A DNA stretch of 64,000 nucleotides, taken from assembly GCA_013265495.1 (NCBI GenBank), contig MU057584.1, forward strand, positions 1 to 64,000. Reading direction: 5' to 3'. The first letter of the stretch is position 1. The number at the start of each line of letters is the position of its first letter. The notes beneath the pieces were generated by a model. That model saw only the letters and a list, made by a program, of their open reading frames with translations. It was not told where the DNA came from and did not search any database. This document shows positions 1-64,000 of this stretch, in pieces. The position numbers and the translations under genes were made by a program. This stretch comes from Vicugna vicugna. Its lineage: Eukaryota.

Positions 1-525
1 AAATTAAGATGGCTAGTAAATAGGTGAAAATATGATGAGTTTATTCATGAACAAATAAGTACAAATAATCAAAATAAGTTGTTTTTTACTGGTAGGATTG
101 CCTAGGATTTAAAAATGTGGTTATCTTCAATGTGTATTGTAGGAAGATTCAGGGACACATATTCTCTTGGGGGAAGGATGAAATAGGGGAAAAGTTGAAA
201 AGAAAATCTGTTGTCCGTCATAGTTTTGAAGCTGCATATTTGACATTGCAGTTTTCACTTTTTGGAACTTACCCTAAGGAAATAATTAGATGGGAAGCTG
301 ATACCTATGTAAAAAATTGTTCCTTTCAGCACATGTTATGAAAAGAAAAAAACCTAAAACGTAGATGCATTATTGGAAATATTTAACTACATGACAGTGA
401 AATTCACTCTGGTCTCTCAGAATCTAGAACCACTTCGTACACATCCTCTTCCCTGTTCTCAGTGCTACCCTTCCTCCAGGGAATCTCTATTGCAAGATTC
501 ACTTGGGGTGTGTTTGGTGTTGTAG

Positions 526-738
<213 letters not shown>

Positions 739-1211
739 TGAGACAGAGAGATGGCATTTTTCTAATCTTTCTCCCCTGGCCAAAATGTGTCTTGTAAATT
801 AACTGTACATTGACAGCACGACTGCTATACATTTTTGGCTTTTCAAATTGGGCTCATCTCCAGTTAGTGGGTCCTGACACTCATTAGGGAATTGAAATAC
901 AATAGGGTAGAGAATATCAGTGGCCTTGGCAGTAACTGCTTGCTGCAGTAAAAACTGCCCATTACCAAGAATAGCATGAGAAACTGTGAAAAGGGTGCAA
1001 CGAAAACAGATGATTTTCTTCCAATAATTTATATTTATGTCTGCCTGTCTTGGGTTTTTGCATAAGATGCATTTCTTCCCGTGGGTCTTACTTAAAAGTT
1101 GGGAAAACACTGGTTTGGGTGTCCCAAAGATGATGCAGTGAGAACCACAAGTTTTAAAAATTTTGGCCTCTAATGCATTAATTCTAAATGTTTGTCCTTG
1201 CCTTGTCACAG

Positions 1212-1307
1212 GGCACCAATGCTTCATACCAGATGTAATATCCCAGTTGGAGAGAGAAGAAAAGCTTTGGATGTTACGGACAGCAGCCCAGAGCCGTTGC
1301 TCCTCAG
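1212..1307 (+). CDS. ZNF45: ZNF45 KRAB-B-type exon (96 bp)
   Basis: Bounded by cacag|GG and TCAG|gtgag, phase 1-1. Encodes GHQCFIPDVISQLEREEKLWMLRTAAQSRCSS. Confidence 0.9.
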
Positions 1308-1734
1308 GTGAGAACCATGTGACTCTGAGTCTGTCCTGTTTTGTGTCACCTCCACAGCCATGGCTCTGGTCCATATCAGTGCCTGGACTGTGGACCACCG
1401 CAGCAGTCTTCATATTGCTCTGTCTCCTGATCTGCTCATTTATAATCGATTCTCCACTCAGAGTGTTTCTTCTAAATTCAGATCTTGTCATGTCTCTGCT
1501 CAAAACCACTCGGAGTTTCTCACCTGATTTACAGCACAGTTCAAGTACTTAACGGGAGTCAGGATGTCCCATGTGTCCACCAGTTCTGTAGTCTGCTTTC
1601 AGATACAACATTTCACCTGAGGCTCTAAATACCGACTCCCCCTTGAAAAAGGAGAAAGTTTACACACACAGGAAGACGGTACAAAAATTTCAGAAGCACT
1701 CTATCCGTGGCCACTTTTACGCTTTATGCTTTTT

Positions 1735-1900
1735 TTAAAAAATTTTTTTATTGATTCACAGTGCTAGTTTCAGATGTATAGCAAAGTGATTCAGTTATAC
1801 ATGTACATACATATATATTTTCTTTTCCCATATTCTTTTCCATTATACGGTATTATAAGAAATTGAACATAGTTCCCTGTGCTGTGCAGCAGGGCCTTGT
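1735..1900 (-). mobile_element. L1 3'-end fragment
   Basis: T-rich end followed by gtatagcaaagtgattcagttatacat...gttccctgtgct, an L1 3'UTR sequence repeated many times in this window. Confidence 0.8.
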
Positions 1901-2552
1901 TTAAAGTGATTCTTGCCATGATTTTGTGATCATCATGATGTTCTCATCCCCTTAGTTTAGCCCTGCATCTAGGGAAGCCTTTCAGCTTCCCAGCAAGACT
2001 GCTGTTTCCAGTTCCTTTCCTGTTGTGGGTAACTCGCTGGAAAAAGCTCTTTTATTTTTCTAACATGGCTCAGACTCTCGCGAAGAAGTCAGACTGGGAT
2101 TCACTTATCCTTTCAACGTGTATTTGTTGAACGCCGTGTCAGACAGTGCCCTGGGAGTGGTGACAAAGATACAGAATGCTTGTCCTCATGGATATTGCAT
2201 TCAAGGGGGAGAAGACATAAAAGGAAAAAGATCAAGGACATTGGCAGTGTGTCGGACGGGAGCATGTGCTGGGTCAAAACAAAGCAGGGTAAGGCGAGAT
2301 TGCCTGGACTGTGGAATGGATAGGGAGAATTTACTCTTATGATATTGGATGGTAAAAGCGGCCTCCCTGATAAGGTGCTATTTGAAGAGAGAGCTGAGAA
2401 GAAGTAAGTAGCCAGCTATATGGCTAATTGGTGGAACAGAGTTCCAAGGACAACATAACTCTTCCTGTCCTGTAATGACTTTAAGTATCTGTTCTATGCT
2501 CTGTTTATTTCCTCCTGACAGGTTCTTGCTCTGTGGTAAAAGATTACCTTCT

Positions 2553-2634
2553 GTGACATTGTGCCTACACCAGAAATTGGCACATTGTAACTGACTGTAC
2601 TTCAATTTGAAAAAAAATTTTTTTAATTAAAAAA
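2553..2634 (+). mobile_element. Very short 5'-truncated L1 tail with target-site duplication (TSD)
   Basis: acaccagaaattggcacattgtaactgactgtacttcaat followed by an A-rich tail. Flanked by aaaagattaccttct at 2538-2552 and 2635-2649. Confidence 0.8.
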
Positions 2635-3358
2635 AAAAGATTACCTTCTAATTTTTCACTTATTTTCCCCCCTGGAGGTTGTTATTATTACCACGAGGCT
2701 TTAGAATAATGTATGTCATTGACAGTAAACCTCTTCCCCCATTTGTATTCCTGAAGGATATTTCTTAGCAAGAGATGGTGGGATCACTCTCTGCTTATAC
2801 TGTGAACTTTAGGCACTTAGGTATAAGGTATTCTCTCCCAAACATGTATCTTGCCAGCCTATCCAATGTCTCCCACCATCGGAATAAATTTCCAATAAAA
2901 TAAAGCAAGGATTTTTCAACATTGCCTGGGGACATCTTCTGATAATCTGTCTGTAAGGACCTTGCTAGAGATTTGGAGCATTTTGATTGGACGTGCATGC
3001 AATAGGCAGAATTATGTGAAAGCTGTATATCAGATACCAACTGCAGCAAAAAAGAGATAAGGCTTAACATAAGGTGCAGCTTCATCTTTGTAAACATTGC
3101 CTAGGAGGTATTTTTCTTGCTCTGTAGCCACCAGATTTCTAGCTTGTATCTCACTTATGAAACTTACTGTGATTCAAAATGGACCCCATTAGTGTGTAGT
3201 GAACCCCCAAGAGATTTATGGAGGTGTGCAAATCAGAGAACATGATACATGATGTTAAAAAATGGAAATTTTTGATGGTTCAGTAAAGCCTGGGGGTGTA
3301 GGCCTAAGTTTATAACATTGACATCTCTGGACGAGGCTTTCACATGCCCCATCTCTAA

Positions 3359-5206
<1,848 letters not shown>

Positions 5207-5489
5207 AGCTACATGTTTTAATACCTCAAATGGGTGTTGAACTAGTCCACTTATCAGACCTGTCATAGAAGACCAAACATTTGTTTCATAAAAGAGTATT
5301 TCAGCCAGAGCTTGACATGTCATAGTAGTTGGGTGACCACACAGCAGAGAAGCCTCATGAAGGTGGAGACAAAAGGACTTTATTCAGAAACTTGACATCT
5401 AGCAGATGTCACACAGAACGGAAGAGAGCCTTAGGAAGGATGAGTCTGATCTGGAGTGAACCCAAAGTACTAAGACAGAAATGCCAAAA

Positions 5490-5605
5490 ATCTCTTCCAC
5501 TAGAATATAAGCTCCCAGAGGTCAGGGACTTTGTTTACTGCCAAGTTGCTTCTGCCTCTTCAGTGCCTAACACACTGCAGGTGTTAAGTAAGGTTAAATG
5601 AGTAA
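5490..5605 (-). mobile_element. L2 3'-end fragment downstream of the ZNF45 stop codon
   Basis: ctagaatataagctcccagaggtcagggactttgt...gtgcctaacaca is typical of an L2 tail. Confidence 0.7.
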
Positions 5606-5834
5606 AGGGGAGGACAGTCACATTCGAAATTTTTACTCAGTTCCTCTCTAAAAATTTCTATAAAGTTCTACTTAGAAGAATTCTCCAAGCCTTGGAGGAC
5701 ATGAATTGAGACTCACGGGCTCATTTTCCCAACCCTGCAGGTCCTGTAAACTAGTGCTTATCAAACTGAAGGTGGTAACCCATTAGTGGGTCCAGAAGTC
5801 CATTCAGCGTGTTGTGACCAGCACTTTTGTATGC

Positions 5835-8045
5835 TAACAGTACTTTATTGAAGTGTAATTTGCATGCAGTAACCTGCATAAGTCTCAAGTTTACAACTTC
5901 ATGAATTTTGACAAATGCTATCTACTTGTGTAATCATCACCAAGATCAATATCTACAATATTTCTATTAAACCAGAATGTTTCCTTGTGTACATGTCTAG
6001 TTGTTCCTAACTCCAGTGGCCACAAGTGTTGTGATTTCATATCGTATATTAATTTGATCTGTCTGTTCTTGAGGTTCATACGTGTTCAGTACATACTCTT
6101 TTATGTCTGGATCCTTTTCATCAAATATATGATTGTCTTGGAGTCACAGAAAGCAATTGATAAAATTCAGTATCCATTCATGATAAAAATTCTTCAGTGA
6201 GATAAAAGGCATCTATGAAGATCTTACAAGCTAATGCTTTTTTTTAAATTAGGAAATAATTTATAGACAGTAAAATCAACTCTTTGGTGGATTATTCTGT
6301 GTTTTGGCAAATGCTTGCTATCTTATTACCACCACCACAATCAAGACATTTAACAATTCCAGCACACCCTGCCCTGAAATTCCTTTCTACTCTTGTAGTC
6401 ATCCCCTTCCCCCCATGCTCTGCCCCCTCCCCATCTTTAGCAACCACTGACTTGTTTTTTTGTCACTATAGTTTATCTTTTCCAGAATGGCCTATAAATA
6501 GAATCATACAGTATGTAAACTTTGGAGTGTGGCTTCTTTCAGTTAATGTTTCTGAGATTCATCAATCTTAATGTATGTATGGATAGTCATTCCTTTTCTT
6601 GCTGAAGGATATTTTATTGTATGGATGTACCATATTTTCTTTATCCATTTACAACTTGAAGGATATATTTGGGTTTCCAGTCTTTAGCACTTAAGAAAGC
6701 AACTGTAAGTATTTGCATACAGATTGGTGTGTCAGCACAAGTTTTCTTTGCCTTAGTAAATACTTAGGAGTGGGATTTTGTTGGGTTGTACAGTAAAAAA
6801 ATGTTTCACTTTATGGAAAACTAACAGATGTTTCTAAAATAGGTATACCATTTTGATTTCCCAGCATCAGTGCATATCAGGTCTTTGTTTTGTTTTTAGC
6901 ATTTCAGTAGGTTTGTAGTTGTATCTTATTTTGGTTTTAATTTATATTTCCCTCATGGTTAAGTTGAGCATCTTTATATATGAATGTTTGCTGGCCATAT
7001 AAATATTTTCTTTGGTGATGTGTTTTCTTTTTCTCAATTTATGAGAGTTTTTAATATGTTCTGGACATGTGTCCTTTGTCAGTTATGTGTTTGCAAATAT
7101 TTTATCCCTGTGTGTGGTTTGTGTTTTTATTCCATAGATGGTATTTTTTTTAAGAGAGTGAAAGTGGGTTTTTTTTTTGGATGAAGTTCAATTTTTGTCT
7201 TCTGTGGGTTGTGTTTTTGGTTTCACATATAAGAACTCCACCTAATCTAAAGTCACAAAGATTTTTCTCCTCTTTTTTTTTTTCATCTAAAAGTCTTGTG
7301 CTTTCAGGTTTTACATTTAGGTCTGTGATCCATGTGAATTAATCTTTATAAAAGTATGAGATCAAGGTCCATTTTTTTTTGGCATAGGAACATCCAATTA
7401 ATCGTCCTTTCAACATCAAATTGCTGTTGCACCTTTGTGAAAAATCCATTGATTGTACATGTGTGGGTCTATTTGTGGTCTCTCTTTGAGTCCATTGATC
7501 TATGTGTCTATCATTTTGCCAATATATATGCAGCTTTATACACTAAATCTGGAAATCAGATAGTATGAGTCTTCCAACTCCATTCTTCTTTTTCAAAACA
7601 ACTTTGGCTATTCTGATTTGTTTTCTTTTCCATAACTTTTAGAGTCAACTTTGTGATTTGAAAAATAAACTCTAGCTGGGAGTTTTATTGGGGATTGCAT
7701 TGACTATATACAGATGAGTCTGCGGAGAATTGACATATTAGCAATATTCTAAATGATTGACAGTTTATCTGCCTATTTTTAAAGGACTCCTTTGATTCTT
7801 TCATCAGTAATTTGTAGTTTTCAGCATATAGATCCTACACAAATTTTGTTAGATTTCTACCTAAAACCTCCTTTTTGGTGCTAAATTAATTGGTACTGTT
7901 TTTCAAATTTTAATTTCCAGTTGTTCATTACTGGTATATAGAAATATAATTGATTGGTTTATGTTAATTTTGCATCCTACAGTCTTGCGAAACTTGCATA
8001 CTGTTCTGTAGGTTCCTTGAGATTTTCTGTGTAGGCATGTCATGT
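5835..8045 (-). mobile_element. Old L1 (L1M-type) fragments, with a short + strand ORF2 piece at about 6125-6230
   Basis: T-rich antisense L1 3'UTR and ORF2 sequence. The + strand piece translates MIVLESQKAIDKIQYPFMIKIL, resembling the L1 RT motif IDAEKAFDKIQHPFMIK. Confidence 0.8.
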
Positions 8046-8312
8046 TATGTCTTTGACTTCTAACTTTTACCTCACTCTGTGAGACTTGGTGTGGTTCTAA
8101 ATTGGTTTCATTGATGTTTAGTGGATAGGCACCTACTGGACTACTTCTTGGTGGCTGTAACCATGCAAATCAGAGACCATATTATACATCCAAAGGATAT
8201 GGTGGATATTCCATGGATTCATTAGAGTCTCATGCTCGTTCCTAACTAAAATCTTGAAGACACTGGACACAGTATTCACTTGTCCAGATCTCTGCATTCC
8301 TTGTCCTTAGAG

Positions 8313-9105
<793 letters not shown>

Positions 9106-9239
9106 AATCCCCTGATTGTCACAGTATTTAAGATACAAGATAGCAAAGAGGAAGAGTGAACATCACCCAGAACTTTGCATCCTGTTCTAGAAAAAAGACA
9201 TAATGTGTTTTTTATTGTATGCAAGATACTTGTATCAAA

Positions 9240-9500
9240 GTAGATTGAGTATGATTTTGTTACGGTATTTATTTGGAGATTAAGTATGGCTTAAGGAGAT
9301 GTGTATAGGTGCCAGTTTAACAGAGTGGACTATGAGGATCAGCATCATGTGTCAACTTGGCTAGACCACAGCAACTAGTTATTCAGTCAGACACTAAAGT
9401 ATTTTGTAGATGTGATTAACATCTACAGTTGACTTTGAGTAAGGGAGATTATCATAAATAATCTGGATGAGCCCAACTCCATCAGTTGAATGGCCTACTC
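9240..9500 (+). mobile_element. ERVL internal 3' tail plus the 5' part of an MLT2-type LTR
   Basis: ggtgccagtttaacagagtggac precedes atgtgtcaacttggctag...gactttgagtaag...atcagttgaatggcct, which resembles MLT2. Confidence 0.75.
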
Positions 9501-9514
9501 AAGGTCCCTTGAGA

Positions 9515-10890
9515 TGGTATATAAATTTTAGGGTGGATTTCTCTATTTCTGCAAAAAAGGTCATTGGAATTTTGATGGAGATTGCGTTGAACCTGTAGAT
9601 CACTTTGTGTATTTGTGACATTTTAACAATATTAAGTCTTTCAATCCATGAACATGGGATATGTTTTCATCTACTTATGTCTTCTTTAATTTTTTCATCA
9701 CTGTTTTCTGATTTTCATCATACAAGTTTTCTTCCTTGATTAACTTTATTGGTAAGTATTTTACTCTTTTTGCTACTATTATAAATGGAATTGCTTTTAT
9801 AATTTCCTTTTTAGTTTGTCCACTATTTGTATATAGCAATGCAACTGATTTTTATGTGTTGACTTTGTATCCTGCTACATTGCTGAGTTCATGTATTCTA
9901 ACAGTTTTGTAGTGGACTCTTTAGGGTTTTCTACATATAAGATCATGTCACCTACAAACAGAGATAACTTTACTTCTTCATTTCCAACTTAGATACTTTT
10001 TAGTCCTTTTTCTTGCCTAATTGCTATGATTAGAACTTCCACTGCTGTGTTAAATAGAAATGGTAAAAGTGGACATCCCTGTTCCTGATCTTAGAGAAAA
10101 AGCTCTCAGTTTTTCATCATTGAGTGTGATATTCACTGTGGGTTTTTAATATATGGCTTTTTTATGTTAAAGTAATTTCCTTCTATTCTTAGTTTGTTGG
10201 TCATCTTTATCATAAAAAGGTGATAGATTTTGTCAAAGGCTTTTTCTGTATTAATTGAGGTAATCATGTGTTTTTCCCTTCATTCTGTTGATGTGGCATA
10301 TTATATTGATCCATAATCATATGTTGAACAATCCTTGCATTCCAGGAATAAATCCCTCTTGATCATGGTATATAATCCTTTTCATAAGCTACTGAATTTG
10401 GTTTGCTAGTATTTTGTTGAGGATTTTTGCATCAATGTTCAAAAGGGATATTGGCCCTTCCTTTTCTTGTAATGTCTTTGTCTGGCTATGGTAACAGGAT
10501 AATGCTTGCTTCATAGAATAAGTTAGAAAGTATTTCTTTCTCTTCAATTTTTTGAAAAAGTTTGAGAAAGACTGATGTTAGTTTTTCTTTAAATGTTTGG
10601 TAGAATTCACCAGTGATACCATTAGATCCAAGGCTTTTCTTTGTTAAGAGATTTTTTATTACTGATTCAATCTCCTTACTAGTTATAGGTCTGTTCAAAT
10701 TTTCTCTTTCTCTTTGATTTTAGCTTGATAGATTTTGTGTTTCTAAGAATTTGTCCATTTCACCTAGTATATCCAATTTGTTGGTGTACAGTTGTTCATA
10801 GTACTCTTATAATTCTTTTTATTTTTGTAAAATCAGTTATGTCCCTACTTTCATTTCTGGTTTTAATAATTTGAGTCTTCTCTCCTTTTT
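9515..10890 (-). mobile_element. L1 ORF2 (RT region) fragment
   Basis: The minus-strand ORF 10486..10698 ([39 protein letters not shown]) is L1 ORF2p. An L1 3'-end piece follows at about 10890-11090. Confidence 0.9.
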
Positions 10891-11089
10891 TCTTGCATGT
10901 ATGTGTAGTGAGAACATTTAATACCTACTCTTTTAATGAATTTCAAGTATTTAATGCAGAATTATTAACTATAGTCACAATGCTGTACATTAGATCCCCA
11001 GAATTTATTCATCTTATGCTGATGTGTCCTTTGACCAACATCTCATTTCCCTCACCCTCCAGCCTATTGCAATGACTATCCTATTCTTC

Positions 11090-12560
11090 TTTCTGTCCCA
11101 CCCACTGGTGGCATTTTGCAGGGGAATTGAGATATCACTGTAGAACCACAGTAAAAGTGTACTGCTCCAGGCCATTCCATGTGACAATCTCAGGACAGTT
11201 GCCACCGTCCTGATGATGGGGATGATACCAGGTGCTGCAGGGCCAAAAGGCAGAGCCTTGGCATTCAGCCTGCAGTAGTTCACTGTCGGTTTCCATGCCC
11301 CAGGGTCCTTTTTGACTGGCCAAATCAGGCTGTTAAATTGTGACAAAGTGGCATGAAGCACTCTGGCTTGCACCAAGTCCTGAATTAAAGTAATGTTCTT
11401 TTTTCCCACCTGGTATGTAGTACTGATTTTGTTGGAAAACCCATTTGTGCTTGGGTAACTTAGATGGCAGGCAGGAGTCACACCCCCAGCTATGGCTCAA
11501 GTTCTTTGCTGTGAGTGGGCATACCCACTCAGGAGGTGGTGACATACTGTACCACAAGCAGCAAAAATGACAGTGTCCATAATGCACTCAGCTATGGAAA
11601 CCACAGTGATCAGCACCTGAAATGTCCCAGAGGATCCCACCCACAAGCACATCAGGCACATAAGTAGATAAGCACCATGGGTCACCATATTCACCCCCAA
11701 ACCCCCCAGTGTCACCAGTTTAATCTTCAGACCTACAGGGGCCTGGAAAAACTGTCATATGGGCCTCAGTATCTAAGAGCTTCAGAAAAGTCTGAATTCC
11801 TCTCTTCTCCCCTTTCATTGTGACAGGAGAATAGGGCTACTGATCTCCAGTGGGGAAATGGAGACCTTGACCCCATGCCTAACTGCCATTTGGCCAGAGA
11901 CATTTGGATCTGCAGTGTTCCCTTATCAAACAGACGGACCATACAGGTAGCATGAGATTTTCTTGGCTTCTGCCTGTGTCTGTCCTTCAACTTTTAAAAT
12001 TCCCCCTCAGAGAAGACCTTATTTCAACAGTCTCATTTTCAGCAAAGCCATCAGTTATATGATGTTGCATGAAAACGGGTCTTACTTGAGGTTGTCAAGC
12101 AACACAGACCAGGAAGAGCTTCTATTTCCCCCACACATTGTTGGCAACCTCTGGGATACTATGGGAGTTGGCAAATGGTGTTCAAGTTTAAGGCTGGCCA
12201 AAAGTCTGGATATATTTTCCCTGCTCTTCTTAGGACTCACCTCTCATACTTCTGCCCACATGCATTGCACCAGCTCATCCCTCTTAACAGGGAGATTATC
12301 TCCATTCCATTTGTCCCCATGTGGTCAAAGAGTGGCCAGAACCTCGGTTAGCTCGTCACCCCCTTGGGATCTGGCACCACTGTGGGGCCATTGGGGCTAA
12401 CAAGGCATTGCATTTCCATCATGCCATACTGTGTTTCCTTGGTGACTGCTTGCTGCACCAAACTGTCAAGCAGATACCAGTGCATGGTAACCTATTCCCT
12501 TGGGGTTGATAATCAGTGTATAGTAATCTGCTCCAACAATATGTCATTGGCCAGTTTTAT
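11090..12560 (-). mobile_element. Degenerate class III (ERVL-like) gag/pro/RT internal fragment
   Basis: The minus-strand ORF 11014..11481 contains SQFNSLIWPVKKDPGAWKPTVNYCRLN, matching the retroviral RT motif SPFNSPIWPVxKxDGxWRxTVDYRxLN. The right boundary is approximate. Confidence 0.8.
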
Positions 12561-12779
12561 TTATGGACACACATATGGCCAGCTTCAAGGAAGGTGGGAA
12601 GGTAAGCATTTAGCTTTTCTATTCTCTACAGTGGAGGTAAGTAAAACAAAAGGGATTATGACTGGCATTTGGTTCACTAGCCAACAGTGTCTGTCCCAGA
12701 AGAACATAAAACAATGTTCATTGCAGCTTCATACAGAATAGCAAATGTAGTACTCATGAAGGGATGTTCCAAAATGCTT

Positions 12780-13325
12780 ATTTAATTCATCCAGAAACAC
12801 CAGTAGTTTGATAAATTGAGTTTATTATTTGTTTCAGTGAGAGACTACAACCACCACAGGAAACCATGAGGTGTCACAAGGGTAAGAGGGTGTCAGCAAG
12901 GATCTATTATAGGATTTCGGCTTTGGTTGGGTGTTTTGGGAGACAGCCTAGGGAAGCAGGATTCACTCTAGACTGGGTGCTGTCAGAAAGCAGGAGTGAT
13001 TTTAAGATTTAGTACCTCAATAAACTTTATATTTTGGGAGTGCATACTAGAACAAGGATAAAGCTTCTAAGTGGTAAAGAAGTAGCAGTCACTCATTTAG
13101 CCAAGAAGGAGATGTTTGGCATTGTGTGGGTGGCACAGTGACCTTGTTTTTGTCTGTCTAAACAAAATTATGAAAGGGCCTTGTGTGTCCTTTTACCATG
13201 GTTTCAAAGAAACCTCATTTGAGGATGATATTCTGTTATTTATGTCCCAAAGAAGAGTAACATTGGTCTAGTTGTGAATGCCATGCCAGCTTCCAGATGT
13301 CAGGGGCTGTTTTGTTTTCAGTTCT
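12780..13325 (-). mobile_element. ERVL-class LTR (subfamily uncertain, MER73/MER74-like)
   Basis: Antisense poly(A) signal (tttatt) near the left end; ends gtcaggggctgttttgttttca. Clearly homologous to 32500-32985. Confidence 0.65.
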
Positions 13326-14269
13326 CACTTCATTCCATGAAACATTATATAGCCATCATTTGGATGGAGTTAGATTTTCATTGGCTCATATTAGAAAATG
13401 TCTAGCTCATACTGAGTTGAGAAAAACAGATACAGAACATGAGACTTCATTTAAAAATATGTATGTTGATAGGTACATGTATATTTACTGGGAGAAAAAA
13501 GTCTGGTTATCTTCAAGGGAAAGGAGTCAGAGTGTGTCCCCTCCCGTCTTTATTTTGCTTTATACTGTTTTTAATTAGTGTAATTTAATTTCAGTAACAT
13601 GTTTTCAAATCGCTAACTATAATAAAGATATTTTAACCAGAAAATATAAAGGAAAAAACAATATAAAGCGTGCTCCCTAACCTACAGAATCCTCCTGTGT
13701 TCGGGCAGTAAATCATAGGCTTTGGGAGTCAGAATGACTCCAACGCCAAGCTCTTCAGGCATTATACTTGCTTTGAAATAGAGGACAATTTCTTAACTTC
13801 TCTGAATTGTGGTGTTTTTCCCTCCAAAGTAGGGATAATAATAACTTAAATGAAACGTTTAAATTAGGGAAGAGCGCTTTTCCTTCAGGACAAGCTTCCA
13901 TTTTGGCCCTCTCAAGTTGCTTTTCCTGCGAAACCGGTGATAGGTACCACAGGGTCTGGAGTAATGGCTGGTACCAGCTTTGCTCCTCATTGCCCCTCCC
14001 AAATCATTCTACCTCATCTATTCGTTAACCTCTCAGTTTTAGCCTCACATCGTGGGATTATACTAAAATCATCCTCCTTTCAATCACCTAGTTTTCCCCT
14101 AAACAGCCATTCCCCATTAATTTCTCGAAGATTGTATCTCCTCACTTGTTCACTTTCCAAAAATACTCCTGCCATAATTGGAGGCATTTCGACTTCAGAA
14201 AGTCGTGTCTATAGAATATTTTCGCTGGACGACTAGGGGAAAGGTAACACCGCCTACTAGCTCAGGCAT

Positions 14270-14820
14270 CAACGTGACCGCCCCGGAAGTCGGGAGTGTG
14301 GGATTTCCCTACTCTTCTTCCCGGAAAGTGAAACTCTGGACTTTTTTTCTCTTTTTCCCCAGCTCTGGCATTCAGGGAGGTGTAGTCCAGGCGCTCTGTG
14401 TAGTCGCTTGCACTTCCGCTCAGGAAGGCGGCTCTGGTGGATTCTGGGAAGTGTAGTCCAGAAGCAACGTAGACTCTTCGGCACTTCCGTTCCTGAAGTG
14501 AGAGGTTGATGGTGTATTTTCCGTGAGGTGCGTCAGTTCCGTGTCTCACTGGCTCCTCCGAACTTCCTGGATCTATGCTTGGGACCCGCGACGACCCGGC
14601 AGTTGGTTTAGGGGAAAAGAATCCACGGCAGAGAGCGCAGGTATGGGGGCTCCTAGGGCGGCGGCGTCCGTTCCCCTCGGCGGAGCCTCGGGGCGTTTGA
14701 GGCATTCTCACGACCCAGAGAGAGGGCGGGCTTTGGTCGCGTATCCGCTGAGTTGAGAGTTTCCGCGGCTCTCCGCTCGCGCAGTCCGCCTCCCTGCATC
14801 TTCCACGCGTGCTCCTATTT
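14270..14820 (+). promoter_or_regulatory. ZNF234: ZNF234 CpG-island promoter and non-coding first exon
   Basis: CpG-dense. ZNF143/THAP11-type motifs (reverse ACTACAnnTCCC) at about 14369-14388 and 14440-14459. ETS/GABPA sites: ccggaagt at 14283, cacttccg at 14411 and 14482. Candidate donor cag|gtatgg at 14641. Confidence 0.85.
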
Positions 14821-15419
14821 TCCTCGCATTGGGAGTTAATCTCCTTGTGCCTCCTGTTGCTTTTCTTTATAATATTAGGCTGTTACCTTCCTAATAGAAT
14901 TCTTTTGGGAATTGAGAGGTGGTACACCTAGAAGTCTAAACCAGTTCCTGGCTCGTAGTGAATGGTGATCTCTCCTTAGTGTTGTTTTCCCCACGAGCGG
15001 TCAGGTCCCCGGGTTAGGGTCAGAGATACAGCTTCAGTGAGTGACCTTATTCTTTTCTCTATCCCTGCGTGACACTGGATCTGACTGCTTCTGACTTTTT
15101 TGAGGGGGAAGGTGAGGGTTGCTTTCAGATTGCTCGGGGGGAGTGGGGAGACTTTTAACTTTCATCCGGGACCGCGACTCGATTGTGGCATTTCATAGCA
15201 TTCGTTCTTTCCCCAGCGTGACTTCTCCAAAAGGACTACACGGAGGTAGAGGCAGTGACTCCAGGGCTACTGACAGCAAAGCTCCGCCTAAGTGGGACTT
15301 GACACTTCTTTTACAATGATATTCACGTCAGTCAGAGGATGTGTAGGATGTGTAATTGGACACGGGTATTGATAATAGTTGATTCTTAACTACTAACTTC
15401 AACGATGACAGCTTTATAC

Positions 15420-15600
15420 AAATAAATACATTAAGCCACACCATGACTGTGAAGAAATAGTGCTTTTTTCCTTTTCTGTAAAATGATACTGAGACCCAGG
15501 GAGCTGGAAGTTAGTTGCCAATAGTCAGCGATCTAGTAAGAGACTGAGCTGGGGTTGGAATTCAGGCAGCCTGATTCCAGAGCTTGAGTTCATAATCTCT
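15420..15600. mobile_element. MIR remnant
   Basis: actgagacccagggag...agttgccaatagtcag...gagctggggttggaattcaggcag is the MIR core. Similar remnants lie near 19080-19300, 31320-31460, 34190-34335, 54520-54680 and 56040-56190. Confidence 0.65.
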
Positions 15601-16669
15601 TGGATGTAGTCTCGTTAAGTCATAGGAACCAAGTGGAATCAGGCCCTGTAGCTAGGACTTGATTATGAGGGACCTTAAAAGCAAAGCAAATGGGCTTGGA
15701 CTTTTCTATAAGTTTTTAAAAACGTTGTCAACTCTTTTGCTTCACTTGTTACAAATAATATTCCATATTCTTAAAGAACCATGCCATTGTGGATCATTCA
15801 CCAATTGCAGAAATATGTTAGGAAAAAAATTATTTTAAATACTTATCAATCCAGGATGTAAAGATAGCAACTGTTAAGCTTCTAATGCATTTCTGTTTAG
15901 TGGTTCTTTTGATATATTTCTTTATAAACATTTTACAATTTGTTTTATCATCCTTTTCTGAATGGTTTTTTACCTCATGTGTTTTAACTATGGAAATTTC
16001 CAAACACTGACAAGAAAGAATAAACAAATGGACTTCCATATAATTTCACCATCATCCTTACTATTCTCATTATTATTGTTATTCCTGTGACTGTTTTTGA
16101 TTTTTAAAAACTTTTTATATAATTTTAAACCTATAGAATAGTTGCAGAAATAGAATAAGGAACTCTCATATACTTGTTACCCAAATTCACCAACTGTTTA
16201 CATTCTGCCTGTCTGCTCTGTGCTCCATCAGCCAGATGACACCAAGAATGTACCTGTATTCAGGGGCAACTGGTCTTAGCTTTCTGCATGAAGGATGCCG
16301 ACATGTCCTGGGTGGTCAGGAGGTGTCTTGTTACGAGGGATTTAGAGAAGGCTGATTAGAGGATTTCAGCATCATATGCTTGGTAATATTAGACACTATA
16401 CTAGAGAATAGTGTGTATCTGCTAGGTTTCTATTGAGTTATTGGTAATTGTAGCTAACAGGTAACAGTAGATAATGCTGGATGGTACATTAGATGATGTA
16501 CTGATATATAATCCAGGGTCCTATATTTATTTTGTTCTGTTTTTCATTGGAAGTCTTCATAATTGAGTTTCCTTCAGTTCAAAGTCCAGGTTTGTGCCTT
16601 TCCTTAAGTTGTAGATTTGTTTATAAACATTTCGCAGAACTTTTGTCATACTTTCTTCATATTCTTCTT

Positions 16670-17345
16670 TAACACAGAATGATTCCACAGCCTTTGTCTT
16701 TTTCGTTCTTGAAACCCCTAATTTATCCCCTCCTTTTCCCCTTTGGTAACCATAAGTTTGTTTTGTATGTCTGTGAGTCTATTCCTGTTTTGTAAGTAAG
16801 TTCATTTGTATCATTTTTTAGATTCCACATATAAGTGATATCATATGGTATTTGTCTTTCTAGTTTTGCTAATTTAAATGATTTGTAGATTAACACTTAT
16901 TTTTACCAACTTGAGATACGGGGTACATATTTTAGAATTCCCCCATTTCAGGTGTACAAATCAATGATTTTTTGTAACTTTGCTGGGTAGGGCCATCATC
17001 GCCATGATACAGTTTAGAACATTTTCATTTCGCTAGTTGGATTCCTGTTAATCCTCTTTCTCTCCACTGGTACCCGGGCTACCACTCACCTACTTTCTGT
17101 CTCCATAGATTTGCCTATTATGGATATTTCATATAAATGGAATTGTACAGTATGACGTCTTTTGTGTCTGTCTTCTTTTGCCGTCCACAGTGTTTGCAAG
17201 ATTCATCCGTGTTGTAGTGTAATCAGTACTTCATTCCTTGCAGTTGGCACGTGAACACTCCATTGTATGGATCTTGCCACAGTTTGTCTGTTCATTCACG
17301 CCTGGGCTGACATTTCGGTTGTTTCTGGTTTTACGTTATGAGTCA
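16670..17345 (-). mobile_element. L1 3'-end fragments (one younger, one older)
   Basis: ggtaaccataagtttgttttgtatgtctgtgagtc...gattccacatataagtgatatc, followed by older L1M-type 3'UTR sequence. Confidence 0.75.
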
Positions 17346-17522
17346 TGAGCTGTGATCACGCATATGCTTGTTCACAGTCCAGGTCAGGGCAGGTGAGCAG
17401 CATCCCAGGCCACTCTTTGATGTCTTTTTCCTGCCTTCCTAGGCACCCTGCTGTGCACAGTTTTGACTTTCCCGGATCTGTGTCCCTCGGGACTCTGCTT
17501 GTCCCCAGAAGTGGGAGGAACA

Positions 17523-17537
17523 ATGACTGCGTTCAAG
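17523..17537 (+). CDS. ZNF234: ZNF234 start-codon exon, coding part MTAFK
   Basis: acaATGACTGCGTTCAAG|gtgagt joins the KRAB-A exon in phase 0. A probable acceptor (ttcctag) ends at 17442. Confidence 0.85.
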
Positions 17538-17909
17538 GTGAGTAGGGCCAGCCTTTCTCACTTTCAAAGTTCCATCCCATTCCTCAGATTGTCGCACGCT
17601 TTTCTTGGGACGACTCAAGCAGAACAACAGGCATTGGAAGGCCTGTTCTGCCTCCAGCTCTTACTTTGCCCTTTGAGTTCTCTTTGCATTTGTTTTTATT
17701 TTTTACTTTATTTTATTATTTATTTTATGGAGAAGAAGAACTTCTAGAAATACACGACTCTCCCACTTTGCTACTTCTCTTTGGACAGACTAGCTGTTTT
17801 TATTTTCTTGTGCTCTTCCTCAGAGACATTCATAACTGTATTTGTATTCATGGTATACATCTAATTTCATCTACTTGTTTGTGTATTTTTCACTAGAGAA
17901 TTTTTTAAT

Positions 17910-18712
17910 CTTTTTTTTAATTGAACTATTGTTAATTTACAGTGTTGTATTAGTTTCATATGTACAGCAAAGTGATTCAGTTATGTGTATATATGCGTAT
18001 ATATGTGTATATACATATATACGTGTATATATATCTCCTTTTTCAGATTCTTTCCCATTATAGGTTATTACAGGATATTAAGTACAGTTCCCTGTGCTAT
18101 GTATAGTTTTATATATAGTAGTTTTATATATTTTTATATATAGTGTGTGTGTGTGTATATATATCTTTTTACATATAGTAGTATGTATATGTTAATCCCA
18201 AACTCCTAATTTATCCCTTCCTCACCCCTGCTTTTGCCCTCTGGTAACCATAAATTTGTTTTCTATGTCTGTGAGTCTGTTTCTGTTTTGTAAATAAGTT
18301 CATTTGTAACATTTTTAAAGATTACACATATAAGTGGTATCATATGGTATTTTTCTTTCTTTGATTTACCTCACTTAATGTGATAATCTCTAGGTCCATC
18401 CATGTTGCTGCAAATGGCAATATTTCATTCTTTTTTATGGCTGAGTAATAGTCCATTGTGTACATACACCACACCTTCTTTATCCAGTCATCTGTTGATG
18501 GACATTCAGGTTGCTTCCATGTCTTGGCTGTTGTGAAAAGTGCTGCTGTGAGCATTGGGGTGCATGCAGCTTTTTGAATTAGAGATTTCTACAGATAGAT
18601 GCCCAGGAGTGGGATTGCAGGATCATAGGGTAACTCAATTTTTAGTATTTTAAGAAACGTCCATACTGTTCTCCTGAGTGGCTGCAGCAGTTTACATTCC
18701 CACCAGCAGTAG
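17910..18712 (-). mobile_element. 5'-truncated L1 (ORF2 C-terminus and 3'UTR) with (TA/TG)n tracts
   Basis: The minus-strand ORF 18340..18555 ([41 protein letters not shown]) is the L1 ORF2p C-terminus. Confidence 0.9.
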
Positions 18713-20169
18713 TATATATACATCTAATTTTAAATTGTGACTTCTTTCTTTTAATATTATATAACGTTCATTTTTTAATGGATACCCCGCAGTCCCATTG
18801 AATCGATGTACCTTTTCATTTTTAACTACTTCCCACCTGTAGACATTTAGGTGGCTTAAGAATTTGATGGTTTTAAGCAATACTGAGTGATTGCTTTCCT
18901 GCATAAAACCTTTTCCCCTAAAATCAGCTCTGAAAGCAATCTGCCAATTTTTTGTCCTCATGGGCTGTGAGCTCAGTATAGACAGAGTACATTCGGTATG
19001 TGTCGTGTTGGCTGTTTTCTAGGTAGAATATCTGAATATGAGCTCCAACTGCTGCATCACACAAACACGTTTTATTCATTAGGCACTTATACTGTGCCAC
19101 TTACTCTTCCAAATGCTGTAGATATTCCCTCATTTAATCCTTGAAAGAAGTCTGTTATGTAAGGACCACTCTACAGAGAGAAAACTCAGGCACGCAGGCA
19201 CACTTGTCCAAGGTCACACAGCTAGTAAGGGTTAGGGCCGCCCAGACCTTTGGGAATCGTGCCGAGGCATGCTGGTCCCAGAGTGGGACACTGAATGCTC
19301 CAATTAGGTGTATTGTGTGCAAGATGGGAACCCTCGTCTCCAGGAAGACCCCAGAACCAGGGAGGGATCTGCAACCTGTGGAACTCAGAGAATAGAAATG
19401 TTGTCACGAAAGCCCTTTATGGGGCAAGAAGTCCTTTAAGAAGGAAAATCTGACTTCCAACCTCATGAGTAGTTTATATGGACCAATTCAAGGCAGCCAG
19501 TCAGCTTCCAAGTTTGAAATGCCCTCAACCCCCTTAAATTTTGCCACAAACCGTGGATCGAGTAGATTGATTTGAGAGCCTTGCCTCCTGCATCCTTGTC
19601 AGTGGACTTTACAATAAAGCTTTTTCACAAAAAAAAGAGAGAGAGAGAGATGTGGTGTGTGCCTTGAAGATACATAGGACGAACTACATAGCTCTCCCAC
19701 ACAGGTTCCTAAAAACATGTTAGTTTGGCAGACACTAATGAAAAGGGCTAGCTTTTCTGTTACAGGAGGGCTTGTGTGTCTAAGAGGAAGAAGGCAGGTG
19801 CTATCAAATATGTCTGGATTAAATCGCTCAACTCTTCTGGGGACAAATAGCAATATTCACAAAAAAGTAAAATGCATGTAGCCCAGGATACATGTTTAGG
19901 GTTTCAGAGGGTTACTTGTAAGTAGACTCAATGAGGTTACAAAATATATACAAAGACTGTTATCACTGCTGCATTTGGGATGTGGCTGAGGAAAATCAGC
20001 GTGTGGCATTGGCAGGAGAGAAAGAGAAGGGTCAGGGAGTCTACAGATTGACTTATGTGCCTCAGAATCTGGACTCACTTCTCACCCATCCTCACCACCA
20101 CATCAGTGCTGTCTGTTTTCAAGTGGCCATTGATTGTAACATTGAGGTTGCGTGTGTTTGGTGTTGTAG

Positions 20170-20322
<153 letters not shown>

Positions 20323-20430
20323 TAAATGTCAGCTCCCTGGTCTGGCCTGGCTTTGTGTCCTCAGGTGTTGACAGGGTCTTGAAATGGTCCCCTTGCGTTG
20401 GTGGACCTGACTTTTATGCCAACCATTTTT

Positions 20431-21130
20431 CTTTATTGTACATCTTTTTTATTTTATTTTTTATTGACGTGTAGTCAGTTTACAGTGTTTCATCAATTTC
20501 TGGTGTACAACATAATGTTTTAGTCATACATATATATATATTCATTTTCATATTCTTTTTGATTACATATACATGTGATCATTTTCATATTCTTTTTCAT
20601 TATAGATTACTACAAGATATTGAATATAGTTCTCTGTCCTATACAGTACAAACTTGTTGTCTATTTTATATATGGTAGTTAGTATCTGCAAATCTCGAAC
20701 TCCCAATTTATCCCTTCCCACCCCCTGCCCCCACTGGTAACCATAAGTTTGTTTTCTGTGTCTGTGAGTCTGTTTCTGTTTTGTAAATAAGTTCATTTGT
20801 GTCTTTTTTTTTTAGATTCCACATATAAATGATATCTTATGGTATTTTTCTTTTTCTTTCTGTCTTATTTCACTTAGAATGACCATCTCCAGGTCCATCT
20901 ATGTTGCAGCAAATGGCATTAATTTATTCTTTTTTATGTCTGAGTAATACTCCATTGTGTATATATACCACAACTTCAGCTTCTTCATCCAGTCATCTGT
21001 CAGTGGCATTTAGGTTGCTTCCGTGTCTTGGCTATTGTATATAGTGCTGCTGTGAACACTGGGGTGCATGTGTCTTTTTGAATTTGAGTTCTCTCTGGAT
21101 ATATGCCCTGGAGTGGGATTGCAGATCATA
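20431..21130 (-). mobile_element. 5'-truncated L1 with diverged TSD
   Basis: L1 ORF2 end and 3'UTR. Flanked by ttatgccaaccattttt (20414-20430) and ttatgccagcaattttt (21131-21147). Confidence 0.88.
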
Positions 21131-21485
21131 TTATGCCAGCAATTTTTAAGGAAATAAAATAAGATAGAAAAATATCAGAACTTGTAAGGAAGAATGGAAT
21201 CCATTGCAGCAAAAACTCTGGCCAATTAAGTGAATGATATAAGAACCAAGGGGAGGGGAGTTAATGAAAATAGACATTAGTGAGAAACAGATTTTTGTAA
21301 TACTTATGCATATGTGTCTACGTCTTGAAATGTCAGTGTTTCTTCAAATAGATCATGTTTTGAAAAACACTTTGAAAAACATCAGTTTTGATTAATTGAT
21401 CAACATTAAATTCAGGAATCTAAATTTCCAGTTAATTGTACCTTTGGTGTATTCATTTTAAATAAGTAACTTTTCATGTTCACAG

Positions 21486-21578
21486 GGTGTCACCCCTTCA
21501 AACATGATATATTCCACTTAGAAAAGGCAGATGGACTTTGGTGGGTAAAGACAGCAGCCCAAAGAGAAAGGAAGTCAG
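21486..21578 (+). CDS. ZNF234: ZNF234 KRAB-b exon (93 bp)
   Basis: Bounded by cacag|GG and TCAG|gtaag. Encodes GCHPFKHDIFHLEKADGLWWVKTAAQRERKS. Confidence 0.88.
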
Positions 21579-21699
21579 GTAAGAACCGGGCGGATGGGAG
21601 TCCTTGTGGACGCTCTCCCACGTGTCTGACTTCTCTCCAGCCATTTTGCTCTCATCTGCTCCATGTGCACACCTCTTTGCTGAATTCTTTCAGTCACCT

Positions 21700-22130
21700 T
21701 CGTACTGGTTGCCCCTCTGCCACTCCTCCCCTCTTATAGTCTGTTCTCCGTGTAGCAGCCAAAGTGATCCTTAGGAAATGTAAGTCAGGTTATAATTCCT
21801 CTATTAAACCCTTCATGGCTTCTTATTTTTCTTAAAGTTAAAACCTCTTAAAGTGGCTCCTGGAGTCCTCCAGACTCTGCTCTTGGTCATCCCTCCCCCC
21901 ACCCCACCAAGCCTTCTTGATGCATCTCCCCTTCTGTCCCTCTTCCTCCATCTCTTGCAGCCACACTGGCCTCCCCGCTGTCCTCACACCTGCCAGGGAT
22001 GCCGTGTCACCCGTGGCTGCCCTGACAAACTACCACAGACCTCACGGCTTAGCACAGCACATGTTGATTGCCTCACGGTTCTAGCGGTCAGAGGTGTGGT
22101 ATGGTTCTTACTGGGCTGAAGTCAACTGAG
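21700..22130. mobile_element. L2 remnant followed by an MLT1 (MaLR) LTR fragment
   Basis: gcagccaaagtgatcctt...gcagccacactggcctcc is L2-like. gtggctgccctgacaaactaccacagacctcacggcttag is MLT1-like. Confidence 0.65.
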
Positions 22131-22341
22131 GGGTTTTATGGGATGCTACATGGATAGTGGCCAACTAGACCTCTTGGTTTCCATTGTCAGGCAAACCAGA
22201 ACACACGGTACACAATGGAAGAGACAAACTGAACATTCTCTGGACTCATTCTAGTCTCACACTCTCTCCTGAATGTGAAATCTTGAAAACCCTGAACAGA
22301 GCCTTCAGTTGTTCACGTCTCTGAATTTTGTGTCTTTACAG

Positions 22342-24209
22342 AAGGAAAGATCCCAAGTGAGATGGAGGCTGTTCCAGAAGCAGGACCACATGGAGAGCGT
22401 CCCTGCTGGCAGATGTGGCATCAGATTGCCAGTGACTTAAGCAGGTGTCAAGACTTCATGATAAAAAGTTCTGAGTTCCCTAGGCAAGATGACTCACCTG
22501 GCCAGGGTGGGGCAGGACTGGCTTTAACTCACACAGGCCAGAAACTTTATCCATGTAATGAGTGTAAGAAACCTTTCAGCGATGTCTCCCACTTTGATCT
22601 TCACCAACAAATGCACTCAGGAGAGAAGTCTCATACGTGTAGTGTGTGTGGAAAAAGCTTCTGTTACAGCTCAGCACTTCGTATTCATCAGCGAGTCCAC
22701 TTGGGAGAGAAACGCTATAAATGTGATGAGTGTGGGAAGGAATTCAGTCAGAACGCACAGCTGCAAACTCATCAGAAAGTCCACACCGTCGAGAAGCCAT
22801 TCAAATGTGAGCAGTGTGGGAAAGGCTTCAGCCGTCGGTCCACACTTACTGTTCACTGTAAATTACACACAGGAGAGAAGCCTTACAATTGTGACGAATG
22901 TGGAAGGGCCTTCATTCATGCTTCGCACCTGCAGGAACATCAGAGAATCCACACTGGGGAGAAACCGTTCAAATGTGATATATGCGGTAAGAACTTCCGC
23001 CGTAGATCAGCACTTAACAGTCACTGTATGGTCCACACTGGGGAGAAACCGTACAAATGTGAGGAGTGCGGGAAATGTTTCACTTGTAGCTCCAATCTTC
23101 ATATCCACCAGAGAGTCCACACGGGAGAGAAACCTTACAAGTGTGAAGAATGCGGTAAGTGCTTCATTCAGCCTTCACAATTTCAGGCTCATCGGAGAAT
23201 CCACACTGGAGAGAAGCCATATGTATGTCAAGTGTGTGGTAAAGGCTTCATTTACAGTTCAAGTTTTCAAGCCCATCAGGGAGTCCACACAGGAGAGAAA
23301 CCATACAAATGTGGTGAGTGTGGGAAGAGCTTCAGGATGAAAATCCATTATCAGGTCCACCTGGTCGTCCACACAGGGGAGAAACCCTACAAATGTGAGG
23401 TGTGTGGGAAGGGCTTCCGTCAGAGTTCGTATCTCAAAATCCATCAGAAGGCCCACAGCGTAGAGAAACCTTTTAAGTGTGAGGAGTGCGGGCAGGGCTT
23501 CAATCAGAGTTCCCGACTCCAGATTCACCAGCTGACGCACACCGGTGAGAAACCATACAAATGTGAAGAGTGCGGGAAGGGATTCAGTCGTAGAGCAGAT
23601 CTTAAAATTCACTGCAGAATCCACACAGGAGAGAAACCGTATAATTGTGAGGAGTGTGGGAAGGTTTTCAGTCAGGCCTCTCATCTCCTGACCCATCAGC
23701 GGGTCCATAGCGGAGAAAAACCATTCAGATGTGAGGAGTGTGGGAAAAGCTTCAGCCGCAGCTCACACCTTCAAGCCCATCAGAAAGTCCACACTGGAGA
23801 AAAGCCGTACAAATGTGAGGAGTGTGGGAAGGGCTTCAAGTGGAGCTTGAATCTTGACATGCACCAGAGGGTCCACACGGGAGAGAAACCCTACAAGTGT
23901 GGGGAGTGTGGGAAGCACTTCAGTCAGGCCTCGAGTCTTCAGCTTCACCAGAGCGTCCACACTGGGGAGAAGCCGTACAGATGTGATGTGTGTGGGAAGG
24001 TCTTCAGTCGGTCTTCACAGCTTCAGTATCACAGGCGCGTTCACACAGGGGAGAAGCCTTACAAGTGTGAGGCATGTGGTAAGAGCTTCAGCTGGCGCTC
24101 CAATCTTGTGAGTCATCACAAAATTCACACAGGCGATGCATTTTATGAAAGTGACGAGAGTGGTCAGAACCTCAAGGAACTATCAGAGGAAGGAAGTCCT
24201 ACAGAATGA
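22342..24209 (+). CDS. ZNF234: ZNF234 spacer and finger exon (19 C2H2 fingers)
   Basis: Acceptor tttacag|AA is in frame with ORF 22362..24209. Diagnostic fingers [18 protein letters not shown] and [13 protein letters not shown], and the tail [19 protein letters not shown], match human ZNF234 as recalled. Confidence 0.92.
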
Positions 24210-25884
24210 TGCTTTCAGAACCCTCATGTGCCGCCTGAATTCTTGTCATCATTAGGTCTCAGAGGAGAGAAAATATTGGAGGTTAGTTGGTGTGGAAGCA
24301 GTCGCTGAACAGATCCCAGTTCTCTCTAGATGGCACAGCAGAGAGCCCTTCTAACTGGTGCAGTGGCGGCTGCTGTCAGAACTGTGACATGTCACTTTGG
24401 AGATAGGACTTAGAAGGGAAAAGAGTTTGGTCTGGCCTTTAGCAAAAGCATAGGGACAGGCTCATCAGAATCTCTGTCCTTAGAATGTGAGCTCCAGGAG
24501 GGCAGGGACCTGCCTGCTCAATCTCCCCCATCTTAACACTGACTAGCGCTTGCAGGTGTGCTCAGTGCTTGGTCGTTAAGTAATCCAAAAGGTGAAAAGG
24601 TTCAACATATGAAAATTATATCCAGAGGAGGAAACCCGCAAAATAAGATTAATTCAGGAAAGGAACATTTGTTGAGATGCAGGAAACCACTCTGTATGAC
24701 AGTCCATGAAATTAACGAGGTGTTAGTCGGTTGCAGTTGGCATCTTTCCTCCCACAGCGTCTGTTCTACAGGTCAGGGGATTATTTGGGGCCCTGCCTGG
24801 TTTTCCAAGGATTGTGTCTAGTATAAACTGAACTATCTCATGATTTTTTTTCCCTAACAATGCAGACTGAAAAATTGTGGTTAACTCTACAACAGCAGGT
24901 TAAATGCATATTATACAATTGATTTTTATCTATCAGTGTTAAGGCAGGGCTTACTGTAACACTTCGAAAGCTATCGCAGGTGGTTACCAATGACAAGCAT
25001 GTTCTTAGTCGATCTGGAGATTTTTATGGATTTCTAATTGTCTGTGTTTTCAGCCAGAAATGTTTGCCTTCTAATTATGGTAGCATTTCTTCTTTAAGAA
25101 CTTCTCAGGGGTCTTTGCCATAGTCTTCCCCCACATCCATGGGGCAAATCACCAGAAAACTTGCAGGAATTTGATCAAATTATCAAATGTATTATTGAGG
25201 TGAGACTGGCATTTATATGCTTTCCCTATTGGTAGCAGGAAAGCATGGTTTGGGGAAAGGAGAACATATCAGAATACAGATTGTACATCTCTTGCATCTG
25301 GAAATCATATCATTGGATGCTATGATTATGAAATTAAAATACCAAAAAATTGAGCACCACATCAATGATGTCACTGAATTTTTTAATTGAAATAAATGTA
25401 CATCTGTAGAAATTCGAGTTTTGCTATATTCCTGTGTGAATCTGAAGCCATTAAAATTATGGCAGATACCTGTAATGGCAGAAAAAATACATAATACGGA
25501 CTTTGAGAGACCACAGATTGTAGTCTTCTTGATATAATCAACCATAAATCTTTGTGTGTGTGTGCGTGCGCACATGTACGTGTACGTGCATAAAGTCATT
25601 TGTAAAAGATACTCTACCATAGTGGGTTTCCTTGGCAAGGAACATTTTACAGGTTTTTTTCCATTTTTTAATTTCAGGTTATGTTTTCATTTTTCATTGA
25701 ATATTGAATATTACCAGAGCAGTAAATTATTACAACAGAATTTGAAAAAGTACTACATTATTTTTTTTAATTTTAAGTACTGAATAATTATCCCTTGCAG
25801 TTAAGACCTCATAATATGATTGTTCTATATTGTCATTTAAGTTGTAAGATCAAAATTAAGGTATGGACTCTGGAAGGCAATTTC

Positions 25885-26055
25885 TTCTTTTTTTTCCTCT
25901 TTTTTTTGTTTTGGTTTTTTTGGGGGGGAGGTTGGGGTTTGCTTTTGGGGGAGCAATTAGGTATTTATTTATCTATAATGGAGATACTGGGGATTGAACT
26001 CAGGACCTCAGGCATGCTAAGCATGCACTCTACCACTGAGCCAAACCCTTCCCCG
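25885..26055 (-). mobile_element. tRNA-derived SINE (camelid Vic-1-like)
   Basis: The reverse strand reads ..gctcagtggtagagtgcatgcttagcatgcctgaggtcctgagttcaatccccagtatctcc (A and B boxes) plus an A-rich tail. TSD tgg(a/g)aggcaatttc at 25871 and 26056. Confidence 0.85.
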
Positions 26056-26134
26056 TGGGAGGCAATTTCAAAAGGAAAAAATTCTCAGATTCTTTCCCAT
26101 ACACATTTAAGTTGATGAGTTTCAACAATTGAAT

Positions 26135-26528
26135 CTTTTTTCAAACTTTTTTTTTATTGAACTACAGTTGATTTACAATGTATTCGTTTCTGGTGTACAG
26201 CATAGTGATTCAGTTATACATACATATTCTTTTTCATATTCTTTTTTTATTGAAGTATAGTCAGTTTACAATGTGGCAATTTCTGGTGTACAGCATAATG
26301 TTTCAGTCATACATATATATACATGTATTCCTTTTCATACTCTTTCATTTCAGGTTACTAAAAGCTGTTAAATATAGTTCCCTGTGCTCTACAGTAGGAC
26401 CTTGTTGTTTATCTACTTGTACATAATAGTTTGTATCTGCCGATCCAAAACTCTCAATTTATCCCTCCCTCCCCTCTCTCCCTCCTGGTAACCTTATGTT
26501 TGTTTTCTATGTCTGTGAGTCTCTTTCT
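26135..26528 (-). mobile_element. L1 3'-end insertion containing two tandem tail segments
   Basis: Perfect 16-bp TSD gtttcaacaattgaat at 26119-26134 and 26529-26544. Confidence 0.85.
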
Positions 26529-26833
26529 GTTTCAACAATTGAATGTTTGTAAGTTATGCTACACTTTAATTATAAATCCGTAACAGGGAGAGGGCAAATC
26601 CTGGAGCTAGAAACAAAATGGATGTACATATATTCTGGAGGTTTTTTTTTTTTAAAGGTTTCCTGTGAAAGGATGTACATGAGGAGAGAACACAGCATAA
26701 TAGTGGAGGACGCTCTGGATGTGGAGCCAGTAAGGACAAAGGACAAAGCCGGTTTGGTTGTCATTCCATACTCAGACACAGTGGTGATACTTTCAGTGTA
26801 ATTGGTTAAAGGGCTTTACTCATCACCAAGTTG

Positions 26834-27005
26834 CAGCTGACCCCTGAACAATATGGGTTTGAACTGGGCAGGTCCACTGATAGACACAAAATTTTTAAAT
26901 AGTCAGTACTGCAGTGCTACACAGTTTGCAGTTGATTGAACCCGTGGAAGCAGGACTGCAGATACAGAGGAACCACAGATACAGAGGTCTGACCATAAGT
27001 TATTT
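26834..27005 (+). mobile_element. Tigger2a/MER8-like Tc1-mariner DNA transposon fragment
   Basis: Starts cagctgacccctgaacaatatgggtttgaactg, resembling the terminal repeat CAGTTGACCCTTGAACAA. Confidence 0.7.
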
Positions 27006-27382
27006 ATATATATATATAGAGAGAGAGCATGAGTGCACGTGCTAGGTGTTTACATAAGTAGATTCAGAAGTGTGTGGGTGTACAAACGTGTATGTGGTGT
27101 AAGTAAGCATATATATCCACATACCTATTTCAGGGCTAGAGCAGGAAAAGCACAAAATAATCATGGAAAAATTTTGCTGTGCAAGAAAGTAGGAAAGAGC
27201 AATGGTACATATAAAAAGATCCAGCTCAAAAGGATTCACACTGGGGAAATCTGAGCAATTTGACCATAAGCAGAAATAATTAGCAAAATAAAATATGAAT
27301 TAAAAAGGAGAGAGGGAAAGAAGGAAGGAAAGAAGCGAGGAAGGAAGGGCTCTTGTAGTAGAATGCCCAGCCATAAGTATAG

Positions 27383-27893
27383 TGTTGCAGGAAAATGTGC
27401 TATACAGCTCAGTGTTACAGCTCGGTTTTACAGCTTAGTTGTGACACCTGGATCCTGGCCAAAGAGCACTTGGAGAGTTGGAGAACTCGGGTTTATTATG
27501 TCAGCCGGCCCAGAGGAATTAACACTCCAAGCTCTGGACCCGGTCTGTAGGTTTACACAGGCTTTTATAGGCTGCCAGTTTACACTTTGCAACATCATAT
27601 GCAAGTAAGGTATAACAAAAGTTGACTAATTAGGAACAAGCTTTGTAGAAATGGACCAAGCAGGAGGGAGAGAAATAATCAATCAAGAGTGAGGGAAACA
27701 GACCAAACACGAGTGAAGGAAATAACCAATCAGAAGTGAGCTCAGGGAACCAACAGAATTTTAAGGGTAAGTAAGCTGTTTCAGAGGCAAAAAGTGAGAT
27801 AGAGCTTCCCAGTCAGGGAACCAGATGGTGCTGCAGGAGCTTAGTGGCCCTGCGTGGGGGTCCTGCTGACCTTTTTATGGGCTTCCCACCTTA
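27383..27893 (-). mobile_element. Solo LTR (ERV1-like) inserted in an old L1MC-type 3'UTR
   Basis: TG...TA ends (degenerate CA) with 4-bp TSD atag at 27379-27382 and 27894-27897. Antisense TATAAAA near 27563-27569 and AATAAA at 27492-27497. The host L1 is continuous across the insertion (about 27200-28270). Confidence 0.8.
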
Positions 27894-28279
27894 ATAGAAG
27901 GAATTATATAATTTAAAAATCATTTACAACTATCATAGTAATAATTGATTCTAGCAAGAATAATCAATGAATTCTAAAACTGTTGGTTAAAAGTTAATAA
28001 GTAGGAGGAGGATGCTACAAAGCCCAAAGTGCCTCTCCACAAAGTAGTAGTAATTTCAAAAGGAAATAAAGTAGGTGTATCATGGAGAAATTTGGTGAAC
28101 ACGACCTTAGCCAAGATGTTCACATTATCAATAATAGAACAAGTCAACATTTTTAGACCTCCTGATATGTGCTGAGAATCTCAAGACACATTGTTGCTTC
28201 AGTATTAGTCCTGCTGAAAATATGCAACCAAATATAATATCAAGGAAAACCCAAATTAAGAGACAGTCTACTTCATACT

Positions 28280-28682
28280 GATGACTGCTGGGAGCATAAT
28301 TGACCAAAGGTCCCAGCTTCTGTGCTCAAATCCATCACCACATTTGCACGGAGACCCACAACTGCTCCTGGTGGACTCAGCAGGAATCCTAATGTAGGTG
28401 CATTTTTGGAGGCCAAGACTCTTCCGTCCAATGACTTTTTTTTTTAAGAACAGCCTGGAGGAATTTTACTTAGATTACAAAGCAGTCTAGGGTGATTCAC
28501 CAAATCTTTCTTCCAAATCTCCTTCACTCAAAGTCAGACTTACACCATGATCTGATGGTTCTGCCAACCTCCCAGAGCTCCCTGCCATTTTCTCTCAGAT
28601 GTGTCCCCTAATAAAACATTTGTTCATTAAAGTCTTTCTTAGCATCTTGCAGTCTACTTCTTGGAGGACTAGGACAAAATAC
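28280..28682 (+). mobile_element. LTR16-like (ERVL) LTR
   Basis: ccttcactcaaagtcagactt...tcccctaataaa...tctacttcttggaggac resembles the LTR16 3' half. Confidence 0.65.
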
Positions 28683-28689
28683 CCCTTTT

Positions 28690-30100
28690 TGGCTCATTCT
28701 AGTAATGTCACTTTCCATATGGTAATCACTAACTTGTAATGGCATAGGTTCATTTAGCCTGTTTTGTATTTTATATAAATGGAATTATATAATATGTACT
28801 ATTTTGTGTCTAGCTTCATTTGCTCAACATTATGTCCATGATGTGCATCCATGTTGTTAGGAGTGTATAACTGATTCACTTTCATTGGTGGATATTATTG
28901 CAGTGGGTAAACATACCAAAATCTATTTATTCATTCCGTTAGTGATGGATATTGGCTAATCTTTCCATTCACAGTTAGTGCTGATGTGAACAATCTAGAA
29001 CATGTCTTGTGCCTAATGTATGATACACTTTATTTGAGGGATCTTTCTATGGTTGGAACCAGTTATAAGGTGTATGTTCAACTTTAGTAGATATGGTTGA
29101 CCCTTGAAGAACATACAGGGTTTAGGGGAAGGAAGGAAGAGAATGAAAGAAGAGAGAAAGAAAAGGAAAGGGAGGGAAAGGAAATTGTTGATAGGTGAAT
29201 TATTTTTTCTAAAAATATATCTCATCTAAATTTACATATACATTTTTATAAAGTTGTTCACCACATCCTCCTATATTTAATGATGGTCGCTTATAAAATT
29301 TCTGACTTTGGCAGTTTTTCATATCTGTCTTTTTTCTTGGTCATTCTCACCACACTTTTTATCAGTTCTATTGTTTATACATAGGATGATCTTTTGATGT
29401 GTGTGAGTGTGTGTGTGTAGGACCTACTTTATTTTGTTTGTTTTGTATTTCACGAATCTGCTGTTATTTTCTACCATCTGCCTTCTTTGGCTTATTAACT
29501 TCCTGAAATGGATGTTTTCTGAATCAATTTTCAGCTTCCTTTCTATTTTAATACATGCATTTAAGGCTCAACATTTTCCTCTATGTATGTGTTAAAATCT
29601 CCAGAACCAATTATGAATTTGAATCTTTCTTTTAACGGCTGTCAATTTTCCCTTTATAAAGTATGAACTGAAATTATTAGTTTCTAGTAACTTGAAACTT
29701 TTATCACTATGAACTGTCCCTCCGTCTGTCAAGTAGTATTTTTTTTTCCCCTTAAAGTTCACTTGGACAAATATCAGCATCACAAATATTATAATTACAG
29801 AAATAACTTGAGACTTAGGATGATGGTATCTTTCTTTTCTAGAAACGATTTTCACTTGCTTCTGCAAGGGTTGGAAAATGCTAACAAAACACGTTCACCT
29901 TTCCGCAGTTTCAGGGATTGAGGTGTTTTGGCGTTTGACTTCAGTTCCTGCCGAAGAAAGCCCAGTTTCCTCCTGCTCTTTTTCCAACGGTGAAACTCTT
30001 TGGCGTTTAGAAAGAGGCCTCTGCGGTAGGCAATGCATTTATGTCGTTTAGCACCCTTGAACGTGTCCAAAATGCTACTGAGCTTGTAAGCCTTAAAATA
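28690..30100 (-). mobile_element. Ancient L1 (L1ME-like) fragments upstream of the ZNF226 promoter
   Basis: tttatataaatggaattatataatatgtac...ttcatttgctcaacattatg and further T-rich L1-like sequence. Homologous to 47200-48040. Confidence 0.55.
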
Positions 30101-30129
30101 AACAGAATCTACACTCTTCTAAGGCCGAC

Positions 30130-30720
30130 ACGCGAACAAGATTTTTGCCCCACACCTTCTCCGGGATTCCGGGAAGTGAAAACCAGGAGCGTAGGGCACT
30201 TCCGCGTCACCCAGCGAGGCTTCGCCCGTTAGCGCAGTCCAGGAAGGCGGTACTGTAGCCAGGGCACACACGCTCCCCTTGCATTCTGGGACATGTAGTC
30301 CAGAGCTCTGTGTCGTCCCACATACTGCCGCTACAATGAGGCCACTGTAGCCGGTTTCCCCGTGGAATTCTGGGAAATGTAGTTCAGGTGCTTCGGATAG
30401 CGGCAGGCACTTCCGCCCCAAGAGGACAGCGTAGCAGCCATCTTTTCCCTGATTAGGGTGATTCACGTCAGCTATTTATGATCTGTTCAGACTTCCCCAA
30501 AACGCGCCTGGGGCCAACATTAGCGACCTTTCATTTGGGGAGAAGGAGGAGAAGCGGCTCAAGGCGGAGGTTTGGGGATCGAGAGTGGTGGTGTGCGTCC
30601 CCCTGGGAGGAGCTTCTTTCCGTTTGATGCGTCCCCGGGATGGGGCGGGCTCAGATCGTGCTTCTCGGGTTTGAGGGTCTCCCGGGCTTGAGGGTCTCCC
30701 GGGCTTAACGCACCACTAAC
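30130..30720 (+). promoter_or_regulatory. ZNF226: ZNF226 CpG-island promoter and first exon
   Basis: ZNF143-type motifs gcattctgggacatgtagtcc (30281) and gaattctgggaaatgtagttc (30365). ETS cacttccg near 30197 and at 30408. YY1-type gccatctt at 30437-30444. Confidence 0.85.
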
Positions 30721-31103
30721 CCTCTCCCATCTATGAGCTAGCCCTACCACTTCCTACGGCATCAAACTAGGTGAGTTACTTAACCCCTCTGTGCCTCCAT
30801 TTGCTGCTCTGTAAAAGGGAGATAAAAGTAATGCCTTCCTAATACAGTGTTTTGAGAAAAAAGGAGACAATACAAGTAAAAGGTTTACAGCGGCCTGACG
30901 CCTTGATTGTTGTGATTAATACTACCGTAATTCTCCGAGAAGCACCCATTTCTCAGTGAGGTTCTGTGAGCGTAGGAAGGTGAATTGTCCTGGACTCGTG
31001 ACCTGTTTTGGAAGGAGAGAGCTTCTAGCTGGTAGCGGAGGGTATGAATTACAGGGGATGGAAACACAATCCTGGTATTTCACAACCTCCTTTCCTTCCC
31101 CAG

Positions 31104-31154
31104 CCCTGACTTCTCAGAAAGTACTGCACGGAGGAAGAGGCAACAGAGCCCCAA
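31104..31154 (+). other. ZNF226: Candidate non-coding 5'UTR exon of ZNF226
   Basis: Bounded by tttccttccccag| and ccccaa|gtgagt. A homologous segment in ZNF234 intron 1 starts at 15217 but has a weak donor. Confidence 0.5.
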
Positions 31155-31799
31155 GTGAGTAGGACTTGGCACTCTTCTCCATAAGATGTTCACATAAATT
31201 GTAGAACGTATGATAGAAACTTGGGCATAGGTAATGATTATAACTAAGCCTTCGTCTCTAAGTTTCATTCGAAAAACTGTACAGATGAACATATTCTGTC
31301 ACAAAGTGGTAGCTCTGTGAAGTGGGGCTGCTATTTTCTCTACTTTAAAGATGGTGGAGATGGAGGCAGGGAACACAAGCTGTTGGCCGGTGCTCACCCA
31401 GATGGTAGGAGGCAGAGCTGGGGTTGGAACCTAGGCAGTCCGAGTCCAGCACCTGATTGTATTAATCTCTTTGGTATATTCTCCTTGAGCATAGGGAGCT
31501 GGCTAAAATTTTTGTGGAAGTAGGTGGGACTTAATTGTGGGGACCTTGAGAGCAAGATTTAGGCTATTAATGAGTTTTTACAGGTTTTCTCAACTGAGTC
31601 GTTTACTTTATTTAAAATAATATTTATATTATAGGAGTGACGTAATCATTGTGGAAAATGCAGATATACATAAAGAAAAATGTTAATTACCCATCACCTT
31701 AAGCTGTAGAAATAACAGTTGTTAATGTTTTAGTGCCTTTTTGTCTGGTTACTCTGTGTGTGTTTCTGTTTTGTGGAGGCTGTTTTCTTTGGAACTGAT

Positions 31800-31985
31800 G
31801 TATACTACTCAGATTGTGGTCCACAAACCAGTGGCATTGGCACTGGCATCACTCGTGTAGAAATGCACATCATTGGACCCCATATGAGACCTTCTGATTT
31901 AGAATTTCCGTGTATGGGACCCAGAAGTCTGAATTTTAACCAGATCCTGAGGTAATTCCTATGCACGTGAAAATTCGAGAAGCTC
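31800..31985. mobile_element. MER5A-like hAT DNA transposon
   Basis: ctactcagattgtggtccacaaaccagtggcattggca...tagaaatgca...ttttaacc...tatgcacgtgaaaattcgagaagc. Confidence 0.7.
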
Positions 31986-32499
31986 AGGAAAGGGTCTTGT
32001 CTGGAAACTGGGGCCTACAAAATTGACCCTGCTGGATGTCACAGATAAAACTGAGCTGGATATCCCGGAGCCCTACTTAGTCCAGTGATTTTATTCCCCA
32101 ACGAATTATTGTCAACTGTCAGGTCTCCTTGCAAAATCCTGACCTAAGCAAAAGGCAGCTGGCAAATAATGAGTCAAAATGGAAGGAATTAGAAGTTGTG
32201 AAGGTGTATTTTCCAAAACAATGGGGAGTGGATTCATTGCCATCTTTTATACTAGAGGGCTTCTGCCTGAAGGGGGAAGATGAACTAGGAGTTACTGTTA
32301 GTTACACTAGATGTTTTTGCTATAGGCATCATCATCGGACCTACTACTACTGTTATGACTATGACTGTTTCCTAATTTCTGTAACTTTTTATTTTTATAT
32401 AATTTCAAACACATAGAAAAATTGCAAAAGTAGTATAAGGAAGTCTCATATATTCTTTACACAGAATCATCAGTTGTTTATGTTTTGCCCGTTTGCTTC

Positions 32500-32985
32500 T
32501 TTGTGACCATCAGCCAGAAACCACCAGGAACGTTCCCTGGGATTGAAGAGCTGAGTTGTTTCAGTTGACAGCACTGAGAAAGCCCACACGCCACGGTAAG
32601 AGGCAGTTAGGCGGGGCTGCTCACAGGGTTTTGGCTTATGTTTGCTGAGTTGGGGAGGGTTTTAGGCAGGGAGGGTTTATTCTGGGTTGGATGCTGTCAG
32701 GAGTCAGATGCAATTTGATGACTGAATATCTCAATACTTTTTGTCCAGTAGATGGGAAAAACAAAATGAGACTGGAGTTGTCACCGCTGTTCAGGAAGTA
32801 GTCACTCCTCTTATCTGAGAGGGGCAGTTCTTTGGTTATTTTTGTCATTGTAGAATGCCTCTGCCTTATGGGGTGGCTTGTCTTTTTCTTGTTCAGCACA
32901 ATTCTTGTTTCTCAGTTAAAAACACCGAGTCCTAGCTGTTGCTGCTCTTAGCTGTCCGTGCTGTGTAGTTTTTTCTCTTTCACGG
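32500..32985 (-). mobile_element. ERVL-class LTR nested in an L1MC-type 3' end (host about 32380-33660)
   Basis: Homologous to 12780-13325 (ggatgctgtcagga, gtagtcactc); ends ttttctctttca. Confidence 0.65.
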
Positions 32986-33819
32986 CTGTATCATGTTTAT
33001 ATTTTTTTTGTTTGCTGAACCAGTTGAGAACAAGCTAAAGACTGATCAAAATGAGATTAATTACATTGACAACCCAGTTACCTAATCCGCAATCCATATT
33101 TAAATTTTTTCTGTTTTCCTAATACAGTCTTTGAGAGCTAGTTTTCTTTCCTAATTGAGGGTCCAGTCCAGTTATATGCACTATGCTTAGTTTTTGTTTC
33201 ATTAGTCTCCTTCAATCTAGAATGATTCCTCAGACTTTATTTTTCTTTCTGGCTCTTGATATTTTTGAAGAGCATTGGCCATTTATATTGTAAAATGTTC
33301 CCTTTTTTGGTTTGCTTGATATTTGTTCACAGTGAGATTCAGGTTATGCGTCATCAGCAGGGATGCCGCAGGAGTGGTGAGACATCCTTCTCAGGGCATC
33401 ATCCGAAGCCAATGTCAGTTTGTGGGTTTGTCCCAACTGATGGTTTCAACTTTGTTTTCTTGGCTAAGGTGTCTGCCATGTTACTGTTTTTTCCTTTTGC
33501 AACAGTGTGGCTATCTTATTCCTCCCCCAACTTTCCCCGATGTTTAGCATCCATTGATTTTCTAACTATCTTTGATTCTACAGTCCCTAGTTTGCATCTT
33601 GCCGTAGGGAGAGCTTTCTCTTCTCATCCATTTATTTCTTGTACATTCATCTATTTATAACTACATATTTATAACTCAGATTCTTGTCGTTTTCATTTAA
33701 ATTAGGTACAGGGTGTCAAATAGTTTTGTTGTTGTTGCAGAATCTTGGCTTTTACTAGTTTTCTTCACCTCTGTGCATAGTTGTCAAAAGAATACTCCCT
33801 GTTTAAAAAGAAACAAAAG

Positions 33820-33917
33820 TGAGGAGAGCATAGCTTGGTGGTAGAGTGCATGCTTAGCATGCACAAGGTCCTGGATTCAATCCCCAGTAGCATCATTTAA
33901 AAAATTAAAAAAAAAAT
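33820..33917 (+). mobile_element. tRNA-derived SINE (Vic-1-like, short form)
   Basis: agcatagcttggtggtagagtgcatgcttagcatgcacaaggtcctggattcaatccccag followed by an A-tail. Confidence 0.85.
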
Positions 33918-34353
33918 AGAAACAACATATTGTTACATCTTTTATAAAAAGTTGTCCATGTCAATTTAAGTATATTGTTGAGATAACAAAATTCTTAGGA
34001 AGACAACCAGAGATTTTGAGAAATCTAAAGACTCTTGCATGACAGAACAACAACCTAGGAACTCCACATGTCTTACAGTATTCTGTTGGGAGAAATTGCC
34101 TTTATAAGGATAATTTCAAACTATAAAATATCATCTGCTTTACTGCAGTTGCTGAGAAATAAGAAACCCTGACAGTGTTCTCAGAGCTTTCTACCTTACA
34201 GCAGTCCTACGAGGTGGATACCACTGTTCCCCCCCACTTGCAGGTGACAGAATTGAGACAAAGAGACGTTAATAATTTGCTGAAGATGATACTCCTGGTG
34301 AAAGGCCTCGCTAGGATTTCAGCCCATGCATATTGACTCCGTAGCCTACTCTT

Positions 34354-34897
34354 TTGTTTTTTTAATCAAAGTATAGTTGATTTGCAATGTTGTGCTAATT
34401 TCTGGTGTACAGCATAGTGATTCAGTTATGTGTGTGTATGTATATATATATTCCTTTTCGTATTCTTTTTCATTGTAGGCTATTACGAGGTATTGTATAT
34501 AGTTCTCTGTGCTGTACAGTAGGTCCTTGTTTATCTAGTTTATATATAGTAGTTAGTATCTGCAAATCCCAAGCTCCCAATTTATCCCTCCCCATCCCCT
34601 TTCCCTCCCAGTAACCTTAAGTTTGTTTTTTGTGTCTGTGAGTCTGTTTCTGTTTTGCAGACAAGTTCATTTGTCTCATTTTTTCAGATTCTGCATATAA
34701 GTGATATCATATGGTGTTTGTCTTTCTTTGACTTACCTTACCTAGTGTGACAATCTCCAGGTCCATCCATGTTGCTGCACATGGCATTATTTTATTCTTT
34801 TTTATGGCTGAGTAGCATTCCATTATATGTATGTATACCACAATTTCTGTACGTTGTCATCTGTCAGTGGACATCTAGGTTGCTTCCATGTCTTGGC
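34354..34897 (-). mobile_element. 5'-truncated L1 with TSD
   Basis: TSD ctcc(g/a)tagcctactctt at 34337-34353 and 34898-34914. Confidence 0.9.
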
Positions 34898-35228
34898 CTC
34901 CATAGCCTACTCTTATGTTGTCTAGTTTACACCATACCAGGGATGAGAATGACCACTGTGGAAGCTGCAGGCACATTGTGAAGGGGCCACTGTGTGTGTT
35001 TGGGTAGGTTGTTCCTTGAGCTAGCTCCGGGCTCATGGGGGCATCTGGTATCCATGCTGGGCTCTGCTCATCAAGCACGGTCAGCTGCAGCCACCCTGAG
35101 GACTGGGTGCCTTGCTGATTCACAGCGAGCAGCCATGTGGCTAGCGACATTCTTGACCAGTGTCCATTGACTTCTGTTTCCTTTCCTGTCTTCCCAGGAC
35201 TCTGCATGTCCCCAGAAGGAAAGAGGAA

Positions 35229-35243
35229 ATGAGCACTTTCCAA
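35229..35243 (+). CDS. ZNF226: ZNF226 start-codon exon, coding part MSTFQ
   Basis: Acceptor cttcccag|gactctg (exon from 35198). gaaATGAGCACTTTCCAA|gtgagt is paralogous to the ZNF234 MTAFK exon. Confidence 0.85.
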
Positions 35244-35638
35244 GTGAGTATGGCTTGCCTTTCTTGCTGTTAAAAAGGCCAGTTAGTACTCAAAGATTGG
35301 ACACAAGTTTTTATTTTTCAAGGAGAGTCAAGGTGTATGAGGACCTGAGTGCGTGACGTGCTTTTTTTAAATCCCTGTTAAGTTTAATTAGTTTTGGTTT
35401 CAGTTTTTATTTTATTTCATCTTTTTTTATTTCACAAGTGAAAGAAAAATTAATAGAAATGAAGAACATCTACTTTATTACTTCCCTACTTACAAATTAG
35501 CCTCTTATATTATTGTATTATAATATAGTATAATAGTGCACGTTCTAAATTTGTACATATGCATTATAAAATTGTATAATAATACATAATACAATATAAT
35601 GTATTGTATTACAATGTATTATATTTCTGTAATCTCTT

Positions 35639-35757
35639 TTTTTAGGGGGAGGTAATTAGGTTTATTTATAATTTTTTTAGAGGAGGTACTGGGGCTTGAA
35701 CCCAGGACCTCGTGCATGCTAAGCACACACTCTACCACTTGAGTTATACTGTGTCCC
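35639..35757 (-). mobile_element. tRNA-derived SINE (Vic-1-like)
   Basis: ggaggtactggggcttgaacccaggacctcgtgcatgctaagc. TSD ctgtaatctctt at 35627 and 35758. Confidence 0.88.
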
Positions 35758-36407
35758 CTGTAATCTCTTAATCATATGTATTCATAGCCATGTATTTGTA
35801 TTTATAACAAATACACTTTAAAATTTTTTTCATTTGATATTATACAACATTCACTTTCTTTTTTTTTAATTTATTTTTTATTTTTTGACATTCACTTTCA
35901 ATTGCTTTTTCATGTTCCCGCAAACTTATGTACCTATTTTTTTTTAAACTATTCTCTACTCATAGACATTTCATTTAGGACTTTTACTGTTTTAGGAACA
36001 CTACAGTGACAGTGTTCCTGATCGAATCTTTTTCTCAAAAAAATCCATTCTGAAAAATATTGCCCCCATTTGCCCTTAACGAACTGTGGCTTCTGTGCAG
36101 TGCCCCGGGTGTTTCGGGTAGAACATCCGAGCAGGGCAGGGCATGGCACAGTCGCACTGCTGCTTCACACAGAGGAAGTAGGTCTTGTTAGCTGTTTTCT
36201 CACTCGCAGAGCAACAGCCCGTCTCCCCCGTGCCTGAGTCATATCCTGTGTGTATTTTATTTACTGGTTGGTTTGTTTTCCCATTTTTTTTTAATCAAAG
36301 TAATACATGACCTTAGTTTTAAAAGACCCAGTGGTCCTTAAAGGATTTGTTATTGCATTGATACCTCAGAACAATCGTATAAAGAGGTGCATGGTTTCCT
36401 CTTTATT

Positions 36408-36438
<31 letters not shown>

Positions 36439-37039
36439 TTATTTTTCTAAACATTTTTTATTGAGTTGTAATAATTTTACAGTGTTATGTCAAATCGTCT
36501 CCATTTTAAATACAAAGAAAAGGAATTGTGAGAAGTTAAAAACCTGCTCAGGCTTCCCTAGAAAACCGAGGATCTGGAGGCAGAGAACTGCACTCGAGCG
36601 AGAGACAGGGAAAGAGGGTTTCCCTGGGAGGCCAGGCCCACCCTCTTGGTTCATTTCCACACATGCCGCCCCTCCTCACCTGGTTCCCTCTGTGGGAAGG
36701 CAGGTGCTGTCGCGTGCCCCTGAGACTAAATTGGGAAAAATTTCGGGGCACTTGGCAATATTAAATAAAAAGTGAGACCTTTTCAGTTCAGGAGGCAGCA
36801 GTTAGAATTTTAGGGAGTTTACTGAGAGTATCGGGTGAGTACACAAACTTTCTCTTTCACAGCAGCACTTGGGGTGAGGCCGAGGAGAGCCAGTATGTGG
36901 CACTGGCAGGAGAGGAGGAGGGGGGCTGGGAAGTCTACAGATGGCACGAGAGCCACAGCAGCTTCCCACCCATCCTCCTCACCTTACTGGCACCACCTCT
37001 CTTCCATGGACATGGCGTTTATTGTATTGTTTGTTGCAG

Positions 37040-37166
37040 GAGGCAGTGACCTTCAAGGATGTGGCTGTGGCCTTCACAGAGGAGGAGCTGGGGCTGCTGG
37101 ACTCCACTCAGAGGAAGCTGTACCAGGACGTCATGGTGGAAAACTTCAGGAACCTGGTCTCAGTGG
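37040..37166 (+). CDS. ZNF226: ZNF226 KRAB-A exon (127 bp)
   Basis: Bounded by tgcag|GAG and GTGG|gtgag. Encodes [42 protein letters not shown]. Confidence 0.93.
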
Positions 37167-37770
37167 GTGAGGACAGCCTTTCTCTGGAGTGTCTTTGTGA
37201 CCTTGGTGTTTTAAGGCTTTGGGACCCTTAAAATGGTTCCTTGAGTTTGGGGACCAGACTGCCAGTTCCTGTGCAACACAAGGGGGTCTTTCTAAACAGG
37301 ATGTTTTAGGTCTTTTTCTTTTGTGTTTTGTGGAAGAACTGTAAATGGATAGGATGCTGCTGCACCTTGTCTGTTCTTTTTCAGGTTTCACTCCTGTCCC
37401 TTAGTGGATTAGGAAGCCAATTTATTGAGTCCTACGTGCAATTTTTAAAATACAGGAAATATCAGCGCTCTTAGGAAAGGTAGAACACGCTGCAGCAAGA
37501 ACTCTGGCCAATTGCATGAGTGGTGTGAGAGCCAGTGGGAACAGATTTAATGAAAATAGAAATTGCTTAGAAATAGATCATTCAGCCTTCATTTTAATAA
37601 TACATATTTTTACACATCTGGGTCATGAAGTAAATGCTGTTTCTTCAGTGGGTCACGATACAAAGTTTGAAAGACACCGCTTTCAATCTCTTGAATACAC
37701 AGTTGGAGATCAAATTTCCAGTGAATTTTAGCGCTAGAATGTTCACTTTAACTTGCGACTTTGTTCTCAG

Positions 37771-37863
37771 GACATCAACCCTTCAAACGAGATACATCAC
37801 ATATAGAAAGAGAAGAGAGGCTTTGGATGATGAATACAGCATCCCAGATGGAGAGAAATTTTG
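37771..37863 (+). CDS. ZNF226: ZNF226 KRAB-b exon (93 bp)
   Basis: Bounded by ttctcag|GA and TTTG|gtaag. Encodes GHQPFKRDTSHIEREERLWMMNTASQMERNF. Confidence 0.88.
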
Positions 37864-38903
37864 GTAAGAACCAAGCGGTTACGAGTTCTCGTAATTAATT
37901 CTCTGTTTTGCTTCTCATCATGCCAGTGCTGTCCGCCACCTGGTCCAGATCAGAAATCTCTTTCTCAGGTTATTGCATGGTCTGTACTGGTTGCCTGCTC
38001 CTACCCTTCTCCTGTAGCCTGTTCTTTAAGTGGCAGTCAGACTGATCTTTTTTGACTCTAAGGCAGGTTACGTGAGTTCTCTATTCAAGATTCTCTTATG
38101 GCTTATTTTACTTAGAGTAAAAACCACCTAAAGGTGGCTTCTTGAGTCCTCTGTGGTCTGCTGTCTGCTGTTCGGCCCCCACTACCTCTCTGAGTACATC
38201 TCCTATCCTCCATCTTGGCTCTGTCTTTTTCATCTATATTGTCCTCCCTGCTGCTTCTCAGACCTGCAAAAGATGCTTATGCCTCGCGGCCCTTTATGTG
38301 TCCACCTCTCTGCCTAGAATACTCTTTCATCTGTAATCCTTCAGGCCTCTTTACTTCATTCAGGTCACTCACTTTTAATGTCATAAGAAGGCTGTCCTTG
38401 ACCATCCTACTGAAACTACAGTCTTCTGTTTATTATTCTCTCTGCCCTGCCTAATTTTGCATCCAAGCATTGGTCATCACTCAGGTATATTTTTGTTCAT
38501 TTGTTTCTCACCTCTCTCCTCACTGGAGGGTAATCCCCAGGGGTAGAGGAATTTTGTCTGTTATGGCAGTGTCAAAGCTATGAGCACAACAAAACGCTTG
38601 CCTTTACTGGTACTGCGTTGTGGTAGGAGTGGCATGTTAATTTTTGAAAAATGACTTAAATAGTATGTCAGATGGTGATTTTATTTTAAGTGGGTTTTAT
38701 TAATGCTAAATATTTGGGAGTTTAATGGACCATCTCTTGATCTTTGTCAGTATACAAACCAAAGGACTTCATAGGTGGTGAAAAAGAAAAGACGAACCAT
38801 CCTGACATTCATTAAAGTCTTATACTGTGTCTTAAGTGTAAAGTCTCAAATCTGTAAATAGAGCTATCAGTTGTCCACATCTCTGAGTTCTCTGTCCTTA
38901 CAG

Positions 38904-41056
38904 GAGAAGACCATGCAAGTGAGTTGAGAACTGTTCAAGACAGAAGATCACATGAAGAGCTTTCCTGCTGGCAAATCTGGCAACAGATTGCAAATGACTT
39001 AACCAGATGTCACGACTCCACGGTAAATAGTTGTCAGTTCCACAAACAAGGTGATTCCCCCTGCCAGGTTGGGGTAGGGCTATCGATTCCAATTTCTGAA
39101 GATAAGAACTATATATTAAATGATAAAGCAGATGGTCCCAATGGTACAGGGAATCCAGAGTTTGCCCAGGATTCTTGGAGGAAGACTTCCTTGACCAAGT
39201 TGCAGAATTATCAAGACGGATACCAGCAAATTTCCATGAAAAATAAAGCCACCACCAGTTGGATTTCTCATCACCTTGATGATCATGGAGTATACAAAAG
39301 TGCAAAGTCTTACAGCCACAATGATTATGGAAAAGACAGCATAAGGATTTCAACATCAGATCAGAATAGAGTGATTGGCACAAGACAAAAACCCTACCAG
39401 TGTCATGAATGTAGAGAAACCTTCACCAGTCTCTCCACCTTTGATCTGCACCAGCAGTTACAATCAAAAGAGAACTCTCATGTGTGCCATAAGTGTGGAA
39501 AGGGCTTCTGTTACAGCTCAGTTCTCCGCATTCATCAGAGAGTTCACATGGGAGAAAAACACAGTAAGTGTGATGCATGTGGAAAGGAATTCAGTCAGAG
39601 CTCCCATCTGCAAACTCATCAGAAAGTCCATACCATAAAGAAACCATTCACATGTGAAGAATGTGGGAAAGGCTTCAGTCGTAGATCAGCACTGACTGTT
39701 CACCGTAAAGTCCACACAGGAGAGAAACCTTATAATTGTAAGGAGTGTGGGAGGGCCTTCAGTCAAGCCTCTCATCTTCAGGACCATCAGAGAGTCCACA
39801 CTGGGGAGAAACCATTCAAATGTGATGCATGTGGTAAGAGCTTCAGTCGGAATTCACATCTTCAGTCCCACCGGAGAGTCCATACAGGAGAGAAACCATA
39901 CAAATGTGAGGAATGTGGGAAGGGTTTCATTTGTAGCTCAAATCTGTACATTCATCAGAGGGTCCACACAGGAGAAAAACCCTACAGATGTGAGGAATGT
40001 GGTAAAGGCTTTAGTCGGCCTTCAAGTCTTCAGGCCCATCAGGGAGTCCACACTGGAGAGAAATCATACGTATGTAATGTGTGTGGTAAAGGCTTTACTT
40101 TGAGTTCAAACCTTCAGGCTCATCAAAGAGTCCACACAGGAGAGAAACCATACAAATGTGGTGAGTGTGGGAAGAGCTTCAGGATGAAAATCCATTATCA
40201 GGTCCACCTGGTCGTCCACACAGGGGAGAAACCCTACAAATGTGAGGTGTGTGGGAAGGGCTTCAGTCAGAGTTCATATCTTCAGATCCATCAGAAGGCC
40301 CACAGCGTAGAGAAACCTTTTAAGTGTGAGGAGTGCGGGCAGGGCTTCAATCAGAGTTCCCGACTCCAGATTCACCAGCTGACGCACACCGGTGAGAAAC
40401 CATACAAATGTGAAGAGTGCGGGAAGGGATTCAGTCGTAGAGCAGATCTTAAAATTCACTGCAGAATCCACACAGGAGAGAAACCGTATAATTGTGAGGA
40501 GTGTGGGAAAGTCTTCAGGCAGGCCTCAAATCTTCTTGCCCATCAGCGAGTCCATAGCGGAGAAAAACCATTCAAATGTGAAGAGTGTGGGAAAAGCTTC
40601 GGTCGGAGTTCACACCTTCAAGCCCATCAGAAAGTCCACACTGGAGAAAAGCCGTACAAATGTGAGGAGTGTGGGAAGGGCTTCAAGTGGAGCTTGAATC
40701 TTGACATGCACCAGAGGGTCCACACGGGAGAGAAACCCTACAAGTGTGGGGAGTGTGGGAAGCACTTCAGTCAGGCCTCGAGTCTTCAGCTTCACCAGAG
40801 CGTCCACACTGGGGAGAAGCCGTACAGATGTGATGTGTGTGGGAAGGTCTTCAGTCGGTCTTCACAACTGCAGTCTCATCAGAGAGTTCACACAGGGGAG
40901 AAGCCTTACAAGTGTGAGGTATGTAGTAAGAGCTTCAGTTGGCGATCAAATCTAACAATTCATCACAGAATCCATGCTGGTGATAAATCCTACAAAAGTG
41001 ATAGGGGTGATAAGACCATCAGAGAGTCCACTCAGGAAAAAAGTTCTATAAAGTGA
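38904..41056 (+). CDS. ZNF226: ZNF226 spacer and finger exon (18 intact plus 1 degenerate C2H2 finger)
   Basis: Acceptor ccttacag|GA is in frame with ORF 38924..41056. Fingers SRNSHL, ICSSNL, SRPSSL and TLSSNL, and the tail [25 protein letters not shown], match human ZNF226 as recalled. Confidence 0.92.
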
Positions 41057-41689
41057 TTAAAAAAAAACTCAAGTGTCATGTGAATTCTTCCAATCATCAA
41101 GTTCAAAAGGAAAAATTCATTTGCTTCATTAAAGTCCGTGTTTCAGCCATAGCTCAACACGTCCCTGTAGTCAGGAGGCCACACAGCGGAGAACCCTTAT
41201 AAGTGGTATAGTAGGGCTTCAGTTTGAACTTTGACCTTTATTAAATATTACTCAGGGGAGAGGCCTTAGTATGACTTGTGTCAGGCCTTGTACAAAAATA
41301 TGATGGACATGCCACAATGAATGCCCGTTGGGATGTGAGCTCCATAAAGGCAAAGACTTTTGTTTTGAATCTATGTAGTCTGAACATTGCCAAGCACTTC
41401 ACAGGTGCCCAATATTTATTAAATTAAGAAGTGAGAAAAAAACTTTTGAAAATTATGTTGAGAGCACTTCCAAAATTTCATAAAAATTTGTATTCAGAAC
41501 AGGCAACCTAAATGTGGCCTTAAAATTAATTCAGGGAGGCAAAGAGTTGAAGTGTTAGAAAACCACTCAGTTCTGTAATGTTAATTTGGCATTGTCCTGC
41601 TCTGATTTGCTCCTGTTCCATCAGCCTGACTTCAGGTTGGATCTTCCCATCTTGGACTTTGTCTGTTGTTCTGTTGATTGTATACCATA

Positions 41690-43840
41690 CAAATTCTGTT
41701 AATCTTTTCTGACAGTATAAGACTTAATGGAAAATGGATTGTTAATCTTGCAATACAGAAAACATGTTATACTACTGACTTTTTTTCCAGAAATGTGAAG
41801 GCAGAGGTTTTAGTGTCAGAGTTACTAATGACAATGACAAATGATAAACGTTTCTTCACAGAGTTAAGAAACTCATTTGTGAGGGGGGCACTGGCAGTCT
41901 TGGAATGCTCTGTAGTGACTTTTCTCTGCAGGCCAGCAATGAGAGAAGGAAATTATGATGTCAAAATGAGCTTCCTAAATCCAGTGAGGATGGGGAGATC
42001 CTAGGGCATCACCGATAAAGTGGAGGCATTCATTAGCAGAGATAAAAGTGAATGTATTTTTCACAGTGAACAACAAAACCAGAGAGATCATTAGAATAGT
42101 TTGATACACAGAGACTTTTGAATTTTCTTATTGACTGTGGTATCTCTGAGACTGAAATAAATGGGAAGCCTATTAATATCCTGCCTGATTTGAATCAGTG
42201 GAAAAGCTCCAGGTCTGATAAACAAGTCAGACCTAGATCAACATGAGAGTTGTGGCCCCTCAGCCAATTCCTTAACATCCGTTCCCATTTTTAGAGCATC
42301 TTGAATGAATGGCAGGCCGGATCCCCTTGAGGAAGGAAGCATCCTGATAATGCTACCAAAACTGTATACCGTAAGTCAGCCCCAGACTTCTTCAAAGTGA
42401 CTTCCAGCTGTATTTTATGGAGGTTGTGCCTCAGGTAAGTGGAAATAACCAGAATATGGAGGAATCACTAGACACTAGAGCTGACATTAACTCCTGGACC
42501 CCACAATGGCATTGTGGTTTACCAGTTAGTAGAGGGGTTTATAAAAGACAGTTCATGGATGTTTTTGCTCAGGTCCATATGTGGTGGTCTGAATGGATCC
42601 CTAAATTCATCCTATGATTATTTCCAAAGTTCCAGAATGCTGAGTTGCAATAGAAATAACCAACAACTGGCAGAATCCTCACACTGGTTCCCTGACCTGT
42701 GGTGCAGGGGCTACTTTGATAAGAAAGAACAAATGAACACTGTAACTACCTTGTATGTACCAAAATAGAAAACCAAAAGCAATATTGTATTCCTGGAAGG
42801 ACTGAAGAGATTAGTGCCACTAGCAGTATCTTGAAAGCTGGAGGGGTCATGGTGTCTGTTACATCCCATTTCAGTTCACTCATTTGACCTGTGCAGAAGA
42901 CAGGTCAGTCTTGGATAATGACATGGGGTTATTGTAAACAATCAGGAGTTGATGCCAGTTTCAATTCCAGATGTGTCTTAACTGCTAGGATTCAACATCT
43001 GCTAGCACCTGATATGCAGCTGTTGAACTGACATAGTGCTTGTTTTTCTCTGTATCTGTTAGTAAATATCATCCAGTGAAGTTCAGTTTCATCTGGTAGG
43101 GCTGTCAATACACTTTTATGACCCCAGCTCAGGGCTGCATCAACTTTCCAGTCTTTCCAGTTGAGTCCAGCATGGAGATCGCAACACAGATACTTAGGAT
43201 TTAGGGGCAAAGTTATGTCATTCTCTGCATATGGCATTACTACTTCTGTGAAAGCAGTTTCTGGCTTTATTGGTCCCTAGTTAAAACTAAATATGTGACC
43301 ATGAGGCAGAAAATTATCATGTAGTGAGGTCATAAATTTGGGCATGCCAGAAGCACTTCATCATCAAGTGGAAGAGATGCATGTGACACTGGGCTCCAAC
43401 AGAAGCCACAAGTAAGCTGCGTGAGCAAGTGGCTCAGATTCCCACAGCTCCAGTTCCCTCTACAATGACTCACATTGTAGAGTGAGCCTGTGACCTCAGG
43501 AGTTCTGTGTGGTCAGCTGAATGAGGAGGGAGAATGTGCTCTTCTCCAAAGAGCACTCCCCAGCCCCCCGCTGGGAGTTTGGTTACATGAGACCACTCCC
43601 ATCAGGGAAGGGACAGCATCTTTCACCAGAAAACAGTTGCTCTAAATACGAAGGAAATCGCCTTTTCTGTTACGGTGCTTCTGCTAGAAGCACAATCTGT
43701 GGACCTTACAGAATGCTTTATTCTTTGTATTCCACCCATCATTGCTTGTGAACAGTTAAGTCATTTTATGAAAAATGAATTGCGGCAACTGGACTCACGC
43801 TCACAGAATTCACCTATCTCATACCATGTTTCCTCTTAAG
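41690..43840 (+). mobile_element. Degenerate ERVL internal sequence (gag, protease, RT, then deleted pieces of RNase H and integrase)
   Basis: Protease-site remnant ctagacactagagctgac (about 42467, LDT). QYxIPG and RT remnants tcccatttcagttcactcatttgacctgtgcagaagacaggtcagtcttgg (about 42864-42915). Integrase-like sequence at about 43660-43835. No long ORF remains. Confidence 0.85.
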
Positions 43841-44639
43841 TTCCACTTCAGTAGTTGGATTTGCCTGGATTCTCAGGATTCCTACCAGCTCTGATTGCTC
43901 CTCCCACATTTGTTTCTAATTCCTATTTTAAAATTCTCTTATTTCTAAAATCATAGTGACATGGCTTTCCTGATTGAACCCTGATACTGAACCCTCCAGT
44001 GTAAGTGGCTGACGTTAAACTTTTGATGGCCAAGGCTTCCATTAAAAACGATACCCATTTAGAGTAAACATATGGCCAGCTATGTGACACAACCAAATAA
44101 GGAATTGGGCCACCCGCACTCATGAAGTTTCCCTTTCAGAAACCTTTGGCAATCTAGATAACTGATCGCTTGACTGACCCTGCCTCCATTCTCCCACGCC
44201 CTAATTTTCATTTATGCTTCAAATTAGCCAATAATGAGTGAAACCCCACACACCCCACCTTTGAACCCGAATACAGGCAGGGCCCCAGGTCCAAGGTCTC
44301 TACTGAGTAGAAATTCTGAGAATCCAGCCACATCTAGCTACTGAAATGGAACTGTTAACAGGGAACATGGTGTAAGATCAGTGAATTTGCATTCCCAAAG
44401 GCACCACCAGCAAGGTGGAAAGTAGAGAGCATCTGTGAGTGATAAATCTTGTTTTTCAAAGTTCCCTGAAGGTCTTTTTCTGAGATGTGTCCTGTGATCA
44501 TAATAACCATAAAGGCTGGTCCAGCCACGACATTTGGCCCCAGTGTCTTGGGGGCTCTGTGCGGGTAATACGGAGCTCAGGCGTTATAGCCCAGAGAAAT
44601 ACCATCAGTAGACTGGGACAGACACCACAAACCCTTTCT

Positions 44640-45860
44640 GCTGCTTTTTCAGTTACTACCCCTCTTTCTCAAATGCACTTTCCTAACTTTTAACTCCATT
44701 GACTATTTTTCCTTTGGTTTATATAAATAGGATCATGTTGTATATATTCTCTGGAGTTTTGCTTGCTTTGCTCAGTATTGAGTTTGTGAGGTTGAACCAT
44801 GTTACTGTTTATAGCAATTGTTCACATATTTTGTTACCGTAGGGCAGGGGTAGGCAAACTATATGTTATGGGCCAAATCCTGTATATATTTTGGGGGTGT
44901 ATGTAGTGTGTTTTCTTTTTCTACTTCCATAGGTAGAATTCTTACGTCACAGGGGAGGCATATATTTAACTTTTATCAGATACTGCCAAACATTTCCCAA
45001 AGTGATTGTACCAGTTTACACGCTCACAAGCAAGATGATGGTTAGTTGCTCCATATCCTTGCCAGCGCTTGATACTGTCAGATGTTTCAAAGTTTTAAAA
45101 TTAAAATGTATTTTAAAATTAGTCACTCTGATATGTGCGTAGCGGTGTCCCATTGAAGTTTCTGTTAGGACTCTAATGACTAATGAAGTTAAGCATATTG
45201 GGGACCTATTCAAAGGCTCATTGTACAGTTGTGTATTCTCCTTTATGTAGTGTTGGTTCAAGTAATTTGTGGATTTTTCTATTGGGATGTCAGTCGTATT
45301 CTTGGATTTACAGGATTTCTTTATATTCTGCTTACAAGTATTTCAACAGATGTGTGTAATATGATTATTTCCTCAATTCTGTGGCTTGCATTTTCACTTT
45401 CTTTATGGTGCCTTTTGATGAACCAATCTGAATTTTAAATTTTCTTTTTTTTAAGTTAGTGATTTTTAAAAATCTTTGCCCATCACAAGGTCACAAAGAT
45501 ATTTTAATAGCTATTTTTAATTCTTTTACTCTTCAGATCCACAATCCATTTCATACTGATATTTGTATGTGGGATGAAGTAAAGGTCAAGATGAGTTTTC
45601 TTCCCATATGAATTCACAAAGGACTAGCCCCGCCACTTCCGGAAAAGACTATACATCCCTCATTGTACTTCAGTGCCATCTTTGTCATATATCAAGTGAC
45701 TAGATGTGTATGAATTTGTTTCTGAACCTTCTGTTGTCTTCCATTAGTCTTTTCATATATCCTTGAATATATACCACACTGTTTTACTATTGTAAATTCA
45801 TAAAAGTCTTGTAGTATAAATCCACTTCTTTATATTTTCTTTTAGATGGTCCTAGTTACT
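44640..45860 (-). mobile_element. Old L1 fragments
   Basis: The minus-strand ORF 45016..45261 has remnants of CxTSLVIR...AGKDMEQL from the ORF2 C-terminus. Confidence 0.7.
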
Positions 45861-45864
45861 CTTT

Positions 45865-46946
45865 TAAATATATATATATTTAAATAAATATATGTATATA
45901 TATATACACACACATACAGTAGTGTGTATCTGTTAATCCCAACCTCCTACTCCCCGCCACATCCCCTTGCTACCAGCTTTTCTCTTTGGTAACCATAAGT
46001 TTGTTTTCTATGTCTGTGAGTCTGTTTCTGTTTTGTAAATAAGTTTATTTGTATCATCTTTTAAGAGTCCACATATAAGTGATAGCATATGATTTTAGTC
46101 TTTTTCTGATTTACTTCACTTAGTATGATAATCTCTAGGTTCCTCCATGTTGCTGCAACATGTATTTTGAGTGTTTTAAAATTTTACCAAGCACTTTTAT
46201 TCTTTTTTATGGCTGAGTGGTATTCCATTGTGGAATCTTCTTTATCCATCTTCTGTATCCAGTCATCTGTTGATGGACATTTAGGTTGCTTCCATGTCTT
46301 AGCTATTGTAAATAGTGTTGCTGTGAATATTAGGGTGGATATATCTTTTCAAACTAGAGTTTTCTCTGGATAAATGCCCAGGACTGGATCATATGGTAAC
46401 TATTTTTAGGAAACTCTGTACTGTTCTCCATGGTGCCTGCACCTTCAGAACGTTCCCACCTTCAGTGTAGGAGGGTTCCCTTTTCTCCACACCCTTTTCT
46501 CCACACTCCACACCCAGCATTTACTATTTGTAGAATTTTTGATGATGACCATTCTGACCAGTGTGAGGTGATACCACCTTGTAGTTTTGATTTGCATTTC
46601 TCTAATAATTAGTGATGTGGAGCATCTTTTCATGTGCCTGTTGACCATCCAAATGTCTTCTTTAGAGAAATGTCTATTTAGGTCTTCTGCCAATTTTTTG
46701 ATTGGGTTGTTTGTTAGTTTATTTTGATATTGAGCTGTATGAGCTGTTTGTATATTTTGGAAATTAATCCCTTGTTGGTTACAACATTTGTAAATATTTT
46801 CTTCCATTCTATAGGCTTTTCATTTTGTTTATGGTTTCCTTTGCTGTGCAAAAGCTTGTAAGTTTGATTAGGTCCCATTTGTTATTTTTGCTTGTATTTC
46901 TTTTGCCTTGGGAGACTGACCTAAGAAAGCATTGCTATGACTTATG
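45865..46946 (-). mobile_element. 5'-truncated L1 (ORF2 C-terminal Cys-rich region and 3'UTR)
   Basis: The minus-strand ORF 46445..46807 reads [44 protein letters not shown]. Confidence 0.9.
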
Positions 46947-46963
46947 TAAAATTTTCAACATTT

Positions 46964-47110
46964 AAAAAATTACTTATTTATTTAATCTTTTGGGGGGGAG
47001 GAGGTAATTAGGTTTATTCATCTATTTATTTAATGGAGGTACTGGGGCTTGAACCCAGGACCTCGTGCATGCTAGACATGCACTCACCACTGAGCTATAT
47101 CCTCCCCTCC
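46964..47110 (-). mobile_element. tRNA-derived SINE (Vic-1-like)
   Basis: Perfect 17-bp TSD taaaattttcaacattt at 46947-46963 and 47111-47127. Confidence 0.88.
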
Positions 47111-48099
47111 TAAAATTTTCAACATTTTATCAGTAAGTGTTATGCGTGATTTTTATTTGTTTATTTCAGTTTTAAGGGGGATTTTTCTAGGAACTTATAA
47201 CCATTTTACATAGTTTTCAAATTTATCATAATATTCCTCATAATGCTCTCTTCATATCTTTAGTGATGTTTCATTTTTAATTTTGGGAATTGGTAATAGT
47301 GTCATTTTTGTCTTTGTTTCTTGGTCACTCTTACTGGACTTTGTCAATTTTATTGTTTTATTCACAGAATGGTCTTTGGCCCTTTTAAAAAAATACACTT
47401 ATCTTGTTTGTTTTCTGTTTCATCAATCTCTTATCTTCATCATTTTCTTCCATCTACTTACTGCATTTTTTGTTACTAAGTTCCTGAGAAATGTTTTCAC
47501 TTTCATATTCAGCTTCTCTTCTATTTTAGTATATACTTTTAAAATTCTACAAGTATGTATTAAGAATTCTCTTTCTAATTGTGAATTTTGTTTTTCTCCT
47601 TGTGGTTCTGTCAACTTTTCTTTTTAAAGTTTGCTTTATATTATGTGAAGCTGTTATTCTTGATAGTTTAAAACTTAACGAAGTCTTTTCTTTGTATTTC
47701 TTATAATGCATTTTTCTTCGAGGACTACTTTGTCCAATGTTAATATATTTTTAGATTATAGAAATAATTGGAAACCTAGGATGATGCTCTCTTCCCTAGA
47801 GAGGATTTTCCTTTGTTTCTGTTAGGTATTTGAAGATACTAACAAACAAGGTTCACTCTAATGCAATTTCAAGTGCGGCGGTAATTTGGAGTTTGGTTTC
47901 AGTCTCTATCAAAGAGAATTCATTTCCTTTTATCCGTCTTCCTATAAGGCAGCTCTTTTGGGTTTTACCGCAGACTCCTCTCTTCCCCATTCAGACCTCG
48001 TCCCAAGCCCCTTGAACGTGGCGAAAGTGCTGCTTAACTTTCAACAACAGAATGGGTAGGAGTCACCCAGGAAGACACTAGCAGCTCACAACAGCACAA

Positions 48100-48620
48100 C
48101 TTGGCCGGGCCCCGCGCAGGCACCGTAGTAATCAGTCGGTAGAAGCTCAAGGTACTTGGGCGTCTTTCCGCTTCAGGGGGCGGGGCCGTGGCCGTCGTTT
48201 CTCTCAGGCATTCTGGGAAGTGTAGTCTCGTGTCCGTGCGACCCAGAGCACTTCCGCTCCTGGACGTCGGGGGTAGGGAATTCTGGGAAGTGGTCCCCGG
48301 GCTCCCCCTAGTAGCCTCACTTTGGGTGGATGAGTCTTCTATCATCCGGGCTTCTCCACACCTGGGACTTCCCAACCCTGGGCGGAGAATCAGCGAGGCC
48401 CGGGCCCTCGTCCTCGGGGAGAGTAAGAGAAGCTGCGGCCGGCTGCAGAGCACGGTGTTGGGGAAAGTTTGCGTTCCCCTCCGGTGAACCTCCGGTTTGG
48501 AGCAGTCTGTGAGGCCCCGGCTTGGGGGGCTGCCTTGGTCACCTGTCGCCTGATTTGCGGGCCTCCTGGCTCTTCAACCGGATTCCCTCGCCTACGAGCC
48601 GGCTTTGCATCTTCCTAGCG
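48100..48620 (+). promoter_or_regulatory. Distal CpG-rich promoter, a probable alternative ZNF227 start or an orphan promoter
   Basis: ZNF143-type gcattctgggaagtgtagtc (48208), ETS cacttccg (48249) and a second partial site gaattctgggaagtgg (48278). Candidate donor ga|gtaaga near 48423. Confidence 0.7.
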
Positions 48621-51099
48621 GAATAACATGCGAGTTACTTAATCTCTCTTGGCATCATTATCCTCATCTAATGTCATTAATAGTAGTAACCCCTTATCAT
48701 TTTATACGAATTAATTCATTAAGTGACTGCAACAGCCTTATGAGTTAGGTAACGCCATTAGGCTCTGTTTTGTTTTGTTTTGTTTTAAACAGATAAAGAA
48801 ATGGAGGTTGTGTTGGGGGGATAAAGCATACTACCAACGCAAAGTCCTGTGTACCCAATGTAGAAAAAAGAAAGCAATCTTATTACTGAGTAAGCATTTC
48901 TAGAGTACAGTATTGTAGATTATTTGCCGAAAGATATTACAAAGAAGGGAATTTAACCCTATTTATATAGTCAAGCAATTACAAGCTTTTTCTACTATTC
49001 TATTTTTAACCACTCGATACATACATTCTCAACATTAACGGTATCTTGTCTTCCAATAAGAGGTCGTGACTGTCCCATTTGCTGCAAGTTCTTTGATAAA
49101 TTCATCTTAAATTTACTTGGGAGTCGGATCTTTGTTAATTGACTTCATCCAAAGGAATAATAAAATTTATCTTATTTCCTCTGCCAGCACATTTACAGCT
49201 CAGAGAAAGGCACCTTCGTCAAACTCCCACAGTGATAGGGACACTGGATTGTTATTTTCTCAGATGTTTATATTCAAACGGGACAAACCTCAGGACTTTG
49301 CAAAACATTCTTGGATTGTAAACTTGGTAAGAAGCTTACTTAACCTTTAACAAAACTTACATGCATATCAAAAAGGTTAGGGAAAGGATCTGAAAGCACT
49401 TGGATTCTTATGGAAATACTGTAAGAAAAAGGACGGAAAATGGACCCTTTGGACAAAGAAAATTCTTTTTTATGTTTTTCATTTGCTCTTAGTGAGTTTA
49501 TCTTATGTGCCCAAGACTTAACAGCTAGTAAGAGGCAGAACTACCACTTGAACCCAAAGAGTTGGAACCCCAAGTCTGTGTTTTTAATCTCTATTTTTTT
49601 TAATCATAGGAAATAGTCGTGTAAATGGTTTAAGGAAATCTTTTTCTATCAGGTTTGGAAGGTGGTTTGGGGCTTTGTAGTTTATATCTTCATTATAGAA
49701 GGAATGTATGCTCATTATGCAGAGATTATGAAATACAGAAATATAAGAAGGAAAGAATCCAAATTACCCATAGTCTTGGGGTTTGAAAGTAACCACTGTT
49801 TACATTTTTAATGCATTTTGTGTTGGAGCTGTACTACGCATGATATTTCTTCTTTAAATTTTATTAAGAAACAGCCCAAACATACACAAACAGAAAATAG
49901 TGTAATGAAACCTGCCCCCCTCCATCAGTCATCTGCAACCCTTGTCATTGTTTTGCTTGTCTTTTTGTATCCATTCCCTTTGTCACACAAAATACTTTTG
50001 GGGGATATTAAGGGGAGGAGGAGATGGAATCATTCAAATTAAAAACAAACCCCAGTCATGGAGTCACTATTCAAAATCCACTAACATAAAATGATTAAAA
50101 ACGGAGAGCAAAGGGAAGGCTCTTTGTTAACTTCACGGTTTTCATTCTTGGCAACCAGGAGGATGGTAGTTACATATGTAAGAAAGCTAAGGGACATAGA
50201 AATATTGAAATTTGAAGAGGAATAATTATGAATTTGGTTTCTTAAATTGGAGTTTGACTTGAAACAGTCTTCTAGATCTTGGTCTCTGATCTGTTTCTCC
50301 CTTAGGCTTTGTGCTACTTTGTTGCAGCAAGAATGTCACAGTCTTTAAAGTGTGGTTAGCACCCAGCAAAGAGACGCTCTTCAGCGTTTGTGGCTGGTGA
50401 GGCTGCCCAACATCCTGCAACAGGGACCTGCAGCCCAGTTAGATTTTATTCAGAATTCCTGAAATGGATTTCGGAAACCATAAAGGGAAATCATATAAAC
50501 TTTATCGATCCTAACAAGCCACGAAACAGGCTGTTCCCGTTAGCATCAAGTTTAAAGTTAAATTATATACAAGCTAGAATGACTTCCCCATATATCAATA
50601 TGTGAAAATTTCTTCCATCAGTACATTTGAGCAAATAACAAGTCTTTATTGTGACTGTTGTATAAACACTTAACAATAACGTGTTCATCTTTCAAATTCA
50701 GAAACTTCCCGAGGAATGATTACAACCGCCCTGATTGTATTGAGAAATTGATCACATAGGTCCATGCTGAAGCTTGCCTTTTCACCCTATGTCTAGCTGT
50801 CCTTAGCAGCCAAGTTCTGAATTATTTGACTATTCTGTTAACAGTAGTGGAAATTTACAATATAATCTGTCCCCATTGGGGAGAGGGGGGTTTTTCGTTC
50901 TTTTTTATATCTAAAAAGTGTCTAAAACTTCATTTTAAAGGCTCTCAATTTTTCTTTTTTCTTGTAGAATAGGTAAAATTCTATTACAATGATCTGTTTC
51001 TTACAGTCCTTTTAAGATTATGACTTTTCAAATATATGCTATTATGTTTTGTTTGTCAATGAGAAAAAGCTAAATTCTACTGGCGTCAGAGAACTGCTT

Positions 51100-51900
51100 C
51101 AGGCCGGCGGGAAACCATAAAGGGGATTCGTGAAGTTGTTGGCCAAGAACTTCCGAGAGATTGGGGTTGTTTTGAAGCTCCGAAGGCGCGGGCGTGTCCC
51201 TCACTCCTCTTGCTGTTCTGAGAAGTGTGTTCCCCGAGTTCTATCCGGAAACAAAAGGCTGAGGCACTTTTGCCTGGCGCTTCTGGGAAGTGTAGTTCCG
51301 GAGCTCAGTGTAGTCAGTGGCACTTCCGCCCTTGGGAAGCGAGACTGCCACCATCTTTTCGGTCCGGGAGGTGAGTTAGCCCTGAGTCCCTACGACCCCT
51401 CTGAGCCTTTTCGGCCTGAGCGTGGGACTAGTCGCTACCTAGCCGGCTGTCTTAGGATGGTGAATCGCGGCCGCCGGCGGAGGCTGAGAGGCGGAGGGCA
51501 GAAGTGTGGATTCCCTCAGCTCTCTTCCCCCACTTACCAAGCAGCGCTGCTACTTCTATCGGTACAATATATGGCGAGTTGTTTATTATCTGTGCCCTAC
51601 TTTTCTCCTATAAGATAGCGAGAGAGACAGTAACTACTAGGTAGGGGTGAGATGAGACGTGAACGGGACCACAAGCGTCAACAGCGTAGAACGCTGGTGG
51701 CACCTAACGGGTTGGCTCTTGCTGTTGTAGATCCTGTTAGTTTTCTCACCAGCGCAGTTTCTGTTGGACGCCCCAGTGAAGGGGAGAGCGAGGAGCAATA
51801 CCGCGGCCCGCCTGTCATCCGTCAGGAGACTGAGCTCCTTCCGAACTTTTACTGATCCCTTTTTTAGGAAGCATCGAGTCACCCCGCGTCAGTGCCTGGA
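51100..51900 (+). promoter_or_regulatory. ZNF227: ZNF227 proximal CpG-island promoter and first exon
   Basis: cttctgggaagtgtagttcc (51280), ETS cacttccg (51321), YY1-like ccatctttt (51351) and a strong donor ggag|gtgagt at 51371. Confidence 0.85.
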
Positions 51901-52230
51901 GATGTTCGCTGAAGTTTATCCGGGAGACAGATACAGCCTGGCTGTCCCACCGCATCCTTCTCTTTCCACTCCTGAATTCGCAGAGGGGAAAAAGGAGGGA
52001 CTTCTTGGCTTCTCACAGCCTAGTCTCAGGTACATACTCCTTCCTGAAGGTTCCTTCTTGCTCCATCATCTGTTTTCAGTTAATCAGGTTTCCTTCAGTC
52101 AGTAAATTACTGCTAGGACAATGTTTAATTATTTGTTGAATAAACCTGAGAATGTTTACTCTGCTTGTTAATATGTACGTGTGTATTTCCACCACACAGA
52201 TACATTTTTAAATAAATACGTAAGTTTTTA

Positions 52231-52470
52231 CTTTTATTTATTTTTTAGTGTTTTTTGTATTTTTATTGAAATATAGTCAGTTTACAATAATGTGTCAACT
52301 TCTAGTGTACAGCACAATGTTTCAGTCGTATGTAAACATACATATATTCGTTTTCATATTCTCTTTAAGTTACTACAAGATATTGAATATAGTTCTCTGT
52401 CCTACGCAGTATAAACTTGTTTATGTTTTATATATATTAGTTAGTATCTGCAAATCTTGAACTCCCAACT
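52231..52470 (-). mobile_element. L1 3'-end fragment
   Basis: L1 tail sequence flanked by aaatacgtaagttttta and aaatacataaattttta (diverged TSD). Confidence 0.8.
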
Positions 52471-53632
52471 AAATACATAAATTTTTAAAATATATAAATA
52501 TATTTTATTTGCTTGTTTTAAAATTTTTAAAAAATATTTTAACATATACATTTATTTTTAAATCTATCATGCTTTCCTTTTCTTCCTTTTATTTTTTGCT
52601 GTCTTCAGTTCAGTTTACTCCCCCCCTTTTTTTTTTTTACTCTCAACTGAGTTGGAAATGATGTGGTCTTGCATTATTTTTTTAACGTTTGAAAATGATG
52701 TATGTCTCAACAAATACTAATTTTAATCAGCGTATATTCTCATTCTGAAAAATATAGAGACTGAAAATATATTTGAAAGTTGATGGCTCCCCAAACCCTT
52801 TTTTTTTTGACTGTAGATTAGGTCGTAGGTCTACTAGGTTTAGTTTTTATTGTAACTCCCCTCAAAAGTTGTCATTGTGGTCTTGGGTTTTTTCCCTTTT
52901 TTCTTTTAACAAGGATGTTACCAACATATTTACGTGTTTCCTTGCCATTGCTTCTTTCAGGGTTCATTTAGTCATAAATTTTCTTCATTTTTTTTCAGCT
53001 AAGATGCCTTTGTTCCTCTCCTACGTACATAATCATTTAGTTGAGTGTAGAAATCAGGTTCACAATTTTTTTTCTTCATTTTCCCACTACTCAGTTATTT
53101 TAGCTCTCCATTTTGCTTCCTTGTTTCTGTCAATGCAATGATCATTTCTATGTGGTAAATTATAGTCTCTCTGGGAGCTTTAAGGATTTTTGTCACTATT
53201 TTTAGTTATTTATTTATCCTTTGCCTTCCTGATTTTCACTCTGATTTCTTTGGGAATACATTTATTTTTATTTCTACTGATCAGAATCTCGATATATGAA
53301 CTCAGCACTTGTCTCCTGAAATGAGACCTCTCTGCCATTGCTTTTGTTCTCTCCTTCTTACACTCCTATTGGACACGTGTTGGAGCCTCTCAGTCTCTCT
53401 TCCATGTTTCCTGATTTTTTTTTTGTCTCTATTTCTTTTCTCTGTGTTTTTCTTTATCTCCACACAGATAGAATAAAAGCTTTCTACCAATAAGCCTTTT
53501 CTGGTTTCAGTGAAATAAATTGACCTGCAGTGATTTGTTTTAGAAAATTAATAATAGCGTGAATATAATGTTATTAGCTCAGCAGTAAATTATTAAGTAG
53601 GGAGAAATTTTAAGTCAGAATCGGGGCTTTCA

Positions 53633-54324
53633 ACTCTGGAAAACAGTATGGAGATTCCTTAAAAAACTAAAAATCGAGTTTCCATAGGATCCAGCAATCC
53701 CACTCCTGGGCATATAGCCAGAGAAAACTCTAAAATTCAAAAAGGTGATGCACCCCAATGTTCACAGCAGCACTATTTACAACAGCCAAGAAATGGAAAC
53801 AGCTTGTTTCCATGGACAGATAACTGGATAAAGAAGCTGTGGTGTATGTATATATAGTAGAATACTACTCACCATAAAAACGGGTGAAATAATGCCGTGT
53901 GCAGCAACATGGATGGACATGGAGATTGTCACACTAAGTGAAGTCAGACAAATATCGTATCATGTCACTTATATGTGGAATCTTAAAAATGAACAAATGA
54001 ACTTACCAAACAAAAACAGACTCACAGACGTAGAAAACAAACTTACGGTTACCAAAGGGGAAAGGAGGTGGGGAAGGCTAAATTAGGAGTTTGCAATTTG
54101 CAGGTACAAACTACTAGATGTAAAATAGATAAACAACATGGTCCTACTGTCTAGTACAGGGAACTACATTCAATATCTTGTAGTAATATACAATGGAAAA
54201 GAATCTGAAAGAAACATACGTATAAATATGTATAACTGAATCACTGTACTGTGCACCAGAAACTAATACAACATTGTGAATCAAGTATCCTTCCTGTTTT
54301 TAAAAAAAAAAAAAAGGGTGGGGG
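53633..54324 (+). mobile_element. Sense-oriented 5'-truncated L1 with poly(A) and TSD
   Basis: ORF2 C-terminal sequence (ggatccagcaatcccactcctgggcatata), 3'UTR and a poly(A) run at 54302-54315. TSD agaatc(g/a)gggctttca at 53617-53632 and 54325-54340. Confidence 0.9.
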
Positions 54325-54979
54325 AGAATCAGGGCTTTCAGAAAATAAAGATGACTTTCATAGGAGAGCAGTCACATATGAAGTCCAGATGCCTTTCAGG
54401 TCTTTTTTGTTGTTGTCATTAAAAAGGCGTCTGCAGATACAGTGACGCCAAGTATCTCATCTGCTTTTTTGCAGCTGCAAGAGAAAGGGACTCCTCGTTT
54501 TTTGAACTTTCCGTCTGCTCATTCACTCCTTGAAACAGCCCTATGAGGTGGGTACGACTTAACAATTCTTATCTTCTCGTCATTGTGCAGGTGACCAAGT
54601 GAGGCACAGAGAGGTTTTTGGAATACCCCTGATGTTCCCCGGGTGGGAAGTATCATTTCCAGGATTGAAACCCATGCCTAGGGCCCGCTTTGTTTTTTAG
54701 CCCCACATGTTGTTACATGCCTCTCATTTCCTACTATCCCCAGGATCTGAAATCTTTATGTCAGGGATACCGCGTTTGGCTGTGCGAGTTGTTGACTGTC
54801 TGGTGGCCACTGGCTGACAGACCTGTCAGTGGCTGCCGTGTCCCCCAGGCTCCGCTCACCAAGTTGTGCGTGGCTGCCTGTGCCGGAGGTAGGGTGCTCT
54901 TGTATAACTTCTGCAGGGATGCACGTGGCTAGTGGCAGCCCTGGCCTGTGTCTCATGGCTTCTTTGTCCTTCCCCAGTT

Positions 54980-55039
54980 ATGCCTTCTCAGGACTCTGCC
55001 CTTCCACAGAGGGAACGGGAGGAAGTGATCGAGTTTCAG
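54980..55039 (+). CDS. ZNF227: ZNF227 first coding exon, MPSQDSALPQREREEVIEFQ
   Basis: Bounded by ccccag|ttATG and TTTCAG|gtgagt; 60 nt, phase 0. Resembles the recalled human N-terminus MPSQNYDLPQKKQEKMTKFQ. Confidence 0.82.
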
Positions 55040-55679
55040 GTGAGTGAGGCATGGCTTTCCATCCCCTAACGTGGGACTTTGCTTCTCAGAGATGAGGCAC
55101 GTCTTTTTTCTCTGCCTTAGAAAGGCGAATGGAACACAGCAGATCTGGAGAGCCTGTTGTCTGCCAGACTGTGTGCGCGCGCATGTGTATGTTTGTTTTT
55201 ATCGTCTTTATTATTTCACAAAGCAATCTTTGAAAATAATTAGAGAAATCTGAAGTCGGCAAAAATAATTCACAGTACAGCTCTGCTCACAAACTAGCTC
55301 TTTTCGCTTTCCTATATTCTTTTTTCACATGCGTTCACAGTTGCATATTTGCATTATTAGAGTCAATGGGATATACTTACAAACGTTAGATAAAGGCTTA
55401 CTGTCTCTAATTCTTATTAAAATTAGTGAGATAAAGTAAGACCCAATTGGAATATGAGTGAAAGAAGTGAATGAGTGTCATAAAAAAGGAAAATAAATTC
55501 ATGAGGAAAATACTGATCATTAATACCTAAATGTGTGCAAACGTTAATAAAAGCTCTCTGTTTTTTTATTTCACTTAAGATTGCTGAAGATTTCTTTAAA
55601 AAGGGACGTGTGTCTTGTTTAGCCAGTCTAGAGATTCAGGAACATTTGTGCTCTCACATGCAAGATGAATTGGGAAAGT

Positions 55680-55788
55680 CCCCCCCGCCTTTTTAAATAT
55701 TTCCCCTTAACAGAGGCCCTGGGGACTGAACCCAGGACCTCGTGCATGCCAAGCATGTGCTGTACCACTGAGCTATACCCTACCCCCA
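55680..55788 (-). mobile_element. tRNA-derived SINE (Vic-1-like)
   Basis: ggggactgaacccaggacctcgtgcatgccaagcatgtgctgtaccactgagctataccc. Confidence 0.85.
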
Positions 55789-56353
55789 AGGAAAGCCTTT
55801 TGAGAGGGAGATATGCCACTATGGTTTCAAAACTTTTAAAGTGCATATTTTGTGACTTTGCAGTTGCTACCACTTGGCTAAGGTCTCTGTAAAAGGATCT
55901 TTGCAGCATTGATGATACATAAAAATCTGTAACTGATTATACCTTATTTGGATTGAGTGAAGCTAAATCGCCGGTTCTAAAGAATACTATACTGTGCAGT
56001 TCACAGAATGGAGTGAAAGATGATCATGACGTGACTTGCTCAGATGTGTGAGTGCTTGTTACGTGCCAGGCACCGTTCTGAGTGCTTTACGTGTACTCAC
56101 TCATCTAACTCTTCCAAACACCTTGTGGTTTAGACGCTGTTGTAGAAGAGGAAATGGAGACAGTGAGAGGTTAAGGAATTTGCCAAGAGTCCTGTCATTA
56201 AAACCTTGACATTTGAGCTCAGCCTGTGTCCTCACCAGGTGTGCATGCAGTGGATACAGCTCGTGCCTCAGAAACACAAAGGAGGAGCTAGGTGCCTGTC
56301 CTGGAGGGTGGCTGAGGGCCTGGGAGCTTTGCCAACATTAAAAACAGTGATGG

Positions 56354-56496
56354 AGTGGGGAGGGTATAGTTCAGTGGTAGAGCGTGTGCCTAGGATGGCA
56401 AGGTCCTGGGGTCAATCCTCATTACCTCCATTAAAGATAAATAAATAAAAACCTAATTACCACCCCACTGAAAAATAATTTTAAAATTAAAAAAAT
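56354..56496 (+). mobile_element. tRNA-derived SINE (Vic-1-like)
   Basis: ggggagggtatagttcagtggtagagcg...aaacctaattac plus an A-tail. TSD aaaacagtgatgg at 56341 and 56497. Confidence 0.88.
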
Positions 56497-56657
56497 AAAA
56501 CAGTGATGGGGGAGGCAGGGAGGGAACATCACTATCACCGAGAGGGACAGTTTTTGGGACTAAGAACTGCATGGAGACCTCCTAATTGGTAACAATTTTG
56601 GGGGAAATCTTTATCCTTCTCAGTGCTGCCCTTCTTCCAGTGGGGTTGTACAATTGA

Positions 56658-56822
<165 letters not shown>

Positions 56823-56949
56823 TGAATCCCAGCCGCCTTGAGATCTCTGGTCCTCAGTTGTTCAAAGCTTTGGACTTTTTGAAAGGGCTCCCTGACCTTG
56901 AAGACACAAATCTTTCTAATCCATAGATTTTTCTGGTCCCTCTCTGCTC

Positions 56950-57160
56950 AGGCAGAGTTCTGTTCAGGGGTGATTTTGCCTCCCTGGGAACACTTGACAA
57001 CGTCTGGAGACAGTTTGGATTGTCACAGCTGAGGGTGGGGTGCTACTGGCATCTAGTGGCTAGTGATGCCGTTGACGTTCCGGCAGTGCCCGGGACAAGC
57101 CCCACCACGGAGCAGCAGCCAGTCCGGACTAGCAGTAGCGCCTCTGCTTAAATGAACTGT
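56950..57160. mobile_element. MER20 hAT DNA transposon
   Basis: ggggtgattttgcctccctgggaacacttgacaacgtctggagacagtttggattgtcacag...gtgctactggcatctagtgg. Confidence 0.8.
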
Positions 57161-57576
57161 AAACGGGCAGCCTAGTTTCTCTACTTTGTCTTGCAAATAC
57201 TTTCATGGGTCATGGAGTCCACTGAGTACATTGTACTGGCGTTACTTTCTTTGGTTGAATCAAATAGAATAAAATAGAAAAAGAATAGAAAGGATCAGCA
57301 TTCCTTCTTAAGACCTCACGTTGCAGCAAAACTGACCATTAGCAGTACTTGGTGGGAGGGTGTGGGGACTATGATGAAAGCAGGCAATTCTGGCTAAATC
57401 TGATTTGATCTCTTATTTGAACGTGAACTAGGTCATAACTTGAATTTATTTCTTATTGCAATTCATAGTCAAAAAGTTCTTAAAATATCACTTGAGAGGC
57501 CTGAGGGTTATAGAACTTGGACCGAAGTCTGTATGAGCCATGTATTCATCTGAAATGCGTGTCTGTCTTTTCAAAG

Positions 57577-57672
57577 GACATCTTCCCTTCAAACCAGATA
57601 TGGTGTCCCAGCTGGAGGCAGAAGAAGAGCTTTGGATGACGGAACGAGAAACGCAAAGAAACGGGTGTTCCG
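57577..57672 (+). CDS. ZNF227: ZNF227 KRAB-B exon (96 bp)
   Basis: Bounded by tcaaag|GA and TCCG|gtgag. Encodes GHLPFKPDMVSQLEAEEELWMTERETQRNGCS. Confidence 0.9.
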
Positions 57673-58784
57673 GTGAGAACCGCGCTGCCGTTCTTTCAGG
57701 TACTTGCCCACCCGCGTCTCACCGCGCCCACGACGTGGTTATCACCCTTGTCCAGGCACTGTCGTCTCTTCCCTGGACTCTGACAGCTGCCTCCACGCTG
57801 GTCTCCGTGCTTCTGCCTTTGCCCTCCTTCTTCTTTCACTTCTAGTAGCCAGAGTGGTTCTTTAGAACACCGTTCCTCTGTCCCAACCCTCCCAAGGCTC
57901 CCCGTTTCACTCACAGTCCTACGTGATCTGGCCTCCTCACCAGGTTCCTCTTGGCTCTCCCATCCTTTCACCCTTGTGGGGATCATTCCTGCCATCCTGG
58001 CCACTCAGTGTTCGCCTCTGTTTCCTGGCTTTGGACTAGCTCTCCCCTCTGCCTCGGTGTGCAGGTCCCTGGCCACGCCCTTACTCACTTGGGTCTTTGC
58101 TCAGATTTCATGTCATCAGACAGGCCGTCTGCGTCTGCCCCAGGTGAAATATTGTCCTCTCTCCACTCTCTGTCCTCTCTCCACTCTGCCTTCTGAGCCC
58201 TGATCACCTCGTGCCCTGGTAACCTATTTTTGTTCACTTGTTCATCACCCGTCTCCCCATGAAAGTAGGAGTTTGGGCAGTTTGATTTGCTGTCAAGGTT
58301 TCTGTTCCTGATCTGAATGAGTATAACTTGGAGACAGTAGCCTTCTTGAATAGTTAGCGCCTTTGTTGGATGTATTGAGAGAACCCAGATTGGTTGGAGA
58401 GATGGCAGCAGTTCTCGGATGTAGATTCAGGACTTGGAGAATCTGTTACTCATCGTATTATTTGAAATAAGTCACTTTCCTGTATGCCTTGGTGAATACA
58501 TTTTAAGTTTTCTAGTACATGCTGGGGGAAAAAAGGCCTCTGATGGTCTGTTTGCATAGTAGGTGCTTAACACATACTTGTGGGATGAATAAATTGTTTT
58601 AAAAGTTACTCCTGTTTTGAGCAGAAATGAGGACTCTCCTGACAGCTCCTCCTAACCTGTGAGCCCCGCCTGCCCTCTCCGTGGCGAGCACCTCATCCAG
58701 GTCCCCAGCGGCCGTCTCACTGCTCTGCCTTGGCTTTCAGTGCCCTGTTGCCCTGCCTTCTCTCAGTTCTTCACTTTTTAACTT

Positions 58785-59165
58785 CACTTTATTTATTTAT
58801 TCATTTATTTATTTTTTATTGTAGTATAGTTGGTTTATAATGTGTTAGTTTCTGGTGTACAGCGTAATGATTCAGTCATGCATGCATGTATATATTCCTT
58901 TTCATATTGTTTTTCATTATAGGCGATTGCAAGGTATTGAATATAGTTCCCTGTGCTGTACAGTAGGACTTTATTATTTATCTATTTTGTATATTGTGTG
59001 TGTATCTGCAAATCTCGAACTACCAGTTTATCCCTCCACCCTCCCCTTCGCCCCGCCAGTAACCATAAGTTTATTTCCTATGTCTTTGAGTCTCTGTTTT
59101 GTAACTCAGTTCGTTTGTATCTTTTTATTAGATTCAACAAATAACTGATATCATATAGTATTTAC
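58785..59165 (-). mobile_element. L1 3'-end fragment
   Basis: (ttta)n tail followed by L1 3'UTR. A + strand L1 tail also lies at about 59990-60160. Confidence 0.82.
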
Positions 59166-60494
59166 CTCACTTTTTTACTCCTTTCCTTTTTCTCCACGTC
59201 TTTCTTTTCTCTTTGCATATTCTGCAGTTCTACCCATTTAAAAATATCAGCTCTTCCTAGGGAGTGTAAATTTATATACTCTCCCTGTCTGAAAAACAAA
59301 GCAGAGATGCTTCTCTGCAAATGTGATGGATTAGGCCCTGAATTCTGTGAGTAGGCGGTGGATACAATTCGTCTGCTCCTGTCCGTCTCCCTTCTTGTGT
59401 GTGTACATGAGATGTGCACTTGGTGTATTCAGGAATGTGAGACACTTGCTTCACTTTACCGAGGCTCATCTTCATAGGCAAACTGAACCTCAGGAATCGT
59501 GATTCTACGTATTGTCACGTTTCAGTTTGGTGTGGTAGACCAAGTCTCTCTTTGAATAACTCTGGTAGCTTTTTCTGCTGCCCTTTCTGAAGGGTTTTTT
59601 TTTGACCTCCTCAACATCAGTGTGTTTCTGGGTTTTGCAACCATGCTCCATGTTCAAATGCTACCTAAAATACTCTTTGTAGGTCGCCTGAGCGCAAATT
59701 GAAGGGCTTGTTTATGTAAGAATTCTTGAAACCCGAAACCCTGCAGATCACAGAGACAAGAGGATCTCATGTCTCTGTTACCTCTAGCGATGGCTCCTGG
59801 GCTTAGAGCACACGAGTGTGATTAAATGGATAATTTCAGAACTTTGTCTTCCAGTGAACTTGTAACGTAATTATGATCTTTTAGACATCTTCAAATAAGT
59901 AAAGATTCACACTTACTAACCATAGAAGATAAAAGCTGTTTACAGTTATCAGAACGTATAACTACATTATCAAAAATTATCAATACCACGGAATAGAGCA
60001 TCAAAGTCCTACTGGGTAGCACAGAGAACTATGTTGTTCAGTGGCTTGCAGTAACCTGTGATGAAAAAGAACATATTTACATATATACCTGAATCACTGT
60101 GCTGTATACCAGAAATTAATACAATATTGTAAATCAACTATATTTCAACAAAAAATTTACAAAAGTTACCAACACCAATATGCCAGGCATTACAATTCAT
60201 CGGTTCTCAGGTAGCAATTTCAAGTCAGCTGCTTATGTGAAAACTGCCTCATCTGTGCGGCTGGTGTCCCACTGGTACCTCAGCACCCAGGACCTAAGCA
60301 GTCATGTAACATACACGGTAGCTCTGCGTAGATTCCGATTGGATATTTCCAGAAGTCAAAAGGCACTGGCATATGTGGAGATGAAGAGTCCTGGGTAGGA
60401 AAGAAAATTACAGAATTTCTAAATAAGTTCTCCAGTGTAACTTGCATCCTAGTGGTATTAACTAGTTGATGTCACAGGTGACACAAGAAGCCTG

Positions 60495-61075
60495 TTACAT
60501 GTTGCAGAGCGTTCTGATCCCAAACCTCCAAGATTCACCCCAACTTTACAGATTAAGGGCACAGTCCTCCACAAGACTGCCCTCCAAGACTTCAGGCGCC
60601 AGCTGGGGTTCCCTTCTGACCCAGCTGGCTATAGATTTGTGGGTTCTGATGATAGTTGGCTAGAATGGCTGACAGAAGTCAGGGAAGTGCTCTGCTTAGA
60701 GTTAACCATTTCATTATAGCAAACAGTACAAATTGGAACTGGCAAAAGGAAGATGCATAGGGTGAGGTCTGGGAGAGTTCCCTCCCTTCTGCCTCTTGTA
60801 AGGACCCTTGTGATCAGTTTGGGCCCATCCAGAGAATCCAGGGTAACCTCATCTCAAGATCCTCAAAGCACTCAAATCTGAAGTCCCTTTTGCATGTTAA
60901 CTTACAGTTAATTAACTGGACAATTAATATGTTAATTGTATAATTAGCTGTACAATTAATATGTTAATCACACAGTTAACTGCACAATAAATATGTTAAT
61001 TGTACATTGACGTAGTCACAGGTTCCAGGGAATAGGGCATGGGCATCCTGAGGGCATTGGATTCGCCTGCCTCAC
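60495..61075. mobile_element. MER21-like and MLT1-like LTR fragments
   Basis: ttaagggcacagtcctccacaagactgccc is MER21-like. aaggacccttgtgat...gggcccatccagagaatccagggtaacctc...aagtcccttttgc...cacaggttccaggga is MLT1-like. Confidence 0.65.
60905..61005. repeat. AT-rich palindromic minisatellite, about 3 copies with a 32-bp period
   Basis: acaat(t/a)aatatgttaat recurs at 60920, 60952 and 60984. Confidence 0.8.
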
Positions 61076-62374
61076 CCAGAAACTTGCACGTACCTGTTGA
61101 GACTGTTTCAGTGTGTATTTGAATGTAACTTTCCGTTTAAGCAAATGAAACATTAAGGACTTGGTACCCCCATCCATACTTTAAGCCAGTGGCTTCCATG
61201 CATTTTTAACTATGCCCCTCAATAAGGAATACTTTACATCTCACCCCAACATAAATACAATGTATGGGCATATTTGTGTGTGTGTCTACAGCTGAAACAA
61301 GCATCTCCTATAGTGGTACCCTTTCCACTTGTAATGCACACTTCATGTTTGTATTCTTTTAATTTTTCTTTTCATGTGTCACAAGGTCGGGAGTGGGTTT
61401 CACAGTTCACTCATACATGCCAGCAAGTTAAAAAAATTCTGTCACATCGGGGCTAAAGCAATGAAGAAGACAAAGGGCATGTCTTCCTCGTGTCTTTTCC
61501 ATTCTGATGGGTCTAAAAAGACGAGCACAAATGAGGAAGGCTGGAGGGAAGCAGAGAATAAGTGCTGCAGGGAAAAGTAAAGCAGAGTAAGGCAGAGGGG
61601 AAGGTGAAGGTGTGCGCAGCTGGGGAGGAATGACTTTCTGCTGGGTGAGGAGGACGCCCCCCCCCTTGACTGACATGTGCGTAGAGAGACCTGCAGGGAG
61701 TGAGAGGAAGGGCCAGCTTTGCAGCCCTCTGGGAGGAAGCTTTCCCAGCGGAAGATGACTCTTCCCTCTCTCCCACTTCAGGGCTGCCTTTGAGAATCTG
61801 GACGGTGCCCTGTTTCTTTCCTTTGCCCAAGTGCTTTCTTAGCCACAGAAGATGAGTTTTTCCCTTTTCCACTTCTTTCAACAGAGACCTAAATTACTAC
61901 CAGGTTTAGAACAATGCATATAATTATTCCAACCACTTCCCAAGTTTTCTCTGGGAATATCCTATCTACGAGGACCTAAAATACCTTCGTAGGCCCATAG
62001 CCTGAGCTTTTGGGACCTAACTGGGTAGAAGCCCACTTGTCCTAAGCCTGCTGAGGAGAAAGTGAGTAGGCTTTTCATTGATGTTGCTGTAGGCTGGAAT
62101 GTGGGTTGTCTTGGTTTCAGCCTTAGAGCCCAGGTATTAAACTGTTAGACTTACAGTTCTCAGTGGGTCACATGTACAGAAGAGTCTGTTGACTTCATTC
62201 TTTGCTTCCACTTGTACAGAAAAACATAACAAAACGATAAATGGTGTTATACAGACATGTCCCTTCCCCTGGCCTATTAAGGCCTTATCTCCTGGCCTAA
62301 GTGTGAAATCCTGATACTGATACTGAACAAAGCATTTACTTGTCCTGGTCTCTGAATATTGCCTTTTCTCATAG

Positions 62375-64000
62375 GCAACAGGAATCAAAATGAGATGGAG
62401 AATCTGCGAAAAGTTGCATTAAAATACATTTCATGGGAAGAGCCATCCTGCTGGCAAATCTGGAAACAGGTTGCAAGTGATTTAACCAGGGGTCTTTACT
62501 GGAAGAGTTCCCCATTTCTACAGGGCGATTCTGTTCAGGTTTCTGAAAATGGGAACCATGTAATGAATTGTAAAGGAGATAACTCCATTTGCCTTGAAAA
62601 TCAAGAGTTTTTGGTGTCGAGAACACAGGATTCTCGTGTGAACACCTACCTGAGCGAGGCACAGAATCAGAGTAGAGCTGAGCACATCAACAGGAAAAAT
62701 GACCTGCGTGTGTGTGAAGGCTTCATGAGGAAACCACCACTCAGTGAGCCCGCTGAGACTGACATGGACCAGAAACCCTCCAAACATAACGGATGTGGCA
62801 GGAGCCTTGGTGACAGCTTCACTCGGCACTGCCCCTTAGGAGAGAGGCTCCTTCCATGCAGAGAGTGTGGGAAAGGCTTCAGTCATCACTCTGTGCTGCC
62901 AGCTCGCCAGAATGTTCACACAGGAGAGCGATGGCCCCGTCAGAGCTCACACCTTCAGACATGTCTGAGGATTCCCCGAGGAGAGAAAGTCGATGAATGT
63001 CATGAATCAGGTGACTGTTTCAGTAAGACGTCTTTTTATCCTCATCAGTCTCATCATATGGGAGAGAAGTCCTATCGGTGTGGCAGTTGTGGCAAAGGGT
63101 TCAGTAGCAGCACAGGGCTTACCGTCCACTACAGAACGCACACGGGAGAGAAGCCTTACAAATGTGCAGAGTGTGGTAAATGCTTCAGTCAGAGTTCAAA
63201 TTTTCAGTGCCATCAGAGAGTCCACACAGAAGAAAAACCATACAAATGTGAAGAGTGTGGGAAGGGCTTCGGCTGGAGCGTTAATCTTCGCGTTCATCAG
63301 AGGGTCCACAGGGGTGAGAAACCCTATAAATGTGGAGAGTGTGGGAAGGGTTTCACTCAGGCCGCACATTATCACATCCATCGGCGGGTCCATACTGGGG
63401 AGAAACCTTACAAATGTGATGTCTGTGGCAAGGGCTTCAGTCACAATTCCCCTTTAATATGCCACCGGAGGGTCCACACCGGAGAGAAACCCTACAAATG
63501 TGAGGTGTGTGGGAAAGGCTTCACCCGGAATACCGATCTTCACATCCATTTGAGAGTCCACACGGGAGAGAAGCCCTACAAATGTAAGGAGTGCGGGAAG
63601 GGCTTCAGTCAGGCTTCCAATCTTCAGGTCCATCAGAACGTCCACACTGGGGAGAAACGATTCAAATGCGAAACGTGTGGGAAGGGCTTCAGCCAGTCGT
63701 CAAAGCTTCAGACCCATCAGAGAGTCCACACCGGAGAGAAGCCATACAAATGTGATGTGTGTGGTAAGGACTTCAGTTACAGTTCAAATCTCAAACTGCA
63801 CCAAGTGATCCACACCGGAGAAAAACCATATAAATGCGAGGAGTGCGGGAAGGGCTTCAGCTGGAGGTCAAATCTTCACGCACATCAGAGAGTCCACTCA
63901 GGAGAGAAACCCTACAGATGTAAGGAGTGTGATAAGGGCTTCAGTCAGGCCATAGATTTTCGGGTCCATCAGAGAGTCCACACTGGAGAGAAACCCTACA
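62375..64000 (+). CDS. ZNF227: ZNF227 spacer and finger exon, open to the window end (11 intact fingers visible)
   Basis: Acceptor ttctcatag|GC, then the frame [18 protein letters not shown]. Fingers SSSTGL, SQSSNF, GWSVNL, TQAAHY, SHNSPL, TRNTDL, SYSSNL and SQAIDF match human ZNF227 as recalled. Absent from the ORF track because no stop codon lies within the window. Confidence 0.92.

Follow-up and report, generated by a model that had tools for sequence, protein, structure and literature searches.

Two neighbouring zinc-finger genes of Vicugna vicugna, called A and B here, share three stretches of perfectly identical sequence within arrays of fingers that have otherwise diverged for a very long time. 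The evidence supports the view that A and B are old tandem paralogues which have undergone interlocus gene conversion, that this conversion is recent relative to their duplication, and that it is interrupted by stretches that were not converted. We believe the best overall explanation, and likely the correct one, is a recent conversion within fingers 10-18, probably from A to B, made up of three tracts with two patches of native B sequence left between them. The question that divides possible readings of this mosaic is why those two patches, which happen to include recognition helices, were left alone.

The locus and its two genes

The window, by which we mean the whole 64-kb stretch of DNA that was analysed, is the start of a 947-kb scaffold in an assembly of 2.03 Gb and 12,405 contigs. 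It holds four KRAB zinc-finger genes, all on the same strand, with finger-exon open frames on the plus strand at 3359-5206, 22296-24209 (gene A), 38858-41056 (gene B) and 62356 onward. Both A and B are KRAB-C2H2 genes by definition, each having a KRAB box exon upstream of a tandem C2H2 array carried on a single exon. The KRAB-A box exons lie about 2 kb upstream of the finger exons in both genes, at 20170-20301 (+) in A and at 37034-37168 (+) in B. Both were located by tblastn with the KRAB segments of a pangolin protein model, P0121, and both match the Pfam KRAB domain (PF01352), with an E value of 1.1e-23 on translated 20170-20316 for A and of 2.4e-23 on 37031-37195 for B.

The last-exon open frame of A (22296-24209, +) encodes a linker and 19 C2H2 fingers (zf-C2H2, E 6.8e-108); its splice acceptor lies somewhere within the first ~60 bases. 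The corresponding frame of B (38858-41056, +) encodes a long linker, one degenerate first finger and 18 intact fingers (zf-C2H2, E 4e-113). A regular expression for C2H2 fingers recovers the same counts, 19 in A and 18 in B, and both arrays stay in frame with a period of 84 bp, the first Cys of finger 1 of A being at 22554. Because the first finger of B is degenerate, finger n+1 of A aligns with finger n of B.

A sequence-only reading of this DNA had named the two genes ZNF234 and ZNF226, and both names are plausible, on different grounds. B is colinear with a rodent protein, P0130, annotated as 'zinc finger protein 226-like', through the long linker and the C-terminal tail, so for B we keep the description ZNF226-like. 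The genes further along the scaffold have ZNF227 (83%), ZNF233 (65%), ZNF235 (81%) and ZNF112 (84%) as their best-matching named proteins, and the pangolin model P0121, which is chimeric, strings the same four linkers together in the same order without the fingers. The name of A comes from its position and from the order of the human genes; A may be ZNF234 on that basis, and we call it the ZNF234-position gene. The protein searches returned no protein named ZNF234. The product of A is 91.5% identical to a whale protein, P0001, over 589 residues.

An interrupted block of identity in an old pair

At an offset of 16,847 bp A and B form an ungapped block of homology from about 22532 to 24388. The three tracts that the sequence-only reading described as identical base for base are indeed so, and the offset is constant across all of them. 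On the plus strand, tract 1 (23281-23417 in A, 40128-40264 in B) starts at the end of finger 9, reaches position -3 in finger 11 and has 0 mismatches in 137 bp. Tract 2 (23439-23662 in A, 40286-40509 in B) runs from position +6 of finger 11 to position -5 of finger 14 with 0 mismatches in 224 bp, and tract 3 (23763-24019 in A, 40610-40866 in B) from position +2 of finger 15 to position +2 of finger 18 with 0 mismatches in 257 bp, which puts the 3' end of the mosaic at the +2/+3 junction of finger 18. Fingers 10, 12, 13, 16 and 17 are each identical between the two genes at 84 of 84 bases.

Two patches separate the tracts. Patch 1 (23418-23438 in A, 40265-40285 in B, +) covers the helix of finger 11 from -2 to +5 and has 5 differences in 21 bp, which give 2 amino-acid replacements. 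Patch 2 (23663-23762 in A, 40510-40609 in B, +) covers the helix of finger 14, the following linker and finger 15 up to position +1, and has 15 differences in 100 bp, which give 5 amino-acid replacements. The helix differences that had been quoted from the translations are all present: RQSSYLK in A against SQSSYLQ in B in finger 11, SQASHL against RQASNL in finger 14, SRSSH against GRSSH in finger 15, and LQYHRR against LQSHQR in finger 18. In B, the likely acceptor, the whole mosaic spans 40128-40866 (+) and consists of three A-type tracts and two native B patches.

The contrast with the rest of the array is stark. Over the coding sequence at 22554-24151 the genes differ at 206 of 1598 sites. 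Identity is 97.3% inside 23281-24019, with all 20 differences confined to the two gaps, and 78.3% over the 859 sites outside it. The longest identical runs in this coding sequence are 257, 224 and 137 bp, and the next longest are 34, 25 and 23. A Sawyer-type runs test, in which the differences were permuted 20,000 times, gave longest runs of 42 on average and of 101 at the most, so that no permutation reached 137. Ten zinc-finger open frames from the first 224 kb of the contig were compared, and exact runs outside the A/B pair went no higher than 45 bp; the best third match to the 739-bp region anywhere in the genome is only 75% identical.

Silent sites make the case for conversion. By the method of Nei and Gojobori the tracts have 0 synonymous differences over 118.2 synonymous sites, against a dS between A and B of 0.86 in fingers 1-9 and 1.21 downstream. 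Fingers 1-9 have differences at 84 of 242 third positions, the three tracts at 0 of 205. Homogenisation of silent sites is thus confined to the tracts and absent from the flanks, and constraint at the protein level is excluded as a reason for the identity. The patches behave like the flanks: third positions differ at 3 of 7 in patch 1 and at 11 of 34 in patch 2, patch 1 has 3 synonymous differences on 4.0 synonymous sites, and dS in patch 2 is 0.78. Total divergence is about 21% in fingers 1-9, 24% in patch 1 and 15% in patch 2. The silent differences of the patches are as dense as in the old flanks; the patches are therefore old sequence that escaped conversion and not the product of mutations that followed a continuous conversion. 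The introns tell the same story of age, the homology between A and B surviving there only in pieces of 65-82% identity. The earlier claims that the flanks diverged long ago, and that ectopic conversion between old tandem paralogues has acted recently in comparison with their duplication, are therefore both borne out by the excess of long runs and by a dS of 0 in the tracts beside 0.86 in the neighbouring fingers. Short conversion regions among paralogous poly-zinc-finger genes are known already from the GENECONV analysis of Emerson and Thomas 2009 (PMC2604467), as far as the parts of that paper considered here go.

Direction, age and origin of the mosaic

The whale protein gives a view of which gene was the donor. 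A agrees with P0001 at 234 of 252 residues in fingers 1-9 and at 244 of 252 in fingers 10-18, and B agrees with it at 184 of 252 and at 237 of 252 in the same two sets of fingers. Where A and B differ within fingers 11-18, P0001 has the A state at 8 of the 9 residues, the sole exception being a linker residue after finger 14; these comparisons use one outgroup per gene, at the protein level only, and P0001 is itself a chimeric model labelled 'partial'. Just outside the mosaic B shares states with the rodent P0130, both in the finger '[13 protein letters not shown]' and in 'TL.SNLQ'. Composition points the same way. GC at third positions is 126/205 in the tracts and 23/41 in the A patches, against 17/41 in the B patches and 118/286 in the B flanks; the A flanks stand at 138/286. 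The tracts thus resemble the A patches and not the B patches or the B flanks, and together with the A states of the whale this argues that A was the donor and B the acceptor. We conclude that conversion probably ran from A, the ZNF234-position gene, into the ZNF226-like gene B, and that the B patches would be ancestral B sequence, judging from their silent divergence and their composition.

No ZNF226 orthologue carrying the fingers of the mosaic came out of word-indexed protein searches or an exhaustive search of representatives, in which other many-finger proteins swamped the matches. The only relevant proteins returned were the whale P0001, which is A-type, the rodent ZNF226-like model P0130, which is without the fingers in question, and the fingerless pangolin model P0121. 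The only representative match that reached into the linker, P0296, is not a ZNF226 orthologue. A scan of metagenomes for host-derived orthologous DNA gave 77 loci, the best of them 57% identical and none of them orthologous.

The tracts appear to be young in absolute terms too. Taking the 95% Poisson bound on 0 changes in 118 synonymous sites, at an assumed 1 to 2.2e-9 changes per site and year, we infer that each tract was last homogenised within roughly the last 3-13 million years, and their age would be less than about 3% of the synonymous divergence of the paralogues. The duplication that gave rise to A and B would have happened long before the split of the camel-like, whale and rodent lineages.

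It is fair to ask whether identity this perfect was made by the assembler. Collapse, gap filling or mis-polishing between the paralogues could produce exact identity, the assembly is fragmented in the manner of short-read assemblies (the 12,405 contigs, with runs of N further along the scaffold), and the tracts are shorter than typical library inserts. We nevertheless regard an artefact as very unlikely. The patches keep 15-24% divergence, their boundaries are clean, and both reading frames are intact. Given that the patches were kept separate, an assembler would not have wiped out divergence of about 20% right beside them. At most, smoothing could mask a few isolated differences in sequence that was already nearly identical, and such near-identity would itself still require conversion. 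There is no N in the window and no leftover alternative contig above 75% identity, and the tract is proper A-type sequence, as the whale match of 244 of 252 residues attests. Eighteen sequencing runs from 6 studies contain 0.80-0.87 of the sampled 31-mers of 21500-25000, a figure that has no bearing on the tract junctions. A different kind of doubt concerns the patches. Perhaps the whole of 23281-24019 was converted in one piece and the patches were rewritten afterwards, the source being a third paralogue or a different finger within the gene itself. Zinc-finger clusters do supply many partly homologous donors, and B shares an exact run of 45 bp with a ZNF227-like gene over the boundary between tract 1 and patch 1, as well as a run of 35 bp with a ZNF112-like gene inside patch 2. 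These runs lie in conserved linker and framework sequence, however, and runs of 35-42 bp also occur between unrelated pairs. Within patch 1 itself B agrees with the ZNF227-like gene at 13 of 21 positions, fewer than the 16 of 21 at which it agrees with A. Genome-wide, each patch has its best match in the other paralogue: patch 2 reaches 87%, and a query of 60 bp around patch 1 reaches 92%, while third loci reach no more than 83-85% over the full query; for patch 2 they reach at most 83% at near-full length, or 86-90% over pieces of at most 69 bases. We therefore rejected a third-party donor for the patches, DNA searches of this whole assembly with both versions of both patches having found no locus closer than the other paralogue, and we consider rewriting after a full conversion to be the least credible of the accounts discussed here, with hardly any chance of being right.

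Returning to conversion from A into B with the patches left as they were, several routes could lead to the mosaic. Three separate short events could yield it, and so could a single event with patchy repair of the heteroduplex; a long tract could also have been broken up later by allelic restoration from unconverted B alleles. Under any of these routes the gaps would require no selection. Interlocus conversion tracts have published mean lengths between 50 and several hundred bp, and tracts that are discontinuous have been recorded at low frequency, according to the parts of one paper considered here (PMC3924818). The tract sizes found here, 137, 224 and 257 bp, fit ordinary single events. A first perfectly identical tract would also promote further events alongside it, and if one tract favours its neighbours in this way, that would account for all three being clustered while fingers 1-9 show nothing. 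Zero differences in all three adjacent tracts are slightly awkward for three fully independent events.

The first tract is harder to account for. The same parts of PMC3924818 state that the rate of conversion drops sharply near 80% identity, so that conversion is expected to be rare at about 79%, and put the minimal efficient processing segment at about 200 bp in mammalian cells. The background identity of A and B is only about 79%, and the seeding of a first tract in such sequence counts against the conversion account.

Two mechanical explanations for the gaps were considered and set aside. GC-biased restoration of B alleles in the heteroduplex runs opposite to expectation, A having the strong base and B the weak one at 12 patch sites and the reverse holding at 6. 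A mismatch barrier behind patch 2 is not apparent either, its divergence of 15% not being above the flank average of 21%. Helix codons are more diverged than the rest in general (28.7% against 17.4%, or 1.65-fold), and this higher divergence could still bias where tracts end.

Possible selection on the unconverted helices and the meaning of the mosaic

The sequence-only reading went further and held that recent or ongoing conversion homogenises a C-terminal DNA-binding module common to both genes, with selection rejecting it across the few helices that define specificity. Put in full, conversion would be recurrent or ongoing over the entire C-terminal module, and purifying selection would remove converted alleles in which a tract crosses the helices of fingers 11, 14-15 and 18, these being what separates the DNA specificities of the two proteins. 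Some observations speak for the idea. Patch 1 lies wholly within the helix codons of finger 11, from -2 to +5; patch 2 covers the helix of finger 14, in which A and B differ at +3 and +6; and the helix of finger 18, which differs at +6, contains the 3' end of the mosaic. Helix codons hold four of the six tract endpoints, for which a uniform null gives P = 0.06. The GC3 of the tracts exceeds that of the A flanks (126/205 against 138/286, Fisher P = 0.004), as long-running GC-biased conversion predicts. The raised GC3 of the tracts is the one hint of a longer history of conversion, though this stretch of A may just as well have had such a composition of its own.

The model itself is an established one for other gene pairs (PMC3924837, in the parts considered). 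Under conversion, selection can hold up a peak of divergence, as in the model of Teshima and Innan 2008 and in exon 5 of the primate L/M opsins, both treated in that review; data for gibbon L/M opsins are given in PMC3213168, of which again a part was considered. A and B are like the opsins in that tandem paralogues are homogenised except for a short stretch, which in the opsins contains residues defining function and may do so here. In the portions of these sources considered here, the flanking introns of the opsins are homogenised, conversion recurs from species to species, and effects of the spared residues have been measured. Unlike the opsins, A and B have old introns, and their patches show no signature beyond that of any unconverted stretch.

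This last point deserves some detail. The patches hold no excess of replacements, with 2 and 5 of them against means of 1.8 and 8.1 in windows of equal size from unconverted fingers, and dN/dS in patch 2, at 0.083, is lower than the 0.18 of fingers 1-9. By these measures, and with a total divergence of 24% and 15% against 21% in fingers 1-9, the patches do not stand out as a divergence peak above an unconverted stretch. Since they stand at the old silent density, any unconverted patch would look like them. The residues involved give a mixed picture. The canonical positions at which a C2H2 finger contacts its bases are -1, +2, +3 and +6. The replacements in patch 1 are R/S at -2 and K/Q at +5 of finger 11, and the only differences in the helices of fingers 11 and 15 fall at -2 and +5, which are not canonical contacts. 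Among the four helices said to be spared, A and B differ at canonical contacts only in finger 14 (+3 and +6) and finger 18 (+6). Weighting for the 1.65-fold marker density of helix codons weakens the endpoint test to P = 0.18. It is important to add that, with two internal gaps only, these tests lack power, and that a single recent episode may have produced all three tracts.

Our position is that selection against conversion across the specificity helices finds no support in the replacements, in dN/dS, in the contact positions or in the endpoints, and that it is not refuted by them. The selective reading is without evidence of its own at this locus, and on present evidence the mosaic is ordinary conversion. 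We think it unlikely that purifying selection shaped these gaps, and we are equally doubtful of the fuller scenario in which genes about 100 million years old share an identical block of fingers through recurrent A-derived conversion while selection keeps fingers 14 and 18, and perhaps 11, apart. If it were true, the targets of the two repressors would overlap, and a slight difference in their specificity would be under protection. It would then be to zinc fingers what the exon-5 divergence peak is to opsins, and it would offer a way to find the fingers that are important in vivo.

Set beside known systems, the mosaic is a clean and well-resolved new instance of a known process. It is like the KRAB-ZNF conversion described by Emerson and Thomas 2009 (PMC2604467) in consisting of short runs of identity in the diverged arrays of clustered paralogues. 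In the parts of that paper considered, conversion is filtered out as a nuisance and the anatomy of single events is not given. Unlike the cases there, the A/B pair is old (dS about 0.86), and the event is resolved to the base, is discontinuous and has a direction that can be proposed. It is also like the outcomes of recombination experiments (PMC3924818, in the parts considered), where converted markers are interrupted within a few hundred bp and tracts measure 50 to several hundred bp. Those experiments follow single observed events in reporter constructs, whereas A and B present an evolutionary end product, in which one event and several are indistinguishable. A full-text search found no paper in the library covered that links ZNF226, ZNF234 and gene conversion; the three papers that came closest do not mention conversion.

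We believe the wider value of this case lies in what conversion does to the record of the zinc-finger genes. When zinc-finger paralogues convert one another, orthology calls, dating and tests for positive selection are distorted in the mammalian transcription-factor family that has the most members, and a case known at base resolution, whose donor and acceptor can each be named as probable, makes a useful worked example. For the two genes themselves, the prediction is that the A and B proteins now share their contact residues in seven of the nine C-terminal fingers, and they may share targets. Should independent lineages prove to have spared the unconverted helices time and again, these helices would point to the fingers that give each gene its function.

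Base composition and a linker change within the mosaic

Within the mosaic (23281-24019 in A, the ZNF234-position gene, and 40128-40866 in B, the ZNF226-like gene), the converted tracts have a GC content of 61% at third codon positions, versus 48% and 41% in the unconverted fingers of A and B, respectively. Either GC-biased conversion acting over an extended period or a local feature of the A sequence would be compatible with the high value in the tracts.

The linker after finger 14 carries the only replacement in the unconverted patches at which the whale protein (P0001, a chimeric partial model with an A-type finger array) sides with B rather than A. The residue, at 23728 in A and 40575 in B, is R in A and K in both B and the whale protein. 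The R is probably a change private to the A lineage.

Neighbouring zinc-finger exons and a relic

The scaffold (C452) holds at least 10 zinc-finger exons in the part surveyed, up to 216 kb. Four on the plus strand lie in the window, including those at 3359-5206 and 62356-64000, and another plus-strand exon is found at 84065. The exon that starts at 62356 is ZNF227-like and runs past the window end to 64500 (plus strand). The remaining exons are on the minus strand: one ZNF235-like at 103606, one ZNF112-like at 140558, and further ones at 174785, 191886 and 213917. A tblastn search with the A protein also finds the decayed last exon of another KRAB zinc-finger paralogue at 8267-9110 (plus strand), between the first zinc-finger gene of the window and A. 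A linker motif resembling that of A and B is still recognisable in it, together with several remnants of fingers, broken up by stops and frame shifts.

Orthologues and the missing block in a rodent protein

The protein searches returned no protein named ZNF234, and among mammals a ZNF226-named one from a single rodent; the same searches recovered ZNF112, ZNF227, ZNF233 and ZNF235 from many mammals. They are weak at recovering orthologues of zinc-finger genes because they rank by summed finger scores, which favours proteins with many fingers.

The rodent protein (P0130, a LOW QUALITY model) is colinear with B in protein comparison from the linker through fingers 2-8, and again over the last two fingers and the tail. 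What it lacks is exactly B fingers 9-16 (40157-40828), and these eight fingers are the ones of A type in Vicugna B. The rodent may have undergone an in-frame deletion, the gene model may be wrong, or the gap may hint at a history of the block separate from that of its surroundings. The length of human ZNF226 favours loss of the block in the rodent.

Follow-up and report, generated by a model that had tools for sequence, protein, structure and literature searches.

Finger 10 of the KRAB zinc-finger gene ZNF226 in Vicugna vicugna has the helix residues of the neighbouring gene ZNF234, and it is very probable that interlocus gene conversion, polarised by outgroups and seen in a single assembly, swapped a base-contacting residue of this finger. 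In the history that we propose, fingers 10–18 of the two genes, a pair older than the human–dog split, have been repeatedly homogenised, and on the branch to vicugna a tract templated by ZNF234 would have run through the helix of finger 10, turning Arg-1/Ser+2 of ZNF226 into Met-1/Ile+2. The mechanism may have been a break that was repaired from the misaligned paralogue.

The window analysed here is a 64,000-nucleotide stretch of vicugna DNA with five KRAB zinc-finger arrays, four of them intact and one decayed. The paralogues ZNF234 and ZNF226 lie in tandem on one strand at a distance of 16.8 kb, with ZNF234 just upstream of ZNF226, an order that is the same in human coordinates. Both are KRAB C2H2 genes in which a KRAB-A exon lies upstream of a single exon encoding the spacer and the tandem fingers. 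The exons were placed as follows.

20170–20296, forward strand: KRAB-A exon of ZNF234, from a motif scan.
22342–24209, forward strand: spacer and zinc-finger exon of ZNF234, 19 fingers in an open frame; the splice acceptor possibly lies 3 bases later.
37040–37166, forward strand: KRAB-A exon of ZNF226, from a motif scan, with AG/GT ends judged by eye.
38904–41056, forward strand: spacer and zinc-finger exon of ZNF226, 19 fingers in an open frame; the splice acceptor was judged by eye.

From stop to stop, the zinc-finger frames span 22296–24209 (ZNF234) and 38858–41056 (ZNF226). To assign the genes we used the fingerprint of each finger, defined as residues -1, +2, +3 and +6 and taken from supplementary table 2 of PMC3971581. 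That table lists both genes for human and dog, and the pair thus predates the human–dog split. Eight fingers (4, 5, 6, 8, 9, 10, 14 and 18) were picked by eye as diagnostic, being the same in human and dog ZNF226 and different in human ZNF234. The exon protein of vicugna ZNF234 is 91.5% identical over 589 amino acids to the gray whale protein P0007 (which carries no name) and has the human ZNF234 fingerprint at seven of the eight diagnostic fingers; its residue +6 of finger 6 is unlike human and the same as in whale. The spacer of the ZNF226 gene (37040–41056) shares 76% identity with P0218, an orangutan ZNF226 isoform with a chimpanzee protein in its cluster, and 55% with the Peromyscus ZNF226 cluster. 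Its fingers follow the human and dog ZNF226 fingerprint series at seven of the eight diagnostic positions and are ZNF234-type at finger 10 alone (by eye).

Some smaller features of ZNF226 were also recorded. Both concern the first two fingers at 39401–39550 (forward strand) and the spacer. In finger 1, Gln stands where the last zinc-binding His would be. The C2H2 finger 2 is intact in vicugna, whereas the human domain list (PMC13541613) leaves finger 2 out. In the spacer (39150–39260, forward strand), two short in-frame segments of about four and eight residues are absent relative to P0213 and P0214, as judged by eye.

The alignment of the ZNF234 and ZNF226 zinc-finger exons is gap-free, with an offset of 16,847 bases, and the arrays differ at 207 of 1,596 bases. 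Counted per 84-base finger, there are 14–25 differences in each of fingers 1–9 and 20 in finger 19; fingers 11, 14, 15 and 18 have 5, 9, 6 and 8, and fingers 10, 12, 13, 16 and 17 have none. The identical tracts, with the helix codons of interest, are listed here.

23281–23417, forward strand: candidate donor tract in ZNF234 (finger 10), at the offset of 16,847; Met-1/Ile+2 also occurs in human ZNF234 and gray whale P0007.
40128–40264, forward strand: candidate recipient tract in ZNF226, covering the end of finger 9, the whole of finger 10 and the start of finger 11, with 0 of 137 differences from ZNF234.
40184–40192, forward strand: helix codons -1 (Met), +1 (Lys) and +2 (Ile) of ZNF226 finger 10, which are ZNF234-type residues; human and dog ZNF226 have Arg-1 and Ser+2.
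40286–40509, forward strand: second identical tract, 224 bases, the end of finger 11 and fingers 12–13; the Thr codon of a QLTH motif is at 40382–40384.
40610–40866, forward strand: third identical tract, 257 bases, the end of finger 15, fingers 16–17 and the start of finger 18.

The 137-base exact match is bounded by mismatches at 40127 and 40265, and a run like it appeared in none of 20,000 codon shuffles stratified by within-finger position. The 137-base tract has no synonymous differences in its 43 codons, against 59 of 181 in fingers 1–9, 15 of 251 across fingers 10–18 and 7 of 15 in finger 19. The identity of the two genes at finger 10 is real and not a product of chance. The preliminary description of this DNA had claimed it, and rightly so: 137 of 137 bases match, and both genes encode the peptide that it quoted. 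Two other origins of the shared finger were tried and rejected. Copying within an array does not account for it, as ZNF226 finger 10 has no differences from ZNF234 finger 10 and differs at 23 or more of 84 bases from every other finger in the window's four intact arrays. Nor does a recent duplication of the whole gene, given that fingers 1–9, finger 19 and the 3′ flank have diverged between ZNF226 and ZNF234.

An artefact of assembly or polishing would also produce an exact match, if ZNF234 reads placed on ZNF226 had overwritten the helix in the consensus and the living gene kept Arg-1/Ser+2. We consider this improbable. It is in keeping with the use of one assembly, with a tract about as long as one short read amid near-identical sequence, and with the exact look-ups in the protein collection, in which none of the nine Met-started open frames of ZNF226 and ZNF234 had a match. 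Polishing would be expected, however, to have erased the clusters of differences at fingers 11, 14, 15 and 18 too, and these persist. Fourteen public runs contain 0.87–0.90 of the sampled 31-base words of the ZNF226 exon. This has no bearing on the helix, because finger 9 and the finger 10 helix are 57 bases apart and cannot be linked by words of that length.

The direction of transfer follows from the outgroups. Finger 10 of human ZNF226 has Arg-1, Ser+2, His+3 and Val+6, and the dog ZNF226 orthologue (Cf0145) has the same four residues, while human ZNF234 has Met-1, Ile+2, His+3 and Val+6 (PMC3971581). The gray whale ZNF234 (P0007) has the RMKIHY helix, with Met and Ile, and is the sole protein with the finger 10 peptide among the 289 fetched. 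The exchange appears non-reciprocal: the Met/Ile of vicugna ZNF234 is also that of human and whale, and fingers 9 and 14 of vicugna ZNF226 are still ZNF226-type. Arg/Ser in human and dog ZNF226 and Met/Ile in human and whale ZNF234 together indicate that ZNF234 sequence entered ZNF226 later than the split from carnivores, and a single such transfer is the simplest history supported by these sequences. The outgroup sample consists of two ZNF226 orthologues with a finger 10, human and dog, each as its four fingerprint residues.

These results partly bear out the preliminary description, which had given the human helices correctly as far as the fingerprint positions of the PMC3971581 table go, and had proposed this same direction. 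It had also named RMKIH in outgroup ZNF226 genes, dog among them, as evidence against its proposal; the dog gene has the human ZNF226 residue set there. Its statement that base-contacting residues were replaced holds at -1 and +2 and fails at +3 and +6, which are the same in both genes. The helix was not replaced as a whole, and the R of RMKIH is position -2, outside the four fingerprint positions. Its placement of the change in this lineage stands as far as a date after the carnivore split and no more finely, human and dog being the ZNF226 orthologues compared at finger 10.

Database searches gave no second ZNF226 with a Met/Ile helix among the matches listed in the protein searches, in the search of cluster representatives or in the exact look-ups. 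No full-length ZNF226 orthologue was present among the best 120 of 2,257 protein matches, the best 120 of 706 or the two of two, and long unrelated arrays and ZNF112 prevail among the protein matches listed. Among the 51 matches of a spacer search of cluster representatives, the ZNF226 fragments stop before finger 10 and the Peromyscus proteins have no finger 10. Neither of the two whole-exon frames had an exact counterpart in the protein collection, and a degenerate finger 10 pattern had no matches in metagenome contigs.

The residues at finger 10 could have another history, in which both genes started out with Met/Ile and Arg/Ser arose independently in the ZNF226 of human and of dog, or in which a point mutation in vicugna ZNF226 gave Met/Ile. 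We regard this as extremely unlikely. With ZNF226 outgroups numbering two, and with a helix type (Arg-1/Ser+2/His+3) that is common, its four-residue set appearing 157 times in the PMC3971581 table, repeated gain is conceivable. Ancestral Met/Ile nevertheless requires two identical gains in place of one change, and the Met/Ile set occurs once in that whole table, in human ZNF234. This history also leaves unexplained why synonymous differences vanish in the tract when they affect about a third of the codons in fingers 1–9.

Conversion between the two genes seems to have been recurrent. In fingers 10–12, seven residues are common to both vicugna genes and unlike whale ZNF234, compared with three in fingers 2–9, although whale alone sets no polarity. 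One of these residues is the Thr of QLTH in finger 12, a motif present in both ZNF226 and ZNF234 of vicugna; whale ZNF234 has Ile in place of Thr. The Thr codon is ACG, two changes away from any Ile codon, and separate origins of Thr in the two genes are therefore unlikely. Human ZNF226 and ZNF234 probably both have QLIH here. The preliminary description had read QLTH as a shared derived change: its presence in both genes is plain, and a derived state would fit the Ile of whale ZNF234. This Thr is not one of the fingerprint residues and falls in the stretch that separates the two zinc-binding histidines. A second pattern is found in finger 15 (40577–40640 in ZNF226 and 23730–23793 in ZNF234), where residue +2 is Ser in both vicugna genes, both dog genes and whale ZNF234 and Ala in both human genes, which requires conversion in at least one lineage.

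GC-biased conversion raises G+C over time. Third-position G+C in ZNF226 is 144 of 249 (0.58) in fingers 10–18 versus 104 of 251 (0.41) in fingers 1–9 (p = 0.0003), and in ZNF234 it is 152 of 249 (0.61) versus 116 of 250 (0.46; p = 0.0012), the two tests not being independent, as the letters are partly common to both genes. Neither of the two control arrays of the window showed a significant rise (p = 0.62 and 0.25). The raised G+C of fingers 10–18 fits long-running GC-biased conversion. Together with the human-specific finger 15 residue common to both genes, it indicates real conversion in the region, which further weakens the case for a polishing artefact. Assuming 2.2e-9 neutral changes per site per year, we roughly estimate that the two genes were last homogenised over the 137-base tract within the past 16 million years or so; discounting two-fold sites lengthens this time. 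The helix itself may have been swapped earlier. In dog, the ZNF234 counterpart Cf0146 appears ZNF234-like in fingers 2–8 of the tabulated series (PMC3971581), but at fingers 9, 14 and 18 it resembles a decayed ZNF226, possibly through conversion in the opposite direction.

The likely effect on DNA binding was judged from human data. GHT-SELEX of human ZNF226 gave two independent binding modes among 18 domains, assigned to arrays 4–15 and 10–18 (PMC13541613). Domain n of that study corresponds to finger n+1 here (checked on domains 5 and 17), so that array 4–15 includes finger 10 and array 10–18 does not. Of the 1,812 hand-picked human sites, about 515 belong to the minor mode and about 1,297 (about 72%) to the main mode, as counted by hand from the matrix denominators. 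We slid the human fingerprints along each matrix, scoring the strongest textbook contacts only. The published matrices were hand-trimmed by their authors and come without a register, and the registers given here are those of our scan. As a control, the main ZNF226 matrix scored best on fingers 13–19 (13.5, next 5.4), which lie within the array assigned by the authors. For the minor matrix the best score was on fingers 11-10-9 (9.4, next 6.5), and its core alone (the motif core being T-T-W-A-D-G-G-V-A) scored 7.3 there versus 5.9 for the runner-up, fingers 16-15-14, which are part of the main mode. In the 11-10-9 register, His+3 and Arg-1 of finger 10 face a G in 82% and 92% of sites, respectively. 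A register on fingers 7-6-5 was considered and rejected, being outside the top four scores; in addition, the ZNF234 5–7 matrix appears to have a different triplet for finger 7 (by eye). For the ZNF234 matrix containing finger 10, also hand-trimmed, the register scores were 5.7, 5.5 and 5.3, with the finger 10 register third.

If the 11-10-9 register is right, Met-1 would deprive the minor mode of its strongest contact and spare the main mode. The effect predicted from the human matrices is thus the loss of an Arg–G contact in the minor mode (fingers 9–11), with the main mode (fingers 13–19) untouched by the swap. We hold this functional step to be evenly balanced between right and wrong. The preliminary description had claimed a change in ZNF226 specificity, for which a partial change, confined to the minor mode, is plausible on the same human matrices.

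The swap may instead be real yet functionally silent, finger 10 being little used and its helix carried along by a neutral, GC-biased tract. This is compatible with conversion, and we give it slightly less than an even chance. The large share of human sites in the mode of fingers 13–19 speaks for a silent swap, as does the fact that His+3 and Val+6 of finger 10 are the same before and after. So does ZNF226 of Peromyscus (P0265–P0269, P0271–P0278 and P0215), in which finger 9 is followed by finger 18. These proteins are without fingers 10–17, almost exactly the region homogenised in vicugna, and those fingers are thus dispensable in one rodent lineage. On the other hand, human and dog ZNF226 both retain Arg-1/Ser+2, and human and whale ZNF234 both retain Met-1/Ile+2, despite homogenised surroundings, and the minor matrix scores best on the fingers around finger 10. 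A bolder reading, which we find rather unlikely, is that ZNF234 and ZNF226 are a long-lived pair that trades helices through recurrent conversion, and that here one ZNF226 mode was switched off or loosened and the other spared, the change becoming fixed as the targets of the minor mode were lost or binding them became harmful. If true, the target set of a transcription factor would have been edited one binding mode at a time.

Several other elements surround the pair. A decayed zinc-finger exon with stops and frameshifts (8208–9103, forward strand) shares 75.6% identity with the start of the ZNF234 exon and is a pseudogene of the same subfamily. Two more KRAB zinc-finger genes (514–5206 and 56670–64000, forward strand) lie on either side of ZNF234 and ZNF226; going by gene order, they are possibly ZNF45 and ZNF227. 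CpG-rich kilobases at 14001–15000, 30001–31000, 48001–49000 and 51001–52000 lie ahead of ZNF234, ZNF226 and the last gene and are probable promoters. Two of them precede the last gene, and one of these may serve another transcript. Copies of a tRNA-Ala-like SINE occur at 47034–47105 (reverse strand) and near 25950, 33850, 35650, 55720 and 56400, and ARAGORN calls one copy a tRNA gene. The consensus of these copies is presumably the camelid vic-1, an element that SINEBase describes as a simple SINE of camels (PMC3531059); on this assignment the SINEs alone would make a camelid host probable.

Specificity of KRAB zinc-finger proteins is usually said to change through point mutation and through gain or loss of fingers. 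Finger 10 of ZNF226 would exemplify a third route in nature, with its direction set by outgroups: a long-standing neighbour gene is copied in register, here across a residue conserved between human and dog. Because human binding modes have been measured for both ZNF226 and ZNF234, this reading makes a sharp prediction, namely a weakened minor ZNF226 motif alongside an unchanged main motif. Orthology assignments and dates taken from fingers 10–18 of the pair would also be misled. In a literature collection without most subscription papers, no paper was found on ZNF226–ZNF234 conversion or on the helix swap in finger 10, and the accessible part of PMC2443715 holds nothing on the pair.

Compared with the human genes (PMC3971581, PMC13541613), the vicugna pair is alike in gene order, in the 19 fingers of each gene and in most fingerprints, but its ZNF226 has a ZNF234-type finger 10. 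As a process, interlocus conversion among KRAB zinc-finger paralogues is already known. A GENECONV screen (PMC2604467) found short conversions common among poly-zinc-finger paralogues, many of the gene sets that it examined containing a few converted genes. As described in that report, its cases resemble ZNF226 and ZNF234 in having short converted regions between tandem zinc-finger paralogues, although converted genes were discarded there as a nuisance, whereas for the vicugna pair outgroups set the direction, and the change reaches a fingerprint residue. Neither gene is named in its main text. Conversion at the 3′ end of ZFX and ZFY is established (PMC5648654), and that pair likewise is old and was homogenised in its 3′ part after divergence. 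ZFX and ZFY are X–Y gametologues, however, for which the portion of that paper available to us describes no change of specificity, and ZNF226 and ZNF234 are tandem autosomal KRAB genes. In PRDM9, as in ZNF226, DNA-contacting residues of C2H2 fingers are rewritten by recombination. According to the accounts consulted, near-identical repeats are shuffled within one PRDM9 array under positive selection, in contrast to the in-register exchange between two genes that is proposed here for ZNF226 and ZNF234.
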